From: Syntrophorhabdales bacterium | Lineage (GTDB): Bacteria; Desulfobacterota; Syntrophorhabdia; Syntrophorhabdales; WCHB1-27 | Direction of reading: 5' to 3' | Length of the DNA: 64,000 nt | NCBI GenBank assembly: GCA_050012495.1 | Contig: JBEKHB010000012.1 | Span: forward strand, 5,874-69,873 | Shown: positions 1 to 64,000 of the stretch, one piece after another | Layout: each line of letters begins with the position of its first letter | Numbering within the stretch: the first letter of the stretch is position 1 | Translations under genes and position numbers: made by a program | The notes under the pieces: generated by a model | The model's database searches: none | Told to the model about the DNA's origin: nothing | Seen by the model: the letters and a program-made list of their open reading frames with translations, nothing else

Positions 1-1
1 C

Positions 2-802
2 TGGGACGCTGTAGCCGCGGGATCGGACTTCGTTGTGGCCCTTCAGTCCGACGGGACACTCTGGGCATGGGGTGCTAACGGCAGCGGCCAGTTGGGTAAC
101 GGCACGACTGCCGGCACGAGCACGCCCGAGCAAATATTGTCGGGTTTCACCGTGGGTCCTACGGTTACGTCCACGGTTCCCGCGAATGGCGCAACCGATG
201 TCGAGATAGACTCCTCGATGCAAGTCACCTTCAGCGAGGCCATGGACCCGACATCCATCACGACTGCCACCTTTACCCTGAACAGGGGAGTGACGGGCTC
301 AGTCGGCTATGATGCGTCAACCAATACAGCCACATTCACCCCATCGAGCAATCTGGATTACTACACTCTCTATACGGCGACGATCACCACGGGAGTCAGG
401 GACGCCAGCGGCAACAACATGACAGCAAACTATACCTGGACTTTTACCACGGAGACGAAGAAGACAAGGTCCTGCTTTATCGCCACGGCCGCATACGGGT
501 CGTATCTCGACCCCCACGTGGCGGTTTTGAGGACTTTCAGAGACACCTACCTCCTGACAAACAGGGCAGGGAGGTCTTTTGTCGACTTCTATGATCGGTG
601 CTCACCTCCCCTCGCGAACCTCATTGCAAGGCATCCAGGCTTGAGGACGATGACGCGGTGGGCCTTGACCCCCATAGTCTATGGGATCATGCATCCTTTC
701 GTATTCGGACTTATTCCACCACTCTCCTTCGTCTGGATTTGCCTGGAGAAAGGGAGGAGGAGGCGCAAGATCCGCCGATCTTCCTGCCATAACTCAGGAT
801 AA
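2..802 (+). CDS. Surface/secreted repeat protein, 5-prime end cut by the window edge: RCC1-type repeats, an Ig-like Thr-rich domain, and a C-terminal [10 protein letters not shown]-motif anchor region
   Basis: Frame 2 is open from base 2 ([34 protein letters not shown], an RCC1 blade motif), so the ORF-track GTG at 35 is internal. An Ig-like segment follows ([22 protein letters not shown]). The C-terminus is [11 protein letters not shown]...hydrophobic helix...RRRRK. Stop TAA at 800-802. Confidence 0.75.
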
Positions 803-879
803 CAAACACGTTGACGCGAAGCCTTTTGGCCGAGGGGTATTATGCCGCAAAGGCACAAAATCACGAAAAGGGGTGGCCT

Positions 880-1278
880 ATGGTGAAACACGTGGCAGCA
901 ACCGTTGTGCTGGTGCTCATTGCCCTCAGCTATGGCGCCGCGAGAGCAAATGATAGCCACATGATGACAGACGAGCAGCTTCTCTCCATGCTGGGAAAGC
1001 CCGATGTAGTCATCATTGACGTGCGCACGAACTATGACTGGGATCACAGTAACGCAAAGATCAAAGGGGCCGTGAGGGAAGAAGGCATGAAGTTCGGTTC
1101 CTGGATGAAGAAGTACCCCAAAGACAAGACAATCGTCCTTTATTGTGCCTGAGTGAACGATGCAACGAGTGTCAGTTTGACACAAGCATATCTAAAAGCA
1201 GGCTACGAGAACGTGTACTATGTGAAGGGTGGCTGGGACGGCTGGGTCAAGGCCAAGTATCCGACGGAGCCTAAGTAG
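880..1278 (+). CDS. Periplasmic single-domain rhodanese (sulfurtransferase) with an in-frame TGA (1150-1152) at the catalytic Cys position; candidate selenoprotein, alternatively a pseudogene
   Basis: ATG 880 follows AAAAGGGG and opens a signal-peptide-like MVKHVAATVVLVLIALSYGAARA. The track ORF stops at ...TIVLYCA-TGA. The same frame continues without a stop as VNDATSVSLTQAYLKAGYENVYYVKGGWDGWVKAKYPTEPK to TAG 1276-1278, which is a typical rhodanese C-terminus. A hairpin sits 16 nt after the TGA. Confidence 0.65.
1169..1183 (+). promoter_or_regulatory. Candidate bacterial SECIS stem-loop
   Basis: GTGTCA (1169-1174) and TGACAC (1178-1183) are perfect complements around a GUU apical loop. The stem starts 16 nt downstream of UGA 1150-1152. 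Confidence 0.5.
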
Positions 1279-1284
1279 CCTTTT

Positions 1285-1824
1285 TCATCTATCGCTCCAC
1301 TTTTCCGGTAGCCTGCGCCCAAGAGAAACCCAATGACGGCTCTGCCGGGATGAGAAAAGGAGTGTCATTGACAGCAGGAGAATTGCCGGGTCCAGATAAA
1401 TGCTCCACGACGCCATGGTGGATCCGATAGCCCCGAAACAACCGCATTCCACATCGATCCCCCGCGAGAGCAGGATAACCTTGGTAATGAAAAAAGAGAT
1501 GCTCAGCAAGGCGATGCCGAGAGCGGACAGACGGGTGAGCACGCCGAGGAGCAGGCCAATTGCGCAGGCGAGCTCGATGAATGGGAGGGCCCATCCGAAG
1601 CCGATTGCCAGCGGTCCCGGCAGTATGTCGAAATTGTATACCATGGCGACCGAGTAGTGTTCGATATCCACGAGCTTTCCAAATGAGGAGACAAGAAAGG
1701 TGACGGCCAGAACCAGACGGAAGACAAGTATCACGTACCGGTTTTCGAGGAACCTGTGTCGAATGGCGCCGCTCCCATCGATGGTCGCTTGTTCCCTTAT
1801 GACATACCTCCCATGATCGATCAA
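1285..1824 (-). CDS. MauE/DoxX-family integral membrane protein (start uncertain)
   Basis: Hydrophobic multi-helix protein with LVSSFGKLVD...ALPFIELACAIGLLLG...GIDVECGCFG, a MauE-type CGCFG motif. The track ORF runs to 2010, but the N-terminal 60 aa look non-membrane and Arg/Pro-rich. An in-frame TTG at 1824 is a plausible start. Confidence 0.7.
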   Translation of the reverse strand: MIDHGRYVIREQATIDGSGAIRHRFLENRYVILVFRLVLAVTFLVSSFGKLVDIEHYSVAMVYNFDILPGPLAIGFGWALPFIELACAIGLLLGVLTRLSALGIALLSISFFITKVILLSRGIDVECGCFGAIGSTMASWSIYLDPAILLLSMTLLFSSRQSRHWVSLGRRLPEKWSDR

Positions 1825-2204
1825 GACACACGCCGGCGGAGCGCATGGCTTTCCATCGCGCTGTATGATAACTATTATACTACCAAGTCGGCCTCGAAGC
1901 CCCATTTTTGTTGGCGCTACCTGCGCCGCCACAGGCGGGCGCGAGGGAAACCGCTGCGTCTTCACCATGAGCGAAAGCCCTCGCATGGCAGGGGTGGCCG
2001 CCGCGGTCATGCTCCACGAGAAGCCCTACGAGAATTACTGGATCGCGGGTGACGACGACTATGGCCATGCCCTCGCCGACGTCCCCTGGGGCGCCCTCAA
2101 GAAGCCCGAGCCGACCCTTGTGCTGGTGGGTCAGCCATGGTGGAAGGCGGGAAGGAAGTAGCCGGGGGACGGGTGGAAAGTGACGAGAGGACAGGGGAAG
2201 CGGC

Positions 2205-3188
2205 CTAGACGAGGGAGAATATAATCCTTCCTCCACGCACCTCCCTGCGCAAGGCGCCTTTCCCCTCAAGGTATTTCAAATGAGCAAAGGTCTCGCCCGT
2301 TGCGAGAAGCTTCTGCAGGTCGGGCACCGAGGCCCAGGAGTCGGAATTGGCCACATTCCAGGTTATCCTGGATGCTACCTCGTAGACGTCCTTGCCGCCG
2401 TCTTTCAGTTCTGCCATGATCTCGGAAGCCCTCGCTCGATGATGCTCCCTCAACTCGTCGATCCTTTCCCGAAAACCGGTAAAGGGGTCATGATGCCCCG
2501 GCAGGACGAGCCGGACATCAAGGGGATAGATATGGTCGAGGCTCTGCAGGTAGTCACGTAGGGGGTCGTTCACATCGATGCGTGCCTGGATCCCGGGCGT
2601 TATATCGGCAATGAGGTGGTCTCCCGCGAGGAGAAGCCGGCTCGTTGATTCATAAAGGCAGGTATGGCCGCGGCTGTGCCCCGGCGTCGTGACGCATCGA
2701 AACCGATAATCCCCGACCCTGAGCTGGTCTGCGTCTTTCACGAACCGGAAAGGCCAGACCTGCTCGATGTGCGGTCGCCGCGTCAACTCCGGCGGGAGGA
2801 CTTCCCCGAGGTCGCTGTCCGGGAACCCGGTCAGCCGTGCGAACTTCTGGAAATCGGCAAACATTGCGCCCGATCTCACCGTTTCGAGCACCTCCGCTTC
2901 CCGCCTGTCGATATAAATGACCGATCCTTCCCGTATCAGTCGGGAAACCAGGGTGAAATGGTCAGGGTGGGAATGGGTGATAAAAAAATCGCTCCTGGCC
3001 GTATCGATGTCGAGCCGGCGCAAGCCCTCATCCATGGCCTGCATGCAAAGATCGAGGTCCATCCCGGTGTCGATGATCAGGTTGCGCTCCAGCCCCTTTA
3101 CCACGTAAGCGTTGACCGACCCGAGAAGCGATGCAGGCAGGGGTATGGGAATCCTGTAAAAGCCGGACGCGATTTCTTCGACCATCAA
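2205..3188 (-). CDS. MBL-fold metallo-hydrolase with a C-terminal helical extension
   Basis: HSHPDH (HxHxDH) zinc motif and TPGHSRGH. It is a paralogue of 23250-24263, with the same N-terminal FYRIPIPLP / LYKVKIPLP and the same C-terminal ...HLKYLEGKG / HLFYLKEKG. Confidence 0.9.
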   Translation of the reverse strand: MMVEEIASGFYRIPIPLPASLLGSVNAYVVKGLERNLIIDTGMDLDLCMQAMDEGLRRLDIDTARSDFFITHSHPDHFTLVSRLIREGSVIYIDRREAEVLETVRSGAMFADFQKFARLTGFPDSDLGEVLPPELTRRPHIEQVWPFRFVKDADQLRVGDYRFRCVTTPGHSRGHTCLYESTSRLLLAGDHLIADITPGIQARIDVNDPLRDYLQSLDHIYPLDVRLVLPGHHDPFTGFRERIDELREHHRARASEIMAELKDGGKDVYEVASRITWNVANSDSWASVPDLQKLLATGETFAHLKYLEGKGALRREVRGGRIIFSLV

Positions 3189-3391
3189 TTCACCGTCTCG
3201 CCGTTCAATTCAGGCGGCTCAGAGAATACCACCTGCCCGGCCCTGCAGGCAAGAGATTCGGCGGTGGACGGCTTTTCATAGTGACGAGTGATGAGCAGCC
3301 GGTGACGCGTAAAGGATTTAACGCAATCGGTTTCACCTTTCCGCACATTTGTCGATGAGCACTCACAGGCGAGAAGACGAAAACGCAGCCG

Positions 3392-3841
3392 CTACCCTCC
3401 GTAGGCCGCCACCTCCGGTTCTGCCTGACGATCCCGGTACGCCGCAATCAACCTTTGTCCTAGAATGCCGGACAGGTTTCTATAGATCAGAACACCGTCC
3501 GAAGGATAATCCTTGATTATGCGGATGATGGCCTCTACGGGCACCCTCGAAATGGTCGATTGGGTCATGCAGCGGGCTTGGGCCAGGTAACGGTGCGGTT
3601 TGACCAGGGCCGACCAGCCGAATATCTCACCGGGATAGTAAGCAAGAAAGCGCGTCTCTCGCGGCTCCCCTACCACGAGATCCACCTTGCCGTCTTCCAG
3701 CATATAGAAGTAGTGTGCCTCCTCGCCTTCCTGGAATACCGGCTCCTCCTCCCTGTAGATCTGCTTCGTCTTATGCCTTTCTATGACGCCCCTCGCGTCC
3801 GCGCTTATGCCGTCAAACAACTCCTCCTGTTTTATGAACAT
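3392..3841 (-). CDS. Stand-alone cyclic-nucleotide-binding domain protein
   Basis: cNMP-binding beta-barrel pattern (VFQEGEEAHYFYMLEDGKVDLVV, PGEIFGWSALV). AAGGAGG lies 5 nt upstream of ATG 3841. The track start at 3895 has no RBS. Confidence 0.8.
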   Translation of the reverse strand: MFIKQEELFDGISADARGVIERHKTKQIYREEEPVFQEGEEAHYFYMLEDGKVDLVVGEPRETRFLAYYPGEIFGWSALVKPHRYLAQARCMTQSTISRVPVEAIIRIIKDYPSDGVLIYRNLSGILGQRLIAAYRDRQAEPEVAAYGG

Positions 3842-3949
3842 ACTTACCTCCTTGCAAGTAAACATACGCGGTGACGACCCGTAACCCACACACATCCCAA
3901 ATCCAAATATAATGTAAAACCGAAAAAGCAGTTTGACAAGAAGGAGCGG

Positions 3950-4008
3950 TGGCCGGCCTGTCGGCCCCCTTAATATTGTTAAGGCCGGCCTGTCGGCCCC
4001 CTTAATAT
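3950..4008. repeat. Two copies of a 27-bp direct repeat (period 32), each containing a GGCCG/CGGCC inverted repeat and a TAATAT box
   Basis: GGCCGGCCTGTCGGCCCCCTTAATATT occurs at 3950-3976 and again at 3982-4008, both perfect. The repeats lie in the divergent intergenic region between the cNMP-binding gene and the diguanylate cyclase gene. Confidence 0.9.
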
Positions 4009-4156
4009 TTCCCCGGTTCGGGCGAAAAACTTACTTATAAGGCTTTAGCTCTCTTTGTTCTCGAAAGAGGTATCGCGCCTTGTCAGGGAAAAGGTGCCAC
4101 GAGGGGGGAACGATGGGTGCAAGAGGGCATGCCTATTTATCACGACGAAAGGTGTC

Positions 4157-7100
4157 ATGAGCGCCACGACAGAAACATTCGGGCCGGGTACGCCCCTTTA
4201 CAACAGCAAGATCATCCTTGCCTATGTCAGGTTCGCCGAGCGCCGCTGCGCCGGCGTCAATATGAACGAGGTATTGGCCTATGCAGGGATAGAGACCTAC
4301 CAGCTAGGAGATGTGGACCATTGGTTCACGCAGGCGCAGGTGGACCTCTTTCAGGAAAAACTGGCAGAGCTTGCCGGGATCGGGGATATTGCCCGGGAAG
4401 CAGGCAGATATGCCGCGTCTTCGTCATCTATGGGGATCATAAAATATTACGCGCTCAGCTTCGTGAGCCCCATGAAGCTCTGTGAGATGATAGGGAAGAC
4501 CGCCGGCTTTTTTACCAGGTCGGTCGTCTGGGAAACAAAAAACACCGGTCCGCGCACGGTCGAGATCACCGTGACCCCGAGGCCGGGCGCACGGGAAAAA
4601 CCGTTCCAGTGTCAGAGCAGGATCGGGTATCTCGAAGGGATCTCCGAACTCTTCAAGTCCAACCTCCCCGTGGTCGAACAGACCGAATGCGTCTTTCACG
4701 GAGGCCGATGCTGCCGGTACGTCGTGACGTGGTCCGGGCCCCGGTGGGAGGCGCAGAGGAAGATGAGAAATTATCTCGCCCTGTCTCTCTCAGCCCTGTC
4801 TGCCGGCCTGTTCTTCATTTCCACTCCGGGTATCTCTGCCGCTTCCATGCTTGTGACGTTGGCCGTTGTCCTTGCGCTGTCGGCCAGGGCATGGCGCATA
4901 GAAAAAGACGAATTGTGCTCCGCGATAGAGAGCCTGAGGTCCGCGACGGAGATGCTCATCGAGAAGACAGAGGTACATCGGAACCAGGCCCGGCTAATGC
5001 AGGAAACAGGACACGCCCTGGCCAGGCAGAGGAGCATCGAAGGCATACTGCGGGAAGTGGCGCAGCTACTGGAAAAGCGTTTCGATTACGACCGCGGCAT
5101 GATTCTTTTGGCCGATAAGGAGAAGCACGCGCTCAATGTCAGGGCCACCTTTGGATATCCCGAAGAACTGGCGCCTGCCCTTCAGGATATGGTCTTCACG
5201 ACCGGGCCGGAATCACGGTCGTTTCTCATGCGATGTTTCCGCGAACAGAGGCCTTTCCTCATCAACAACGTGGACGAGACCGGGGACCTCCCGGCGTTCT
5301 GCGTGGAATTCACCAGGAAAACAGGGACAAAAGCGTTCATCTGCTGCCCCATAGTGTGCGCCGACGACGCGCTGGGGGTGCTCTCCGTCGGCAACGTGAA
5401 AGCAAAACGCCCCCTGCTCCAGCGAGACATCGACCGCCTCACGCAGCTCGGCCGGCAAACCGGCGGCAGCATCCGCAACCTCACGGCCAGGCAGGCGGAT
5501 AAGGCGGTCAGGGAGAGCGAGGCCCGGTTCCGCGCCGTCGTGGAGAAGTCGGGCGAGGTCATCGCGCTCACCGATGCCCGGGGAAACTTCGTGTACGTCT
5601 CCCCGCCGGTGACCGCAGTCTTCGGCTACTCCCCCGAGGAATTCTGCGGGCAGCACCGGCGCATGCACGTCCATCCCGACGATTGCGGACGCCTGGCAGA
5701 ATTTTCTGCCTGGCTGCGCGCGAACCCGGGGGAGACGAAGGAGCTCGTGGTACGCCTTCGCCATAAAAACGGTGCCTGGCGTTGCGTCGAGATCACCAGC
5801 CACAACCTGCTGGACGAGCCGGGCGTGCGGGCCGTCGTCTCCAACGTGCGTGACATTACCGACCGGAAGATTGCGGAGGAGACACTCAGGGAATCGGAAA
5901 ACAAGTTCAAGAACCTGGTGGAAGAATCGCCGGTGGGCGTCTATCTGATCCAGGACGGGGTCTTCAGGTACGTCAATGCGAAGTTTGCCGAGGTCCATGG
6001 CTATGACGAGTCCGAGATGGTGGAGCGCATGACGGTCGCGGAGACGATGTTTCCCGCAGACGAGGCTTCCATGGAGGAGAAGACCCGGTGGGTGCTCGGG
6101 CAAGACCAATGCCGCACAAGGCAATTCAGGATAGTCACGAAAACCGGGCAGATCAGGCACGTCGAATGCTATGCGACCCGCACCATGTACCGGGGCCGGC
6201 ACGCCGTCATAGGGACGCTGCTCGATATTACGGACCGTAAGGCCGACGAAGAAGCGCTGCGCTGGAAAACTACGTTCCTTGAGGCGCTCGTCAAGTCCAA
6301 CCATGATGGAATCCTCGTCATCGACAGCCAGGGACGGATGCTCATGGAAAACCAGCGGACCGCGGACATATGGAAGATCCCCGAAGACGCCGTCACCGAG
6401 AAGCAGCGGATGGCGCATTTCTTGAGCATGGTCAAGGAGCCGGATCTGCTCCGAGAGAAGATTATCTACCATAAGGACCATCCGGACGAGTCCATGCGCA
6501 CCGAGATCGAGCTCAACACAGGCACCATCGTCGACACCTCTTCGTCTCCCGTCATCGGCGAAGACGGGAGACGGTACGGGAGGATCTGGACCTTCCGCGA
6601 CGTCACGGAGCTGAAACATTACTGGGATATGCTGGTAGACCTCTCCACAACCGACGGACTGACCGGGCTGGCGAACAGGCGGCGCTTCGACGAGTTCCTT
6701 GAGCGGGAATGGCGCAGGAGTGTGCGCGAGGAGTCTGCCCTGTCGCTCATTTTCATGGACATCGATTTCTTCAAGGAGTATAACGACCACTACGGGCATC
6801 TGGCCGGGGATGACTGTCTGCGCCATGTCGCGGGCGTCCTCGGAAGGCTGGTGCAGCGGCCCGGGGACCTTGTTGCCCGCTACGGGGGCGAAGAGTTTGC
6901 GTGCATCCTCCCGGGCACGGACCAGCAGGGCGCGGCAGGGCTTGCGGACAAGATCATGAAGAGCATAAACGGCCTCAACCTCCCCCACGTCGCTTCCCCG
7001 GTCGCGAGCCATGTCACCTTGAGCTTCGGCGTGGCGGCAATGGTCCCGGAAAGGGGACAACCACCGTCGGAGTTGATCCGCCTTGCCGACCATCTCCTTT

Positions 7101-7180
7101 ACTCGGCCAAGAAGGGGGGGCGCAACCGGGTACATTGCTGGCGGCAAAGGACAAGAGCCAGAAGAGCCGTTGAAAGATAG
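4157..7180 (+). CDS. Membrane-associated sensor diguanylate cyclase (N-terminal ligand-binding-like domain, 2 TM, GAF, 3 PAS/PAC, GGDEF)
   Basis: ATG 4157 follows GAAAGG. The N-terminal domain ends in CVFHGGRCCRYVV. TM helices are LALSLSALSAGLFFI and AASMLVTLAVVLALSA. The GAF region is followed by PAS blocks with DITDRK linkers. The GGDEF domain has an RPGD I-site and RYGGEEFACIL. Confidence 0.9.
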   Translation: MSATTETFGPGTPLYNSKIILAYVRFAERRCAGVNMNEVLAYAGIETYQLGDVDHWFTQAQVDLFQEKLAELAGIGDIAREAGRYAASSSSMGIIKYYALSFVSPMKLCEMIGKTAGFFTRSVVWETKNTGPRTVEITVTPRPGAREKPFQCQSRIGYLEGISELFKSNLPVVEQTECVFHGGRCCRYVVTWSGPRWEAQRKMRNYLALSLSALSAGLFFISTPGISAASMLVTLAVVLALSARAWRIEKDELCSAIESLRSATEMLIEKTEVHRNQARLMQETGHALARQRSIEGILREVAQLLEKRFDYDRGMILLADKEKHALNVRATFGYPEELAPALQDMVFTTGPESRSFLMRCFREQRPFLINNVDETGDLPAFCVEFTRKTGTKAFICCPIVCADDALGVLSVGNVKAKRPLLQRDIDRLTQLGRQTGGSIRNLTARQADKAVRESEARFRAVVEKSGEVIALTDARGNFVYVSPPVTAVFGYSPEEFCGQHRRMHVHPDDCGRLAEFSAWLRANPGETKELVVRLRHKNGAWRCVEITSHNLLDEPGVRAVVSNVRDITDRKIAEETLRESENKFKNLVEESPVGVYLIQDGVFRYVNAKFAEVHGYDESEMVERMTVAETMFPADEASMEEKTRWVLGQDQCRTRQFRIVTKTGQIRHVECYATRTMYRGRHAVIGTLLDITDRKADEEALRWKTTFLEALVKSNHDGILVIDSQGRMLMENQRTADIWKIPEDAVTEKQRMAHFLSMVKEPDLLREKIIYHKDHPDESMRTEIELNTGTIVDTSSSPVIGEDGRRYGRIWTFRDVTELKHYWDMLVDLSTTDGLTGLANRRRFDEFLEREWRRSVREESALSLIFMDIDFFKEYNDHYGHLAGDDCLRHVAGVLGRLVQRPGDLVARYGGEEFACILPGTDQQGAAGLADKIMKSINGLNLPHVASPVASHVTLSFGVAAMVPERGQPPSELIRLADHLLYSAKKGGRNRVHCWRQRTRARRAVER

Positions 7181-7187
7181 TGGCCTT

Positions 7188-7232
7188 CCTTAATTATATG
7201 TCTTATAGGACTTATAAGACTTATAATTAAGG
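7188..7232. repeat. AT-rich 45-bp near-perfect palindrome between the cyclase stop and the next RBS
   Basis: CCTTAATTATA (7188-7198) pairs with TATAATTAAGG (7222-7232), and the inner GTCTTATA pairs with TATAAGAC. The arms are about 20 bp with one mismatch. The right arm overlaps the AAGGAGG RBS of the gene starting at 7241. Confidence 0.85.
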
Positions 7233-7240
7233 AGGCGGAG

Positions 7241-7582
7241 GTGGCGTGGATGGACGAAGATGAATGGGGTCGTGATCCTTCCGTGCGCAGCATGCGGTCC
7301 GTCTTTGCCGCCATCGAGGCGGCACAAAACCGCTTCCTCCATGGGCTCGGCGTGGGCCGCACCGACAAAAGACTCCGCCATTGGCGAAAGACGGCCCTCC
7401 ATCTCTTCGAGCAGACCTGGGCAGTCGCCGCCGAGCGCGGGATGCCGCCGGCTGAAAAGGATGCAGCCGACCTGTACCTCTGCTGTCTCGCAAAGGTGCT
7501 CGGGACGTACGGGATCCAGGCGCCGCACCCGTGCGTGCCCGATAACCCGGGCGTGATGCGTCTTTTAGAGGAAAAAGGGTGA
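7241..7582 (+). CDS. Hypothetical protein (113 aa)
   Basis: GTG 7241 lies 5 nt after AGGAGG. It is translationally coupled (GTGA overlap) to the next ORF. No recognisable domain. The region is GC-rich and has long antisense ORFs, so the coding call rests on the RBS and the coupling. Confidence 0.5.
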   Translation: MAWMDEDEWGRDPSVRSMRSVFAAIEAAQNRFLHGLGVGRTDKRLRHWRKTALHLFEQTWAVAAERGMPPAEKDAADLYLCCLAKVLGTYGIQAPHPCVPDNPGVMRLLEEKG

Positions 7583-7923
7583 GTCCGGTGATACGGCTTC
7601 GTCTTTTCGGCCGCTGCCGCATCTATCACGATCCGGTGAGTCCCGTGCTGCGGGCCCCGGCCCAAATCGGGTGGGATGCATGGTTCCGCACTATCGACCT
7701 CGTCACGCCGCAGCCTTTGAAGGGAGAGGAACTTCTGCGCAGGGCGCGGGGGTGGTGGACTGTCGAGCCTAATGACGTCTCCGCCCTCGTCAACCACTAC
7801 GGCCGCCTGCTCGTCGGCCCAGAGGGCGAACTGATGGTCGAATGCGCGGACGACCAGACCATGGAGGCCCTCGCAGGGGCGCTCTCAGAGAAGTTCGGCG
7901 ACCAGGTCCAGCTCGCCCCTTGA
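7579..7923 (+). CDS. Hypothetical protein (114 aa)
   Basis: The GTG start overlaps the previous stop by 4 nt. It ends 7 nt before the HNH ORF. No recognisable domain. Confidence 0.45.
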   Translation: MSPVIRLRLFGRCRIYHDPVSPVLRAPAQIGWDAWFRTIDLVTPQPLKGEELLRRARGWWTVEPNDVSALVNHYGRLLVGPEGELMVECADDQTMEALAGALSEKFGDQVQLAP

Positions 7924-7930
7924 GCGGGGG

Positions 7931-8506
7931 ATGGCGGCCCCCCTCCTCGCCATTCTTGACAACCACCCGGAAAAGCGGTATTTTCAAACGGTCATGAACC
8001 GGACGCTTCTTCTCAACACCACCTTCGAGCCTCTCGCGGTCGTCTCCTGGCAAAAGGCCATCACCCTCATGTTCCTCAACAAGGTCGAGGTGATCAGGGA
8101 GTACGACAGGGAGATAAGGAGCGTGTCGACCGGCTTCAGACTGCCTGCGGTGATCAGACTCCTCCGGTTTGTCGGGAACAAGCAGATCCAGGTGCGCTTC
8201 TCAAGGAGGAACGTGTTCCTCCGCGACAACTATATCTGCCAGTACTGCGGCGAGCAGTTCGATCCCGAGTATCTCACGTGCGATCATATCATGCCGAAAT
8301 CGAGGGGCGGGATAACCGGATGGACGAATATCGTCACCTCCTGCATTTACTGCAATCTGAAAAAGGCCGACAAGCTTCCCGAGGAAGTGGAGATGGTTCC
8401 GAGAAAAAGGCCGGGCCGCCCGAGCGGCTCTTACGTGCTCATGCTGCATCTCGGCGCCGGTCCCCTCCCTGACCATTGGAAAGACTACGCATTTCTGAGG
8501 GATTAA
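7931..8506 (+). CDS. HNH endonuclease family protein (alternative start ATG 7994)
   Basis: CQYCG...CDHIMPKSRGG...NIVTSCIYCNLKK, an HNH/McrA-type His-Me finger with two CxxC pairs. Confidence 0.85.
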   Translation: MAAPLLAILDNHPEKRYFQTVMNRTLLLNTTFEPLAVVSWQKAITLMFLNKVEVIREYDREIRSVSTGFRLPAVIRLLRFVGNKQIQVRFSRRNVFLRDNYICQYCGEQFDPEYLTCDHIMPKSRGGITGWTNIVTSCIYCNLKKADKLPEEVEMVPRKRPGRPSGSYVLMLHLGAGPLPDHWKDYAFLRD

Positions 8507-8508
8507 AG

Positions 8509-9000
8509 ATGAAAAGCATATGGGCGCCGTGGAGGATGGAGTATATTGCAAGTGAAAAGGACGCACGCGAAAACAAGTGCTTTCTGTGTATTGAGCCGGC
8601 AACCGATGAGACGTCGCTCGTACTCGCGCGAAAACAGACGGCGTTTGTGGTCATGAACCACTACCCCTACGCCAACGGCCATGTGATGGTGGTTCCTGTG
8701 AGACACGTGGGGAAGATCGACGAGCTGAGCGACGGGGAGCTTCTCGATATGATGGGTCTGGTGCGGGTCCTTTCGTCCCTGCTCAGGGAGACCATCCACG
8801 CGGAGGGGCTGAACATAGGGATCAACATGGGAAAGGCGGCCGGCGCCGGGCTTGAGGAGCACCTGCATATCCACGTGGTCCCCCGCTGGGTCGGCGACAC
8901 CAACTTCATGCCGGTGCTGGGAGAGACGAAGGTAATATCCGAACACCTCTACGAGACATACCGGAAGTTGAAGGAAAAGGTGCATGAGAAGCTTCTTTGA
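8509..9000 (+). CDS. HIT (histidine triad) family nucleotide hydrolase/transferase
   Basis: HLHIHVVPR histidine triad and NHYPYANGHVMVVP. ATG 8509 lies 2 nt after the HNH stop with GAGGGA upstream. The track start at 8476 lies inside the HNH gene. Confidence 0.9.
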   Translation: MKSIWAPWRMEYIASEKDARENKCFLCIEPATDETSLVLARKQTAFVVMNHYPYANGHVMVVPVRHVGKIDELSDGELLDMMGLVRVLSSLLRETIHAEGLNIGINMGKAAGAGLEEHLHIHVVPRWVGDTNFMPVLGETKVISEHLYETYRKLKEKVHEKLL

Positions 9001-9730
9001 CCCTTCAGCGCCCGTGCTGACGCCGGCAGATCTCGTGCTCGCTTTTACCGGTGCGGCGCCGGAGGCGCTCCTCCTGCCGCGGAGGGCGGTCATCGTCTTC
9101 ACCCCGGCCGACCTCGACCGGCTCGCAAGAGAGACCGGGGCGGAGCCCGTGCCCGTTTGGCGCCCATTCAAGCGCCTTTACAGGCCCCGAGGAAAAGAGA
9201 CGGTCCTGGCGCGGTCCTGGGTCGGCGGGCCGGCCGTCGCCGCCCTTGTCGAAGAGCTCGCCGCTTTCCGTGTGCGAGAATTCTGCTTGTGGGGCTACTG
9301 CGGAGGGATCAGCGCAGATGTCCGCGTCGGAGACGTCATCCTGGCGACCGCGGCGTTCAGGGAAGAAGGTGTCTCTTCTCACTACCTTGAAGACGAAGAC
9401 GAGCTTGTAGGGTCGGAATGGGCGGCCCAATGGGAGCTGCCGTCGAAGAAAGCCCGAATTCTCGCCGGTCCCGTCTGGACGTGCGACGCCCTTTACAGGG
9501 AAACGGCGGAGAAGGTTGCGAGGTACGCCGAAAGGGGGGTGCTCGGAGTTGAGATGGAGGTGGCCTCTTTCTATGCCGTCTGCAAGCAGAAGGGCCTTAA
9601 AGCCATGGCGTTCCTCGTCGTATCCGACGTTGTCCGGCCCGACGGGTGGGAAAGCGGCTTCAAGAGCACGCAACTGCAAAAAGGGGCCGCGAGGTTGTCG
9701 GCCTACATCAGAAAATACGTGCTCGTCTGA
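8984..9730 (+). CDS. Nucleoside phosphorylase superfamily (PNP_UDP_1-like) protein
   Basis: WGYCGGIS, VGDVILATAA and GVLGVEMEVASFYAV are typical of purine/uridine phosphorylase-fold proteins. It overlaps the HIT gene by 17 nt. Confidence 0.75.
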   Translation: MRSFFDPSAPVLTPADLVLAFTGAAPEALLLPRRAVIVFTPADLDRLARETGAEPVPVWRPFKRLYRPRGKETVLARSWVGGPAVAALVEELAAFRVREFCLWGYCGGISADVRVGDVILATAAFREEGVSSHYLEDEDELVGSEWAAQWELPSKKARILAGPVWTCDALYRETAEKVARYAERGVLGVEMEVASFYAVCKQKGLKAMAFLVVSDVVRPDGWESGFKSTQLQKGAARLSAYIRKYVLV

Positions 9731-9748
9731 ACAACCCCTATCAATTGA

Positions 9749-10204
9749 AAAGGGCGTCTCCCCGAAACGGAGCGGACGGTCATCGATAATGCCCTGAAGG
9801 AACCAAAGAAGATCCTCTACCGCTTCCACGACAAGGTGTGCCCGAACTGCAAGAAGCGGTTCAATGCGAAGGCCCCGGTTCTTCCCAGAAGTCTCTACGG
9901 GAACAATCTCACCGCGCAGGTCGCCGTCATGCACTACTTCCACGGCATCCCCACGGGGAGGATCTGCGAGATGACGGGCATCAACGTAGGGAGCCTCGTC
10001 GACATCTTTCGCCGCTTGGGGAGGTACTTCCTGCCTGCCATGGAAGCCCTGAAGAATGCCTACCGGGCGGTGCTCCACACCATAAACAAAAGAAGGGCAG
10101 AACAATCCCTGGAATCGGTCTTCAAAGGAATCCTCGACAAGATTGCCGAGAACCCTGCCGTTGATGTTACCTCCCTGATACTGCCTGCTCCCGAGCAAGC
10201 GTGA
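9749..10204 (+). mobile_element. IS66-family transposase remnant: only the N-terminal zinc-finger/linker part, with the DDE domain missing
   Basis: The open frame reads LPETERTVIDNALKEPKKILYRFHDKVCPNCKKRFNAKAPVLPRSLYGNNLTAQVAVMHYFHGIPTGRICEMTGINVGSL, which resembles the IS66 TnpC region before the catalytic core. It is about 150 aa, versus roughly 500 aa expected. No inverted repeats were identified. Confidence 0.5.
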
Positions 10205-10242
10205 AGGGAAACTGAGGGGTTACTCCAGTGACAAAATTTCTC

Positions 10243-10271
10243 TTGACAACAAGTCAGGCATTTGTTAAATA
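10243..10271 (+). promoter_or_regulatory. Sigma-70-type promoter candidate (TTGACA-N17-TAAATA)
   Basis: TTGACA 10243-10248, a 17-nt spacer, TAAATA 10266-10271, then TTAAGCGCTCGTTAA. It lies upstream of the acyl-CoA operon and the SDR remnant. Confidence 0.5.
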
Positions 10272-10412
10272 TACTTATTAAGCGCTCGTTAAACAGAATC
10301 CTACTGTCGGCCGAAGTTAAGGGCGCGGAGATGGGTGAGGTTCAGGTGAACTTTTTAGCCATTGAGGAAGAGGCCGGAAAACAAGTGCAAGCGGCAAAAG
10401 TGGTGACCCCCT

Positions 10413-10562
10413 ATGAAAAGGATAGATAGGCCTGAAGGCGTGGCCTGTGGAGCCTTATACTTCGCGTCCGATGACTTGAGCTTCGTTATGGGGCAGACCC
10501 GAGTGTCAGCGGAGGGCTTGTCACCGCGTAGAGGAACCGTATGCGCTTTCTCGAAGGCGTAA
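10413..10562 (+). pseudogene. C-terminal remnant of a short-chain dehydrogenase/reductase (SDR)
   Basis: The frame translates to PMKRIDRPEGVACGALYFASDDLSFVMGQTRVSAEGL, the typical SDR C-terminal pattern (P.gR.g.PeevA..v.fLaSd.ssfvtGq). An in-frame TGA lies immediately upstream and the rest of the gene is absent. It overlaps the start of the next gene. Confidence 0.45.
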
Positions 10563-11695
10563 AGATTGTCGATTTTTCCCAGAGATTGCCGGGACCATAC
10601 TGTTCGAGTATTCTTGCCGATCTCGGCGCCGACGTAATCATGGTGGAGAGGTCGGGAAGCCTGCCGCCGACCCGGTCGGTTTTCCCCGGCCTTTTTGAGC
10701 TTATTAACAGAAACAAGAAGAGCATTAGTCTTAACCTGAAGAATGATGAAGGAAGGAAGATTGCCCGGCAGTTGATCAAGGAAAGTGATGTGCTTGTAGA
10801 AGAATTCCAGCCGGGAGTGGCTACCAGGTTGGGTATCGGTTATGACCAGGTTAAGGAGATAAATCCTGCCATAATTTACTGCTCGATATCGGGGTTTGGC
10901 CAAGATGGACCTTACAGGGACCGCGTAGGGCATGACGTCAACTATCTGAGCCTTTCCGGCATCCTGTCCATCCCCGGTCAGTTTGATACGCCGCCTTCAC
11001 GGCCGGGCGTGCCGATGGTTGACCTCACGTCAGGGATGTACGCCGCCATTGCCGTCCTCGCCGCGTTGATGATGAAGGAGCGGGAGGGAGCCGGCACATA
11101 CCTCGATGTCTCTATGTTCGATACCATGATCACGTGGATGAGCGTGCGTGCGGGAAACTTCCTGGTCTATGGAAAAACACCGCAAAATGAGCACCTCTCC
11201 CCCCTCAACACTGTTTTTGAAACAAAAGACGGGAAGAACATTTCCTTGGGGCTCGTGGAGGAGCATTTCTGGAGAAAGTTTTTGGTGGCCGCCGACGAAC
11301 AGAAACTTCTCAAGGACGAACGCTTTGCGTCCGCCGCCGGAAGAAAGGAGCACGGCAGCGAGCTTTTCGAAATCCTTAAAAAAATTGTAGCAAAGCGAAC
11401 CTCACAGGAGTGGGAAGGGATACTCGATTGGCGAAAGGTCCCTTATGCGAAGGTTTATTCCATTGACGAAACAATCAATGACCCCCACCTTCAGGCGCGC
11501 AATATTTTTTCAGAAATTGACGTGGAGGGCCTGGGAAGGATAAGGGAAGTTTTGTTCCCTGTACAGTTCTCCGGCTCACGGCTGGAGATCCGGTTGCCGC
11601 CGCCAAAATGGGGTGAACATGTCGACGAAATCCTAAAACGGTTGGGCTATTCGAAAAAGAAAATTGCGAAACTCAGGGAGGAGGGCGCTATCTAG
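10541..11695 (+). CDS. Family III CoA-transferase (CaiB/BaiF/Frc type)
   Basis: VKIVDFSQRLPGPYCSSILADLGADVIMVE is the N-terminal signature, and the length is 384 aa. Confidence 0.9.
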   Translation: MRFLEGVKIVDFSQRLPGPYCSSILADLGADVIMVERSGSLPPTRSVFPGLFELINRNKKSISLNLKNDEGRKIARQLIKESDVLVEEFQPGVATRLGIGYDQVKEINPAIIYCSISGFGQDGPYRDRVGHDVNYLSLSGILSIPGQFDTPPSRPGVPMVDLTSGMYAAIAVLAALMMKEREGAGTYLDVSMFDTMITWMSVRAGNFLVYGKTPQNEHLSPLNTVFETKDGKNISLGLVEEHFWRKFLVAADEQKLLKDERFASAAGRKEHGSELFEILKKIVAKRTSQEWEGILDWRKVPYAKVYSIDETINDPHLQARNIFSEIDVEGLGRIREVLFPVQFSGSRLEIRLPPPKWGEHVDEILKRLGYSKKKIAKLREEGAI

Positions 11696-11749
11696 AGAGC
11701 GGTTTTCTATTCAGCATAAGATAATAAGGTTGATCGGAGGGGAGATAAG

Positions 11750-12640
11750 ATGAAGCTCGAGGATATCAACAAAACAGCAGTCATAGGCTCTGGGGCGATG
11801 GGGAATCAAATCGCGGAGCTATTTTCCCGCCTCATGGGATACGAAGTCAATATCATCGACGTCAGCGACGAGCTCGTTCGAAATGGCATCAAAGCGATAG
11901 ACTATAGAATGGAGAAATTTTTTGTTGCAAAAGGCAAGATGACCCCGGAGCAGAAGTCGACGATAATGAGGAGGATCAAGGGATATAGCACGCTGAAAGA
12001 GGCCGTGAACGGAGTCGATTTTGTAATCGAGGCTATCCCTGAGGTGATGGGGCCCAAGAAAGAGATGTTCAACAAACTCGATCAGCTTTTGCCGGATGCG
12101 CTCCTGACGTCCAACACCTCTACCTTGAACATAACGGAAATGGTGAGCGGCACAAAACGGCCGGACCGGACCGTTGGCATGCACTTCTTCAACCCCGTAG
12201 CTATGATGAAGCTGGTCGAGGTGGTGAAGGGGGCGCACACATCGAATGAAACGGTTGAGGTCGTGGTGGCCTTGGCCCGCAAGCTAGGCAAGGAGCCGGT
12301 CGTTTGTCGTGATACAAGCAACGGGTTCCTCGCAAATCGAGCTTACGAGGCGTTGAGAACAGAAGCGGTTCGGATGGTCTGGGAGAAAGTGGCTTCCCCG
12401 GAGGACGTGGATAAGGCCTTGAAATTCGGCTACAACCTGCCGGCAGGCCCGCTGGAACTTGGCGATCAGCTCGGCAGTTGGGGCAGAAGGTACGAGATGG
12501 AGCCCGACAGGATCAAAGAGCTGGGAGAGGCCGGCCGGTTGCACCCGTTGATAAAAACGATGGTGCGGGCCGGATATCCGGGTGGGTCCGGGAAGAAAGG
12601 GATTTATGATTTCTGGAAGGAGGTTATGTTCAAGTGGTAA
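11750..12640 (+). CDS. 3-hydroxyacyl-CoA dehydrogenase (Hbd-like)
   Basis: Rossmann VIGSGAMGNQIA, then SNTSTL and HFFNPV motifs. Length 296 aa. Confidence 0.9.
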   Translation: MKLEDINKTAVIGSGAMGNQIAELFSRLMGYEVNIIDVSDELVRNGIKAIDYRMEKFFVAKGKMTPEQKSTIMRRIKGYSTLKEAVNGVDFVIEAIPEVMGPKKEMFNKLDQLLPDALLTSNTSTLNITEMVSGTKRPDRTVGMHFFNPVAMMKLVEVVKGAHTSNETVEVVVALARKLGKEPVVCRDTSNGFLANRAYEALRTEAVRMVWEKVASPEDVDKALKFGYNLPAGPLELGDQLGSWGRRYEMEPDRIKELGEAGRLHPLIKTMVRAGYPGGSGKKGIYDFWKEVMFKW

Positions 12641-13437
12641 CAGAGAGCGGCGAGTTTACGGGACTTATTTACGAGAAGAAGGAGCACGTGGCCTGGATCA
12701 CGCTGAATCGCCCTGAGTCGAAGAATGCTCAAGGTCCTTTTGAAAGACAAGAACTGGTGCGGGCCCTGGAACAGGGGCGTGATGACGACGATGTCTATGT
12801 CATGGTGATAACGGGGGCGGGAAAGGCTTTCAGCGCCGGCGGGGACATTGCCAATTTCCCTCGAAACCCCGTTGAGTTTATGGAAAAAATTGGCATGCAG
12901 GTGAAGGGCAAGAGACGACCGATCGAAATGACCAGAGAAATCCCCAAGCCGATCATTGCTATGGTCAACGGGCCCGCCCTGGGTGGCGGCTGCGAGTTGG
13001 CGATGGCATGTGACATTATTATCGCTTCTGAAAATGCCAGGTTTGGACAGCCGGAGATCCTCCTATCTCTGATCCCCGGCGGCGGCGGCACACAGATGCT
13101 GCCCCGTCTGGTGGGTGAAAAGAAGGCGAAGGAACTGGTCTTCACCGGTGAAACGATCAACGCTGAGGAGGCATTGAGAATTGGCCTCGTCAACAAGGTG
13201 GTTCCAAAGGAAACGCTTCGGGAGGCGGTCGGGGAGTTCGCGGCCAACCTTTGCCGGAGAAGTCCGATCATACTGAAGCTGGCCAAGCTGGCCGTCAACA
13301 AGGCATTGGAAACGCCTTTGTCAGTCGGCCTCGCGTACGAGGTTGACCTCTGCGCGCTCTGTTTCGGGACGGAAGATCTGTACGAAGGAGCGAAGGCTTT
13401 CAAGGAGAAGAGAACCCCCAACTATAAAGGTAAATAG
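12634..13437 (+). CDS. Enoyl-CoA hydratase/isomerase (crotonase fold)
   Basis: VITGAGKAFSAGGDI and VNGPALGGGCELAMACD oxyanion-hole motifs. The GTG start overlaps the upstream stop. Confidence 0.9.
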   Translation: MVTESGEFTGLIYEKKEHVAWITLNRPESKNAQGPFERQELVRALEQGRDDDDVYVMVITGAGKAFSAGGDIANFPRNPVEFMEKIGMQVKGKRRPIEMTREIPKPIIAMVNGPALGGGCELAMACDIIIASENARFGQPEILLSLIPGGGGTQMLPRLVGEKKAKELVFTGETINAEEALRIGLVNKVVPKETLREAVGEFAANLCRRSPIILKLAKLAVNKALETPLSVGLAYEVDLCALCFGTEDLYEGAKAFKEKRTPNYKGK

Positions 13438-13448
13438 GGAGGAGTGGG

Positions 13449-14873
13449 ATGAATGCGGGAATTGTAGCCTATGGGGCCTATGTTCCAATATATCGGCTGA
13501 GCCGGGTGGAAATCGCCAAGGTTTGGGGAACCAGGATGGCGAAGGGCGAAAAGGCGGTGGCGAATTGCGACGAGGACTGTATTACGATGGCCGTGGAAGC
13601 GGGGATGGACGCGCTGAAGGGCGTCGATCCTTCTACGGTCGATGCCCTCTACTTCGCCTCGACGACTGCGCCCTATCGCGAAAAAAAATCGGCCGGCGTA
13701 ATCGCTGCTGCCCTCGATCTAAGGCGGAACATCGTGACGGCTGACTTCGGTAATTCACTCGGCGCGGGCGCGAATGCGGTCAACGCCGCGCTGGACGCCG
13801 TGAATGCCGGGTCAGCCAGGAAGGCCTTGGTGGTGGCTGCCGACTGCAGAATACCGGCACCAAGCTCGGCGTTTGAGCTGGCACTGGGGGACGGTGCCGC
13901 AGCCCTGCTGATCGGTGCGGAAGAAGTGGCCGCGACGATCGTAGGCGGGTATAACCTGTCGAGCGATTTCATCGACATCTGGCGAAAGGAGAGGGGTGAC
14001 ACGTACCTCCACTCGTGGGAGGATCGCTACACCATTGAAAAAGGGTACACCCCACACCTGGCTGAGGCCATCAAAGAGCTATTCAAAAAAACGCAGGTGA
14101 AGCCGACCGAGATTGCAAAAGCCGCCTTCTATGGGCCTGATTCGAGAAGCCACGCCGGCTTGGGACGGATGATCGGCTTAACTCCCGAGCAGGTACAGGA
14201 CGGGATGTTTGAGGTTATGGGTAACACCGGCGTCCCCTTCTTCATAATGCTCCTGGTGGCGGCCCTTGAAAAGGCGAAAGTGGATGAGCAGATCCTCGCA
14301 GCGAGTTACGGCGACGGCGCGGACGCCTGGCTTTTCAAGGTTACGGACAAAATAGAAGGCTTGAAGGGAAGACGCGGTATCGCGAAACATCTCGCCTCGA
14401 AGATGATGCTCGCGAACTACGGGACCTATCTGAAGTTCCGGAACTTGATGGAATGGGAGCGGACACCGCTGCCCCCTGCCGAATCCTCTGCGAATGTCTT
14501 TTACCGCGAAGGAAAGGCTCTTACACGCGGATACGGCGGAAAGTGCAGGGCGTGCGGCCATGTCCAGTTTCCGCCGCAGCGCCTTTGCATGTGGTGCCAG
14601 TCGAAAGACCAGTTCGATGACGTGAAGATCATTGACAAGATCGGGAAGGTATTTACGTACAGCCTGGATGAACGGGCAGTCTTTGCCCTTGACCTGCCCA
14701 ACGTCATAGTTATCGCCGACCTCGAAGGCGGTGGACGGATCTATGGACAACTGACCGATAGGGACCCAAAAGCTGTCAGCGTTGGGATGGATGTAGAAAT
14801 GACTTTCAGAAAATACCACGAGGGTTCGGGCTTTCATAATTATTCTTGGAAGGTTCGCCCGGTGAGATGCTAG
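13449..14873 (+). CDS. Fusion of an HMG-CoA-synthase-like (thiolase-fold) domain with a C-terminal DUF35 zinc-ribbon/OB-fold domain
   Basis: The N-terminus GIVAYGAYVPIYRLSRVEIAKVWG...EKAVANCDEDCITMAVEA resembles archaeal HMGCS. The C-terminus CRACGHVQFPPQRLCMWCQS plus an OB-fold tail resembles DUF35. The position expected for the catalytic Cys reads ADFGNSLGAG (alignment by eye). Confidence 0.8.
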   Translation: MNAGIVAYGAYVPIYRLSRVEIAKVWGTRMAKGEKAVANCDEDCITMAVEAGMDALKGVDPSTVDALYFASTTAPYREKKSAGVIAAALDLRRNIVTADFGNSLGAGANAVNAALDAVNAGSARKALVVAADCRIPAPSSAFELALGDGAAALLIGAEEVAATIVGGYNLSSDFIDIWRKERGDTYLHSWEDRYTIEKGYTPHLAEAIKELFKKTQVKPTEIAKAAFYGPDSRSHAGLGRMIGLTPEQVQDGMFEVMGNTGVPFFIMLLVAALEKAKVDEQILAASYGDGADAWLFKVTDKIEGLKGRRGIAKHLASKMMLANYGTYLKFRNLMEWERTPLPPAESSANVFYREGKALTRGYGGKCRACGHVQFPPQRLCMWCQSKDQFDDVKIIDKIGKVFTYSLDERAVFALDLPNVIVIADLEGGGRIYGQLTDRDPKAVSVGMDVEMTFRKYHEGSGFHNYSWKVRPVRC

Positions 14874-14882
14874 GGAGGAAAT

Positions 14883-16172
14883 ATGGCGGAGAGCTTAAAA
14901 GACAAAGTGGCCATCATTGGGATGGGTTGTACTGAATTCGGTGAGCTCTGGGATAAAGACGTTGATGACCTGATCGTTGATGCGGTATCGGAAGCTCTGC
15001 AAGACGCACAGGTTGAGCTTAAGGATATTGAGGCCGTGTGGGCTGGAACGGCGCAGAGCGGGGTTAATGGCTGCTCCGTCTCCGCTCCGCTTCAGTTGCA
15101 GTATGTGCCTGTAACAAGGGTCGAAAATGCCTGTGGCACCGGGATCGAGATTGTCCGAAATGCGGCCCACGGGCTGGCTGCTAAGGTCTATGACCTGGTG
15201 CTCGCGGTCGGCTTCGAAAAGCTGAAGGACCTTGGCTATCCTGGTCTTCATCCGGCTAAGTTGTCCGACAAGTTCCACCCGATCTATCCGGCCGGAGGGA
15301 CGGGACCCGGCCGTTATGCGCTCGCAGCTACCAGGTATTTCCGCCGTTACGGGCTTTCGGCAGAGGAGGGAAAGAGGACCATTGGCAAGATATCCGTCAA
15401 AAGCCACTATGCGGGCGCACGAAATCCCAAGGCCCACCTGAAGCGGGAGCTTACCCTAGATGATGTGCTGAAAGCCCCGATGATCGCCTGGCCGCTTGGC
15501 CTGCAGGACTGCTGCGGGGTAACGGATGGCGCCTCCGCTGTCATCCTCTGCCGGACGGAGGACGTGAAAAAGTATGCCCCCCACCATGTGGACGACTATG
15601 TCACGATCAAGGGTATAGGGGTCGCAGCCGGGCCCGGTTGGGGAAAAAACAAGGAAGACTACGACTTCACACACTGGGCGGAGACGGAGTATGCGTCGAA
15701 GCAGGCATACAGGATGGCAGGGATCACGAATCCTCGCAAGGAGCTTGACGTTGCGGAGATTCATGATTGCTTCTCCATCGCCGAATTGATCGCAATGGAG
15801 AGTTTGGGCTTTTGCCCAAAAGGACGCGCAAAACAGGAGATCATCGACAACGGCTCTTTCATCGCTCCGCAGTTTAGAGAGGCCGTGATGCGGAAGTGGG
15901 GTGCATCCGAAGAAGAGATCAGGAACATGCCTGCCCCGGAAGATATTCTCGTCGTCAACCACAGCGGCGGCCTCAAATCGTTCGGGCACCCGGTCGGCGG
16001 GAGCGGCGGCCGGGAAGTTTACGAGATATACAAGCAGATTCAGGGCAGGGCCCAAGAGCCGTCACGGCAACTCAAGAACGTCCGCTTAGGCTTGACCCAC
16101 AATCAGGGAGGACACCCCGGAAGATTTGCGTGTGCCATGGCTATCGTCGGCGTTCCACCGGAGAGACTGTGA
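14883..16172 (+). CDS. SCP-x/nonspecific-lipid-transfer-type thiolase
   Basis: VENACGTG (nucleophilic Cys), EIHDCFS and GHPVGGSGG. It sits immediately downstream of the DUF35 fusion. Confidence 0.9.
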   Translation: MAESLKDKVAIIGMGCTEFGELWDKDVDDLIVDAVSEALQDAQVELKDIEAVWAGTAQSGVNGCSVSAPLQLQYVPVTRVENACGTGIEIVRNAAHGLAAKVYDLVLAVGFEKLKDLGYPGLHPAKLSDKFHPIYPAGGTGPGRYALAATRYFRRYGLSAEEGKRTIGKISVKSHYAGARNPKAHLKRELTLDDVLKAPMIAWPLGLQDCCGVTDGASAVILCRTEDVKKYAPHHVDDYVTIKGIGVAAGPGWGKNKEDYDFTHWAETEYASKQAYRMAGITNPRKELDVAEIHDCFSIAELIAMESLGFCPKGRAKQEIIDNGSFIAPQFREAVMRKWGASEEEIRNMPAPEDILVVNHSGGLKSFGHPVGGSGGREVYEIYKQIQGRAQEPSRQLKNVRLGLTHNQGGHPGRFACAMAIVGVPPERL

Positions 16173-16173
16173 G

Positions 16174-16965
16174 ATGATCATGGGGGCGTACAAAAATATC
16201 CTCCTCGAAAAGAAAGAAGACCTGGCGGTTCTGGTGTTGAATAACCCGGGAAGCCGAAACCCTTTGACGGAGAAAACAAAGGAGGAGATGATCGAGGCGT
16301 TGGCAGAAGTCGACCAAGCCGACGAGATGAGAGCCCTGATCATTACCGGACGGGGAACCGCCTTTTGTGCAGGTGGGGATGTCAAAAAGATAGGTCAAGT
16401 GCTCACCCCACAGGAAACCGATAAGATGATGAGAAAGTCGCAACAGCTTCTCTGGAAGCTGCTCGACCTCGAGAAACCCGTCGTGGCCGCAGTGAACGGG
16501 GATGCCTTCGGGATGGGCTGCAATCTGGTACTGGCGGCAGATTTCTCGATCGCCTCTGAGAAAGCTCGATTCTCCCAGGCCTTTGTGAAACTTGGTCTTG
16601 TTCCGGATTTTGGCGCGCTTTACTTCCTGCCGCGTCTGGTTGGCTTATGGAAGACAAAGGAACTCGTTTACCTGGGCGGCGCAGTTGGCGCCCAGGAGGC
16701 GAGAGAGATGGGGCTTATCTACAGAGTTGTCGCGGACGCTGACCTGGACGATGAGGCTATGGCTCTGGCTGGCCGGCTGGCGCAGATGCCCACCAAGGCC
16801 GTCGGGCGGGCCAAGACGTTGCTTGGTCGGACCTATGGGATGACGCTGGCGGAGCTATTGGAGGAAGAAATAAAGGCTCAGACATTCTTATCCCACACGG
16901 AGGACCATCGCGAGGGGCTACGAGCCTTTTTAGAAAAGAGGCAACCAAAGTTCCAGGGAAAATAG
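16174..16965 (+). CDS. Enoyl-CoA hydratase/isomerase (second crotonase)
   Basis: ITGRGTAFCAGGDV and VNGDAFGMGCNLVLAADF. ATG 16174 lies 1 nt after the thiolase stop. The track start at 16126 is inside the thiolase gene. Confidence 0.9.
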   Translation: MIMGAYKNILLEKKEDLAVLVLNNPGSRNPLTEKTKEEMIEALAEVDQADEMRALIITGRGTAFCAGGDVKKIGQVLTPQETDKMMRKSQQLLWKLLDLEKPVVAAVNGDAFGMGCNLVLAADFSIASEKARFSQAFVKLGLVPDFGALYFLPRLVGLWKTKELVYLGGAVGAQEAREMGLIYRVVADADLDDEAMALAGRLAQMPTKAVGRAKTLLGRTYGMTLAELLEEEIKAQTFLSHTEDHREGLRAFLEKRQPKFQGK

Positions 16966-16987
16966 GTGAGAGAATGGAGGGGCCACA

Positions 16988-17836
16988 ATGAGTAAGGAAA
17001 TCATGGCCATCGACGTATTGAATTATCCGTACACCCCCGAAAGTACAAAGAAGTTCTGGTCAAGTCCTGAGATGCAGGAGATGGCTCACAGGGTACTTGG
17101 CGGCCATACGCCTAAGGGTGTCCCGGCGGAACAGTTTATTGCAGACATGGATGCTGCAGGGTTCGAGAAAGTCTTCGTCGCCGCCTTGAAGATGGGGTCG
17201 TACAAAGGCAAATGGCTGGCTAACGATTTCACGAATGAAGAAGTCCACGATATGATCAAGAAGTATCCCGATAGACTGATAGGAATGGCGGGCTACGACC
17301 CGATGAACGTCATGGAAAGTGTGCGCGGTATAAAAAAGGCCGTCAAAGAATACGGGTTCAAGGGGGTTTATGCCCATACCCTCGGCTGGGACATCGCGGC
17401 GGATGACCGTAGAATGTATCCTTGCTACACCACATGTGTAGAATTGGGCATTCCTTTTTCCATGCAGATAGGCCATTCCTTGGAGTTGATGCCGAGCGAG
17501 GGAGGTAGGCCGATCCATATCGATAAAGTAGCCCTCGATTTCCCCGAGCTGGTCTTTATCGCGTCCCACACAGGCTGGCCGTGGGTCGAGGAATGCATCG
17601 CGATGGCTTCGAAACACTCCAACGTCTATATCGATATCGCCGCGCATCTGCCGAGATATCTGGAGCCTCCGCTGGTCCAGTTCATGGACACGCGAGGTCA
17701 AGACAAGGTCCTGTTCGGCACTAATTCCTTCGGGCTTAAACGGTGTAAACAGCAGTTACTCGAGATGGCGCTAAAAGAGGAGACAAAGCGAAAAGTGCTG
17801 AGGGATAACGCGGTGAGAATTTTCAGGTTGGCCTGA
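16988..17836 (+). CDS. Amidohydrolase_2 (ACMSD/TIM-barrel hydrolase) family protein
   Basis: GFKGVYAHT, IHIDKVALDFPELVFIASHTGWPW and VLFGTNS are typical of amidohydrolase 2. The N-terminal strand reads AIDVLNY instead of the usual D-x-H-x-H. Confidence 0.8.
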   Translation: MSKEIMAIDVLNYPYTPESTKKFWSSPEMQEMAHRVLGGHTPKGVPAEQFIADMDAAGFEKVFVAALKMGSYKGKWLANDFTNEEVHDMIKKYPDRLIGMAGYDPMNVMESVRGIKKAVKEYGFKGVYAHTLGWDIAADDRRMYPCYTTCVELGIPFSMQIGHSLELMPSEGGRPIHIDKVALDFPELVFIASHTGWPWVEECIAMASKHSNVYIDIAAHLPRYLEPPLVQFMDTRGQDKVLFGTNSFGLKRCKQQLLEMALKEETKRKVLRDNAVRIFRLA

Positions 17837-17905
17837 GCTCGGGAGAGGAACGCAGAAACAATGAAATGAGGACTGACCGGAGAAAATCTAGGATAGAGGC
17901 GTAAC

Positions 17906-19570
17906 ATGATATGGAACAAAAGAGTATTGGCTGAAATCAGGAAGGCAAGAAAGACTTGGGAGAAAACCACTCTTAAGGGCTCGCTTCAGAGGGCTCCCGA
18001 AAGGGAAATATTCTCCGAATTGCCCAAGAAGCGTCTCTACACACCCGAAGACCTTTCTCATTCCGATTATCCCCGAGACGTGGGTTTTCCAGGCGAGTAT
18101 CCTTACTTAAGGGGCGTGCACCCGACAATGTATCGTAGCCGGCTCTGGGGGATGGCAGAGTATTCAGGCTTCGGGATGCCGGAGGATACGAACAAAAGAT
18201 GGAAATTCCTGCTGCAACAGGGGCAGACAGGCGTAAGCGTCGCATGTGACCTTCCGACTCAACTTGGTTATGACCCTGACAATCCATTGGCCGAGTCAGA
18301 GATCGGCGTTGTCGGCGTCTCCTGTCCGTCCCTGAGAGAAGTAGAGCTAATGTTTGATGGAATTGCCATGGACAGGGTAAGCATTCGCGGCTCCATCAAT
18401 CACCCACACATCGTTCTATGGGCGATGTACGTTGCCGTCGCTGAAAGGCAGGGGGTCTCTCCTGAAAAAATCGGCGGCAATGTACACTGGGACTGCCTCA
18501 ACGAATATCTGGGAAGGGGCGCTTATATTTTTCCACCGGAAGGTGCCTTGCGTCTGGCCCTGGATTTCATGGAATATGGCCTGAAACACATCCCTAAATT
18601 AAGTTATCAGGTAAATGCATACACGGTCCGTGAGTCAGGAGCAACTTTAGTCCAGGAAGGGGCGTACGCCCTGGCGGCCTCGATCGCTTACATCGATGCA
18701 GCCCTCGAAAGAGGGATCGATGTAGACGAATTTGTTCCACGTCTCTCCTTAAACATGGCTATCCACATGAACCTCTTTGAGGAGGCAGCGAAGTTCCGGG
18801 CGTTGCGAAGACTCTGGGCGAGAATTATGAAAGAACGGTTCGGTGCAAAAAAGGAAGCCTCATTACAGTTCAGGTTCGGCCCGGGTACGGGTGGGTCTAC
18901 CTTCACGGCCCAGGAGCCTGAAAACAATATCGTCAGAGGCACAGTCGAGAGCCTGGCTGCCATCCTTGGTGGGGCCGGCTACCTGCACACAGCCTCTTAC
19001 GATGAAGCCCTCGCCATACCAACAGAAAGGGCTGTTACCATCGCGTTGAAGACGCAGTTGATCCTGGCCTACGAGAGTGGGGTTACGGAAGTGGTAGACC
19101 CACTGGGCGGATCCTACTACGTTGAAGCGCTGACGGACGAAATCGAAAAAAGAGTAGTTGGGTATTTGCAGGAGATAGAAAAGAGGGGGAATATTTTCGA
19201 AGCTATAAAAAGCGGATGGTTCCAGACGGAAATCGCTCACGCCGCCTATCAGAAGCAGAAGGAGATTGAGGAGGAAAAAAGGGTGATTGTGGGCGTGAAT
19301 CGTTTCCTCACCGGAGAAACATTAGAGTATGCAATCCACAAGGCAGATCCGAACGTGGCCCGGGAGATGAAGCGGCGAATCAAGCTGCTCCGGGAGGAAA
19401 GAAACAACGGAAGCGTGCAGAAGAGCCTTTCCGAGCTGGAGGCGGCCGCAGAGGGCACGCAGAATTTGGTTCCTTTTGTGATGCAGGCAGTCAAGACTTA
19501 CGCAACAATAGGTGAAATTTGCGGGGTCCTTCGGAAAGTCTTTGGCGAATATACGGGTCCCACTTTCTGA
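17906..19570 (+). CDS. Coenzyme-B12-dependent acyl-CoA mutase, catalytic (large) subunit
   Basis: YPYLRGVHPTMYRSRLWGMAEYSGFG and FRFGPGTGGSTFTAQEPENNIVRGT are methylmalonyl/isobutyryl-CoA mutase TIM-barrel signatures. Confidence 0.9.
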   Translation: MIWNKRVLAEIRKARKTWEKTTLKGSLQRAPEREIFSELPKKRLYTPEDLSHSDYPRDVGFPGEYPYLRGVHPTMYRSRLWGMAEYSGFGMPEDTNKRWKFLLQQGQTGVSVACDLPTQLGYDPDNPLAESEIGVVGVSCPSLREVELMFDGIAMDRVSIRGSINHPHIVLWAMYVAVAERQGVSPEKIGGNVHWDCLNEYLGRGAYIFPPEGALRLALDFMEYGLKHIPKLSYQVNAYTVRESGATLVQEGAYALAASIAYIDAALERGIDVDEFVPRLSLNMAIHMNLFEEAAKFRALRRLWARIMKERFGAKKEASLQFRFGPGTGGSTFTAQEPENNIVRGTVESLAAILGGAGYLHTASYDEALAIPTERAVTIALKTQLILAYESGVTEVVDPLGGSYYVEALTDEIEKRVVGYLQEIEKRGNIFEAIKSGWFQTEIAHAAYQKQKEIEEEKRVIVGVNRFLTGETLEYAIHKADPNVAREMKRRIKLLREERNNGSVQKSLSELEAAAEGTQNLVPFVMQAVKTYATIGEICGVLRKVFGEYTGPTF

Positions 19571-19582
19571 GGAGGAGAGAAC

Positions 19583-19990
19583 ATGAAAGAAAAACGGCCG
19601 ATCCGAATGCTCATCGGCAAGCCCGGGCTCGATGGCCACGATCGCGGGGTGAAAGTTCTTGCTATAGGGCTGCGGGATGAGGGTTTCGAGGTGATCTATC
19701 CGGGGCTCCGACAGACGCCGGAGGATATCGTGCGGATCGCGATCCAAGATGACGTGGATGTCATAGGCCTGAGCAGCCTTACCGGCGCCCACAATTTTTA
19801 CTTCCCTCGTGTTGCAGAACTCGTTTCCGAGAATGGAATGGATGACGTTCTTATTATCGGAGGCGGTATCATTCCCAACGACGATATTCCCCGCCTTAAG
19901 GAACAGGGTATCAAGGCGATTTTTAGACCGGGTGCAAGAATCAGAGATATCGCTGACTTCGTAAGAAACAATGTAAGGCGTAGCGAGTAA
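19583..19990 (+). CDS. Acyl-CoA mutase B12-binding (small) subunit
   Basis: [14 protein letters not shown] contains the DxHxxG cobalamin-ligand motif. SSLTGAH and GGGIIP are also present. Length 135 aa. Confidence 0.9.
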
Positions 19991-19999
19991 ACCGCAACG

Positions 20000-21748
20000 A
20001 TGATAAACGGGAAGATTTTTGAGCTTGACGAGAGGAAAGGCCAGGGCAAGATCCTGCCATTACGCGAAGCGATCGACCGGTGGGTACGACCCGGAATGAA
20101 GCTGCACTTTGCTGATGGTGCGGACGCGAACGCCGCGGTCCGCGAAATTATCAGGCAGTACCACGGAAAAGACCCGGAGTTTACACTTATATCGGGAGGT
20201 GTCACGACCCCTGATCTCATAAGTCTGGTTGCAAGCGGGCTCGTCAGAAAAGTCGTTACCACCAATTGCTCGTACACCTACCCGGCCCCGCGGCCGATCC
20301 ATCTCCTTCAAAAAATGCACAAAGACGGGCTGATTCAGATCGAGAGCTGGTCCCTCTATTCTCTTGAACAAAGACTTATGGCTGCGGCTCTCGGTGTGGG
20401 CTGGATGCCGACAAAGTCTCTGAAAGGAAGCGGTTTAGGAGAAGAGAATGGCGACTCTTACAAGATAGTGACAAATCCTTTCGACGCAACTGAAACGATG
20501 GGTGTGGTGAGGGCCCTTTCTCCCGATATCTCCATTGTACACGGATGTGTGGCAGACCAGGAAGGCAACACCATCCTCTCCCCCCCCTATTGGTCGGGCC
20601 TATGGGGACCGAGGGCGAGCAATAACGGAGTAATTGTCACTGTGGAACGGATTGTTCCCACAGAATTCATCAGGAAGCACAGCGCTCTCGTCAAGATACC
20701 AGGGTTTCTGGTGAGGGCCGTGTGCTCAGTGGTTTTTGGCACCCATCCCCAGGGCTTGGCCGCCGAAAGCATAGACCTGAATGGATATGGCGAAGACTAC
20801 GAGTTTATTCTCGACTTTGTCAAGGCGAGCCGGGACTCGAAAGGACTGAAAGAGTGGATGGAGGAATGGATCTTCCAATGCCGCACGCAGGAAGAGTACG
20901 TGCGGAAACTTGGTCCGGCGCGGACTTCCTTCCTGGCGAGTAAGTCAACATCAGGCCAGCCTGAACCGGAAACACGGGAGCATGTTGATCGGGATGGTCG
21001 CGCTCCGTATAATCGCACCGAAATGATGGTCGTTGCAACGGCGAGAGAGATCAAAGAGATAGTCCTTCTGAAGGATTACAGCTCTATCCTATCCGGGATC
21101 GGCGCTCCCGGACTTGCTGCGTGGCTTGCCTTCTACCTGATGAAAGAAGCGGGTATCCACATTGATTTGATGACGGGCGTCGGTCAAGTCGGCTTCTCTC
21201 CACGGCCGGCTGATCCTTTCCTCATGAGCCTTCCCAATGTCATGACCTCCAAGATGCTGACGGACACGACCGACGTGTACGGTACGTTTGTCGGCGGTGC
21301 CCATAACAGGTGCCTGAGCGTTCTTGGAGCAGCCCAGATCGACCAGTACGGGAATATCAACACGGTGAAGGTGAACGACCTTTATTTTATAGGTGTCGGC
21401 GGAGCAGCGGACGCCTTGAACTCGTGCGAGACGATTGCCGTGGCGAAGCAGTCTGCCGATCGCTTCCTGGAAAAAGTACCCTTCGTCAGTTGCCCGGGGG
21501 AGCGGATTAGAACGCTGGTAACCGACATGGGCGTATTCAAGAAATATGACGGAAATACTTTCACCCTTGCGAAAGTTTTTGCTCCCTCACACGGTGCGGT
21601 TGATAGGGACCCTGTGCAGGAAATAGCGAGCCGATGCGGTTGGGAAGTGAGAGCGGCTCTTTCACTCGAACAGATTCCTCCTCCTACTGAAGAGGAGCTA
21701 TCGGTGTTACGGGCCCTCGATCCAAAAGGCTTCTTTGTAGGGAAGTAG
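20000..21748 (+). CDS. Family I CoA-transferase with A- and B-subunit-like halves fused (glutaconate/3-oxoacid CoA-transferase type)
   Basis: The N-terminus KILPLREAIDRWVRPGMKLHF resembles the GctA/AtoD start, and the 582-aa length fits fused A and B halves. The assignment is by eye only. The RBS is weak. Confidence 0.65.
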   Translation: MINGKIFELDERKGQGKILPLREAIDRWVRPGMKLHFADGADANAAVREIIRQYHGKDPEFTLISGGVTTPDLISLVASGLVRKVVTTNCSYTYPAPRPIHLLQKMHKDGLIQIESWSLYSLEQRLMAAALGVGWMPTKSLKGSGLGEENGDSYKIVTNPFDATETMGVVRALSPDISIVHGCVADQEGNTILSPPYWSGLWGPRASNNGVIVTVERIVPTEFIRKHSALVKIPGFLVRAVCSVVFGTHPQGLAAESIDLNGYGEDYEFILDFVKASRDSKGLKEWMEEWIFQCRTQEEYVRKLGPARTSFLASKSTSGQPEPETREHVDRDGRAPYNRTEMMVVATAREIKEIVLLKDYSSILSGIGAPGLAAWLAFYLMKEAGIHIDLMTGVGQVGFSPRPADPFLMSLPNVMTSKMLTDTTDVYGTFVGGAHNRCLSVLGAAQIDQYGNINTVKVNDLYFIGVGGAADALNSCETIAVAKQSADRFLEKVPFVSCPGERIRTLVTDMGVFKKYDGNTFTLAKVFAPSHGAVDRDPVQEIASRCGWEVRAALSLEQIPPPTEEELSVLRALDPKGFFVGK

Positions 21749-21950
21749 CCTTCGTCCCACGCGATGTTATCGATGGTGGAGAAACGGTATCTGGTAGATT
21801 GATCACGTTTCTATCGTTGGACTCCAATGGCGTACCCGGTTCCTCAATGACCGGGTTGGACTGACCGCCATTGCTCGCCTGCTTTCAGAATTGAAGTCGC
21901 CAGGGAAACTTGGCGGCTGTACTGGAGACAAACTCATAGCGGAGGATGTG

Positions 21951-23129
21951 ATGTCAGAATCGAGAGTTACATTTACAGAAGCCCTCATCACCGATGAAAT
22001 GCTTGCTGAGGTGCGAGCATTTGTCGGGACGAGGTTTCGTATCGGACACTCCATAAATAACGAAGAAGCCACCAGAATCGCGATCCAGAAGTTTGCCGAC
22101 GGCATAGGGGATACAAACCCGCTCTGGAGCGATCCAGAATATGCGGAAAAAACCCGCTACGGCGCCATTATAGCCCCGCCTTCATGGGTCTTCAGCGTGT
22201 TCTCCGGTATCCAATACGGTTTCAGGGGAGTAGGCGGTTTCCACAGTGGCAGCACTATCGAATTTTACCTACCGATTTTTCGAAACGATACGATCACGCC
22301 CGAGATGATATGCACCGCCATCGAAGGGCCGAAAAAGAGTGTCTTTGCCGAGAAAACGATCATAGAGCGGAATGATAACCTGTATACCAACCAAAGGGGA
22401 GAGCTGGCAACGAAAGTGACATGGGAAGTCATACATTTTGAGAGGGCGAAGGCAAAGAAGACGGGTAAGTACCACCATATTCAGTTACCGCACCCCTGGA
22501 CAGAAGAAGAGTTGAAAAGAATAGAGGATGAAGTCTTTAATGAGGAGAGAAGTGGAGCAGATACGCCTTGTTGGGATGATGTGCGGATAGGCCAGGAGTT
22601 GAAGCCCCTGGTTAAGGGACCTGTCACCATGACCGACGAGATTGCCTTTCTTATCGGAGGCGGCGCTCCCATACCCAGGCTTACGGCTCACGCTGCCGCG
22701 CTCAATTTCTATCGGCGCCACCCCGCCTGGGCCTTCCGTGATCCCATAAGCTGCGGTCTGGAGCCCATCTACGCAGTCCACTACAACAGGGAAGCGGCTC
22801 GTGCTCAAGGGTTGCCTTATCAGTACGATGTCGGTTTTCAAAGGAACGCCTGGCAGATTCACCTCTTGACGAACTATGCGGGAGATGACGGTTGGCTCAA
22901 GAAAAGCTTCTGTGAATTCCGCAGGTTTGTCTACTTCTCGGACGTGGTGTGGCTGAAGGGCACGATAACGGATAAATTCATCGATGATGACAGCGAATGC
23001 TGTGTAAAGATCGAGACGACAGCTATAAACCAGCGGGGTGAAGAGGTGATGCCCGGATATGCCATTGTGGCCCTTCCCTCCAGAGTGCATGGTTACTCGC
23101 CGTTGGATAAGAGATTGGGTCCGCGATGA
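21951..23129 (+). CDS. Double hot-dog (MaoC-like) acyl dehydratase/enoyl-CoA hydratase
   Basis: FADGIGDTNPLWSDPEYA and APPSWVF are MaoC/FAS1-type N-terminal motifs, followed by a second hot-dog half. ATG 21951 follows GGAGGA. Confidence 0.75.
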   Translation: MSESRVTFTEALITDEMLAEVRAFVGTRFRIGHSINNEEATRIAIQKFADGIGDTNPLWSDPEYAEKTRYGAIIAPPSWVFSVFSGIQYGFRGVGGFHSGSTIEFYLPIFRNDTITPEMICTAIEGPKKSVFAEKTIIERNDNLYTNQRGELATKVTWEVIHFERAKAKKTGKYHHIQLPHPWTEEELKRIEDEVFNEERSGADTPCWDDVRIGQELKPLVKGPVTMTDEIAFLIGGGAPIPRLTAHAAALNFYRRHPAWAFRDPISCGLEPIYAVHYNREAARAQGLPYQYDVGFQRNAWQIHLLTNYAGDDGWLKKSFCEFRRFVYFSDVVWLKGTITDKFIDDDSECCVKIETTAINQRGEEVMPGYAIVALPSRVHGYSPLDKRLGPR

Positions 23130-23249
23130 GTGGAGCGACAGAATTACCTCGAATAGAGGCCCGCCGAAAGAAAGGGAAGAGACTACCCGTCGCCGTGGTG
23201 TATATTGCAAAACCTTGATAATTCGGCCCTGGGATGATAGGCTTGCACA

Positions 23250-24263
23250 GTGCGTAATGACGCTTCAATCGAAGAGATTTTGCCCGGGCTGTACAAGGTC
23301 AAAATTCCCCTCCCCGGAATTCCTCTGCCAGGAGTTAACTCTTACATTGTAAAGGGCGCGAAGCGAAATTTGATCGTCGATCCGGGATGGAATCACGACG
23401 AATGTTTCGTTGCGATGCAGCACGCCCTGGAGGAACTTTCTGTTGATTTGCGAAAGACAGATTTTTTTATCACCCATGTGCATCTTGATCATGTGGCGCT
23501 TGTTTTAAGGCTTAAGACTGCTGATTCGGAAATGTACGCAGGACAGTGGGAGGCGGAACACGTTGAATGGGACTGGGATGGAGCAATTGCGTTTGCGCGT
23601 GCTCACGGGTTCCCCGACCACGAGCTATCTATACTCCTCCGGGAGCATCCCGGCTATAAGTGGACGAAATCCCGGTCAGAACTGCGTCTGCCCTTCCGCA
23701 TAGTGCAGGATAAGAGCGTGATAACGGCGGGCAAATATGCCTTCACGGTTATCGAGACGCCTGGTCATTCAAAAGGTCATTTATGCCTTTACGAGCCGGA
23801 AGAGAAGGTCTTGGTATCGGGTGATCACATTTTGAAAGAGATAACACCTACAGTTCAATTATGGTCGGAAGAAGATAACCCTCTGCTCGACTATATCAAG
23901 AGCCTCGATAAAATTGAAGCGCTGGATGTAAGGCAGGTGCTGCCAGGTCATGGCCCGATCTTTAAAGACTGTAAAGAGCGAATTAAGGAAATGAAAGACC
24001 ACCGGCTCGAAAGGACGAAGGAGGTTATCTCCCTCCTAAGGCAGGCAAACAGGACTGCGTACGAGCTCGCATCACGGATGACCTGGAACGTAAGGTATAA
24101 CTCCTGGGATGCGTTCCCGGTCGTGCAAAAGTGGTTCAGCATGGGAGAGACACTTGCCCACCTATTTTACCTTAAAGAAAAAGGATATGTAGGAAAGCAT
24201 GCCGGGAACGGCCATATTGAATTTGTCTTGAACCAGTCACAAAGCCCTGTCAACAGCCTTTAA
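23250..24263 (+). CDS. MBL-fold metallo-hydrolase (paralogue of 2205-3188)
   Basis: THVHLDH zinc motif and TPGHSKGH, with the same architecture as 2205-3188. Confidence 0.9.
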   Translation: MRNDASIEEILPGLYKVKIPLPGIPLPGVNSYIVKGAKRNLIVDPGWNHDECFVAMQHALEELSVDLRKTDFFITHVHLDHVALVLRLKTADSEMYAGQWEAEHVEWDWDGAIAFARAHGFPDHELSILLREHPGYKWTKSRSELRLPFRIVQDKSVITAGKYAFTVIETPGHSKGHLCLYEPEEKVLVSGDHILKEITPTVQLWSEEDNPLLDYIKSLDKIEALDVRQVLPGHGPIFKDCKERIKEMKDHRLERTKEVISLLRQANRTAYELASRMTWNVRYNSWDAFPVVQKWFSMGETLAHLFYLKEKGYVGKHAGNGHIEFVLNQSQSPVNSL

Positions 24264-24317
24264 CAAAGCAGGAAAAATTATTCTGTTGTTGCGACGCAAG
24301 AATGTCACGCTCGATCT

Positions 24318-24347
24318 TGTTAAACATTTTTCTGTTAAACATTTTTC
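24318..24347. repeat. Perfect tandem duplication of a 15-bp unit abutting a -35 box
   Basis: TGTTAAACATTTTTC occurs at 24318-24332 and 24333-24347, followed directly by TTGACA. Confidence 0.95.
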
Positions 24348-24376
24348 TTGACAATCAAACGATCATTTGTTACAAA
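24348..24376 (+). promoter_or_regulatory. Sigma-70-type promoter candidate (TTGACA-N17-TACAAA)
   Basis: TTGACA 24348-24353, a 17-nt spacer, TACAAA(AT) 24371-24376. It lies upstream of the MFS/aromatic module. Confidence 0.55.
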
Positions 24377-24380
24377 ATAC

Positions 24381-24396
24381 TATCAAACGTTTGTTA
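24381..24396. promoter_or_regulatory. Candidate repressor operator (16-bp near-palindrome TATCAAACGTTTGTTA)
   Basis: It lies 5 nt downstream of the -10 box and has one mismatch to a perfect palindrome. The 10-mer AACGTTTGTT recurs at 37551-37566 in the equivalent position of a second promoter. Confidence 0.5.
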
Positions 24397-24841
24397 GATA
24401 TGTTTCCTTCAATGAAAGCAATGGGACGAAGATGACGGAATGCAAATTAATCAAACCCCTGCCAAAAGGACTTAACGCCCTGAAGGGGTTTGCCTCTCGG
24501 CAGCTACATCTAAGTTCTCCGGAAGCGGTCTGGAAAACATGGTCGCCTGGAGCAACGGTTGTCCGTTTTACCTATGCCGCGACTCCTTATGATTATCTCT
24601 CACTCGACGCGGAATCTAAGGATTTGTTTGTATGTCCAAGCGGCCTGTCCATAGGCTTTACAGTAGGCTTTACAGTCTTGTCAGATTTTGAGAGATGTAG
24701 CTTTTTTTCTGCATGGGTGGCAACGTTTGTTATTTACTATTATCACGCCCTGAGCCGAGTGGGAAGGTAAAGCAGCTAGCTGTTGGAGACCGCTTTACCG
24801 GTCGGACATGAGGGCGTCAAAAGGGGAGAGGGGGATTGACT

Positions 24842-26101
24842 ATGGAAGAAAGAAGGTTGGGTCAGGAAGTAAAGGTGGTAGCGGTCCTTTTTTTTGCCTG
24901 GGGTTTTGTGGCACTCGATCGGATGCTGGTTGGCTACCTATTTCCCTGGATTGTACCCGAGTTTAACCTCTCGTACGGTCAAACGGGGCTTATCATGACC
25001 GTAATGGCGCTGTTCTGGGCACTCGGTGCGCCAGTGGGTGGGGCCTTGTCGGACAAGTACGGGAGGAAGAAGATTCTACTGCCTATGGTGGTAATATTTT
25101 CTGTTTGCTCGATGATAACCGGCCTTGTGAGAAGTTATATTCAGTTAATTGCAACCAGATTAAGTTTGGGTTTTGTCGAAGGGGGGTACTTTCCGACTGC
25201 CGTAGCTATGGTGGAGGAGGAGGTCTCACCGAAGAGAAGGGGGCTTATGATTAGCCTCCATAATATGGGTTTTCCTATTATAGGAATTGTTTTTGGGGCT
25301 ACTTTTGCTACACAGATGGCTACGAAATTTGGATGGAGATCCACTTTTTTTCTGACCATCGTGCCTGGCATCATCCTTGCCGCTATTATATATTTCTTGC
25401 TCCGCGAGCCACCGGCCTCTCTGGAGAGGATCAAAGTAAGAAATGCGGCCAAGGCGATCGCTGACCAGGCAGGCGGCGAGCTTGCCAAAATGACCTTCGG
25501 ACAGTTGCTTAGGTACAGGAATGTATTTGTTCTTCTTCTCATAAGCATCTTCTCCATGGTGTGGTTCTGGAATTTCCTCATGTTCGGGATGCTGTTTCTT
25601 ACCAAGGGAAAAGGGCTTTCAATACTACAGGCTGGATTTGTTATGAGTATTTTCGGTGCCGTAAGACTTGTTGGTTTGATTTCCGTGTCGTCGGCATCTG
25701 ACTATGTGGGCCGGAAAAAGACGATATTGGTCGCGCTTCTAGTGACGGGCCTTGCCACTATCGTGACGGCTCAGACAGAATCGTACGCGATCCTCGTTGC
25801 AGGTATTCTGGTAGCCGGTTTCTTCGGTGAGCCCTCTCAGACGTTATTCACCTCGATCATTCCAGCGGAATCCGTACCAATCGCATTAGCCGGGCGCGCC
25901 ATTGGCGTTATCCTTTTAGTTGGGGAAGTTATCGGAGGCGGGATCATTCCTCCGATAACCGGTGCAATTGCAGATAAAGTCGGTATCAATTTCGTAATAC
26001 TGGCATCAGGGTTTTCGTGCCTTATCAGTTGTGCACTCGCCTTCCTCTTAACGGAAACGGCACCCAGGAAGGTTGCAGCGGCCTTTCGCGGAGGGGCATA
26101 A
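24842..26101 (+). CDS. MFS transporter
   Basis: About 12 hydrophobic helices, with MFS motif A GALSDKYGRKKILL. ATG 24842 follows GGGGAGAGGGGGA. Confidence 0.9.
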   Translation: MEERRLGQEVKVVAVLFFAWGFVALDRMLVGYLFPWIVPEFNLSYGQTGLIMTVMALFWALGAPVGGALSDKYGRKKILLPMVVIFSVCSMITGLVRSYIQLIATRLSLGFVEGGYFPTAVAMVEEEVSPKRRGLMISLHNMGFPIIGIVFGATFATQMATKFGWRSTFFLTIVPGIILAAIIYFLLREPPASLERIKVRNAAKAIADQAGGELAKMTFGQLLRYRNVFVLLLISIFSMVWFWNFLMFGMLFLTKGKGLSILQAGFVMSIFGAVRLVGLISVSSASDYVGRKKTILVALLVTGLATIVTAQTESYAILVAGILVAGFFGEPSQTLFTSIIPAESVPIALAGRAIGVILLVGEVIGGGIIPPITGAIADKVGINFVILASGFSCLISCALAFLLTETAPRKVAAAFRGGA

Positions 26102-26366
26102 GGTATGGGTGAAATGAACTCTCGGAGGGTAATCCTTCATGTATACATGGGATGCCATCCTCCTCGAGGCGGGAAGGAATAAGCCTTATGCCGGGGAAAG
26201 GGAAGTCAATTCCGCCCCAGGTTTAAAAAGAAAGGCGGAAAGGGAGTAACGCTGTACCCATAGTCTCGTTGATGAGGTTGACCTCGGCTCGGGGGGACAG
26301 AAGGGAATACTGCGTTACAGCAGAGAAAATAGCGCTAAGCAAAACGCAAAGAGGAGGTTTGAAAGA

Positions 26367-28340
26367 ATGTCTGACGAACAAGTATTTGGCAGGGATCATT
26401 TCCCGCACATTTTTAAACCGGGGAAGATCGGTGGGTTTACGATCCCCAATCGGGTAAAACACGCAGCCTGTTCAATCTCCAATTATAACTCGGTCCAGGG
26501 CTTCATCACGGATCGCGAATTCTATCGGGACCAGATGATAGGGAGAACAGGATCGGGTATTATCACGAACCAGGGAGCATATCCTGATCCGAAAGGTGAG
26601 GGGAAGGGATATTGGAGACAACTCGCTTTGTACGATGAACGTTTTGTTCCTGGACTTACGCGAGTTTGTCAGTCCTATCGGAAGGACGCTCTGAACTCTT
26701 TAGTCCTTTTCCAGATCACCCACTGTGGCCGTTATGGTGGACTGGATTGCGGATATACGATGCAGCCGTCGGTAGTACCGCAAAAATTGCCGCACTTTGG
26801 GGCTCCACCCAGAGAAATGACCATGGATGATATCAAGCGAACAATTGCAGACCATACCAATTGCGCTCGGTTGGCTGTTCAGGCGGGATTCGATGGGGTA
26901 GAGCTTACCTGCTTCCAGGGATACCTCCTTGCGAATTTTAATTCCCGTTTTACCAACAGACGAACAGATGAATACGGGGGGTCACTTGAAAAACGGGCCC
27001 GGTTCATGGTGGAGATGATACAGCAAGTCCGGAAAACAATCGGACCGCATCTGGTGATAGGTATTCGTCTGAGCGGCTCGGAACTTCTGGGGGACCAGGG
27101 GAACACCGATGAAGAATGTATTGAACTGGGAAAGATCGCTGAAGATGCCGGCATTGATTACATTAGCATAGTCATCGGCTGGCATGAATCTGAGGAAGGA
27201 GCCTTGGGCCGTCACCACAATTCGGATAGATGGCTATATATGTGCGAGAACTGGAAAAAGGCAGTGAAAGTTCCGCTGACCTTTGGCCCGTGCTTACAGG
27301 ACCCCTATGTGGCAGACCAGGCTATACGCGACGGTGTGATGGATTACTGGGAAATATGCCGTCCTTTTCTGGCCGACCCCCAGCGAGTGCATCAAATTGG
27401 AAAAAACGACATTGCTGGTATACGACCCTGCATTGGAGATCTCATGTGTTTAGCAAAAGGGCTCGTGCAACAGCCATACATATGCACGCTTAACCCGATC
27501 TTAGGTCATGAGGGTGAAGAAGAGTATCAAACCCGTCCGGCAGTGAGGAAGAAAACGGTCATGGTGATCGGTGCCGGACCCGCAGGGATCCAAGCGGCAC
27601 TGGCAGCAGCCAAGAAAGGCCATTACGTGTCCATGTACGATCAAAGGAGCCGCATAGGCGGTCAACTGCTCTCAGCCTTAAAAGATCAGAGGGGTGGCTG
27701 GACCTATGAGGAGTTAGTTCAATATTATGAAGAACAACTCAGACGCCAGGAAATCGACGTTCACCTCGGAGTCACGGTAGACGAAAAACTGGTTAAAAAC
27801 GTAGTGCACCCGGAAGTCGTAGTTCTTTGCTCAGGTTCCAAGATAGAACTTCCTTCAATCCCCGGGATTGACCGTAAGGACGTATATACGACATTTGACG
27901 TTATGGAGGGTAATCCTCCAACCGGCGACAGGGTGTCAGTGATTCACGGAGGGAAGGTAGGCATCGTCACCGCTCTTTACCTTTCTACCCTGGGGAAGAA
28001 CGTCACTCTAATCCACGAGGGTGAAAGACCGGTTGAAAAGGTTCCTGCGACCTGGAGATGGCGCTACGGCCAGTGGTTAAAACAACATGGAATACGTATC
28101 ATTAATAAAAGTAAGCCGATCAGCATTGATGATAAAGGGATTACGATTGTAGCCAATGACGGTAAGCAAGAGTTAATCGAGTGCGATTCGACAGTTTTTG
28201 CCCGGAGAGTGGCCAACCAGGATTTGTTGGACTTTTTGGACTGGGGCTGCGACGTACTCTTTATTGCCGGCGACGCGATCCGGCCCCGGTATCTCCATGT
28301 AGCGATTCACGAGGGATTTAGAACCGGGAACAGAGTCTAG
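26367..28340 (+). CDS. Old-yellow-enzyme-family FMN oxidoreductase with a C-terminal FAD/NAD(P)-binding domain (2,4-dienoyl-CoA reductase / aryl-CoA reductase type)
   Basis: N-terminal OYE TIM barrel (PNRVKHAA, LFQITHCGR, GFDGVELT). The central Cys region is RPCIGDLMCLAKG...YICTLNP. The dinucleotide fold is VMVIGAGPAGIQAAL. Confidence 0.85.
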   Translation: MSDEQVFGRDHFPHIFKPGKIGGFTIPNRVKHAACSISNYNSVQGFITDREFYRDQMIGRTGSGIITNQGAYPDPKGEGKGYWRQLALYDERFVPGLTRVCQSYRKDALNSLVLFQITHCGRYGGLDCGYTMQPSVVPQKLPHFGAPPREMTMDDIKRTIADHTNCARLAVQAGFDGVELTCFQGYLLANFNSRFTNRRTDEYGGSLEKRARFMVEMIQQVRKTIGPHLVIGIRLSGSELLGDQGNTDEECIELGKIAEDAGIDYISIVIGWHESEEGALGRHHNSDRWLYMCENWKKAVKVPLTFGPCLQDPYVADQAIRDGVMDYWEICRPFLADPQRVHQIGKNDIAGIRPCIGDLMCLAKGLVQQPYICTLNPILGHEGEEEYQTRPAVRKKTVMVIGAGPAGIQAALAAAKKGHYVSMYDQRSRIGGQLLSALKDQRGGWTYEELVQYYEEQLRRQEIDVHLGVTVDEKLVKNVVHPEVVVLCSGSKIELPSIPGIDRKDVYTTFDVMEGNPPTGDRVSVIHGGKVGIVTALYLSTLGKNVTLIHEGERPVEKVPATWRWRYGQWLKQHGIRIINKSKPISIDDKGITIVANDGKQELIECDSTVFARRVANQDLLDFLDWGCDVLFIAGDAIRPRYLHVAIHEGFRTGNRV

Positions 28341-28442
28341 GGGCTTGGTCTTGGAAGGTGTGCATTGTGAAATTGTTTACAACGCTCGGCAATTTAACGG
28401 CGGCATCAAGAGAAAAAGCTGACTGCTTGGGGAGGGAGAGAA

Positions 28443-30101
28443 ATGAGGTCAGATGGATTTCGGCCTTATCAGAAAGAACTCGCAAAAATATATAATTCTA
28501 AGAGATGGTGGTTGGGTTTGACCTTTGGTGATATCCTGGACCGTGCTGCAGACTGCTATCCCGAGAAGATAGGCATAGTGACGGAAGAGGTCAGGTTATC
28601 ATACGCCGACTTTAGGAACGAAGTGAACAGGGTAGCTATCGCCTTTAGCAAGCTGGGTTTGGGGAAGGGCGACCGTGTAATCATTCAATTGCCTAATTGG
28701 ATTGAATTTTTATTGGTATTTTTCGGACTGCAGAAGATAGGCGCCATCGGGGTTTTCGCCTTGCCGAGGCATTCCCAGGCAGAAATCGAATATCTTGCCG
28801 AGCTGACCCAAGCGAAGGCCTGGGTGGTTCCGATAAGTTACAGAAAAACGGACTTTAGACCCCTGATCAGGTCTGTGCAATCGAAAAGGTTCAATCTGGA
28901 ATATATAATTACGCCCAGAGACACGATCGAGGGAACGATTCTATTTGATGAGATGAAGGATTCAGCGAGTCTGCCCCCCGATCCTCAGGGATATCTGGAA
29001 TCGTTGAGACCGGATCCTATGGACATGGCCAATATTCTGCTGACCGGTGGAACTACGGGATTGCCCAAAGGGGTACCGAGGGATCACAACAGTCACATTC
29101 TTAATGGGCATGGATGGGTTTGGTGCTGGGAGTTGGGCAACCAGGATACGGGGCTGATTGCTATGCCGTTGGGTCATAACGCACCTCATATTACGGTTGT
29201 CTATCCGATGATGCTTACCGGTGGGAAAATAGTGGTGGTTACCGGAACGGGTCCAAAAGAGATTCTGGAGACCGTGGAAAAAGAGCGGATTACATATATT
29301 ACCCCCGTCCCTGCGCAGATGGAAGCGATACTGAGTTTTCCTGATTTCTCGAAGTACGATTTGAGTTCTTTGAGATTGATTACATTAGGCGGGGCCCACT
29401 CTTCACCCGAATTGATCAAACGATTGAACGACAAATTCGGTGCCATTCAACTGGCCAATGTCTTCGGTATGGCAGAAGGGCCATGCACAAGTACCAGGAA
29501 GTATGATTCCGGAGAACTCGTCGGTCGCACAGTCGGACTGCCCGCGTGCCCTTATGACGACTTTAAGGTTGTGGATGACCGGGAAGAAGAGGTCCAGGTA
29601 GGGGTTGAAGGGGAACTCGTTGCCAAGGGACCCGGGGTTTTCACCGGGTATTACAAAACGAAGAATAAGGATTTATCCGAGACCTTCACAAGGAACGGAT
29701 ATCTGAAGACCGGTGACTTAGCTAAAAAGGTTAATGAGCAGGGACACATTCAAATCACCGGCAGAAAAAAGGACGTCATCATTCGGGGGGGAGAGAACAT
29801 TAGCTCGGTTCAGGTGGAGGAGTGGGTTGCTGGTCATCCTCACGTGGAAACTGTTGCTGTTGTTGGAATGCCGGACCCGATCCTTGGAGAGCGGATTTGC
29901 GCTTACATTAAGCTGAAGAAGGGGGGATCCCTTCAGATAGGTGAGTTGACAGCTTTTCTTAAGGGGAAAGGTGCATCCGTTTTTCTTCTCCCGGAGAGGA
30001 TAGAGATTATCGACGAGCTGCCTCTCACCAACATCGGTAAGGTAGACAAAAAAGCCCTGCGAGTGGACATCGCTGCAAAGTTAAAAGCGGAAACCTCATA
30101 A
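28443..30101 (+). CDS. Aryl-acid adenylating enzyme / CoA ligase (EntE/DhbE-like AMP-binding family)
   Basis: The N-terminus YNSKRWWLGLTFGDILDRAA and QLPNWIEFLLVFFGLQKIGA resembles 2,3-dihydroxybenzoate-AMP ligases. LTGGTTGLPKGV (AMP motif), YKTGD and GKVDKK are also present. Confidence 0.85.
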   Translation: MRSDGFRPYQKELAKIYNSKRWWLGLTFGDILDRAADCYPEKIGIVTEEVRLSYADFRNEVNRVAIAFSKLGLGKGDRVIIQLPNWIEFLLVFFGLQKIGAIGVFALPRHSQAEIEYLAELTQAKAWVVPISYRKTDFRPLIRSVQSKRFNLEYIITPRDTIEGTILFDEMKDSASLPPDPQGYLESLRPDPMDMANILLTGGTTGLPKGVPRDHNSHILNGHGWVWCWELGNQDTGLIAMPLGHNAPHITVVYPMMLTGGKIVVVTGTGPKEILETVEKERITYITPVPAQMEAILSFPDFSKYDLSSLRLITLGGAHSSPELIKRLNDKFGAIQLANVFGMAEGPCTSTRKYDSGELVGRTVGLPACPYDDFKVVDDREEEVQVGVEGELVAKGPGVFTGYYKTKNKDLSETFTRNGYLKTGDLAKKVNEQGHIQITGRKKDVIIRGGENISSVQVEEWVAGHPHVETVAVVGMPDPILGERICAYIKLKKGGSLQIGELTAFLKGKGASVFLLPERIEIIDELPLTNIGKVDKKALRVDIAAKLKAETS

Positions 30102-30225
30102 TGCAAGAGTTAAGCTCGAGTTTAAGGTCAAGATGGAGAGCAGAACTTTACCGAATACTGTGACGGGAAAATTCTCTGAATGAGAGGTTTAGTATCTAAA
30201 TATAGAAAATAACAAGGGGGGTAGC

Positions 30226-31911
30226 ATGGAAAGCGTAAAATTGTGGGATATCGCGCCTGGATACGATCTGATTGAAGAAGTTGATGTGCCTGAGATGCAT
30301 TCTTGGTTCTTGGACGTGACACACTCTATACCGCCTCAGACCCCGCTGTTCGCGTGGTTCTGGACGAGGTACTGCAGTCATGGGCTACAGTATGCTTCCG
30401 ATTACTTCAGCTTCCCGACATGTAAGGGCTCGGAGATGAGGAACAAAAACGGTTATTCTTATAACGCCTTCCACATCGTCAGAGATGAAGAAGAGGTTAA
30501 AAGGAGGGAGGTAAAATTCAGGGAAGCGATGATCCCATGGATTCAGAACTTCGATGGGCTGTGGGACGGCTACAAAAGGAAATTACTGGACCTGTATGAG
30601 AAACTGAAAGCGCTGGATGTTGATAAGGCGTCCAATGCCGAATTATACCAGCATAGCTGCGACCTCATTGATGCTTACAGAACAGTGTTTGAAATCCACT
30701 TCCTGGGAATGCAAAGCTCTTTCAATGGATGGGTGATGTTTGAGAATTTATGCAAAGAGCGTTTTGGGATAACCGACCAGGACCCACATTTTCAAAACCT
30801 CTTCGTAGGCTTCGACAGCAAGGTGTATCAGGTTGACAAGCAACTATCCGAACTTGGCCAGGTTGCTGCTGAGATGGGTTTGGCAAATGTTTTCAAGGAG
30901 AATGAAGCCAAGGCTATCATACCGAAGCTTGAGCAAATGACAAAGGGGCAGGAATGGCTTAAGAAGTTTAACGAGTTCTTGCGGGTAGAAGGTTGGAGAA
31001 TGGTTCGGATGATTGACATAACGGAGCCCTACTGGCTGGAGGATCCCAGCATCCCTATAAATATCGTGAAGCAATTTATGGACGCCGGCTACCACCTGGA
31101 GAAAATTAGAAAGGAGTTGGTGAGAAAAAGAGAGGAAGCAGTGGGAGCAATCCTCGAAAAGGTACGTCCTGATGAAAAGGAAAGGGTCAGGCTGCTGATA
31201 AGGCTGGGCCAGAAAGCCGGCATTTATAGCGAGGAACATGATCTTTATTGCGAATTGTATCTTCACGCCTTACTTCGTCGCGGGTATCTGGCAATAGGAA
31301 GAAGACTCGCCCAGAATGGGAGCATCGATCAGGAGAAAGACGTCCTCTTTCTGAATCCCGACGAAATTGGCAGAGCTCTGGTCGTCCCGGAACATCATGA
31401 CTTGCGGTTCATCACAAAAAGACGCCGTGCCGAATGGGAAGAAGCGAAAACGATGACCCCACCCCCGATTTATACCGACCGGGGGAGCTTTGAAGAAGCA
31501 GTTGGCATGGATTTAATGCCAACAAGGGACGCTATACTGATAAAACTCATCATAGGTGAACTGCCAACGGTCAAGCCGGAACTGAAGGCTGATCTTTATG
31601 GACTATGCGCTTCACAAGGTATTGCTGAGGGGCCGGCCAGGGTTGTAATGGATTATGGGCAATTGGGTGCAGTCGAGACAGGTGACATTCTGGTCTGCCC
31701 CACCACAAACCCCGCCTGGATTCCGGTTTTCAGCAAGATCAAGGGCATTATTACTGACGGAGGGGGGGTGCTTTCCCACGCAGCTATTGTTGCTCGCGAA
31801 TATGGACTGCCTGCCGTGGTAAATACTCGCGAGGCCACGATGCTAATCAAAACGGGTCAAAAAATTAAGGTCGACGGGAACTCAGGAGCAGTGTTCATCT
31901 TACACGAATAG
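30226..31911 (+). CDS. PEP-utilising-enzyme mobile (swivel His) domain protein, phenylphosphate synthase alpha (PpsA)-like
   Basis: The C-terminus is GIAEGPARVV...GDILVCPTTNPAWIPVFSKIKGIITDGGGVLSHAAIVAREYGLPAVV, containing the phospho-His motif. The N-terminal 400 aa lack an ATP-grasp fold and begin HSWFLDVTHSIPPQTPL. Confidence 0.8.
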   Translation: MESVKLWDIAPGYDLIEEVDVPEMHSWFLDVTHSIPPQTPLFAWFWTRYCSHGLQYASDYFSFPTCKGSEMRNKNGYSYNAFHIVRDEEEVKRREVKFREAMIPWIQNFDGLWDGYKRKLLDLYEKLKALDVDKASNAELYQHSCDLIDAYRTVFEIHFLGMQSSFNGWVMFENLCKERFGITDQDPHFQNLFVGFDSKVYQVDKQLSELGQVAAEMGLANVFKENEAKAIIPKLEQMTKGQEWLKKFNEFLRVEGWRMVRMIDITEPYWLEDPSIPINIVKQFMDAGYHLEKIRKELVRKREEAVGAILEKVRPDEKERVRLLIRLGQKAGIYSEEHDLYCELYLHALLRRGYLAIGRRLAQNGSIDQEKDVLFLNPDEIGRALVVPEHHDLRFITKRRRAEWEEAKTMTPPPIYTDRGSFEEAVGMDLMPTRDAILIKLIIGELPTVKPELKADLYGLCASQGIAEGPARVVMDYGQLGAVETGDILVCPTTNPAWIPVFSKIKGIITDGGGVLSHAAIVAREYGLPAVVNTREATMLIKTGQKIKVDGNSGAVFILHE

Positions 31912-31937
31912 GACCAACATTAGCGGAGGAAAACGCG

Positions 31938-33179
31938 ATGGGCAGGAAGGCCGTGGTTCTCATTGGAACGCTCGATAGCAAAGTGGAAGTGATCAGTTTT
32001 ATGAAGGAACAGATTGAGCAGAGAGGCTGCGAGGCCGTCTTATTGGATGTCAGTCCGTTACTGTATCCTTCAAGGCCAAGACCTGAACCCGTAATGAACG
32101 CGGATATTGCCCCTGAAGAGATTTGCCGGATTATGGGAGAGAATGTTGAAGAGATCAGGTCAACGAAAGACCGGGATCGCGTGAGTAAGGTCATGGGAGA
32201 GGGGGCATTACAGAAACTAACCCAACTGTATTCTTCCGGAAGACTGAACGGTGCTGTATCGATAGGCGGGTTAACAACTTCCCTCTTTGCCGCCAATCTC
32301 TTGAAAAAACTGCCCTTCGGTGTGTCAAAATTGGTTGTCTGTTCGGGGGTACGCTCGGACATAATGAGGTGGTTTGGTGTCGCCGATATCGCCATCATGC
32401 AAGTTCTTGTCGACATGGAAAGACCCAACGAATTAGTGAAAAATGCGCTTGTTCGAGCAGCCGGCGCCATATGCGGCATGGTGGAGAAGGCTACGGTTCC
32501 TTTTGCGCCACCAACTGAGAAGAGCATTGCCCTCACGGAATATGGTTTCTGTGATAACTGCGCTGTCCTTGTAAGCAAGCGCTTACAGGACAGGGGCTTC
32601 AGTGTGTACCCCTTTCATTCCATGGGAGTCGGTGACGCAGCGATGGAGAATCTGATAGCCCAAGGTCACTTCAGCGGCGTAATAGACATCGTGACGGGCG
32701 GACTCATAGAGGAGATTTTTGAGGGCACCAGGGCAGCCGGTCTGAAAAGGCTCGAGGCAGCGGGGGAAAGAGGTTTGCCCCAGGTTCTTGCTCCCTCGGG
32801 TATCAATCTCACTAACGCCGGACCGGATAGAAAACACCGTGAGAGATTCAGTTCTCGTGAGAGGAAAGTAAAATTAGACGAGTACCGGATAATCACCAGG
32901 TACAACGCAGAGGAATTGACCGCGGCAGCTAAAGTGTACGCTGACAAGTTAAATAAAGCCAGGGGCCCTGTAACATTTTTAATTCCTCTTCGTGGGTGGT
33001 CCTCGGCCGATAGAGAAGGGTCTCCACTTTATGCCCCGGAGGAAGACCGGGTATTTATTGAAGAGCTGAAGAAGGAAGTCAAACCAGAAATTGAGATCCG
33101 GGAGCTGAACTGTAATCTCGACGATACGGAATTCGCTGAAGCTCTTGTGGAAAGCTTTATCCAGATACAGGGGACATAA
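31938..33179 (+). CDS. UPF0261 / Tm-1-like ATP-binding family protein
   Basis: The N-terminus KAVVLIGTLDSKVEVISFMKEQIEQRGCEAVLLDVS and the 413-aa two-domain length are typical of UPF0261. Confidence 0.7.
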   Translation: MGRKAVVLIGTLDSKVEVISFMKEQIEQRGCEAVLLDVSPLLYPSRPRPEPVMNADIAPEEICRIMGENVEEIRSTKDRDRVSKVMGEGALQKLTQLYSSGRLNGAVSIGGLTTSLFAANLLKKLPFGVSKLVVCSGVRSDIMRWFGVADIAIMQVLVDMERPNELVKNALVRAAGAICGMVEKATVPFAPPTEKSIALTEYGFCDNCAVLVSKRLQDRGFSVYPFHSMGVGDAAMENLIAQGHFSGVIDIVTGGLIEEIFEGTRAAGLKRLEAAGERGLPQVLAPSGINLTNAGPDRKHRERFSSRERKVKLDEYRIITRYNAEELTAAAKVYADKLNKARGPVTFLIPLRGWSSADREGSPLYAPEEDRVFIEELKKEVKPEIEIRELNCNLDDTEFAEALVESFIQIQGT

Positions 33180-33378
33180 GGCTTTTAGCACTGAGGTTGA
33201 CGCCGTGGTCTTCGCGGGCACAATCCCCCTGGAACTGTGTGCACGTGATGTCACGGCGGAATATGGCGACAAGGAGGTGATCAAAGTAGATAGAAGGAAT
33301 ACCGACGAATTTAAGCTGTGGGTTTACGGCAATGAGCTGCTATCCGGCAGCGATGAAACGGACCAAGGAGGATGCGAT

Positions 33379-34380
33379 ATGTTGAAGATCGACGCTTTTA
33401 CCCATATTATACCAATTAAGTACAATAAGCTTCTCTATAAAATAGCGGGAGGCGATTTTTTCGCAAAAGCTGTTAATGAATCCATACCGACTCTCACGGA
33501 CCTGGATGCCAGATTTCGGATAATGGACAAGTACGATGTGATGCACGTAATCACCCTGGCCTTCCCAACCCCGGAGCAGGTTGCGGACCCGAAGGGTGCG
33601 GTGGAATTGGCAAAAGCAGCCAACGATGAGATGGCGGAACTGGTCTTCAGATACCCGGAGAGATTCCCGGCAGCCATAGCCACTCTGCCCATGAATGATA
33701 TGGACGCAGCTTTGAAAGAGACCGACAGGGCGATAAAGGAGTTAAGATTCAGGGGCGTGCAAATATGTACGAGCATTAACGGCAAGGCTTTGGATTCACC
33801 TGAATTTTGGCCTCTTTATGAAAAAATGTGTGAATACAATCTACCCATATTGCTTCATCCATACAGAGATCCATCCCAGGCGGATTATCCGGTAACGGAG
33901 AAGAGGTCAAAGTACAGACTGTCAGGACTGATCGGTTGGCCGTATGAGACCACAGCGGCTATGATTCGCCTGGTCTTCAGCGGTGTATTTGACAGGCATC
34001 CCAGCTTAAAGATTCAGGTACATCATTGTGGTGGTTATATCCCGGCTGTTATTAACCGGGTAGTAGGAGAATATCAATTCCGTGAGAGGCAGCGAAGATC
34101 AGAAGGTGATATGCCGTTTACTAAACCTCTCATCGACTATTTCAAGATGTTCTACTACGATACTGCGGTCTATGGGCACACCCCTTATCTGATGTGCTGC
34201 TACGAGCTTTGCGGGGCGGACCATATGGTATTTGCGACGGATCTGCCTTATGATAGCCAGTTTGGTGCGAGGTATACCAGGGAAACAATAGCGTCGATAG
34301 AGCGGATGAACATCAGTGATTTGGAGAAGAAGAAGATATTTGAAGACAATGTGAGAAAGCTCATGCGCTTACCCGTGTGA
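33379..34380 (+). CDS. Amidohydrolase_2 / ACMSD-family protein (family of the reversible hydroxybenzoate decarboxylases)
   Basis: AAGGAGG lies 7 nt before ATG 33379. Motifs are MLKIDAFTHIIP, LRFRGVQI, LLHPY, WPYETT, HHCGGYIP and VFATDLPYD. The track start at 33145 lies in the upstream gene. Confidence 0.85.
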   Translation: MLKIDAFTHIIPIKYNKLLYKIAGGDFFAKAVNESIPTLTDLDARFRIMDKYDVMHVITLAFPTPEQVADPKGAVELAKAANDEMAELVFRYPERFPAAIATLPMNDMDAALKETDRAIKELRFRGVQICTSINGKALDSPEFWPLYEKMCEYNLPILLHPYRDPSQADYPVTEKRSKYRLSGLIGWPYETTAAMIRLVFSGVFDRHPSLKIQVHHCGGYIPAVINRVVGEYQFRERQRRSEGDMPFTKPLIDYFKMFYYDTAVYGHTPYLMCCYELCGADHMVFATDLPYDSQFGARYTRETIASIERMNISDLEKKKIFEDNVRKLMRLPV

Positions 34381-34392
34381 TGCTGCCAAGGG

Positions 34393-34455
34393 CTGTACGG
34401 CTTCTCCACGACTGTCAATACCCTGTTTGCCGTCTGAATCGGAGAAGCCGTACAG
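34393..34455 (+). terminator. Perfect 15-bp inverted repeat (33-nt loop) directly after the amidohydrolase gene; intercistronic stem-loop or attenuating terminator
   Basis: CTGTACGGCTTCTCC (34393-34407) pairs with GGAGAAGCCGTACAG (34441-34455), followed by CTCTTGCTTTG. Confidence 0.45.
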
Positions 34456-34601
34456 GCTCTTGCTTTGCGGGTAAGGAACAGGGGCGCCTCTCTGTGATAC
34501 CCGCTGGTTCTCTACTACCAAAAATAGACCGTGGCAACGACGAAGTCAATAAAGCTTAATGAATATAGGCGGAAGGGCCTTACGTTAACCAGGAGAGTGC
34601 G

Positions 34602-35645
34602 ATGAAAGTAAAGGAAATCTACTGGCTCGACGAGTTGTCGAGAGAGCACAACGATATTGTGGGCAAGAAGTGCGCCAACCTGGGAGAGCTGATAAGGCAG
34701 GGGCTTCGGGTGCCCTACGGCTTCGCGCTCTCCGTTAAGGCCTACGAGCACTTCATGGAGTCTACCGGATTGAAGGAAAAAGTGCGTCAAATTGTTGAAG
34801 ACGCGGTGGACACGGGCCTTGACGTGGACCACGATGTGGGAAAAATGATGGAGACGAGCGCTGAAATAAGGGGGGCAATTGAGGGGTGCCCGATGCCCCC
34901 GGACCTTGCAGCCGAGATAGGTCGTTATTATTCGGGGCTGCAGGAAAAACTGGCGATCGGGCACGTGGCGTGTGCAGTGAGGTCAAGCGGGGCTGTAAGT
35001 ATGCCGGGCCAGATGGAGACCTATCTGAACGTCGCAGGTGAGAAAGCCATCATCGAACACGTGAAAAAAGTGTGGGGCAGCGCCTTTACTACAAGGGCCA
35101 TCGCTTTCAGAATCCAGCAGAATATGCCCGTTTTCTGGGCGCCGATCGGCGTGGCGGTAATCATGATGATTGAGGCTAGGTCTGCGGGCGTCATATTGAC
35201 CGTTCTGCCGAACATCGGCGACACAGACCGGGCCATTGTAGAGGGCAACTTCGGTCTCGGAGAGAGCGTCGTCAGCGGAGAATTTACACCTGATTCCTTC
35301 GTCGTCCACAAGCACGAGATGATCATTGAATCGAAAACGGTTGCCGAAAAGAGAAAGATGGTCGTCTATGATACCTGTGGCACACGCCTTTGCGACGTGT
35401 CGGAGGATCTTAAAGACCAACCCTGCCTCAACAACGATGAAATCCTTGAGATCGTGAGGGTCGCTAAGGATGTTGAGAAGTATTTTGCCGCTCCTCAAGA
35501 CATGGAGTGGGTGGTCGACAGCCGGTTCGCCTTTCCGGAGAGCATTTTCTGGGTCCAGGCCAGGGGCGCAAAATATGCGAAAAAAGAGGCACATAGAAAC
35601 GAAGAATGTGTGATGGATATGATGCTGCAACTATTCCGAAAGTAA
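34602..35645 (+). CDS. PEP/pyruvate-binding (PPDK_N, ATP-grasp) domain protein, phenylphosphate synthase beta (PpsB)-like
   Basis: VGKKCANLGELIRQGLRVPYGFALS and VRSSGAVSMPGQMETYLNV are PEP synthase N-terminal domain motifs. At 347 aa it has no swivel or PEP domain. Confidence 0.85.
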   Translation: MKVKEIYWLDELSREHNDIVGKKCANLGELIRQGLRVPYGFALSVKAYEHFMESTGLKEKVRQIVEDAVDTGLDVDHDVGKMMETSAEIRGAIEGCPMPPDLAAEIGRYYSGLQEKLAIGHVACAVRSSGAVSMPGQMETYLNVAGEKAIIEHVKKVWGSAFTTRAIAFRIQQNMPVFWAPIGVAVIMMIEARSAGVILTVLPNIGDTDRAIVEGNFGLGESVVSGEFTPDSFVVHKHEMIIESKTVAEKRKMVVYDTCGTRLCDVSEDLKDQPCLNNDEILEIVRVAKDVEKYFAAPQDMEWVVDSRFAFPESIFWVQARGAKYAKKEAHRNEECVMDMMLQLFRK

Positions 35646-35706
35646 GGGACCTCTCACCACTGCAGGAAGCGAAAGGTCCGTAAGATCGCCAACAGGCGCG
35701 CGTCTC

Positions 35707-35754
35707 CACGATGTCTTTCCCAACATCGTGAAGGGGGCGGTTCTCGCCCCCTTC
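35707..35754. terminator. Two adjacent hairpins between convergent genes; bidirectional terminator candidate
   Basis: CACGATGT (35707-35714) pairs with ACATCGTG (35723-35730). GAAGGGGGCG (35730-35739) pairs with CGCCCCCTTC (35745-35754) around a 5-nt loop, followed by GTCGGTTTCC. Confidence 0.55.
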
Positions 35755-35883
35755 GTCGGTTTCCTTCCATACCGGATCAATGTCTCGATGTTCTGAATGG
35801 CTGATACAAGGTACTCCTGGATAGCCAACTGAAAAATCCTTTACCTCCATGGGTTCCCCTGACAACGACCCCAAAAGGTGATG

Positions 35884-37452
35884 TCACCCACCCATCTTTC
35901 TTCTCCTTTCCCTTTCTTTGAGCTCCTTTCGCTTAATCTTCCCGTCCACTGTTTTAGGGAGTTCATCGATAAACGCAATATCTCTCGGATATTCATGCTT
36001 GCTCAGCTTGGTCTTAACAAATTCCTGGATCTCCTTTGCCAGCTTCTCGGAAGGCTCATAACCCGGGTTCAGCTTGATGAATGCCTTAACAATATCGCCC
36101 CGATCCTTGTCCGGACTGGCCACTACACCGGATTCCTCGACGGCGGGGTGTTTCCTGAGAGCCTCTTCCACCTCCACAGGTCCAATGGTATATCCAGCGG
36201 ATATAATGACATCATCTATTCTGGAAACATACCAGTAATAGTGGTCCTCGTCCATATAACCACTATCCCCGAGCTTGTCCCAGTGTTGACCATTATCCCT
36301 GCTAATGGCCATCTGTCCCACAACCCCCGGAGGAACCGGATTCTCGTCTTCATCAAGGACAGCGACCTTGATGCCTCCTATCATCGCCTTGCCGAGGCTC
36401 CCGGGTTTTACCACCCAGTTGTCAAAGCCAAGGAAGTCCATGGCGATGGGTCCCACCTCTGTTGTCCCGTACTGAGTGCCCGGGGAGAAGCCCCAAGTAT
36501 CCTTAATCAGGTTGATAAGCCCCTTCGTCATGGGCTCACCCGTGTAGGAGGCAGACTGTAGCTTTATCTTGAACCGGTCCGCCTTCCCTGATTCCAGCAT
36601 CAATCGGTAGTGGGAGGAGATGGCAGCCATACGGGTGACCCCCCATTCCTCGAGGGCCTCCAAAGCTACCTCTGGATCAAACTTACCCGAGAAGGTGCCA
36701 AGGGCTTTCCCTATGCTCAAGGGCCCAATGGTTCCGTACCATATCCCGTGTCCCCATCCAGGCGAGGAAGGGCAGAAGTAAGTGTCAGGGTCGTAAACAC
36801 CGTTCCCGAGCTTCATGACGACGGCTGAGACTGTGATGGCTCCGTGACGATACATCATCGCCTTCGGGGCCCCTGTCGTTCCGCTGGAGAACTGCATCAT
36901 GCAGGGGGTGTTCACGTCAGTGTTCCAGTTGTAATAATCGTCTTCCTTCTTCAGTTTCTCCATCAGATCATCCGCTACGATAACCTTTAGGCCCAGCCGT
37001 ACGGCCAGCTCTTCATCGATGAGGCTCATCATGTCTTGAGTGGTGACGATGGCACTGGCCTTCGACTTTTCCAATCTGAAATTAACCGCCTCGCGGCCAA
37101 ACAGAGGAAAGCAGGAAACTGCCACCGCCCCTCTCTTAAATATCCCAAACATGCTCGTATAAAACTCGATAGAAGGAAACAGCAGGATCGCCACACTCTC
37201 TCCACGCTCCACCCTTACTCTCTCAAGATGATGAGCAAACTGGGATGTGACCCGGGAGAAGTCACCAAAGGAGTACATCTTGGTGGTGCGATCAGCAAAT
37301 TTGATACGGATCGCTGTCTCGTCTTTTGGATGGCGGTCGACGCATTCGTGGGTGATGTTGAAGTTTGCTCCTCTTCCATCAAAAAGAGACCATCTCTCAC
37401 CCCATTTGAATTTTGCCAAGGCTTCCTCATAACTCTTATAATCCAAAGCCAA
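35884..37452 (-). CDS. AMP-forming acyl-CoA synthetase (medium-chain/acetyl-CoA-synthetase-like)
   Basis: FSSGTTGAPK, QYGTTE, GDSGYMDEDHYYWYVSRIDDVIISAGY and GKIKRKEL. TTG start at 37452, 4 nt after GGAGGTG. Confidence 0.9.
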   Translation of the reverse strand: MALDYKSYEEALAKFKWGERWSLFDGRGANFNITHECVDRHPKDETAIRIKFADRTTKMYSFGDFSRVTSQFAHHLERVRVERGESVAILLFPSIEFYTSMFGIFKRGAVAVSCFPLFGREAVNFRLEKSKASAIVTTQDMMSLIDEELAVRLGLKVIVADDLMEKLKKEDDYYNWNTDVNTPCMMQFSSGTTGAPKAMMYRHGAITVSAVVMKLGNGVYDPDTYFCPSSPGWGHGIWYGTIGPLSIGKALGTFSGKFDPEVALEALEEWGVTRMAAISSHYRLMLESGKADRFKIKLQSASYTGEPMTKGLINLIKDTWGFSPGTQYGTTEVGPIAMDFLGFDNWVVKPGSLGKAMIGGIKVAVLDEDENPVPPGVVGQMAISRDNGQHWDKLGDSGYMDEDHYYWYVSRIDDVIISAGYTIGPVEVEEALRKHPAVEESGVVASPDKDRGDIVKAFIKLNPGYEPSEKLAKEIQEFVKTKLSKHEYPRDIAFIDELPKTVDGKIKRKELKERERRRKMGG

Positions 37453-37550
37453 CTTTCACCTCCAGGGCTGCGATATTGAATCCGGCATTTTCCGTTTTCT
37501 CCAATTGATAACCTTTCAAAATAGTTCTGAAGCAACGAGTGGGGCACGCT

Positions 37551-37566
37551 TAACGAACGTTTGTTT
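37551..37566. promoter_or_regulatory. Second copy of the candidate operator (TAACGAACGTTTGTTT)
   Basis: It shares AACGTTTGTT with 24381-24396. On the minus strand it lies about 10 nt downstream of the -10 box of the promoter at 37577-37604. Confidence 0.5.
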
Positions 37567-37576
37567 TGTTTATCAT

Positions 37577-37604
37577 TTTATAGGAAATCTATTTATTCTG
37601 TCAA
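37577..37604 (-). promoter_or_regulatory. Sigma-70-type promoter candidate for the acyl-CoA synthetase gene (TTGACA-N16-TATAAA)
   Basis: On the minus strand: TTGACA (37604-37599), a 16-nt spacer, TATAAA (37582-37577). Confidence 0.5.
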
Positions 37605-37932
37605 GCAATTTTTTCTGTCTTGGCAACATGATGACTTGTGAAGCATCCCCACATCGGGTGGATAGGATTGTGTTTCTGATGGCGTAGAAATCGGATCAGT
37701 ACAAAGAGGTAACAACCACCGCTCGAAAATTAAAAAAACACGTGACTTGCGAAATGGCATTATCTAAAGGCGAAGGGTTTTTCTCCCCGAGGGAGACATT
37801 AAGGTCCATGAGGTCATTAACTGAAATGATGCAGAACATAACGTCTCGGGACCGTTCAAGTCCGCTGCACAAACTGTGTCTGCTGCTGCGCTTCCAACCG
37901 CTGCTATGGAAGCGGGCCAGCAGGGCGAAAGT

Positions 37933-38550
37933 CTATATCGGGTCCAGTTTTGAATACAGGGCTAGGCCTGCGTCTGTCAAGATGCCGTGGAAGAATAGAT
38001 CGATGAGGATCCGGGCTACGCCCTCAATAGGCTTTTTGTCTCCCTCCCGGTACCACCGGTACGTCCAATTAACCATTCCGAACATGGCAAAGACCACAAC
38101 AGAAAGATCATCAAACCGAATCAATGCGAGGTTTTTCAGTTGCCGTAACTCCCCCATGTAAATATCGTAAATCTTCCGGTGCCGCTTGACAATTTTATTC
38201 TTGTACTTTCTGGAGAGGTTACCGTGTTGCTCAACGAAAATCTTCACTTCATTTTTGTTTGCAGGAATGCTACAGATGTAAACGAACATCATTTGACGAA
38301 GCCGCCCGAGAGGATCGCTATTATCCCTGATAGCATCATCTAGAATCCGCAGGAGACTGTCCCCATTCATCTCGCTGATGGAAAAGATCACCTCTTCTTT
38401 GCTCTTGAAATAGTAATAAAGCATTGCAACACTTACGTTTATCCTCTCCGCAATATCCCGAACCGTGGCTCCCGCGTAGCCTTTCTCTGCAAACAACGAT
38501 GCCGCCGCTTTTAAAACTTTTTCTTTTTCTGGAGGAACTTCCTTTTTCAT
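37933..38550 (-). CDS. TetR/AcrR-family transcriptional regulator
   Basis: N-terminal HTH KVLKAAASLFAEKGYAGATVRDIAERINVSVAMLYYYFKSKEE. Length 205 aa. Confidence 0.9.
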   Translation of the reverse strand: MKKEVPPEKEKVLKAAASLFAEKGYAGATVRDIAERINVSVAMLYYYFKSKEEVIFSISEMNGDSLLRILDDAIRDNSDPLGRLRQMMFVYICSIPANKNEVKIFVEQHGNLSRKYKNKIVKRHRKIYDIYMGELRQLKNLALIRFDDLSVVVFAMFGMVNWTYRWYREGDKKPIEGVARILIDLFFHGILTDAGLALYSKLDPI

Positions 38551-38676
38551 CGTCCCTTCTGCTGATGTGCTTTAATTGACCGCAATAGTTTAACACGGTT
38601 TCTAAAGAACAGTCAATAAGATGCAAGCTCGGGCAAACGCATTTGGACTATACCACGTCATTGGACGGAACCTCGA

Positions 38677-38695
38677 ACTATCTTGCCAAGATAGT
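38677..38695. promoter_or_regulatory. Perfect 19-bp palindrome upstream of the TetR gene
   Basis: ACTATCTTG-C-CAAGATAGT at 38677-38695, about 130 nt upstream of the TetR start. Confidence 0.4.
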
Positions 38696-38838
38696 CTGTA
38701 TCCCACCCAGCCCTGAGCCGCTTGGTCTTAATACTGCAGCATTTTTGCATCGTCCGAAAAAAGAGCGACCAGCGGTTCAAGCCGGGCCAAAAGCACCGTG
38801 TGCATAGGTTCCGAAGGATTAACAGGATTTTGATACGA

Positions 38839-38874
38839 ATCAACTACCCCGCAGCAAGCTGCGAGGTAGTTGAT
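38839..38874. repeat. 36-nt compound hairpin (10-bp plus 6-bp stems)
   Basis: ATCAACTACC-c-CGCAGC-aa-GCTGCG-a-GGTAGTTGAT. It lies downstream (minus strand) of the PaaK-type ligase and small ORF, at the GC-content transition. Confidence 0.8.
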
Positions 38875-38955
38875 TGCAAATTCGGTATGAAACCTCCATC
38901 ACCTGAAGGGCCCGCGCCTTCCCGAAACGAGCACCCGCAGAACGCGCGCCCCTCC

Positions 38956-39111
38956 CTACTCCCCGACCTCCGGCGTGTCGAACCTGAGCAGGTAGGTAAA
39001 GGTCAGGATTATGGACGCGTTTTTCGAAATGGCGTGATTATCGCCTGCCAATGCCTTGATCCGCTCCGCGCTCTTTTCGATGTTCTTTATCTCGTCCCTG
39101 ATCTCATCCAT
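38956..39111 (-). CDS. Small ORF (51 aa) abutting the ligase stop codon; hypothetical
   Basis: It is below the ORF-track length cut-off. My translation is MDEIRDEIKNIEKSAERIKALAGDNHAISKNASIILTFTYLLRFDTPEVGE. The ATG directly follows the TAA of the upstream gene (TAAATG). Codon style matches its neighbours. Confidence 0.4.
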   Translation of the reverse strand: MDEIRDEIKNIEKSAERIKALAGDNHAISKNASIILTFTYLLRFDTPEVGE

Positions 39112-40419
39112 TTAGTGGTCACCTCTCACGTCCTTGAACCGTTTTGCCTTGAGGTCGTACCTGGGCAGGCTGCCGACCGGCTCGACCTTCACCTTGCATG
39201 ACAGGTTCGTCTTTATCTTGTGCCTCTCCGCAAGCCTTCCCGCGACGGCCCCGGCCTCTCCCGATCCGACCTTCGGGTCAAGCTCTATCCGCAGGGTGAG
39301 CTGGTCCATGATGTCCTGCCGGGTCAGCACGATCTCGTACTCCACGATCTCCGGGAACTCCGATCTGACAAGCTGCTCAACGGTCTTCGGAGAGAAGAGA
39401 ACGCCCCGGATCTTCCGTATGTCGTCCACCCTGCCCACAATCTCCATCAGCTTCCCGGATGTCCTCCCGCACTCGCACTCGGAAGGCCCCTTGATGGCCA
39501 CGTCGTTCGTATTAAACCGGATCACGGGGAAGGACCTTCTGCCGAGCGGCGTGATCACGATAACGCCCTGCTCGCCTACCGCCACCTCTTTGGAAAGGGT
39601 CTCCCGGTCGAGCAGCTCAACAATGAAGAAGGGCTCGATGATGTGGAGGCCGTTCTGGGCCTCGCACGTGGCGGCAAAACCGCACGTCTCCGTGCTGCCG
39701 ATATGGTCAAACATCTTGCAGCCGTATGTCGCCTCGATCCGCTTGCGGGTCGCCTCCGGCAGCGGCTCGCCCGCACCCAGTATGCGCTCTATGCCGAAAG
39801 ATTTCGGGTCGATGCCCATTCCCGTCGCCTCCTGGGCGATGTTGAGGATATAAGTCGGGGTTCCGGTCATGGCATTGACCTTCAGCTCGATGATCTTGTT
39901 GACCCTCCCTTTCGTATCGAGGGCGCCGCCGGGAATTACTTCGCATCCCACCTTTTCCGCGGCGTAGTGCGCTTCCCAGAACGCGACGTACACATTATAG
40001 CCGAAGGGAAGGAAGACGCGGTGCCTCGGTCTGAAGCCCGCCATCCAGAGTATGTGGCACCATGCCTCGACCCTCCACTGCCAGCTCTCATAGGTCTCCG
40101 GGACGTAGACCGGCCTGCCCGTGGTACCGCTCGTTTGCCGGAAGGTCGATACCTCCTCGATAGGCACGCCGAGGAGCCCGCCATAGGGAAAGGGGTCCAC
40201 GTTCTCCTGCCACTTTCTCAGCTCTTCCTTGTAGGTGAAAGGGACTTTCTTGATGTCGTCGAATGTCTTGATCTCCTTCGCCTCTATCCCTTTCAGCTTT
40301 TCGGCATAAAGCGGGGAATGGGATTTGGCGTAAGAAAACAGGTTCTTGAAGTGCGATAATTCGATCTTGTTCAGCTTCTCCCTTGGCAAAGTTTCCGTAT
40401 AGTTGTTCCAGTAATCCAT
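39112..40419 (-). CDS. Phenylacetate-CoA ligase (PaaK) / coenzyme F390 synthetase family
   Basis: QTSGTTGRPVYVP, GYNVYVAFW, GTPTYIL and IRGVLFSP, with a C-terminal domain. Length 435 aa. Confidence 0.9.
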   Translation of the reverse strand: MDYWNNYTETLPREKLNKIELSHFKNLFSYAKSHSPLYAEKLKGIEAKEIKTFDDIKKVPFTYKEELRKWQENVDPFPYGGLLGVPIEEVSTFRQTSGTTGRPVYVPETYESWQWRVEAWCHILWMAGFRPRHRVFLPFGYNVYVAFWEAHYAAEKVGCEVIPGGALDTKGRVNKIIELKVNAMTGTPTYILNIAQEATGMGIDPKSFGIERILGAGEPLPEATRKRIEATYGCKMFDHIGSTETCGFAATCEAQNGLHIIEPFFIVELLDRETLSKEVAVGEQGVIVITPLGRRSFPVIRFNTNDVAIKGPSECECGRTSGKLMEIVGRVDDIRKIRGVLFSPKTVEQLVRSEFPEIVEYEIVLTRQDIMDQLTLRIELDPKVGSGEAGAVAGRLAERHKIKTNLSCKVKVEPVGSLPRYDLKAKRFKDVRGDH

Positions 40420-41664
40420 GACTCACCCCTGATCTTTCTTTAATTCAGGCCGGTTCGCCTGTTCTTTCGGCATCATTCCGACAGTCGTCGCCCTCCCGTT
40501 GAAAACAACACCCGATGCCGCGCCCGATGGTATAGAGTTTCATTAAATAAAATGACACTCCATACAGTGATGCTATAGCATGGCGCACTTCTTGTCAAGC
40601 GAAAAAAACGAAGTGCCGGAGTGCCGGCTATTATATCAGCTCTTTTGTTTCCATCGGAATGAGGTGGTGTGCGTTGCGACACCCGATGCAACAGAAAACT
40701 CCGGATGACGGACAACGGATGTCAAAAGCTTGACATCGGGCAGCAACGGCACGTGCTTCCGGAAAGAAACACGTATGACCTGTGAGACAGCCACAAGCCT
40801 TCTTTTATGTGCACTTTTGTTCCTACGGCAGCCCTCGTTGTCCCCCGTCCTGTGCGAAGTTATTAAGGGTCGAAATTACCGCGACATGCCCCCCTTGGCG
40901 TGTTGAAATGAAGGGCTTTGCGGCAGAAGGATTAACATCCAGCCTTGCAGGCACGCTGTTTGCATTATACGAGCAGCGGCCGTAAAAGGCCGCGCTGAAA
41001 GGCCGTCAAGAACTGAAGGAGTACAACAGTGAACGCGTGCATCTTGACAAAGAGACATACAACGGTGACGAGCACACACAGGCCTTATGACAGACCAAAC
41101 GAGCGTCGATAGCTCAAGTGGCGGTAGCCTGCCTGTTTGAAATGCGCTTTTCCCTTTGCCGGAGCCGATCGCTAAGGACCCCGCTTCCAGGGTCACAGCG
41201 AATTGCAGCAGACAAGTAGTCAGAAGTGTAGAGCACTATGAAGCTCTTTGGTTCATCCGGCTCTTGCGTACTTCTGTAATTGAGCGAAAGGCTCCTCCCT
41301 CAATCTGTACAATCTTTCAGGCGGCTATACGTGAGGTTTATTTGCCCCTGTTAGGTAGTGGTCCTCGAAGAGACCTCGCCTTTGGCACGTTTCTCCATTC
41401 CGCAGAACCTTTTCCCTGCGATGCATCCTGTTTGTTAAAGTCCAGAAAAAAGGATCTCCCTATCATTTTTAAAAAAATAGTTCACAGGTCTTAATCCGGG
41501 GCGATTTTCTCCGATAAAAAGTTTTGAGAAGGCAGCACGATTGATCCGCATCCCAGTGACGAGTAATCCGTAGACGCATTTGCTTGGCCGCTCCATCATG
41601 GACAGCAGAATAGAGGCCCCGGGGAAGCGCTTTAAGTGATTAGACTCTTAGGGGGCACCGGGAC

Positions 41665-43389
41665 ATGAGACTCTTCACGGATGTAAAAATCGATCATAAG
41701 ATGGCAATCGGATTCGGCGTCCAGTCTGAACTATCGGATGCAATGGACCTCGCCCACATCGTTTACTGGGAGGTCGATACGACAACCGCAGAGTTCATTC
41801 TCAACAACCCCTTCTACGTCTTTTACGGCACCACCGCCGAACGGGAAGGTGGCTATCGGATGTCCTGGGAAGAGTTCGGCAAAAGGTTCGTGCATCCGGA
41901 CGATATGCCGCTTTTTCAGCAGGCAGCTTCAAGGCGCCTGGCAAGCATGGAACCAGAATTCCTTGACGACGTCGAGCACCGCATTATCCGCAGGGACGGT
42001 GAAGTGCGCCACATCCTGGCGCGCATACGTGTCAGCAGGGATGCCACGGGCCGTATTATCAAATACTACGGTGCAAACCAGGATATCACCGAGCACAAGC
42101 AGGCCAAGGAGGCGCTACTGAAGAGCGAGGCCGCGTACCGTTCCTTGTTCAACAACATGCTCGACGGTATCGCGTGCTGTGAGATGATCTTTGATGACGA
42201 TCGTCCCGTAGACTTTATCTACCTCGACGTCAATAATGCTTTCGAGCGGATAACCGGCTTAAGAGATGTGGTTGGAAAGAAAGTCACCGAGGTCATTCCC
42301 GGAATTCGGGAAGCACATCCAGGGTTGTTCGAGATTTATGGGCGCGTCGTATTGACAGGGAGGCCGGAGAGATTTGAAATTGAGTTTAAACCTCTGGGTC
42401 TACGGCTTTCGATCTCCGTCTATAGCGCCGAGAAGAACCGTTTTGTCGCCACCTTTGATAACATCACAGCCCGCAAGCAGGCAGAGGAGGTTTTGAGGGA
42501 AAGCGAGAGTCGCTTCAAGGGCGCCTTTGAAGCGTCCGGGATCGGCATGGCCCTTGTCGCCCTTGACGGTCGCTGGTTAAAGGTTAACCAGTCTTTTTGC
42601 GGCATGATCGGTTATTCGGAACAGGAACTCCTCGCCAAAACTTTCCAGGACATAACCCATCCGGACGATGTGGGAAACGACCTCGAGTATGTACAAAGGT
42701 TGGTTGATGACCAGATACCCTATTACCGGCTGGAAAAGCGCTACTGCCACAGGGACGGGTATATAGTGTGGGGTGCGTTGAGCGTTTCTCTGGTCCGTGA
42801 TGCCCAAGGCCGCCCGCTGTACTTTGTCGGTCAGATTGAGGACATCACGGAGCGGAAGTTTCTCGAAGAAAAAGTGCAGACCGCCTTGATAACGGATGAG
42901 CTTACAGGTCTGTATAACAGAAAAGGCTTCTTCGAGCTTTCTTGGGAGCAGTTGAAGTCGGCATCTAAAAGGAAGCAGACCTGTACGCTCTTTCTTGTCA
43001 AGCTGGATGACATAAGGCTGGTCAACGAGACACTGGGCCAAAAGGAGGGCGATGCCATCATCATCGCAGTCGGGCGCATGCTTCAGGAAACCTTCGGGGA
43101 ACAGGACGTCGTCGGGCGCATAGGAGGGGTCGAGTTCGCAGTTTTTGCCGTCGGCGCAGTGAATGCCGAACGGGCGCAGCTTCCGGCCAGGCTGCGGGAT
43201 AATGTAATGAGATGGAATAAAGAATATTCTGCAGACTTTCCGATTTCTCTCCGCGTCGGGACGGCCCGTTGTAAATCCGGAAAATCCCTTCGCCTCGAAA
43301 CGCTGATGGCTCAGGCAGACCAGTCGATGTGCGAAGAGAGACGAAAGTCCGCACCGATGCAGGCACCCCGGGCCGTAGCCCGATCTTGA
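41665..43389 (+). CDS. PAS/PAC (x3)-GGDEF-domain protein with a non-canonical GGVEF site
   Basis: Repeated PAS-PAC blocks (DITEHKQAKEAL, NITARKQAEEVL, EDITERKFLEE). The GGDEF fold is TDELTGLYNRKGF...VGRIGGVEFAVFA, and GEQD sits where RxxD is expected. Confidence 0.85.
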   Translation: MRLFTDVKIDHKMAIGFGVQSELSDAMDLAHIVYWEVDTTTAEFILNNPFYVFYGTTAEREGGYRMSWEEFGKRFVHPDDMPLFQQAASRRLASMEPEFLDDVEHRIIRRDGEVRHILARIRVSRDATGRIIKYYGANQDITEHKQAKEALLKSEAAYRSLFNNMLDGIACCEMIFDDDRPVDFIYLDVNNAFERITGLRDVVGKKVTEVIPGIREAHPGLFEIYGRVVLTGRPERFEIEFKPLGLRLSISVYSAEKNRFVATFDNITARKQAEEVLRESESRFKGAFEASGIGMALVALDGRWLKVNQSFCGMIGYSEQELLAKTFQDITHPDDVGNDLEYVQRLVDDQIPYYRLEKRYCHRDGYIVWGALSVSLVRDAQGRPLYFVGQIEDITERKFLEEKVQTALITDELTGLYNRKGFFELSWEQLKSASKRKQTCTLFLVKLDDIRLVNETLGQKEGDAIIIAVGRMLQETFGEQDVVGRIGGVEFAVFAVGAVNAERAQLPARLRDNVMRWNKEYSADFPISLRVGTARCKSGKSLRLETLMAQADQSMCEERRKSAPMQAPRAVARS

Positions 43390-43724
43390 TCGGCAGGAAG
43401 TCCGGTTGCAGTGACATTTGGGGACAGCAGCATAGGCTTATATTTCATGGCGGATTGCGAATGCATAAATTATGCTATCCCAAAAACCTTGCAGAACATC
43501 CGGAATTGTTATTCAATGATTTCTGGGTTAATATGAGAGGTTCTCTCCGTTTTTATGATTGGATGACAAGCTTTGTCAATAAACATGCAAGTCGTTTATG
43601 TAAATCACTCTCGAGTAGAGGCAGGTGGTGTCGAAAAATGGGGATATCTCACCGCAAATCCCGCTGACAAAATAGCGACATTGAATATCTTAAAGTTTCC
43701 ACATGCGTCTGCCCTGCGAAGCAC

Positions 43725-44522
43725 CTATTCTGCCCCTGTGTAGCCCGCATCCCTTGAAATCGCTCTCGCCGTTCCCACGACCTCTTTCACTATCTTTTTT
43801 AGCTCCCCGGAGCCAACCAGGGAAAAGAAGAAACCCACTCCCACGCCTGCGACAACCTTGCCGATAAAGTCACGGACCGGGGCCCCCACCCCTCCCACGC
43901 CTTCGATGGCCGTCCCTTCGTCGATGGCATATCCCTGTTCCCTGACCCGCCGGAGCGATGCATCAAACTCCTCTTTTTTGACAAGGGACTTCTTTGTCGT
44001 GGCCGTCAGAGGGGTTTTCTCAAGGAGCCTGTCGATTTCATCCTGCGGCAGATAGGCCATAATCGCCGAGCCTATCATGCCCCAATAGGGAGGACGCCGC
44101 CTGCCTATATTCGAGGTGAAGGTTATGGATGCGGTTAAGTCCTCCCTCTTGTCCAGGTAAAGCAGCTCCCCGGCGTCCAGAACGCCGAGGAATACCGTCT
44201 TGCCCAGCTTCACCTGCAACTGCGTGAGGTAGGGGGAGGCAATCCTGGTGAGAGAAAAAGAAGAGGCGACGATGCTCCCGAGCTCGAACAGCTTCATGCC
44301 AAGGGAGTACCGCTTCAGCTCCTGGTCCTGCCTGAGGAAGCCGCACTTGATGAGGGTAGCGCACAGCCGGAACACGGTCGCCTTGGGAAGGCCCAGTGCT
44401 TCCGAGAGCTGGGCCAGGCTCAGGGTCTTTCTCTCGTTGCTGAAGGCCGCCATTATCTGCAGGGCCCTTTCAAGCGACCTGTTGTAAAAAGCCCCGTTCT
44501 TGCCCTCGCCCTTCGTCGTCAT
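43725..44522 (-). CDS. IclR-family transcriptional regulator
   Basis: wHTH LSLAQLSEALGLPKATVFRLCATL followed by an IclR effector domain. ATG 44522 follows GAGGAG. The track start at 44621 is further upstream without an RBS. Confidence 0.85.
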   Translation of the reverse strand: MTTKGEGKNGAFYNRSLERALQIMAAFSNERKTLSLAQLSEALGLPKATVFRLCATLIKCGFLRQDQELKRYSLGMKLFELGSIVASSFSLTRIASPYLTQLQVKLGKTVFLGVLDAGELLYLDKREDLTASITFTSNIGRRRPPYWGMIGSAIMAYLPQDEIDRLLEKTPLTATTKKSLVKKEEFDASLRRVREQGYAIDEGTAIEGVGGVGAPVRDFIGKVVAGVGVGFFFSLVGSGELKKIVKEVVGTARAISRDAGYTGAE

Positions 44523-44818
44523 GCTCCTCACCCGGCGGCCGGCCCGCTGCACCGACCCGGCACGCCTGTTGGCGCCGCACCGGCCGTCGCATCCATGTGG
44601 AAACCCGCCGTCCGGTTCCACTCAATAAAGTACCATTTCACGAGACAGAAGAAAATATAATAGGGCCTTTTGCGAAAATAATCACCGTTGTGGCCTCCTT
44701 TTTCCAGGCTCAGCCTGGTCAATCAATGCCTCAATTTTGCAAAATGCCCTTTATTCAACATTCAGCCGACCCACACGCTGAGATGCCCCTAAATTCAACA
44801 TTGCCTCTATTATGGGCG

Positions 44819-44846
44819 TAAAGTATTCCGCGGCAGATGCCGATAA
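44819..44846 (+). promoter_or_regulatory. Sigma-28 (FliA)-type promoter candidate upstream of motA
   Basis: TAAAGTAT...GCCGATAA: TAAA (44819-44822), a 16-nt spacer, GCCGATAA (44839-44846). The consensus is TAAA-N15-GCCGATAA. It lies 78 nt before the motA start. Confidence 0.6.
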
Positions 44847-44923
44847 TTAGAGAGACGGCTCTTGAGGAAAATGGCCTTCGGCGGACCTGACGCTTCAAGT
44901 GCCGACGCAAAAGGACGGAGACA

Positions 44924-45778
44924 TTGCTCGTAATCATCGGATGCATCGTCGTAATCGGTGGGGTACTCGGTGGGTTTGCCCTCGAGGGCGGCCCCTTCCT
45001 CGTCCTTATGCAGCTTGCGGAATTCATTATCATTGGCTGCGCGGCGCTGGGGGCCCTCCTCATTTCGGCGCCCCCAAAGACGCTCGTAAAGATCATCGGC
45101 AAGGTCGTGGGCTCCCTCAAAGGCTCTCCGGTGAGCAGCCGCACGTATCTCGACATCCTCAAGCTCATGTATGAAATCTTCCAGATGAGCCGCAAAGAGG
45201 GGTTGATCGCCCTCGAAAGCCACATAGAGAGGCCGGAGGAGAGCCCCATCTTCAGCCAGTATCCGCACTTCCTCAAGGAGCGCCATCTCGTACTTTTCAT
45301 GTGTGACACGTTCCGTCTCGTCATCCTCGGCGGTGTTCCTCCCCACGATATGCAGGCGCTGATGGATGGGGACATAGAGACCCACCACCACGAAGGCACC
45401 GTGCCGGGAGCAATACTCCAGAAGATCGGGGATTCGATGCCGGGTTTGGGGATCGTGGCGGCGGTGCTCGGCATTATCATCACCATGCAGGCGATCGGCG
45501 GCGCGGCCGAAGAGGTGGGCCACAAGGTGGCCGCAGCACTCGTCGGCACCTTTCTCGGCATCTTCATCTCGTACGGCTTTGTGCAGCCCCTGGCGACCAA
45601 TATCGACATATCGAACGACGAGGAGTCGAAGGTTTTCGAGACGATCGAGGCGGCCATGATCGCCTTTGCAAAAGGGTTCAACCCCATTGTCTGCCTCGAG
45701 TTCGCGAGGCGTGCGGTCCCGACTGACTACAGGCCCGGCTTCCAGGAGATGGAAGACTATGTAAAGGGCAAAAGCTAA
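44924..45778 (+). CDS. motA: Flagellar stator protein MotA
   Basis: LVIIGCIVVIGGVLGGFALEGG N-terminus, four TM helices, and the conserved GLGIVAAVLGIIITM...VGTFLGIF plug/channel region. TTG start after AGGACGGAG. Confidence 0.85.
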   Translation: MLVIIGCIVVIGGVLGGFALEGGPFLVLMQLAEFIIIGCAALGALLISAPPKTLVKIIGKVVGSLKGSPVSSRTYLDILKLMYEIFQMSRKEGLIALESHIERPEESPIFSQYPHFLKERHLVLFMCDTFRLVILGGVPPHDMQALMDGDIETHHHEGTVPGAILQKIGDSMPGLGIVAAVLGIIITMQAIGGAAEEVGHKVAAALVGTFLGIFISYGFVQPLATNIDISNDEESKVFETIEAAMIAFAKGFNPIVCLEFARRAVPTDYRPGFQEMEDYVKGKS

Positions 45779-46638
45779 TGGACGGGGAACATAACGACCC
45801 GGTCAGGATTGTCGTAAAAAAGAGCAGGGACCACGGAGGCCACCACGGAGGCGCGTGGAAGGTCGCCTACGCCGATTTCGTCACCGCCATGATGGCCCTC
45901 TTCATCGTCCTCTGGATCCTGGGACAGAGCACGGACGTCAAGGAGGCTATCGCCGCCTACTTCAAGGACCCCGGGGCCTTCACGAGCACCAGGTCGGGCG
46001 GCGTGCTTCAGGGCGGCCCGAAACCGCTCCTCTTTACCCCGCCCGTCGCATCCCCCCCTGCCCCCGATAAACGCACCGGCGACCTGGAAAGGCTCAAAGC
46101 CGAAGCAAAAAGCATTCAGGAGAAGATAGCATCCGTTCCCGACTTCAGTAAGTTCAAGGAGAAGATTGAGGTAATGGTGACCCCCGAAGGGCTCAGGATC
46201 GACCTCGTGGAAGTTTCGGAGGGTTTGTTCTTCGATATCGGCAAGGCAAAGCTCAAGCCGGAGGCGGTCCGGCTGCTCAAGCTCATCGCCTCCCGCCTGG
46301 CAACCCTGCCGAATAAGATTGTGGTGGAAGGCTATACCGACGCCCGGCCTTACGTCTCGTCCGGGTACTCGAACTGGGACTTGAGCGTAGACAGGGCCAA
46401 CAGCGCGCGGGGGGTATTGGAGGAGAGCGGCCTTGCGAAGGACCAGATACGCGAGGTGCGGGGTTTCGCCGACAGGAAGCTGAGGGTCCCCGAGAGACCG
46501 TTCGATTACGCGAACAGGCGGGTCAGCATCCTCGTGGCCGCTGGGGGCGCCGGGCCGGTACTGCACGACGCGCCTCGTGCGCAATCCGGCCGTTTCGCGC
46601 CATCCGGCGGAATGCCGCCGCAAAAGCAGGGAAAATGA
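45778..46638 (+). CDS. motB: Flagellar stator protein MotB (OmpA-like peptidoglycan-binding C-terminus)
   Basis: HGGAWKVAYADFVTAMMALFIVLW (TM helix with the conserved Asp), then an OmpA-like domain IVVEGYTDARP...NWDLSVDRANSAR. ATG overlaps the stop in TAATG. Confidence 0.85.
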   Translation: MDGEHNDPVRIVVKKSRDHGGHHGGAWKVAYADFVTAMMALFIVLWILGQSTDVKEAIAAYFKDPGAFTSTRSGGVLQGGPKPLLFTPPVASPPAPDKRTGDLERLKAEAKSIQEKIASVPDFSKFKEKIEVMVTPEGLRIDLVEVSEGLFFDIGKAKLKPEAVRLLKLIASRLATLPNKIVVEGYTDARPYVSSGYSNWDLSVDRANSARGVLEESGLAKDQIREVRGFADRKLRVPERPFDYANRRVSILVAAGGAGPVLHDAPRAQSGRFAPSGGMPPQKQGK

Positions 46639-47849
46639 GCGACACCGGGAGGAGATCACGCATACTTGTGGTCAATGACGATCCGGAAACCCTCGATCTG
46701 ATCGCGGAAATTTTGCGGAAAGACGAGGCCGTCGAGGTCCGGCTCAGCCGCGATGCGCGGGAGGGAGGGGCCGTCACGTCCGAGTTTGCCCCCGACCTGA
46801 TCATGTGCAGCCTCACCGACGCCGCCGATTGGGTGCGCTTCCGTTTACGCCTGCAAGGGCATGAAGAAACCAACTCTTTTCTGCTCCTCCTTGTCTGCGA
46901 CAGGGGGGACGTCGGGATGATCGGCCGGAGCCTCGAACAGGGGGTCGATGATTATATCGAGAAGGGACTCTGCCCCCATATCCTCCTTCCCAGGATCCGA
47001 TCCCTGGTCGGTGCGAAGAGGCTTCAGGAAGAGCTGAAGGCGGAAGAGGAGAGGCTGAGTGAGAAAAACACGCTCCTCAAGAGAAACTTTGAGGAACTGA
47101 CGGCCATCCTGCTCAAGATTCTCGAGGTGCGCGTGCCGGGGGCAAGCGACCGCGCCCGTGATGCGAAGACTTGCGTCAAATTCATCGCGGAAAAACTCCA
47201 CTTTCCCCACGAAAAACGCAAACAGATTGTATTTGCCGGCCTCCTGCACGAGATAGGCAAAGTCGGCCTGCCGGATGGCGTGGCGGGCAAGCAGCACCTC
47301 AACCTGCCTGCAGAGCTCAGGTCCGCGTACCGCCAGCACCCGACCATCGGCTCGATGATCATATCCACCATGACGGGCTACAGGGAATCGGCCGAGGCAG
47401 TCCATCACCAGCTCGAAAACTATGACGGCTCGGGCTTTCCTGATGGGTTGATGGGGGAGGAGATACCCAGCCACGCGAGGATTCTCAGGGCCGTCGTATT
47501 CCAGGAGGAGCTTCGCGGGCAAGGTTGCGCAATCGACGCCATCATCGAACAGGTGCACCTCGCGATACATTCGGTCCTGGAGCAAAGGATAGCGAACCTC
47601 CTCATAGAATTCCTTCGTGAGCACAACGTAAAGCCCGAAACCAACAAGCTGAAGCTCCGCGTGGACGACCTAAAGCCTGGAATGGTGATCGCCGAAGACG
47701 TCTATGCGGCAAGCGGCGTCAAACTGCTCCCCAAGGGTGTGCAGTTGCGGGACAAAACGCTGGCCCTTCTGCTGGAGCGCAACGAGACGGACCCGGTTCT
47801 CGGCGGCATCTATATCCTCACCGACTGGTCCCTGCTTTACGGGACATGA
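46635..47849 (+). CDS. Receiver-like domain plus HD-GYP-like domain protein; both domains appear degenerate
   Basis: REC-like ILVVNDDPE...PDLIMCSL (Ser where the phospho-acceptor Asp is expected). HD-GYP-like LLHEIGKVGLPD (HE rather than HD) and HHQLENYDGSGFPDGL (GFP rather than GYP). Confidence 0.8.
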   Translation: MSDTGRRSRILVVNDDPETLDLIAEILRKDEAVEVRLSRDAREGGAVTSEFAPDLIMCSLTDAADWVRFRLRLQGHEETNSFLLLLVCDRGDVGMIGRSLEQGVDDYIEKGLCPHILLPRIRSLVGAKRLQEELKAEEERLSEKNTLLKRNFEELTAILLKILEVRVPGASDRARDAKTCVKFIAEKLHFPHEKRKQIVFAGLLHEIGKVGLPDGVAGKQHLNLPAELRSAYRQHPTIGSMIISTMTGYRESAEAVHHQLENYDGSGFPDGLMGEEIPSHARILRAVVFQEELRGQGCAIDAIIEQVHLAIHSVLEQRIANLLIEFLREHNVKPETNKLKLRVDDLKPGMVIAEDVYAASGVKLLPKGVQLRDKTLALLLERNETDPVLGGIYILTDWSLLYGT

Positions 47850-47928
47850 ATTCGCGTCTTGCCTTATCTTCTTGCCCTCCCCTGCCGATAATCTTCAAGG
47901 AGTATCACTCGCGTACAAGGAGCCGCTT

Positions 47929-50439
47929 ATGACACGAAAAGCCGAATCCGACACAAACGTGACGCCGATGCCTCTGCCCGGCCGAGAACCTGACATGGCG
48001 GGGAACGAGCGCTACCGCAAGTCTCTGCTCAACCACCTCACCCTCGGTCTGGCGAAGGACATGTATTCGGCCACCTCCAGGGACAAGTTCAACGCGGCCG
48101 TCCTCTCAGTGAGAGCGGCCATGATTAAGAACTGGATCAACACGCAGCAGCAGTACTACCTGGCCGACACGAAGCGCGTCTACTACCTCTCCCTCGAATT
48201 CCTCCTTGGCCGGCTCCTCAATTCATACCTCATCAACCTCGGCCTTGCGGAGCAGTACCGCGAGGCCGTGGGCGTCCTCGACATCTCCCTGGAGGAGGTG
48301 CTGGAGCACGAGTGGGACGCCGCCCTCGGCAACGGCGGCCTCGGAAGGCTTGCCGCCTGCTTTCTCGATTCCGTGGCGACCCTCCGGTACCCCTGCTACG
48401 GGTATGGCATACGGTACGAATACGGCATCTTCTCCCAGAGGATCAAAGAGGGCTACCAGTCCGAGGCGCCGGACAACTGGCTCCGGTACGGCAATTTCTG
48501 GGAATTCCCCCGGGCAGAGCTTCTCTACCCCGTCCGCTTCTACGGTCATGTCCAGACCCACGGCTGTCCCAACGGCCGGCCGAGGGCGGCGTGGATCGAG
48601 ACCGACGAGATACTGGCCATGGCCTATGACTATCCGGTGCCGGGATATAGAAACAACTTCGTCAATACCCTCCGTCTCTGGGCGGCGAAATCGACCCGTG
48701 ATTTCAACCTGGAGTACTTCAACAGCGGCGACTACGTGAAGGCTGTGGAGGACAAAAACAGCAGCGAAAATATCTCCAAAGTCCTCTACCCGAACGACGC
48801 TTCCCTCGCAGGCAAAGAACTCCGTCTCAAACAGCAGTACTTCTTCGTCGCGGCAACCCTGGGCGACGTGCTCCGAAGGTACAGGAAATTCCACGACACC
48901 TACGACGCCTTCCCCCAAAAGGTGGCGATCCAGTTAAACGATACCCACCCCTCCATCGCCATCCCGGAGCTGATGCGCATCTTCGTGGACGAGGAAGGCC
49001 TCGAGTGGGAAGACGCCTGGGCGATCACGACACGGACGATCGGCTATACGAACCACACCATTCTCCCCGAGGCGCTCGAAACGTGGTCGGAGGAACTGGT
49101 GGGACACCTGCTCCCCCGCCACCTCCAGATCATCCGGGAAATCGACAGGCGGTTCCTTATCCAGGTAACGCGACGGTTTCCCGGCGAGCCCGAACGGAAA
49201 GAGAAGACCGCCATTATCACCGGTTGCGGCGGAGGCGTCGTCCATATGGCGCGGCTCGCCATCGTGGGCAGCCACGCGACCAACGGCGTCTCCCGGATGC
49301 ACTCGGAGATCCTGAAGGCCGACATCTTCAACGACTTCTACCTCATGTACCCCGAGCGCTTCCATAACATCACCAACGGCATTACCTACAGGCGATGGCT
49401 CCTGGAGGCAAATCCCGGGCTTTCGGCCCTGATCACCGGGGCTATCGGCGACGGGTGGACGCACGACCTGGAGCGACTGGCCGACCTGGAGCCGTTCGCC
49501 CGGGACGACGGTTTCTGCAAGGCCTTCGAGGAGATAAAGCAGGCGAACAAGGCGAGGCTCGCCGCTTTCCTTGCGACGAACGACAAGATCACCATCAACC
49601 CGTCTTTCCTCCTCGACTGCCAGGCAAAGCGGTTCCACGAATACAAGCGGCAGCTCCTCAACGTCTTCCACGCCATTACCCTCTATAACAGGCTCGTCGA
49701 AGGGAGAGAGACGGATTCATTCACCCCGAGGACTATCCTGTTTTCCGGCAAGTCCGCACCTGGGTACCTCCTGTGTAAGCTCATCATCAAGCTGATCCAC
49801 AATGTGGCCGACGTGATCGCCGCCCATCCCCTGGTGAGGGAGAAGCTCCAGGTGGTCTTCGTGCCCAATTACGGCGTGACCCTGGCCCAGTTCATCATCC
49901 CTGCCGCGGAGCTGTCCGAGCAGATATCGACAGCCGGTTTCGAGGCCTCCGGCACCGGCAACATGAAGTTCATGCTCAACGGCGCCCTCACGATCGGCAC
50001 CCTCGACGGGGCGAACGTCGAGATCCGCGACGAGGCGGGGGAGGAGAACTTCTTTCGCTTCGGTCTCGACAGCAGCGAGGTGCAGGCCCTCCGGCCGGGC
50101 TATGACCCGAAGAAATATATCGACGAGAACGGCGAGCTGAAGCGGATCATCAGCCAGCTTGGCAACGGGTTTTTCTCCGCCGAGAACCCCTCCCTCTTTC
50201 AGCCCATCCTCGACACCCTGCAGGGCGGCGACCGTTTCTTCGTGCTCGCCGACTACGAGGGCTACATAAGCTGCCAGGAGGCCGTGTCGATTGCCTATCG
50301 GGACCGCGAGGAATGGACGAGAAAAGCGGTCATCAACGTGGCCCGGTCGGGGAAGTTCTCGAGCGACAGGGCGGTAGAGGAGTACGCGCGGCGCATCTGG
50401 GACGTGGCCCCGTTGCGTTCCGGCGAGGCGACGCAGTAA
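47929..50439 (+). CDS. glgP: Glycogen/alpha-glucan phosphorylase
   Basis: YYLSLEFLLGR, GNGGLGRLAACFLDS, EASGTGNMKFMLNGALTIGTLDGANVE (PLP-Lys motif). ATG 47929 follows AAGGAG. The track start at 47704 lies inside the upstream gene. Confidence 0.95.
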   Translation: MTRKAESDTNVTPMPLPGREPDMAGNERYRKSLLNHLTLGLAKDMYSATSRDKFNAAVLSVRAAMIKNWINTQQQYYLADTKRVYYLSLEFLLGRLLNSYLINLGLAEQYREAVGVLDISLEEVLEHEWDAALGNGGLGRLAACFLDSVATLRYPCYGYGIRYEYGIFSQRIKEGYQSEAPDNWLRYGNFWEFPRAELLYPVRFYGHVQTHGCPNGRPRAAWIETDEILAMAYDYPVPGYRNNFVNTLRLWAAKSTRDFNLEYFNSGDYVKAVEDKNSSENISKVLYPNDASLAGKELRLKQQYFFVAATLGDVLRRYRKFHDTYDAFPQKVAIQLNDTHPSIAIPELMRIFVDEEGLEWEDAWAITTRTIGYTNHTILPEALETWSEELVGHLLPRHLQIIREIDRRFLIQVTRRFPGEPERKEKTAIITGCGGGVVHMARLAIVGSHATNGVSRMHSEILKADIFNDFYLMYPERFHNITNGITYRRWLLEANPGLSALITGAIGDGWTHDLERLADLEPFARDDGFCKAFEEIKQANKARLAAFLATNDKITINPSFLLDCQAKRFHEYKRQLLNVFHAITLYNRLVEGRETDSFTPRTILFSGKSAPGYLLCKLIIKLIHNVADVIAAHPLVREKLQVVFVPNYGVTLAQFIIPAAELSEQISTAGFEASGTGNMKFMLNGALTIGTLDGANVEIRDEAGEENFFRFGLDSSEVQALRPGYDPKKYIDENGELKRIISQLGNGFFSAENPSLFQPILDTLQGGDRFFVLADYEGYISCQEAVSIAYRDREEWTRKAVINVARSGKFSSDRAVEEYARRIWDVAPLRSGEATQ

Positions 50440-50449
50440 TGCGGCGACC

Positions 50450-50472
50450 GGTCACCTTAGGGTCCGGTGACC
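50450..50472. terminator. Hairpin between convergent glgP and the last gvp-operon gene
   Basis: GGTCACC (50450-50456) pairs with GGTGACC (50466-50472) around a 9-nt loop, then TTCGGGCTT. Confidence 0.35.
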
Positions 50473-50489
50473 TTCGGGCTTCCGTTGCT

Positions 50490-51185
50490 TTATGCCGGCG
50501 GGTGACTGCAGAGACTCTCTGTCAGATACTTCCTCAGCTTTTCGACCCTCCCCTTATTGCTGCGGTAAAGCGGCAGAACGTTCTGATATTCCCTTACCTT
50601 GTTTATGTCTTTAAGCTCTTCCACATGAACATCTTTTTCAAGCCACTTCCTCACGTTATGAAATGCACCGATAAACAGAATACCCTTTCCCCCTTCCTGC
50701 AGCGTATCGTTTATCTGCTTCGCAATGAACTTATCCCTTCTTTCCAAAAGCGTATTTTTTGCGAGCTTATACTTCAGGGCCGCGGCAAGCTTTTGCGCCC
50801 GGTTCTTTGCCTGCGTTATCTTGAGAATCCAGGCGCGTTCCTCCTTTACGAGGCTTAAATCTTCCGTCTTGACGAGAACGGCGCCTTTCCCGATCAGTGC
50901 CGAGATGATCTGATAATTCCGGCTGCCTGTCTGAAGAACTTCCCGAACTATTGCCACGGCTGTTTCACCGCCTGCTACCATGCCGTCCTGGTATATCTTG
51001 AAACCCGGTACTTCAATGGAATCAAAATACCCGGCAATTGCGTCCCAGAAACCGAGGACGGTCTCCTCGTGCCTTTTCCAAAGTGTCTCACCGAATTCCC
51101 TCAGACCTCTTGCGGCAATGTCCTCGCCCATGGAGCCGAGGTCCGCCTCTGTGTGGATAATTGGGACGTAGAGTAACGCACGCAT
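50490..51185 (-). CDS. Hypothetical protein (231 aa), last gene of the gas-vesicle operon
   Basis: ATG follows AGGAG, 13 nt downstream of the preceding gvp gene, with the same low GC. No domain recognised. Confidence 0.6.
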   Translation of the reverse strand: MRALLYVPIIHTEADLGSMGEDIAARGLREFGETLWKRHEETVLGFWDAIAGYFDSIEVPGFKIYQDGMVAGGETAVAIVREVLQTGSRNYQIISALIGKGAVLVKTEDLSLVKEERAWILKITQAKNRAQKLAAALKYKLAKNTLLERRDKFIAKQINDTLQEGGKGILFIGAFHNVRKWLEKDVHVEELKDINKVREYQNVLPLYRSNKGRVEKLRKYLTESLCSHPPA

Positions 51186-51198
51186 CCCGGCTCCTGTC

Positions 51199-51495
51199 TT
51201 ATTTCACCCTCTCTTCCAGCCGTTCAATCCTCTTTTTCAATGCCTTTGCCTCATTCTCAATAGCGTGTCTCTTTCTGCCATTGGATAAATAGGGGTCCTG
51301 CTGCCACCAGTTAATCCCCATCTCCATCGCTTTATCGACAGATGCGATCAACAGCCTTATCTTAATGGTTAACAGTTCAATGTCTGCAATTCTTATCTGG
51401 ATGTCTCCTGCAATAACAATTCCTTTATCCAGTACTCTTTCCAGTATGTCGGCAAGATTGGTAGCCTGAATTGCATGCACCATTTGTTCGGCCAT
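51199..51495 (-). CDS. GvpA-family minor gas vesicle protein (GvpJ/GvpM/GvpS type)
   Basis: LADILERVLDKGIVIAGDIQIRIADIELLTIKIRLLIASVDKA is the GvpA/J/M core. Confidence 0.85.
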   Translation of the reverse strand: MAEQMVHAIQATNLADILERVLDKGIVIAGDIQIRIADIELLTIKIRLLIASVDKAMEMGINWWQQDPYLSNGRKRHAIENEAKALKKRIERLEERVK

Positions 51496-51506
51496 AAGAC
51501 TCTCCC

Positions 51507-52040
51507 TTATATCAGATCTCCCAAAGGACCGAGATTAAGATTCATGTCTTCATCCTTGATACCGAAGATCGCCTGGATTTCCTGCATCTTTTTCTTTACC
51601 GCTTTCAGACTTAATCCCAACTTTTGGATCTCAACGGAAGAAAGCGATCCCCTCCGCACTCTCCTGAATGCCTCCTTCTCCATAAGCTTTCTTATCAACT
51701 CGATAATGGTTAAAATGAGCTTTGCCAAACCCTGTTCAGTTTCCCTCGGGCTGTCTGCGTGTATAATCCTGGGGATGTTTTCTTCGGCCTTTTTTATCTC
51801 GTTTTGTAATTTCTCGATATAGGCGATGTCTTCTTTGGTCAATGCCTTTTCGGGGCTGCCGGGGCGCCTTCCCGATAACTCCTCAGCCTTGGCAACAGAA
51901 GTGAGTATGAGCCTCAAACCCAGAAACACCAGGTCTACATCCGCTATCCGTAGCACCATGTCGCCGTTGATAACCACTCCCTTTTCCACGACCTTGTCCA
52001 GGACATCAAACAGCGCAACCCTCTCATGTGTAGCTGTCAT
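51507..52040 (-). CDS. Fusion protein: N-terminal GvpA/J-family domain plus C-terminal GvpK domain
   Basis: N-terminus: LFDVLDKVVEKGVVINGDMVLRIADVDLVFLGLRLILTSV (GvpA/J core). C-terminus: GLAKLILTIIELIRKLMEKEAFRRVRRGSL...IQAIFGI (GvpK signature). ATG 52040 overlaps the upstream stop (ATGA). Confidence 0.8.
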   Translation of the reverse strand: MTATHERVALFDVLDKVVEKGVVINGDMVLRIADVDLVFLGLRLILTSVAKAEELSGRRPGSPEKALTKEDIAYIEKLQNEIKKAEENIPRIIHADSPRETEQGLAKLILTIIELIRKLMEKEAFRRVRRGSLSSVEIQKLGLSLKAVKKKMQEIQAIFGIKDEDMNLNLGPLGDLI

Positions 52041-52876
52041 GCCGTCTCCTGCGGCCCGTAGGAATCGGTAAAATTGAAGGGCGGCCACGGGCCGCTGTAT
52101 TCGAGGTGAAGCCCCTTTGTGCGAAGCTCCCCGGCGGTGCCGTCAACGGTCTTCTTGAATGCATCGAGCTTATCTGCATGGACTAAAAAGGCTGCATTGA
52201 AAACCATCCTCTCTGTTTTGCCCGTCATCTCTCTGTCAAGAATCCTTGTCCTTACGGATTCTGTTGCCTCTTCACCCAGTTTTCCGAAGAGCTTTTCCGA
52301 AGCGGCGTCCAATTCTTTGTCTGCCTCATGACGAACGGCCTCTTTCAGCTCTTCTTCCATAAAGTAGGCCATGCCCTCGGGCATTGAGGCAATTTCCTGC
52401 TCTTTCAACCTTATTTCCGCATTATTTTCCTTAACCGTCAGCTCAAATCTTTCTTCATCCATAAGATATACCTTCACATTCCATTCCTGTTTCCCTTGAA
52501 TCTTATGCAACAACCCGCTCATCTTTGCATGGTTCCTGTCAAGGGTTTCTTTCAGTCCTGCCTCGTCGTTAAAAATGGTGCCGAACCTCATGGGGATCAC
52601 GCTGACAAGCCCATCAATCCCCCCCATGGCCTCTTCGATAACGTCTTCGTGGATGAGAACCTTTTCCTTGATCCAGTCAAGGTCTCCCCGGGCCTTTTTC
52701 TGAATTTCTTCGGAGGTGAATTTCACCAGGGAAACTCTGCTGACAACCGCCTCGATCTCGCCCTGGACGATGGTGAAAATTCCCCTTTCTCCCTCAATGT
52801 CTCCCGTACGAAACGCTGAAGGCTCTTCAGTTTTTTCCCGCACACAATAAAGATACAATCCCTCCATACCCTTCAC
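52037..52876 (-). CDS. GvpF/GvpL-family gas vesicle protein (paralogue 4)
   Basis: LYLYCVREK...IEAVVSRV...HEDVIEEAM...YSGPWPPFNF are family hallmarks. Confidence 0.9.
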   Translation of the reverse strand: MKGMEGLYLYCVREKTEEPSAFRTGDIEGERGIFTIVQGEIEAVVSRVSLVKFTSEEIQKKARGDLDWIKEKVLIHEDVIEEAMGGIDGLVSVIPMRFGTIFNDEAGLKETLDRNHAKMSGLLHKIQGKQEWNVKVYLMDEERFELTVKENNAEIRLKEQEIASMPEGMAYFMEEELKEAVRHEADKELDAASEKLFGKLGEEATESVRTRILDREMTGKTERMVFNAAFLVHADKLDAFKKTVDGTAGELRTKGLHLEYSGPWPPFNFTDSYGPQETA

Positions 52877-53139
52877 GCCTGCGATTGGTGGTTTGCAATC
52901 TTCTTTTCGTATGACTGAACCTCCAGGTTTTCATCAACCCTCACCTTATAGATGTTCAGATCCTTCACCTTCGTCGGCAGCCCGCAAGATTTGATGAGTG
53001 CGCTCTCTTCATATACCTCGACCTCTTCCTCCCACCCTTCGGGCGTTCTTGTGATCTTTACCACCTTCGCATCCTCTGCTGAGAGAATACTTTTAAAGAA
53101 CCCCTTCGTCGCCTGGGTAACTTCTGCAATATTTGCCAT
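52873..53139 (-). CDS. gvpO: Gas vesicle protein GvpO
   Basis: VVKITRTPEGWEEEVEVYEE...NIYKVRVDENLEVQSYEKK matches the GvpO pattern (GW..vEvvE ... YeV.ld..g.v.sY.r). AGGAGG RBS. Confidence 0.75.
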   Translation of the reverse strand: MANIAEVTQATKGFFKSILSAEDAKVVKITRTPEGWEEEVEVYEESALIKSCGLPTKVKDLNIYKVRVDENLEVQSYEKKIANHQSQA

Positions 53140-53168
53140 GTATCGCCTCCTATAGTGTTCTTTTCCGC

Positions 53169-53405
53169 TTACCCCTCTTCTCCTTCCGCGTACATCGCAT
53201 GCAACCGTTCGAGAAGCGCCTTTTCCTGCCTCGTGTAGGTCTCTTCATCTATCTCATCCAGCTCGAACCGCAATTGCAATTCCATAAGCCGTTCCTTGAC
53301 AAGCCCCTCGTCGGACATCTCGTGCTGAGCCATATCGTTAACCTTTTCGCTCAGCCAGATAATGCCTCTCAATGGTGAAAGAATTATGTCATCGATGAGG
53401 AACAT
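53169..53405 (-). CDS. gvpG: Gas vesicle protein GvpG
   Basis: MFLIDDIILSPLRGIIWLSEKVNDMAQHE...RLMELQLRFELDEIDEETYTRQEKALLERL is the typical GvpG sequence. Confidence 0.85.
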   Translation of the reverse strand: MFLIDDIILSPLRGIIWLSEKVNDMAQHEMSDEGLVKERLMELQLRFELDEIDEETYTRQEKALLERLHAMYAEGEEG

Positions 53406-53451
53406 CGTCTCTTTCTTTTTCGGCGTTCAGATCCACGCGCTTTCGTTCCTG

Positions 53452-53481
53452 CAGCATGCAATCGGTACACGCCGCATGCTG
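53452..53481 (-). other. Intercistronic hairpin between the GvpF/L gene and gvpG
   Basis: CAGCATGC (53452-53459) pairs with GCATGCTG (53474-53481) around a 14-nt loop. Confidence 0.6.
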
Positions 53482-53489
53482 GCAGCCAT

Positions 53490-54254
53490 TCATCCTCCCA
53501 TGTTTATCACCAGGTTCACAAAATTGAACGGCGGCAGGGTTCCCACATATTTAAACCTCACTTTGTCGTTATACCTATCTGCAAGCCCCTGAACTTCCCT
53601 GTCAAACTCCGCCTCTTTCTCTTGCGCTACCAGAAAAGCGGCGTTCATAATCATCAGCTCGCCATAGGTAGTGTTTATCCTGGCCTGTTCGCAAAGGGGC
53701 GATAATCTTCGTAATGCATCATCCTTATAGAAGTCCCTTTCCTTTTGGAGTGCTGCTTCAACCATCCTGCCTATCTCCATCCTCTGGTAATATGATTTTT
53801 CAGGGAGCAACGGTATAATCTGCTCTTTCAGGGCCTTTATATCATCATTTTTCTCGAGAATTTCCTTATACAGCACGTGTTCCTGGAACAGCATCTTCAC
53901 GCCGAGCTCTTTCTTGCCGTGCATGGTTTTTAATAACTCGATGAATTTGCGGTGCTCTCGCTCTAATATCAGTCTTACCGTTTCCACATTTTCAGCAATT
54001 GTCGCAAACCTGACCGGCAGCACCGTATGGGTTTTCATTACCTCTTCAATGACCCGCTCATGAGAAATGAGATACTCCCGGGCAACAGGATATTTTTTGA
54101 CAGGCGAATTGCTCACCACAGCCCCGATATCCCGGAAGGGTACGGTATATACCGCGTCACCCCTTCCACCAATGCCGACGGCGCCGAACGACAGAGGTTC
54201 CTTTGACTCATTTATGCAATATATGTATACCCCGTCTTCCAAAGTCGCTCCCAT
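53490..54254 (-). CDS. GvpF/GvpL-family gas vesicle protein (paralogue 3)
   Basis: VYIYCINES...IGAVVSNS...HERVIEEVM...YVGTLPPFNF. ATG 54254 lies 9 nt after GGAGAGG. The track start, GTG 54260, is the alternative. Confidence 0.9.
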   Translation of the reverse strand: MGATLEDGVYIYCINESKEPLSFGAVGIGGRGDAVYTVPFRDIGAVVSNSPVKKYPVAREYLISHERVIEEVMKTHTVLPVRFATIAENVETVRLILEREHRKFIELLKTMHGKKELGVKMLFQEHVLYKEILEKNDDIKALKEQIIPLLPEKSYYQRMEIGRMVEAALQKERDFYKDDALRRLSPLCEQARINTTYGELMIMNAAFLVAQEKEAEFDREVQGLADRYNDKVRFKYVGTLPPFNFVNLVINMGG

Positions 54255-54260
54255 AAACAC

Positions 54261-55031
54261 TCACCTCTCCCACTCTTCCTGATAAATGGTGATATTCACA
54301 AAGTTATAGGGGGGCCAGGGTCCTGCGTACAAAAACCATATTCTTTCTTTGTAGGCGTCGCTAACCTCCTCCATGACATTGTCAAATTCTTTCTCCCTCC
54401 CTTTGCTCACCAAAAATGAGCCATTCATGAACATCCCGTCGCCAATGGTAGTGTTCAGCTTATAATCGAATGCCGATGTCTTTAATGCAGCAACAATCCT
54501 TTCGGCGTCTTCCGCCTTTTTGTGCTTCAGTGCAGCCTCGACAAGTTTGCCCAGTTCTATTTTTGCCTGAATATTCTCCCGCTGCACGTCCCCTTTCGGC
54601 GTTCTCCTTATTTTTTTGATCTCTTTGCTCTCCTCTGCAATCTCCCTGAAGATAATGTCCATATCTTTCCACAGCCCCTTCACGCCAAGCTCCACCTTGT
54701 GATCCATGTCCCTCAGAACATTCTTGAATTCCCTGTACCTTTTGAATAACAGGCTCCTTATCTCATCGGCACTCGAGGCAATGGTACAGAACCTCACCGG
54801 CAACACAGTATGCTCCTTCATCACCTCTTCAATAACCTTTTCGTGAGCCAGGATGTTGTCCCGGTTCACCACAAGCTTCGTTAAAGGGTGAGCGCTGATT
54901 ACCATTGCAAGGTCATCGATACCGATAGTGCCCACCTCGTCGCCCCTGCTCCCGATGCCGATAGGGCCAAATGTTCTGTCTTGTTTTGCGTTGATGATGC
55001 AGTATATATATTTTCCTTCACGATCCATCAT
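54261..55031 (-). CDS. GvpF/GvpL-family gas vesicle protein (paralogue 2)
   Basis: KYIYCIINAK...LAMVISAH...HEKVIEEVM...YAGPWPPYNF. ATG 55031 overlaps the upstream stop (ATGA). The track start at 55106 is inside the upstream gene. Confidence 0.9.
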   Translation of the reverse strand: MMDREGKYIYCIINAKQDRTFGPIGIGSRGDEVGTIGIDDLAMVISAHPLTKLVVNRDNILAHEKVIEEVMKEHTVLPVRFCTIASSADEIRSLLFKRYREFKNVLRDMDHKVELGVKGLWKDMDIIFREIAEESKEIKKIRRTPKGDVQRENIQAKIELGKLVEAALKHKKAEDAERIVAALKTSAFDYKLNTTIGDGMFMNGSFLVSKGREKEFDNVMEEVSDAYKERIWFLYAGPWPPYNFVNITIYQEEWER

Positions 55032-56053
55032 TGTTCCTTTACCGTGACGATTATCGAATTTTCTGCAAAGTCTTCTTTTTTGAAAGAACACGCATCGTGT
55101 TGACAATATGCTGAAAGCAGCCTGTATGCATTGGTGATTTCAATATATTCCGTTTCTGTCTCGCCATTTTGCCTGTCGGACTGCTTATCGGGATGATACA
55201 CAGAGGCATATTTCCTGTAGGCCTTTTTTATCTCGTCTTTCGTTGCAAAGGCGTTCAGAGCAAGTTTTTCCTTTGCCCGCTCAATTTCGTCGTACTGCAA
55301 TTGTTCTATCTCAAGCACATAAAAGTTATATGGTGGAAGTGGACCGACGCACTTGAAATGGACCTTTCCGCCAAAACTGCCGCTTAATTCATCCAGCCTT
55401 TCTTCAAAACGGATGTGCCTGGGCTTGTCGATAAAGAAGGCTGCATTCATGATTGTCGCGTCATTCAGCATCGTATATTCTTTTATGCTCCGGCACAGGT
55501 CTTCCAATGAGTCCTTTATAGTGAGGGCGTATTCATGTTTTTTCTTATCCAGACAACTTTTAATGAGCATGCCTGCTTTCATTTGATCATCGACCGTGAT
55601 GCCCGCCTTCTTGTTGAAAAGGACCTGTTTTACTGCCCTTACCTCTTCTTCTTCGGATACCTCTTGTATGACCGCATGAAGATCGACCCAGGTGGCGACG
55701 ACATCAAGCTCTATCCTGCCTTCGATCTTTGCAAAAACCTCTTTAAACACGTGGTATCCCTTCATCAGGGCCAGCATCACCTCATCTTCACCGAGCACAT
55801 ACGTGCCCAGCCTCGCAGGGATGACGGTAAACGCCTTCATCAACTTTTCCATCACCACCTGATGCTCGATGAGGCGCCTTGCCGCAGCGTCGCCCGGCAG
55901 CTTTCCATAGTCAATTATCTCGGAATCACCCACTGCCGCAGAAACATCCTTATAAGGGACGGTGTAAATGCCGTGTGAAGTGAGCATAGTTGAACCCGCC
56001 GCATGGGATTCATTATTGATCACGCCATATATGCACTTACCTTTATCGTTCAT
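55028..56053 (-). CDS. GvpF/GvpL-family domain fused to a C-terminal DnaJ-type J domain
   Basis: Residues 1-245 form a GvpF/L fold (CIYGVINNE...HQVVMEKLM...[10 protein letters not shown]). Residues about 255-316, [33 protein letters not shown]...[14 protein letters not shown], form a J domain with its HPD at nt 55187-55195. Confidence 0.9.
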
Positions 56054-58260
56054 GCGTCACCCTGTCCCGCGGAAATAGATTCTTTCTGCTTTTGCACCAA
56101 TCGCAATGCCTCCTCGAAATGCCTCTTCGATATAGTAAGTTGCGCGCGCGCGTTGGGTTTCGCGTTTTGGGTGTGGTTTACATATTCCCTTATGGTCAAC
56201 ATAGACGCTTTCCGGCAAATAAATTCTATGTCCGATCCTGCCAGGCCGACGGTCTCTTTTGCGAGCGCCCGCAAATCCACATCCTTGCCAAGAGGTTTGT
56301 TCTTCGTATGGATCCCAAATATGGATAAACGTGTGTCTTCATCAGGAAGGGGCAGCTCGATGACAAGATCGAATCTTCCACCTCTCAGGAGCGCCGGGTC
56401 AATCATATCGAGCCGGTTGGTAGCGGCCAGCACCACCACTCCCTTGAGTTCTTCAATACCGTCCATTTCGGCCAGGAACTGGCTCACAACCCGTTCCGTC
56501 ACGCCTGACTCGGCAATCCCCGAACCCCTTCTCGGCACTACGGCGTCGATCTCGTCAAAAAATATGATAGCCGGGGAAGCCTGTTTTGCTGTTTTGAAGA
56601 CTTCACGGATGCCCTTCTCACTTTCACCCACAAATTTTGACATGAGACTCGGCCCCTTTATGGAGATAAAATTGACTTTCGTCTCGCTTGCAACCGCTTT
56701 TGCAAGTAAGGTTTTTCCCGTACCCGGCGGTCCATGAAGGAGAATCCCCTTGGGCGGGTGTGTGCCGGCAGCTCTAAAGACATCAGCGTACTTAATGGGC
56801 CATTCTACCGCCTCCTTCAATTCCTGTTTGATCTCTTCGAGGCCGCCCACGTCATCCCATCGCACATCGGGCACCTCGACAAACACCTCCCGTATGGCAG
56901 AGGGTTCAACCTCTTTCATGGCATCCAGGAAATCGTCCATAGTCACTTCCAGCTTGAGGAGCGTCTCATAAGGGATTTCATCCACGTCGAAATCAATCCG
57001 CGGTAAAATCTTCCGGAGTGCAGACATGGCTGCCTCCCTTGCCAGCGCCTCCAGGTCCGCACCAACGAAGCCATGGGTAATCTCGGCCAATTTTTCCAGA
57101 TCGACCCCGTCGTGCGCTTCACCGCTTCCCTGACCGGGTTCTCCTGAGAGGGGCATACCCCTCGTATGGATCTGCAATATATGCAGTCTTCCGTTTCTGT
57201 CCGGAATGGGGATTGAAATCTCCCTGTCGAACCTCCCCGGTCTCCTTAGAGCCGGGTCGAGGGTATTGGGAATATTTGTTGCCCCGATGACAATTACCTG
57301 TCCCCGCGACTGCAATCCGTCCAGGAGCGACAGGAGTTGGGCGACAACACGCCGCTCAACCTGTTTTTCTCCGCCCATGTCTTCCCTTTTCGGCGCAATG
57401 GCATCAATTTCATCAATAAAGATTATCGAAGGGGTATGCTTCTGGGCATCATCAAATATGGACCTGAGACGCGCTTCGCTTTCTCCGTAAAATTTACCCA
57501 TGATTTCCGGGCCGCTGATACTTGTGAAGTACGCCTCGGTCTCGTTCGCCACGGACCGGGCGATCAATGTCTTCCCTGTGCCGGGAGGCCCATAGAGCAG
57601 TACACCTTTAGGCGGGTCAATTCCGAGTCTCTCGAATATCTGCGGGTATTTCAAAGGCAGCTCGATCATCTCCCTGATTCTTTGAATCTGATACCCCAGT
57701 CCTCCGATGTCTTCATAGGAAATCTTCGCGATTTTCGGCTCACCTGCCTCCCTCGATTCTATTTCTATTTGTGTTGCCGGATTTATCGCCACCACGCCGT
57801 CGGGGGTAGTAGTGAGAACCTTGAAATCGCTTGACCGTGAGCCAAAAAGCGTCACCCTTACCCTGTCTCCCGTGATTACAGGCAGACCCTCGATCAGCGT
57901 GCCGATATACCTGGCATCCCTATCTTTTTGAGGCAGGCTTGAAAGGGTTAGGGGGGAAAGCTTTACCCTTGCTGCACGCTTGTGATCGACCTTCAGAACC
58001 TTTACCTTCTCGTCTATGCCGACCTTGGCATTCTCCCTCGTTATGCCGTCCATCTGTATGATCTTTTTTCCTCTCTCTTCAACATAACAGGGCATCAGCT
58101 TCACCGGGGTCTTTCTTTTCCCTTCAATCTCCACGATATCGCCGACATCCAATTCGAGCAGCTTCATGTCCTCGGGGTCAATCCGGACAATGGCCCTCCC
58201 CACGTCCTTCGGCAACGCCTCTTTCACTTTGAAAGCCGGGGGCGACTCTTCATCTTTCAT
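56050..58260 (-). CDS. Cdc48/VCP/p97-type double-ring AAA+ ATPase
   Basis: N-terminal Cdc48-like domain ([29 protein letters not shown]). Two AAA modules with [14 protein letters not shown] and [14 protein letters not shown], plus Walker B IIFIDEID and IIFFDEID. Length 736 aa. Confidence 0.95.
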
Positions 58261-58278
58261 TGTTGCCGTTCCTCCGTT

Positions 58279-59217
58279 TTATTGAAACAGCAATTCCTTA
58301 AAGTCATTCAAGGCATCGATACCCTTCACTTCCCGCGGGCGCAGCGGGACAAGTGTTATCCGGGTAGTGCCCATTTGTTCTCTCAAGTAATTGATGTAGT
58401 CTTCCTCTCCTTTCCTTTTTTCTTTGCAAAATTCACAATGGTCATTCAACGGCACTACATTGTTGACCACCAATTGTTTTATTGTTATCCCGTATTTATT
58501 CAATTCAGCGATCATCTTCTCTGCCTCCCGGACAGCCATGTATTCCGGTATTGTCACCACGATGAATTCACACCTTTTAAGGTCTTTAAAGAGGCTGCGT
58601 ATCCTGGCGACGGTTCTTTTCATCTCCACAAGAAAATCATCGCCTTCGTCGGGTTTATAGGCACCGCCGAGGGTTGTCAAAACATAGCGGTATTTCCATC
58701 TCATCTTTGCCATGACCCTGATCCATTCATCGAGCATGCCCGGCAGCGTTAAAAGCCTCAGGGCATGACCCGTGGGCGCCGTATCGACAACGACCTTATC
58801 AAATCTCCCCTCTTCAATCAGGTCTGTTATGGTCTTTAACCCCATAACTTCATCTAAACCCGGGATCGGAAGTGACAGGACCGATTCGATATCTTCCGAA
58901 TCCAGATAGGTTGACGTGTCGATAATCTTTTTTATCTGTTCTTCGTACCGCACCTTGAAGGCTGAAAAAGTTTTTTTTGCGCTTATCTCAATCGCACTCA
59001 GATTTGTTACGCCTTTAATGTCCTGAACTCCATCTCCGATCTTCTGTCCCAGACTGTCCGACAGGGAATGGGCCGGATCGATAGAGATAATTAACGTGTG
59101 GCATGTTTCCGACAAATGCAGACCGGCACTTACCGCGCACGTTGTTTTTCCAACGCCGCCCTTGCCGCCGAAGAGAATCAGTCTCAAAGGGGCATCCCTC
59201 AGTCCGGTCAATCCCAT
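58279..59217 (-). CDS. ArsA/Get3 (TRC40)-family P-loop ATPase, single-domain
   Basis: Deviant Walker A FGGKGGVGKTT and family signature VVDTAPTGHALRLL. Length 312 aa. Confidence 0.9.
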   Translation of the reverse strand: MGLTGLRDAPLRLILFGGKGGVGKTTCAVSAGLHLSETCHTLIISIDPAHSLSDSLGQKIGDGVQDIKGVTNLSAIEISAKKTFSAFKVRYEEQIKKIIDTSTYLDSEDIESVLSLPIPGLDEVMGLKTITDLIEEGRFDKVVVDTAPTGHALRLLTLPGMLDEWIRVMAKMRWKYRYVLTTLGGAYKPDEGDDFLVEMKRTVARIRSLFKDLKRCEFIVVTIPEYMAVREAEKMIAELNKYGITIKQLVVNNVVPLNDHCEFCKEKRKGEEDYINYLREQMGTTRITLVPLRPREVKGIDALNDFKELLFQ

Positions 59218-59229
59218 TGAGAATCCCCT

Positions 59230-59766
59230 TCATTTCTTTATCGTAATCTCAAGTATGCCGTTCTTAAAAGAAGAGGCAAGGGTCTCGCTTTTCCCCTTTG
59301 CGGGAAGGAGAAGCTCCTTGCGATATTTTTTGTCTCCGCTTTTCGCGGAAATATTGAGTATGTCCCCCAACAGGTCCATCTTTATGTCGTTCTCATTCAC
59401 CCCGGGCATTTCCGCGTAGACACGGATTTCATCTTTTTCGTCAAAAACATCGGTAATCGGCTCCCTTTCTTCTTCGACCTTTGCTCCGCGAGGGGTTTTT
59501 TTAATATTGCCGAAATGTTCGACAACCGGTTTTCCTCCTGTGGCCGTCTTTATGGAAAACCCGAAGACGCCTTTCATGCCCTCTTTCAGGTCGCTTAAGT
59601 CTATGGCGCCTTCTTTCTTTATTTCACCGCCTGCTTTTTCCATCTCGGATACGAGGTCCACCAGGTTTTGAACGCCTTTAAACAGGTCTCCCATCCCCAG
59701 GTCTCCCATTCCAAGCTCAATCTTGATTGAATCGTCGCGCTTTTTGCTGCGTTTTTTTTCCGCCAT
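59230..59766 (-). CDS. Small heat-shock protein (Hsp20/alpha-crystallin), GvpH-like context
   Basis: Alpha-crystallin domain ITDVFDEKDEIRVYAEMPGVNENDIKMDL...SSFKNGILEITIKK. ATG 59766 follows GGGGGGA. The N-terminal region is Lys/Gly-rich. Confidence 0.85.
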   Translation of the reverse strand: MAEKKRSKKRDDSIKIELGMGDLGMGDLFKGVQNLVDLVSEMEKAGGEIKKEGAIDLSDLKEGMKGVFGFSIKTATGGKPVVEHFGNIKKTPRGAKVEEEREPITDVFDEKDEIRVYAEMPGVNENDIKMDLLGDILNISAKSGDKKYRKELLLPAKGKSETLASSFKNGILEITIKK

Positions 59767-59799
59767 TTCTCCCCCCCTTACATGTTCCGAACGCCGCAT

Positions 59800-60105
59800 T
59801 CAATACCTGATCGGCATTGTCCTCAAAGGGTTCGTCTTTGTGCACGCGGCGGTCTTTATCGCCCCGGCTTCCTGTATCTCCCCTTGTAATCCGGCAATCA
59901 GTTTATTTACGTCGCGCAACAAGCGACCGGTTATTTCCCGTTTCTTTTCCAGCGCAGCAACTTCTTTTTCCAGCCTGTCCTTCTCCCTTTTCAGCGAGTA
60001 CAGGTCAAGATAAGGGGACCTCTGAACCTTCGGGACCGACCGTGCGCCGATGGAATGCATGCTTCTCACGTTCCTGATTGTTGTGATCTCGTGCAAAGCT
60101 TTCAT
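59800..60105 (-). CDS. Hypothetical coiled-coil protein (101 aa) between gvpN and the sHsp gene
   Basis: GAGGAGG RBS. A heptad-like segment LYSLKREKDRLEKEVAALEKKREITGRLLRDVNKLIAGLQGEIQEA. No family recognised. Confidence 0.6.
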   Translation of the reverse strand: MKALHEITTIRNVRSMHSIGARSVPKVQRSPYLDLYSLKREKDRLEKEVAALEKKREITGRLLRDVNKLIAGLQGEIQEAGAIKTAACTKTNPLRTMPIRY

Positions 60106-60148
60106 GCGGTCATCCTCCTCGCGATGACTTGATCAGGGCGAATTGGTG

Positions 60149-61066
60149 TTAGTTCATATGTGTGGCCACCAGGCCCTCGACAATCTCCTTCACCCTGTTT
60201 TGATTTGTCTTAGAGCCTACCCTGCTCGTCACGGAAGCCAGTATGTCCTGACACATCCGGCTGAAAGCCCCGTTTGAACGGGATGGTGAAATGTTCCGGA
60301 CCTTCGCTGCCTTTGCAATCATTATGCAGGCACGAATTGTCGGTGCGAATTCGCACTTGCCCGATTCTCTCAGATCCCTCACGATCCGCACTATCTTCTC
60401 TACATCTTTTTTGGGAAGTCTGGATTTTGCGCGGGTAATGGCCACCTCCGTATCATAGTCAAAATGGTCTAAATCCATCGTTACCATTCTGTCCCTCAAG
60501 GCATCCTGACTTCTGTGCACTCCTGCATATTCCTCAGGATTACTTGTAAATATCGCGGTAAAATGCGGGTGCACCTTAAGGTATGGCCCCTCTCCCCCCC
60601 TTTCCGAGGGCAAATCCATAATCCGTTCCTGCAGAATAGACAAAAGGATATTATTCGCCTCCGGACGCGACCGTGTAAACTCATCGTAGATGAGGGTGAA
60701 TCCGGCCCTGCATGCCACGGTCAGACGGTTGTCAACCCATCTCTTGACCATGTCTTCTTCCGTCTTGAGAACCCTTGAGACAAAACGGTCCACCACTTTT
60801 CTCATCCTGTAGCCATATTCACCACCTACAAGATTGGATGTGGTCAACTCCTCATCTCCATGAATTAGGACAACCGGTCTCCCTATCTTGTGTGCGACAT
60901 GCATGGCGAGGGTAGTTTTACCGGTGCCTGAAACCCCTCTGAAATGCACCGGAAAACCCGCCTTGATGTAAGAAATCGCTCTGCCGGCGGTATCCTTTAT
61001 GTAGTTCGTTTCCACAAAATCATGCAAAGCAGATGGTTCTAAGAGCGTTGCGTTCTCCTCAATCAT
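60149..61066 (-). CDS. gvpN: Gas vesicle protein GvpN (MoxR-like AAA+ ATPase)
   Basis: FRGVSGTGKTTLAMHVAHKIGRPVVLIHGDEELTTSNLVG and LIYDEFTRSRPEANN match GvpN. Length 305 aa. Confidence 0.9.
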   Translation of the reverse strand: MIEENATLLEPSALHDFVETNYIKDTAGRAISYIKAGFPVHFRGVSGTGKTTLAMHVAHKIGRPVVLIHGDEELTTSNLVGGEYGYRMRKVVDRFVSRVLKTEEDMVKRWVDNRLTVACRAGFTLIYDEFTRSRPEANNILLSILQERIMDLPSERGGEGPYLKVHPHFTAIFTSNPEEYAGVHRSQDALRDRMVTMDLDHFDYDTEVAITRAKSRLPKKDVEKIVRIVRDLRESGKCEFAPTIRACIMIAKAAKVRNISPSRSNGAFSRMCQDILASVTSRVGSKTNQNRVKEIVEGLVATHMN

Positions 61067-61167
61067 TCGGGTTTTCCTCCCAAAATATTTTTCATGCCAC
61101 TGCAGATCCTTTTCCCTTCCCTTAAATCCGCCCTCACTCCCCCTTCTCTTCTCTTGAAATCATCCTT

Positions 61168-61197
61168 AAAAAAACTGTCGGCTCCGCACCTTGAGCC
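61168..61197 (-). terminator. Weak intrinsic-terminator-like hairpin plus T-run after the GvpC-like gene
   Basis: On the minus strand: GGCTC-aaggtgcg-GAGCC, then gacaGTTTTTTTA. The stem is only 5 bp. Confidence 0.3.
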
Positions 61198-61199
61198 CG

Positions 61200-62144
61200 T
61201 TAAACCCGATAATAAAGACCGCCCTCTTTTCTGATCTTGCCTTCATCCAGCAGTTTTTTTGCCAGTACACCCAATCTCAATCTGGGCACACCGAAAACCG
61301 GCTCCATGTCGCCAACCCTTACCCCGTTGTGCTGCTGATTGATGTATCCCAGAACCTTTTCTTCAATATCAACGTCCTGATGTGGCTTTTCTGCGTGCGG
61401 CCTCTCTTCTTCGATTGCCTCCCGGACCGCAGCAACCTTATTGTGGATTTCGACGGATGGCATTGCGGTCTCCACTTTTAAACCGGTGAGCGTTCCTTCC
61501 CAGAAGTGTCCCGCCTGCGTCATATCCGTATGGTATTCCTGCAAAAGTTTCCCGACCCCACGTGCTATATCGTTTGCATACGCAGCCAGGCTTTTTCTCA
61601 AGGCATCGCTCATCTCGCCATGAGATGCGTCAAATTCTTTCAGTTTATTCTTGACATAGCTTTCGATGTTTTTTACATCCCTTTCACGTCTGCTCTTACG
61701 CTCCGCCGACATCTCACCCCGTGTTCTTCTGAACTTGTTCACCATGGCGCCGGCATCCTTTGTGAGTGATGCGACAAACTCCGACAGGTCCTTTGCCTGT
61801 TCGCTGCCCATCTGACGGTGTTCTTTTAAAAATTGATCCAGCATCTTTTTGGTGTTTGTCGTGAGATTATGCGAAAACTCCGACAGATCCTTTGCTTGTT
61901 CGCTGCCCATTTTGTGATGCTTTTTGCGAAAGTCTTTCAGCATATCCTCCACGCTTTTGGATAGGCCACCCTGGAAATCCTGTAGGTCTTTGCGCTGCTT
62001 ACGACCCATGGCATGCCGTTCCTCCGCAAAATCCTCTACAGTCTTTTTTGTGTCAAGCAATAGATCTCCAAGGGCTTTTACTCTCACATTGCGCGAAGTA
62101 ACGATCTGTTCCGCCAAGTCTTTCATGCTGTGTGCCATAGCCAT
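61200..62144 (-). CDS. GvpC-like repeat protein (five consecutive 33-residue repeats) with a C-terminal winged-helix-like domain
   Basis: The M-G/S anchors at residues 46, 79, 112, 145 and 178 are spaced exactly 33 aa apart (HKMGSEQAKDLSEFSHNLTTNTKKMLDQFLKEH / RQMGSEQAKDLSEFVASLTKDAGAMVNKFRRTR ...). The 99-bp DNA periodicity is visible around 61750-61920. The C-terminus is EEKVLGYINQQHNGVRVGDMEPVFGVPRLRLGVLAKKLLDEGKIRKEGGLYYRV. Its position between gvpA and gvpN matches cyanobacterial gvpC. Confidence 0.7.
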   Translation of the reverse strand: MAMAHSMKDLAEQIVTSRNVRVKALGDLLLDTKKTVEDFAEERHAMGRKQRKDLQDFQGGLSKSVEDMLKDFRKKHHKMGSEQAKDLSEFSHNLTTNTKKMLDQFLKEHRQMGSEQAKDLSEFVASLTKDAGAMVNKFRRTRGEMSAERKSRRERDVKNIESYVKNKLKEFDASHGEMSDALRKSLAAYANDIARGVGKLLQEYHTDMTQAGHFWEGTLTGLKVETAMPSVEIHNKVAAVREAIEEERPHAEKPHQDVDIEEKVLGYINQQHNGVRVGDMEPVFGVPRLRLGVLAKKLLDEGKIRKEGGLYYRV

Positions 62145-62159
62145 GGCTGCCTCCTTTTT

Positions 62160-62867
62160 CTATGGATCACGCTGTGTGTCGGTTTGCTGGTTCCCGCCTT
62201 TTTTTCTGAATGTACTGAGCATCTTTTGCACGCCTTCTTTCCTTTCCCGCTGCTGCGCTGCCCTTTCCCTGGATTGAGCCTCAAACTGCTTGAGCATCGT
62301 TTTTAAATCTCTTATCCTGAGCTCCCTCCCTTTGGAAAGAAGTTCCCCAAGGGAGCGAGATAACTGACCTTGTTCTTTTTGAAGTATCTTCAGTGTGGCG
62401 GCAAGTTCCGCCTTTCTCTCTTCCTGCTTTTTAAGAATATCCGTGAGCACCTCATGGAAGTCATTGATTCTGCCGATATTGTCCGTGTTCAGGCCATCCT
62501 TGAATGTTCCCAGATTTTCCTTGAGCCGCCTTGCCATTTCTCTCTGCTCAGTGAGATAGTTGTGAAGCAGTTTCCTCACCGCTCTCTCTCTGTCATCTTG
62601 AGAGAGGAGAATGGTATTCATCATCGCGTCAAAATCCTTTTTCCTGAGAGATTCGTTCCTCGCAAGGGTCTCGCGAAGCCGAACGTGTAATGCCTCCTTT
62701 TCCTCCTTTCCATGTGACATTGATTCCTGAAATTCACCAAGAACCATTTGCGTGTTGTCAATGATGAGGCTCATGCTCTGAAGCTTTTCCTCATAGGAAG
62801 AAATAATTCCTTCAACTACATGAGTCGCATTTACGCTGTCTGTCATTGGGGCCCTTGGGTCCGGCAT
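62160..62867 (-). CDS. Hypothetical charged coiled-coil protein (235 aa) directly downstream of gvpA
   Basis: Long helical, charged sequence with recurring (K/R)D(F/L)..M(M/L)..(I/F) motifs (KKDFDAMMNTIL, INDFHEVLTDIL, IRDLKTMLKQF) that resemble motifs in the neighbouring GvpC-like protein. Confidence 0.65.
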   Translation of the reverse strand: MPDPRAPMTDSVNATHVVEGIISSYEEKLQSMSLIIDNTQMVLGEFQESMSHGKEEKEALHVRLRETLARNESLRKKDFDAMMNTILLSQDDRERAVRKLLHNYLTEQREMARRLKENLGTFKDGLNTDNIGRINDFHEVLTDILKKQEERKAELAATLKILQKEQGQLSRSLGELLSKGRELRIRDLKTMLKQFEAQSRERAAQQRERKEGVQKMLSTFRKKGGNQQTDTQRDP

Positions 62868-62870
62868 TAA

Positions 62871-62950
62871 GAAAGTTCCTGGCGTGTCATGCTTTCCGAC
62901 CCTTTACCCTAAAACTGCGAAGGCTTGAGGATGACACGGCAAGAACTTTC
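62871..62950 (-). promoter_or_regulatory. Long imperfect inverted repeat (20-nt arms, 40-nt loop) filling the gvpA-downstream intergenic region and covering the next gene's RBS
   Basis: GAAAGTTCCTGGCGTGTCAT (62871-62890) versus ATGACACGGCAAGAACTTTC (62931-62950). As RNA this gives 18 Watson-Crick pairs, 1 GU pair and 1 mismatch. The promoter-distal arm ends 3 nt before start codon 62867 and contains the AGGAA RBS. Confidence 0.75.
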
Positions 62951-62984
62951 ATCCGCTTTTGCTCGGCTGAGCCTGGTAAAGCCT

Positions 62985-63191
62985 TTACGCTGCCGTCGCG
63001 GTAAGGCCGATCGCCTCGGCATACTTCAGATAGGTCTCCACTGACGCCACAACAACCCTGGCTTCAATGGCAAGTATTTCTATACCTACCAGAGAAACCC
63101 TCACCCATGCATCGACGACCACACCCTTGTCAAGAATTCTGTCGATGACTTCCACTAAACTGGACGATGCTATTGCCTTTTCCACTGCCAT
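62985..63191 (-). CDS. gvpA: Major gas vesicle structural protein GvpA
   Basis: [63 protein letters not shown] is the near-canonical GvpA sequence. GGAGGTG RBS. Confidence 0.97.
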
Positions 63192-63273
63192 AATCTCACC
63201 TCCGTTTTTTATTCCGCTTTTTTAAGGGGAGCGGTGAACCCGACCTTTTTTTGAGACCAGCCACCATCGCCTG

Positions 63274-63324
63274 CGTGACGTTCTCTTCAGCGTGACGTTC
63301 TCTTCAGCGTGACGTTCTCTTCAG
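63274..63324. repeat. Three perfect tandem copies of a 17-bp unit upstream of gvpA (candidate activator/repressor sites)
   Basis: CGTGACGTTCTCTTCAG at 63274-63290, 63291-63307 and 63308-63324, placed 83-133 nt upstream of the gvpA start. Each unit carries a TGACGT core. Confidence 0.95.
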
Positions 63325-63429
63325 AAAGCAGCGCGTTTTTGACAGCTTGCTTTTCTTTTGCTTCCTACTTTTCAATGTAAATATGGCTGCATCGATATTC
63401 AAGGACACCGGGTACATTTGCACACGGTA

Positions 63430-63514
63430 ATGTCTTTTTTGTCAGACATTTATGCCCAATTGGCGCTCTATGTCTTTTTTGCAGATATTCATGCCGTATC
63501 GATGCCGAATTGGC
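63430..63514. repeat. Imperfect direct repeat pair further upstream of gvpA
   Basis: ATGTCTTTTTTG at 63430-63441 and 63470-63481. Each copy is followed downstream by ATGCC...AATTGGC (CCAATTGGC at 63456-63464, CGAATTGGC at 63506-63514). Confidence 0.7.
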
Positions 63515-63609
63515 CTACCGGATGCTTTTCGAGCAGGTGATGGTCTCTGGTTCCTGTAAAAAAGTGGGGGCGCCATTATGAGCGCGCCCGGTCCTTTCCT
63601 CGCCTGCGC

Positions 63610-64000
63610 CTATTTTTCCGTCTTTGACGCAGCGACTATCCTTCTTCGTACCTTTTTCCATGAATCGGTGACAAGGAAGCTCTCCTCCATGTTCTCCACC
63701 ATGCGCACGAATTTCTTCATAGGCACCGCCAGAGTGACAACGTCGGCCGGCACGCAGGGGCGCGCCGAGACGTCTAGCATCCCGATGACCGCCCGAGGTT
63801 TTTCGGCGTCTTTCTCACGATAGGGGTACTGTACGATGGTCGAACAACCCGCGCCGAAAGGCGAGAAGACGGCATCGACGTCCGCCTCGTCGAAGGCGGC
63901 GAGAGTGAAGAGGCCGGAGAGGACGTCAGGTGCGGCGAAGAAGATAACCACGTCGGGGTAGTCCGATTCTGCAAGCCTATCCCATCGCTTGAACACGATG
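63610..64000 (-). CDS. DUF169-family protein, N-terminus beyond the window edge
   Basis: PDVVIFFAAPDVLSGLFTLAAF...FGAGCSTIV resembles DUF169 proteins. The reading frame stays open past the track GVG start at 63996 to the window end. GC-rich, like the backbone. Confidence 0.55.
   Translation of the reverse strand, partial: IVFKRWDRLAESDYPDVVIFFAAPDVLSGLFTLAAFDEADVDAVFSPFGAGCSTIVQYPYREKDAEKPRAVIGMLDVSARPCVPADVVTLAVPMKKFVRMVENMEESFLVTDSWKKVRRRIVAASKTEK

Follow-up and report, generated by a model that had tools for sequence, protein, structure and literature searches.

A small heat-shock protein, a Get3-like ATPase and a Cdc48-type ATPase encoded together within a widespread type of gas-vesicle gene cluster

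Organization of the gas-vesicle locus

The window, that is the whole stretch of 64,000 nucleotides analysed here from a Syntrophorhabdales bacterium (contig JBEKHB010000012.1), contains a gas-vesicle (gvp) operon on its minus strand (Table 1). Lodged within it are genes for a small heat-shock protein (sHsp), a Get3/ArsA-type ATPase and a Cdc48/VAT-type ATPase, flanked by gvpN and a 101-amino acid open reading frame (ORF) upstream and by four GvpF/L genes downstream. The ORF listing bears out the first-pass annotation in describing these as three consecutive, co-directional genes of the gvp operon, with spacers of 12 nt (sHsp/ArsA) and 18 nt (ArsA/Cdc48) and a 4-nt overlap between the stop of the Cdc48 gene and the start of the next ORF, which encodes a GvpF/L protein fused to a J domain. 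Scanning for promoters and terminators revealed no surplus of such signals within the trio, and the family scores of all three proteins lie well past chance level.

Several neighbouring genes are less readily classified. The 101-amino acid ORF has no Pfam or NCBIfam match at the default E-value threshold of 0.001 and only sub-threshold matches (E 0.009-0.06) in a laxer scan; its homologues (32-85% identity) occupy the same position in most non-Bacteroidota loci of the survey described below. The last gene of the cluster encodes a 231-amino acid protein that is present in most loci and is 31% identical to ‘hypothetical’ proteins of Methylocella and Methylosinus (E 1e-26 and 3e-24). As these homologues sit between the sHsp and Cdc48 genes in alphaproteobacterial gvp clusters, the protein is likely a companion of the module. 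Its AlphaFold2 (AF2) model is confident (pLDDT 90.8) and has no fold match in the PDB, and an identity as a TraB/TIKI protease is unsupported.

Table 1. Genes of the gas-vesicle cluster in the window, in order of transcription
Feature	Position	Strand	Evidence or remark
Operon head: gvpA and two unannotated genes	61200-63191	minus	
gvpA	62985-63191	minus	NCBIfam GvpA, 131 bits
Unannotated operon-head gene	62160-62867	minus	Order conserved across loci
Unannotated operon-head gene	61200-62144	minus	Order conserved across loci
gvpN (MoxR-type AAA+)	60149-61066	minus	TIGR02640, 341 bits (cutoff 267); upstream limit of the module
101-aa ORF, conserved	59800-60105	minus	Abuts the longest sHsp ORF
sHsp	59230-59766	minus	First of the trio
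Single-domain Get3/ArsA ATPase	58279-59217	minus	Second of the trio
Cdc48/VAT ATPase	56050-58260	minus	Third of the trio
GvpF/L with C-terminal J domain	55028-56053	minus	GvpL_GvpF, 151 bits; DnaJ, 45.8 bits
Remaining core gvp genes, downstream	51199-55106	minus	Pfam scans
GvpF/L	54261-55106	minus	Pfam scan
GvpF/L	53490-54260	minus	Pfam scan
GvpG	53169-53405	minus	Pfam scan
GvpO	52873-53139	minus	Pfam scan
GvpF/L	52037-52876	minus	Pfam scan
GvpJ-GvpK fusion	51507-52088	minus	Pfam scan
GvpA-like gene	51199-51495	minus	Pfam scan
231-aa protein, last cluster gene	50490-51185	minus	Homologues in alphaproteobacterial gvp clusters

Proteins encoded by the trio

The longest sHsp ORF spans 59230-59799; homologues share the start M12 at 59766, in agreement with the first-pass annotation, and this gives a protein of 178 amino acids. 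A conserved N-terminal region precedes its alpha-crystallin domain (ACD), and the protein ends just past the last beta-strand; the C-terminal IXI tail on which canonical oligomeric sHsps rely is missing, as it is in 73 of 73 family sequences. The protein matches Pfam HSP20 (PF00011) with 31 bits against a gathering score of 20.8, and falls just below the cutoff of the NCBIfam archaeal Hsp20 model (NF041800, 136.7 versus 140 bits). The C-terminal domain is modelled by AF2 with a pLDDT of about 90, and the top Foldseek match is the ACD of Sulfolobus solfataricus Hsp20.1 (4rzk; E 3e-9, rmsd 0.8 Å, 51% identity). Profile alignment with hhalign extends over the full length of Halobacterium GvpH (probability 91%, E 9e-7), taking in an N-terminal motif and an ACD-like C-terminus; a homologue 71% identical to the window protein passes the Pfam GvpH threshold, which the window protein itself does not reach (13.3 versus 22 bits), and a Methylosinus homologue is named GvpH by PGAP. 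Judged by these comparisons the window sHsp is homologous to the GvpH of haloarchaea, although it is far nearer to canonical archaeal Hsp20, and whereas the haloarchaeal protein pairs with GvpI, the window cluster lacks a GvpI gene. In Halobacterium, GvpH stops the aggregation of GvpM, and its loss leads to weaker vesicles (PMC9501494).

The second protein (312 amino acids) is a single-domain member of the ArsA/Get3 family, with scores of 246 bits against ArsA_ATPase (PF02374) and 253 bits against GET3_arsA_TRC40 (TIGR00345, cutoff 135). It aligns at fold level over its full length with archaeal Get3 of Methanocaldococcus jannaschii (3ug6, E 1.5e-51), and the two share the deviant Walker A motif (GKGGVGKT in the window), the switch II sequence DTAPTGH and a CxxC dimer motif, in which CEFC of the window protein is aligned to CDFC of 3ug6. 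The motifs GKGGVGKT, DPAHSL, DTAPTGH, RWKYRY and CxFC are kept across 69 ArsA/Get3 sequences, and a single domain of 304-339 amino acids is found in 67 full-length loci, with two split ORFs in one further locus (L077). Separately, a 684-amino acid two-domain ArsA form was found in one variant cluster (L071). Unlike Get3/TRC40, the window system has no evident Get1/2-type receptor or membrane target, and its presumed clients, the GvpA family, do not belong to the tail-anchored class of membrane proteins.

The third protein (736 amino acids) comprises an N domain and two AAA modules, D1 and D2, and scores 950 bits against the CDC48 model TIGR01243 (cutoff 803), with domain matches to CDC48_N (92 bits), CDC48_2 (44 bits) and the two AAA modules (315 bits). 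Its best match in the PDB is Thermoplasma VAT (5g4f; 771 bits, full length, 54% identity). Walker A and B motifs, arginine fingers and the VAT-like aromatic pore loops of D1 (K-F-Y-G) and D2 do not vary among 77 sequences, and the catalytic machinery is intact; the C-terminal HbYX motif for proteasome docking is absent. The operon encodes another ATPase, GvpN, a MoxR-type enzyme common to all gvp clusters, whose supposed task is the preparation or proofreading of GvpA (PMC11445434). Unlike the Cdc48 protein, GvpN consists of one AAA_5 module and has no pore loops for threading, and as both are present in the window operon, the Cdc48 protein supplements GvpN rather than replacing it.

Conservation and descent of the module

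Conservation was surveyed around the 80 nearest Cdc48 relatives in the genome collection, most of them on contigs of metagenome-assembled genomes. All 80 Cdc48 genes occupy one and the same position within gvp clusters, in at least 12 phyla, with the common order gvpN-(x)-sHsp-ArsA-Cdc48-GvpF/L-J and median gaps of 5, 12 and 29 nt. In 67 of 79 loci ArsA directly precedes Cdc48, and in 8 more the sHsp directly adjoins Cdc48; ArsA is absent from 8 loci. Pairwise distances of Cdc48 correlate with those of ArsA, sHsp, GvpN, the J-fused GvpF/L and two other GvpF/L proteins (r = 0.86-0.96). Both the conservation of the trio in related gvp islands and its co-evolution with core gvp genes, proposed as checks in the first-pass annotation, were thus found, and the trio is an integral part of one widespread gas-vesicle cluster type.

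A precedent for two of the three genes exists in archaea, where Hsp20 and VAT/Cdc48 genes are adjacent, heat-induced and located away from gvp genes. In Pyrococcus furiosus, HSP20 lies next to VAT1 and both are under Phr control (PMC10746257; PMC10653856), a similar pair belongs to the Archaeoglobus HSR1 regulon, and Hsp20 and Cdc48 adjoin each other on Halobacterium pNRC200. Families, order and orientation are the same as in the window, and the nearest structures of the window proteins are archaeal (Hsp20.1 and VAT); however, the window pair is bacterial, lies inside a gas-vesicle operon, is interrupted by the Get3-like gene, and includes a Cdc48 without the HbYX tail and in a gvp-linked clade of its own. 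Derivation of the module from such an archaeal-type heat-shock pair forms part of the best explanation of the locus. The pair might even have remained a generic stress module, with no gas-vesicle-specific client, that hitch-hikes in a mobile gvp island, and one study did take the location of hsp20 beside gvp genes to indicate a connection with heat shock (PMC7325909). This reading is already disfavoured and very improbable, given the intra-operon position fixed in all 80 loci with tiny gaps, the co-evolution with gvp genes, and the homology of the sHsp to GvpH, whose loss has a gas-vesicle phenotype. Also against it, the gvp-linked Cdc48 proteins form one clade (99% bootstrap) apart from stand-alone bacterial and archaeal forms, namely other alphaproteobacterial Cdc48, VAT and Halobacterium Cdc48, in a neighbour-joining tree with only 7 non-gvp sequences; these non-gvp relatives have no gvp genes beside them. 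Together with the invariant motifs, these findings uphold the view that the trio belongs to the gas-vesicle system, and the module is very probably dedicated to it.

The components do not always travel together. A second gvp-embedded Cdc48 lineage (about 50% identity) occurs on plasmids of Methylocella tundrae and Methylosinus C49, where the order is sHsp-x-Cdc48 and both ArsA and the J fusion are missing from the clusters, so the four parts need not form one relay. The gene after Cdc48 encodes a GvpF/L with the J-domain HPD motif (residues 286-288 in the window) in 68 of 69 loci. The cluster of the gas-vacuolate isolate Octadecabacter arcticus has an sHsp and the GvpF/L-J fusion without ArsA and Cdc48; the first-pass annotation grouped the fusion with the trio, and while it is present and adjoins Cdc48, its link to the trio is accordingly weaker than that grouping suggests. 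The well-studied gvp cluster on Halobacterium pNRC200 also lacks Cdc48 and ArsA, so both are dispensable for making gas vesicles as such, and they are optional add-ons rather than a universal requirement.

Possible roles in gas-vesicle biogenesis

GvpA aggregates even in SDS, and constant chaperoning is thought to be necessary (PMC11445434). A quality-control relay during assembly, acting on Gvp subunits through the sHsp, the Get3-like ATPase, the J domain and Cdc48, has about an even chance of being the function of the module; its substrates and the order of its steps are inferred, and holdase, clamp and unfoldase activities are predicted from family membership only. The GvpH-type sHsp would hold the very hydrophobic subunits of the GvpA/J/M family without ATP, and a Get3-like homodimer, zinc-linked through CxxC, would clamp and release hydrophobic segments under ATP control. 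The J domain of the neighbouring GvpF/L would recruit host Hsp70, and a Cdc48/VAT-like hexamer would thread off-pathway, aggregated or mis-incorporated subunits via its aromatic pore loops, allowing them to regain an assembly-competent state. The disaggregation system formed by sHsps, Hsp70 with J-proteins, and ClpB/Hsp104 follows the same logic, with a holdase, a recruiter bearing a J domain and an AAA+ hexamer that threads its substrate; it differs in using ClpB where the window has a Cdc48/VAT-type enzyme, and in the window the J domain is fused to GvpF/L and all parts are encoded in the organelle operon.

Cdc48/VAT enzymes characteristically pull subunits from stable assemblies, and the hexamer could instead extract GvpA from collapsed or intact shells, the sHsp and Get3-like protein catching the freed subunits, whereby cells would rid themselves of collapsed envelopes, recover GvpA for new use or become less buoyant. 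Invariant pore loops of the processive type in both rings agree with such dismantling, as does the missing HbYX tail, which implies that substrate is released rather than handed over to the 20S proteasome, and an optional add-on fits turnover better than a core assembly function. Quality control during assembly fits the same genomic data equally well, however, and the position of the module among assembly genes, downstream of gvpN in one operon, implies that it is made while vesicles are built; active dismantling is a possible but unlikely role. Less likely still is post-translational regulation, in which the ATPase would unfold or remove either a regulator or some Gvp protein in limiting supply and so set the amount or timing of vesicles, as a functional analogue of haloarchaeal GvpD, an NTPase that acts on GvpE. 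Haloarchaeal clusters do include GvpD as an NTP-binding repressor (PMC9501494), and Pfam and NCBIfam scans recognised neither GvpD nor GvpE in window-type clusters. Yet no regulator gene is consistently adjacent to the trio, no protease partner is indicated by the Cdc48 tail or the 231-amino acid companion, and the close association of Cdc48 with two proteins of the holdase type speaks for hydrophobic clients handled in bulk.

The first-pass annotation proposed a candidate undescribed accessory system, which holds only in part: the sHsp is a GvpH homologue, Hsp20 with Cdc48 is already known as a heat-shock pair of archaea, and ArsA with Hsp20 in gvp operons was published by Castillo and Saier in 2010, who found them co-located with gvpN/F/L/G/J/K/M and proposed that the ArsA-family ATPase energises a biogenesis step (PMC2963123). 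Their ArsA homologues are two-domain proteins of about 637 amino acids, in contrast to the single-domain form with a Get3-type CxxC described here, and Cdc48 is unmentioned there (PMC2963123). The literature searched yielded no paper that deals with Cdc48 or Get3 in connection with gas vesicles; new relative to it are the presence of Cdc48, an ATPase of single-domain Get3 type with CxxC, and the breadth of the cluster type. The co-inheritance of the trio suggests an uncharacterised protein-handling machine that serves the construction or recycling of gas vesicles.

Layout of the gas-vesicle operon and identity of its three-gene module

The gas-vesicle (gvp) operon occupies 12.7 kb of the minus strand and runs from gvpA to an ORF for a 231-aa protein. 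Within it lie consecutive genes for a small heat shock protein (sHsp), an ArsA/Get3-type ATPase and a Cdc48-type protein, which are separated by gaps of 12 nt and 18 nt; the last of the three overlaps by 4 nt a GvpF/L gene with a C-terminal J domain. On the three genes, the gaps and the overlap the ORF listing agrees with the first-pass annotation, and the family identities assigned there are secure. The Cdc48 protein scores 950 bits over its whole length against a TIGR01243 cutoff of 802.65, the ATPase scores 252.8 bits with TIGR00345 (cutoff 135) and 246 bits with ArsA_ATPase, and the sHsp scores 31 bits with the HSP20 family PF00011 (gathering score 20.8).

A scan for promoters and terminators, which is a weak test of transcription, returned 11 promoter-like sites against 11.0 expected, and the sole notable terminator-like hairpin on the minus strand is located upstream of gvpN, after the second of two unannotated genes. 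With no excess of promoters and no notable hairpin inside the trio, independent transcription of the three genes was set aside on this weak test.

The two conserved unannotated genes that follow gvpA keep their order in nearly all of the 80 related loci. The second gives just weak apolipoprotein-like helical matches and has an internal repeat, with MGSEQAKDLSEF present twice; the products of both genes may be GvpC-like shell-binding proteins or regulators. The 101-aa ORF between gvpN and the sHsp gene recurs at 32-85% identity in most non-Bacteroidota loci, and in Bacteroidota loci a GvpA/J-like gene stands in its place. Further downstream, a Gas_vesicle (GvpA/J-type) domain and a GvpK domain share a single ORF. 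The true start of this apparent GvpJ-GvpK fusion is uncertain, since an ORF beginning at the predicted GTG runs 52 nt into the GvpF/L ORF before it.

Coordinates of the genes of the window's gvp operon, in operon order, and of features in the comparison loci
Feature	Location	Coordinates	Strand	Remark
gvpA	window	62985-63191	-	head of operon
unannotated gene	window	62160-62867	-	no family match
unannotated gene	window	61200-62144	-	no family match
hairpin	window	61197-61180	-	terminator-like
gvpN	window		-	
101-aa ORF	window	59800-60105	-	no family match above threshold
sHsp	window	59230-59766	-	
ArsA/Get3 ATPase	window	58279-59217	-	
Cdc48	window	56050-58260	-	
GvpF/L with J domain	window	55028-56053	-	
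GvpF/L	window		-	
GvpF/L	window		-	
GvpG	window		-	
GvpO	window		-	
GvpF/L	window	52037-52876	-	
apparent GvpJ-GvpK fusion	window	51507-52088	-	
GvpA-like gene	window		-	
231-aa ORF	window	50490-51185	-	
231-aa family homologue	Methylocella (L081)	4370-4927		
231-aa family homologue	Methylosinus (L082)	8405-8986		
regulatory genes	Methylosinus sp. C49 pMSC49b (L082)	1-3011		
variant gvp cluster	Ignavibacteria MAG (L071)	9230-21390		
231-aa family homologue	Ignavibacteria MAG (L071)	13588-14205		
GvpL/F-DnaJ fusion	Octadecabacter arcticus 238 pOA238_160 (L085)	12289-13371		
Hsp20-Cdc48 pair	Halobacterium salinarum NRC-1 pNRC200 (L090)	2558-5208		

Distribution and descent of the Cdc48-containing clusters

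A search with the Cdc48 protein against one genome per species (185,579 species) returned 538 relatives, of which the best 80 (67-93% identity) were examined and all 17 proteins of the window's gvp cluster were mapped onto their loci. Cdc48 lies within a gvp cluster, in unchanged gene order, in all of these best 80 of 538 loci. The first pass named a lack of conservation in related gvp islands as a refutation of its view; the genes are conserved there. By record title the hosts belong to the Desulfobacterota/Syntrophorhabdaceae, Omnitrophota, Cloacimonadota, Nitrospirota, Nitrospinota, Sumerlaeota, Planctomycetota, Saganbacteria, Elusimicrobiota, Bacteroidota, Ignavibacteria, Kiritimatiellota and Verrucomicrobiota; lake, groundwater or fen samples are named in many MAG titles.

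Neighbours were counted in the 79 loci with a complete Cdc48 ORF, 4 of which end at contig ends. The ArsA gene is immediately upstream of Cdc48 in 67 of the 79, and the sHsp gene occupies that position, without ArsA, in 8. A GvpF/L with an HPD-containing C-terminus is encoded downstream of Cdc48 in 68 of 69 loci, and median intergenic gaps are 5, 12 and 29 nt. Pairwise distances among the Cdc48 proteins correlate with those of ArsA (0.93), sHsp (0.94), GvpN (0.92), the J-fused GvpF/L (0.93) and two other GvpF/L proteins (0.86 and 0.96). These values bear out co-evolution of the trio with the gvp genes, and the cluster has therefore been inherited or transferred as one unit.

Complete plasmids searched by tblastn contained no Cdc48 of the window type (over 60% identity); the search recovered Cdc48s of 50-53% identity on plasmids of Methylocella tundrae T4 and Methylosinus sp. 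C49. Both plasmids have the order GvpJ - gvp - sHsp - hypothetical - Cdc48, and the Methylosinus sHsp is named "GvpH" by PGAP. On the Methylosinus plasmid, genes for a sigma-54-dependent regulator, a PAS protein and a response regulator precede the Cdc48-containing gvp cluster; no regulators of these kinds were seen adjoining the gvp cluster of the window. Neither gvp nor Hsp20 genes adjoin the Cdc48 genes of Rhizobium, Methylobacterium, Microvirga and Sphingomonas (47-49% identity).

In a neighbour-joining tree (700 columns, 100 bootstraps), thinly sampled with 7 non-gvp sequences, the gvp-linked Cdc48s group together with 99% bootstrap support, apart from other alphaproteobacterial Cdc48s, Thermoplasma VAT and a Halobacterium Cdc48. 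Thin as it is in non-gvp sequences, this tree indicates one old recruitment and a putative Cdc48 subfamily specific to gas vesicles. Position, co-evolution and clade specificity together strongly support the first-pass view that the trio belongs to the gas-vesicle system, as a module dedicated to it.

Sequences assigned to archaea were also encountered. A 3.1-kb contig binned as Methanomicrobium sp. (GCA_028700035.1, JAQVTL010000215.1; L087) carries gvpN, a 101-aa ORF, sHsp, ArsA and the N-terminal part of Cdc48 at ~71% identity; unless this contig has been placed in the wrong bin, a methanogen has the cluster too. Mthe_0064-0068, located between two Methanothrix gvp clusters, might likewise be this module.

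Not all parts of the module occur together. The J-fused GvpF/L matches DnaJ (PF00226) at residues 264-314 with 45.8 bits (gathering score 27.8), with its HPD motif at residues 286-288, and 68 of 69 orthologues bear the motif. A GvpL/F-DnaJ fusion (DnaJ 28 bits) is also present in the plasmid-borne cluster of Octadecabacter arcticus 238, a cultured gas-vacuolate bacterium, where the order is gvpN - sHsp - GvpL/F and neither ArsA nor Cdc48 is found. The alphaproteobacterial clusters have Cdc48 without ArsA and without the J fusion. From these two kinds of cluster it follows that the sHsp and the J fusion are common features, to which ArsA and Cdc48 have been added by insertion in the space from the sHsp to the first GvpF/L. 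Since the Octadecabacter cluster lacks both, vesicles as such must be able to form in their absence; and since it has the fusion, J-domain fusions to GvpF/L are a separate feature of bacterial gvp clusters, one that has apparently gone unremarked so far.

Predicted properties of the encoded proteins

The Cdc48 protein aligns over its full length with VAT (5g4f, 771 bits). Its N domain, consisting of a double-psi barrel and a beta-clam, is recognized by CDC48_N (92.3 bits, gathering score 35.1) and CDC48_2 (44.2 bits, gathering score 22.4), and each of its two AAA modules has Walker A, Walker B and arginine fingers. Among 77 sequences the motifs GPPGTGKT, DEID and RRPGRFD of D1 and GxPGTGKT, DEID and RxGRFD of D2 are invariant or nearly so. 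The pore loops are conserved and aromatic-hydrophobic, reading K-F-Y-G in D1, where VAT has KYYG, and [KR]-[YF]-[IV]-G in D2, as is characteristic of a threading unfoldase in which both rings are predicted to be engaged. Archaeal Cdc48 docks onto the 20S proteasome by a C-terminal HbYX motif, which is not a defining trait of the family. The C-termini of the orthologues are variable and none has an HbYX motif; unfolded products are therefore probably released and not fed to a 20S particle, and coupling to the proteasome was ruled against.

The ATPase is a single-domain protein of 312 aa (304-339 aa in 67 full-length loci; split into two ORFs in L077, one of the comparison loci), with a deviant Walker A motif GKGGVGKT and a switch II motif DTAPTGH that are at least 95% conserved in 69 sequences. 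The arsenical pump ATPase ArsA is built of two homologous halves, whereas the module's ATPase amounts to one half and falls short of the pump equivalog TIGR04291 (121 bits, cutoff 650). An alignment with archaeal Get3 (M. jannaschii 3ug6, E 1.5e-51) covers the protein from one end to the other and puts its CEFC opposite CDFC, the position of the zinc-binding dimer motif of Get3; of the 69 sequences, at least 75% share C261 and at least 95% share C264. A single domain and the CxxC motif are both present, and a CxxC-linked, Get3-like homodimer is predicted. The alignment spans the helical subdomain without large deletions. In Get3 this subdomain has the hydrophobic client groove, and clients are delivered to a membrane receptor; for the module's ATPase the likeness is one of alignment. 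The Ignavibacteria MAG has three sHsp genes, Cdc48, a J-fused GvpF/L, a member of the 231-aa family and a 684-aa two-domain ArsA. The latter is encoded at another position than the single-domain ATPase of window-type clusters, and the two gvp-linked ArsA types are therefore distinct.

The sHsp was modelled because its family call is the weakest of the trio. In the AF2 model the C-terminal 80 residues are confident (pLDDT ~90), and the N-terminal half is conserved in sequence and modelled without confidence. Foldseek superposed the C-terminal domain on the alpha-crystallin domain of S. solfataricus Hsp20.1 (4rzk; rmsd 0.8 A, 51% identity) and returned 71 PDB matches at E <= 0.001, those listed being mostly sHsps. 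A C-terminal IXI/V tail is a feature of sHsps that form higher oligomers; it is absent in 73 of 73 homologues, which end 0-3 residues past the last beta-strand. Full-length homology links the window sHsp with the Methylosinus "GvpH" (34% identity, E 8e-24). With the Pfam GvpH family PF05455 it scores 13.3 bits, under the gathering score of 22, and a 71%-identical homologue (P0312) and the Methylosinus homologue score 25.2 and 28.9 bits. A profile of 34 sHsp relatives aligned by hhalign with Halobacterium GvpH gave a probability of 91.4% (E 8.9e-7, 153 columns). By this homology the trio probably begins with a variant of a Gvp protein already known. Halobacterium GvpH is non-essential and keeps GvpM from aggregating, and its loss results in weaker vesicles (PMC9501494).

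The 231-aa protein may be a further partner of the module. It is homologous to the "hypothetical" gene between sHsp and Cdc48 in Methylocella and Methylosinus (E 1e-26), and in the Ignavibacteria MAG a family member is next but one to Cdc48. The family has 877 relatives, nearly all labelled 'hypothetical', and no Pfam domain was found among the 120 listed. A weak Pfam match to TraB/PrgY/GumN (E 0.006) is accompanied by GxxH-like motifs; the AF2 model is confident (pLDDT 90.8), and Foldseek found no PDB fold match for it (best E 0.5, TM below 0.3), so that a TraB/TIKI-type peptidase is not supported.

Known systems and candidate roles

Parts of this association have been described previously. 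Castillo & Saier 2010 described hsp20 together with homologues of arsA in gvp operons of Polaribacter, Pelodictyon, Geobacter, Anabaena/Nostoc and an acidobacterium, and proposed that the ATPase energises biogenesis (PMC2963123). Their ArsA is a two-domain protein of ~637 aa and Cdc48 is unmentioned (PMC2963123), whereas the window ATPase is single-domain. Merino et al. noted that hsp20 adjoins gvp genes (PMC7325909), and Hurt et al. expressed a 23.5-kb region of Desulfobacterium vacuolatum (FWXY01000008:1268-24724), a cluster from which E. coli forms vesicles at 30 C (PMC10344784). In the gas-vesicle literature open to search without subscription, the relevant hsp20 items identified were one actinobacterial note and the paper of Castillo & Saier 2010, and Get3 returned nothing; by title and abstract, cdc48 was confined to haloarchaeal work with none on gvp clusters, and by title no native gas-vesicle unfoldase appeared, one paper with the term being concerned with engineered ClpXP degrons. 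A recent gvp review mentions neither ArsA, Hsp20 nor Cdc48, and a term search of a Gvp interaction study returned GvpN as the sole AAA+ component. The first-pass description of the system as undescribed thus stands in part: associations of GvpH-type sHsp and ArsA were known, and what appears to be new in gvp operons is a single-domain ATPase of the Get3 type and a conserved Cdc48-type unfoldase with a clade of its own.

Hsp20 and Cdc48 are also neighbours elsewhere. The two genes are adjacent and Phr-regulated in P. furiosus (PMC10746257), and archaeal Hsp20 and VAT/Cdc48 belong to the Phr and HSR1 regulons (PMC10653856). On pNRC200 of Halobacterium salinarum an Hsp20 gene lies 65 nt upstream of Cdc48 on the same strand, ~140 kb from that plasmid's classical gvp cluster. 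The archaeal genes form a heat-shock pair, whereas the window holds both families inside a gvp operon; that the trio is a generic stress module hitch-hiking with gvp genes is the last of the readings considered, and a very improbable one.

The ATPases of the module look active, judging from intact catalytic and threading motifs. From what is known of the families, the sHsp and the Get3-like dimer would hold hydrophobic subunits of the GvpA/J/M family, the J domain would recruit Hsp70, and the Cdc48 hexamer would unfold off-pathway or aggregated subunits for reuse. Such quality control at the time of assembly is plausible as a mechanism and is the most likely reading, at about even odds. Active dismantling or recycling of finished shells comes second and is rather unlikely. 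Somewhat more doubtful is the proposal that the gvp-linked Cdc48 clade is an organelle-specific 'segregase' that pulls GvpA from the shell, with the Get3-like and GvpH-like proteins accepting the extracted subunits; if true, bacteria would gain ATP-driven organelle dismantling and recycling. Gas vesicles are not known to be lost in other ways than by collapse or dilution. A regulatory role for the module, which ranks after quality control and dismantling, is improbable.

Proteotoxicity and poor assembly limit the heterologous expression of gas vesicles as ultrasound reporters, and co-expression of the module might therefore help. Cultured Methylocella tundrae T4 and Methylosinus sp. C49, with the sHsp-x-Cdc48 version on plasmids, offer tractable starting points. 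The Cdc48/VAT family is usually treated as archaeal and eukaryotic, and the gvp-linked clade would define a bacterial, organelle-specific subfamily. Few known proteins are as prone to aggregation as GvpA (PMC11445434). For keeping it soluble, for its insertion into the growing shell and for dealing with collapsed shells, the cluster supplies concrete candidates that can be tested: its sHsp, its Get3-like ATPase, its Cdc48-type unfoldase and a J domain that would recruit Hsp70.
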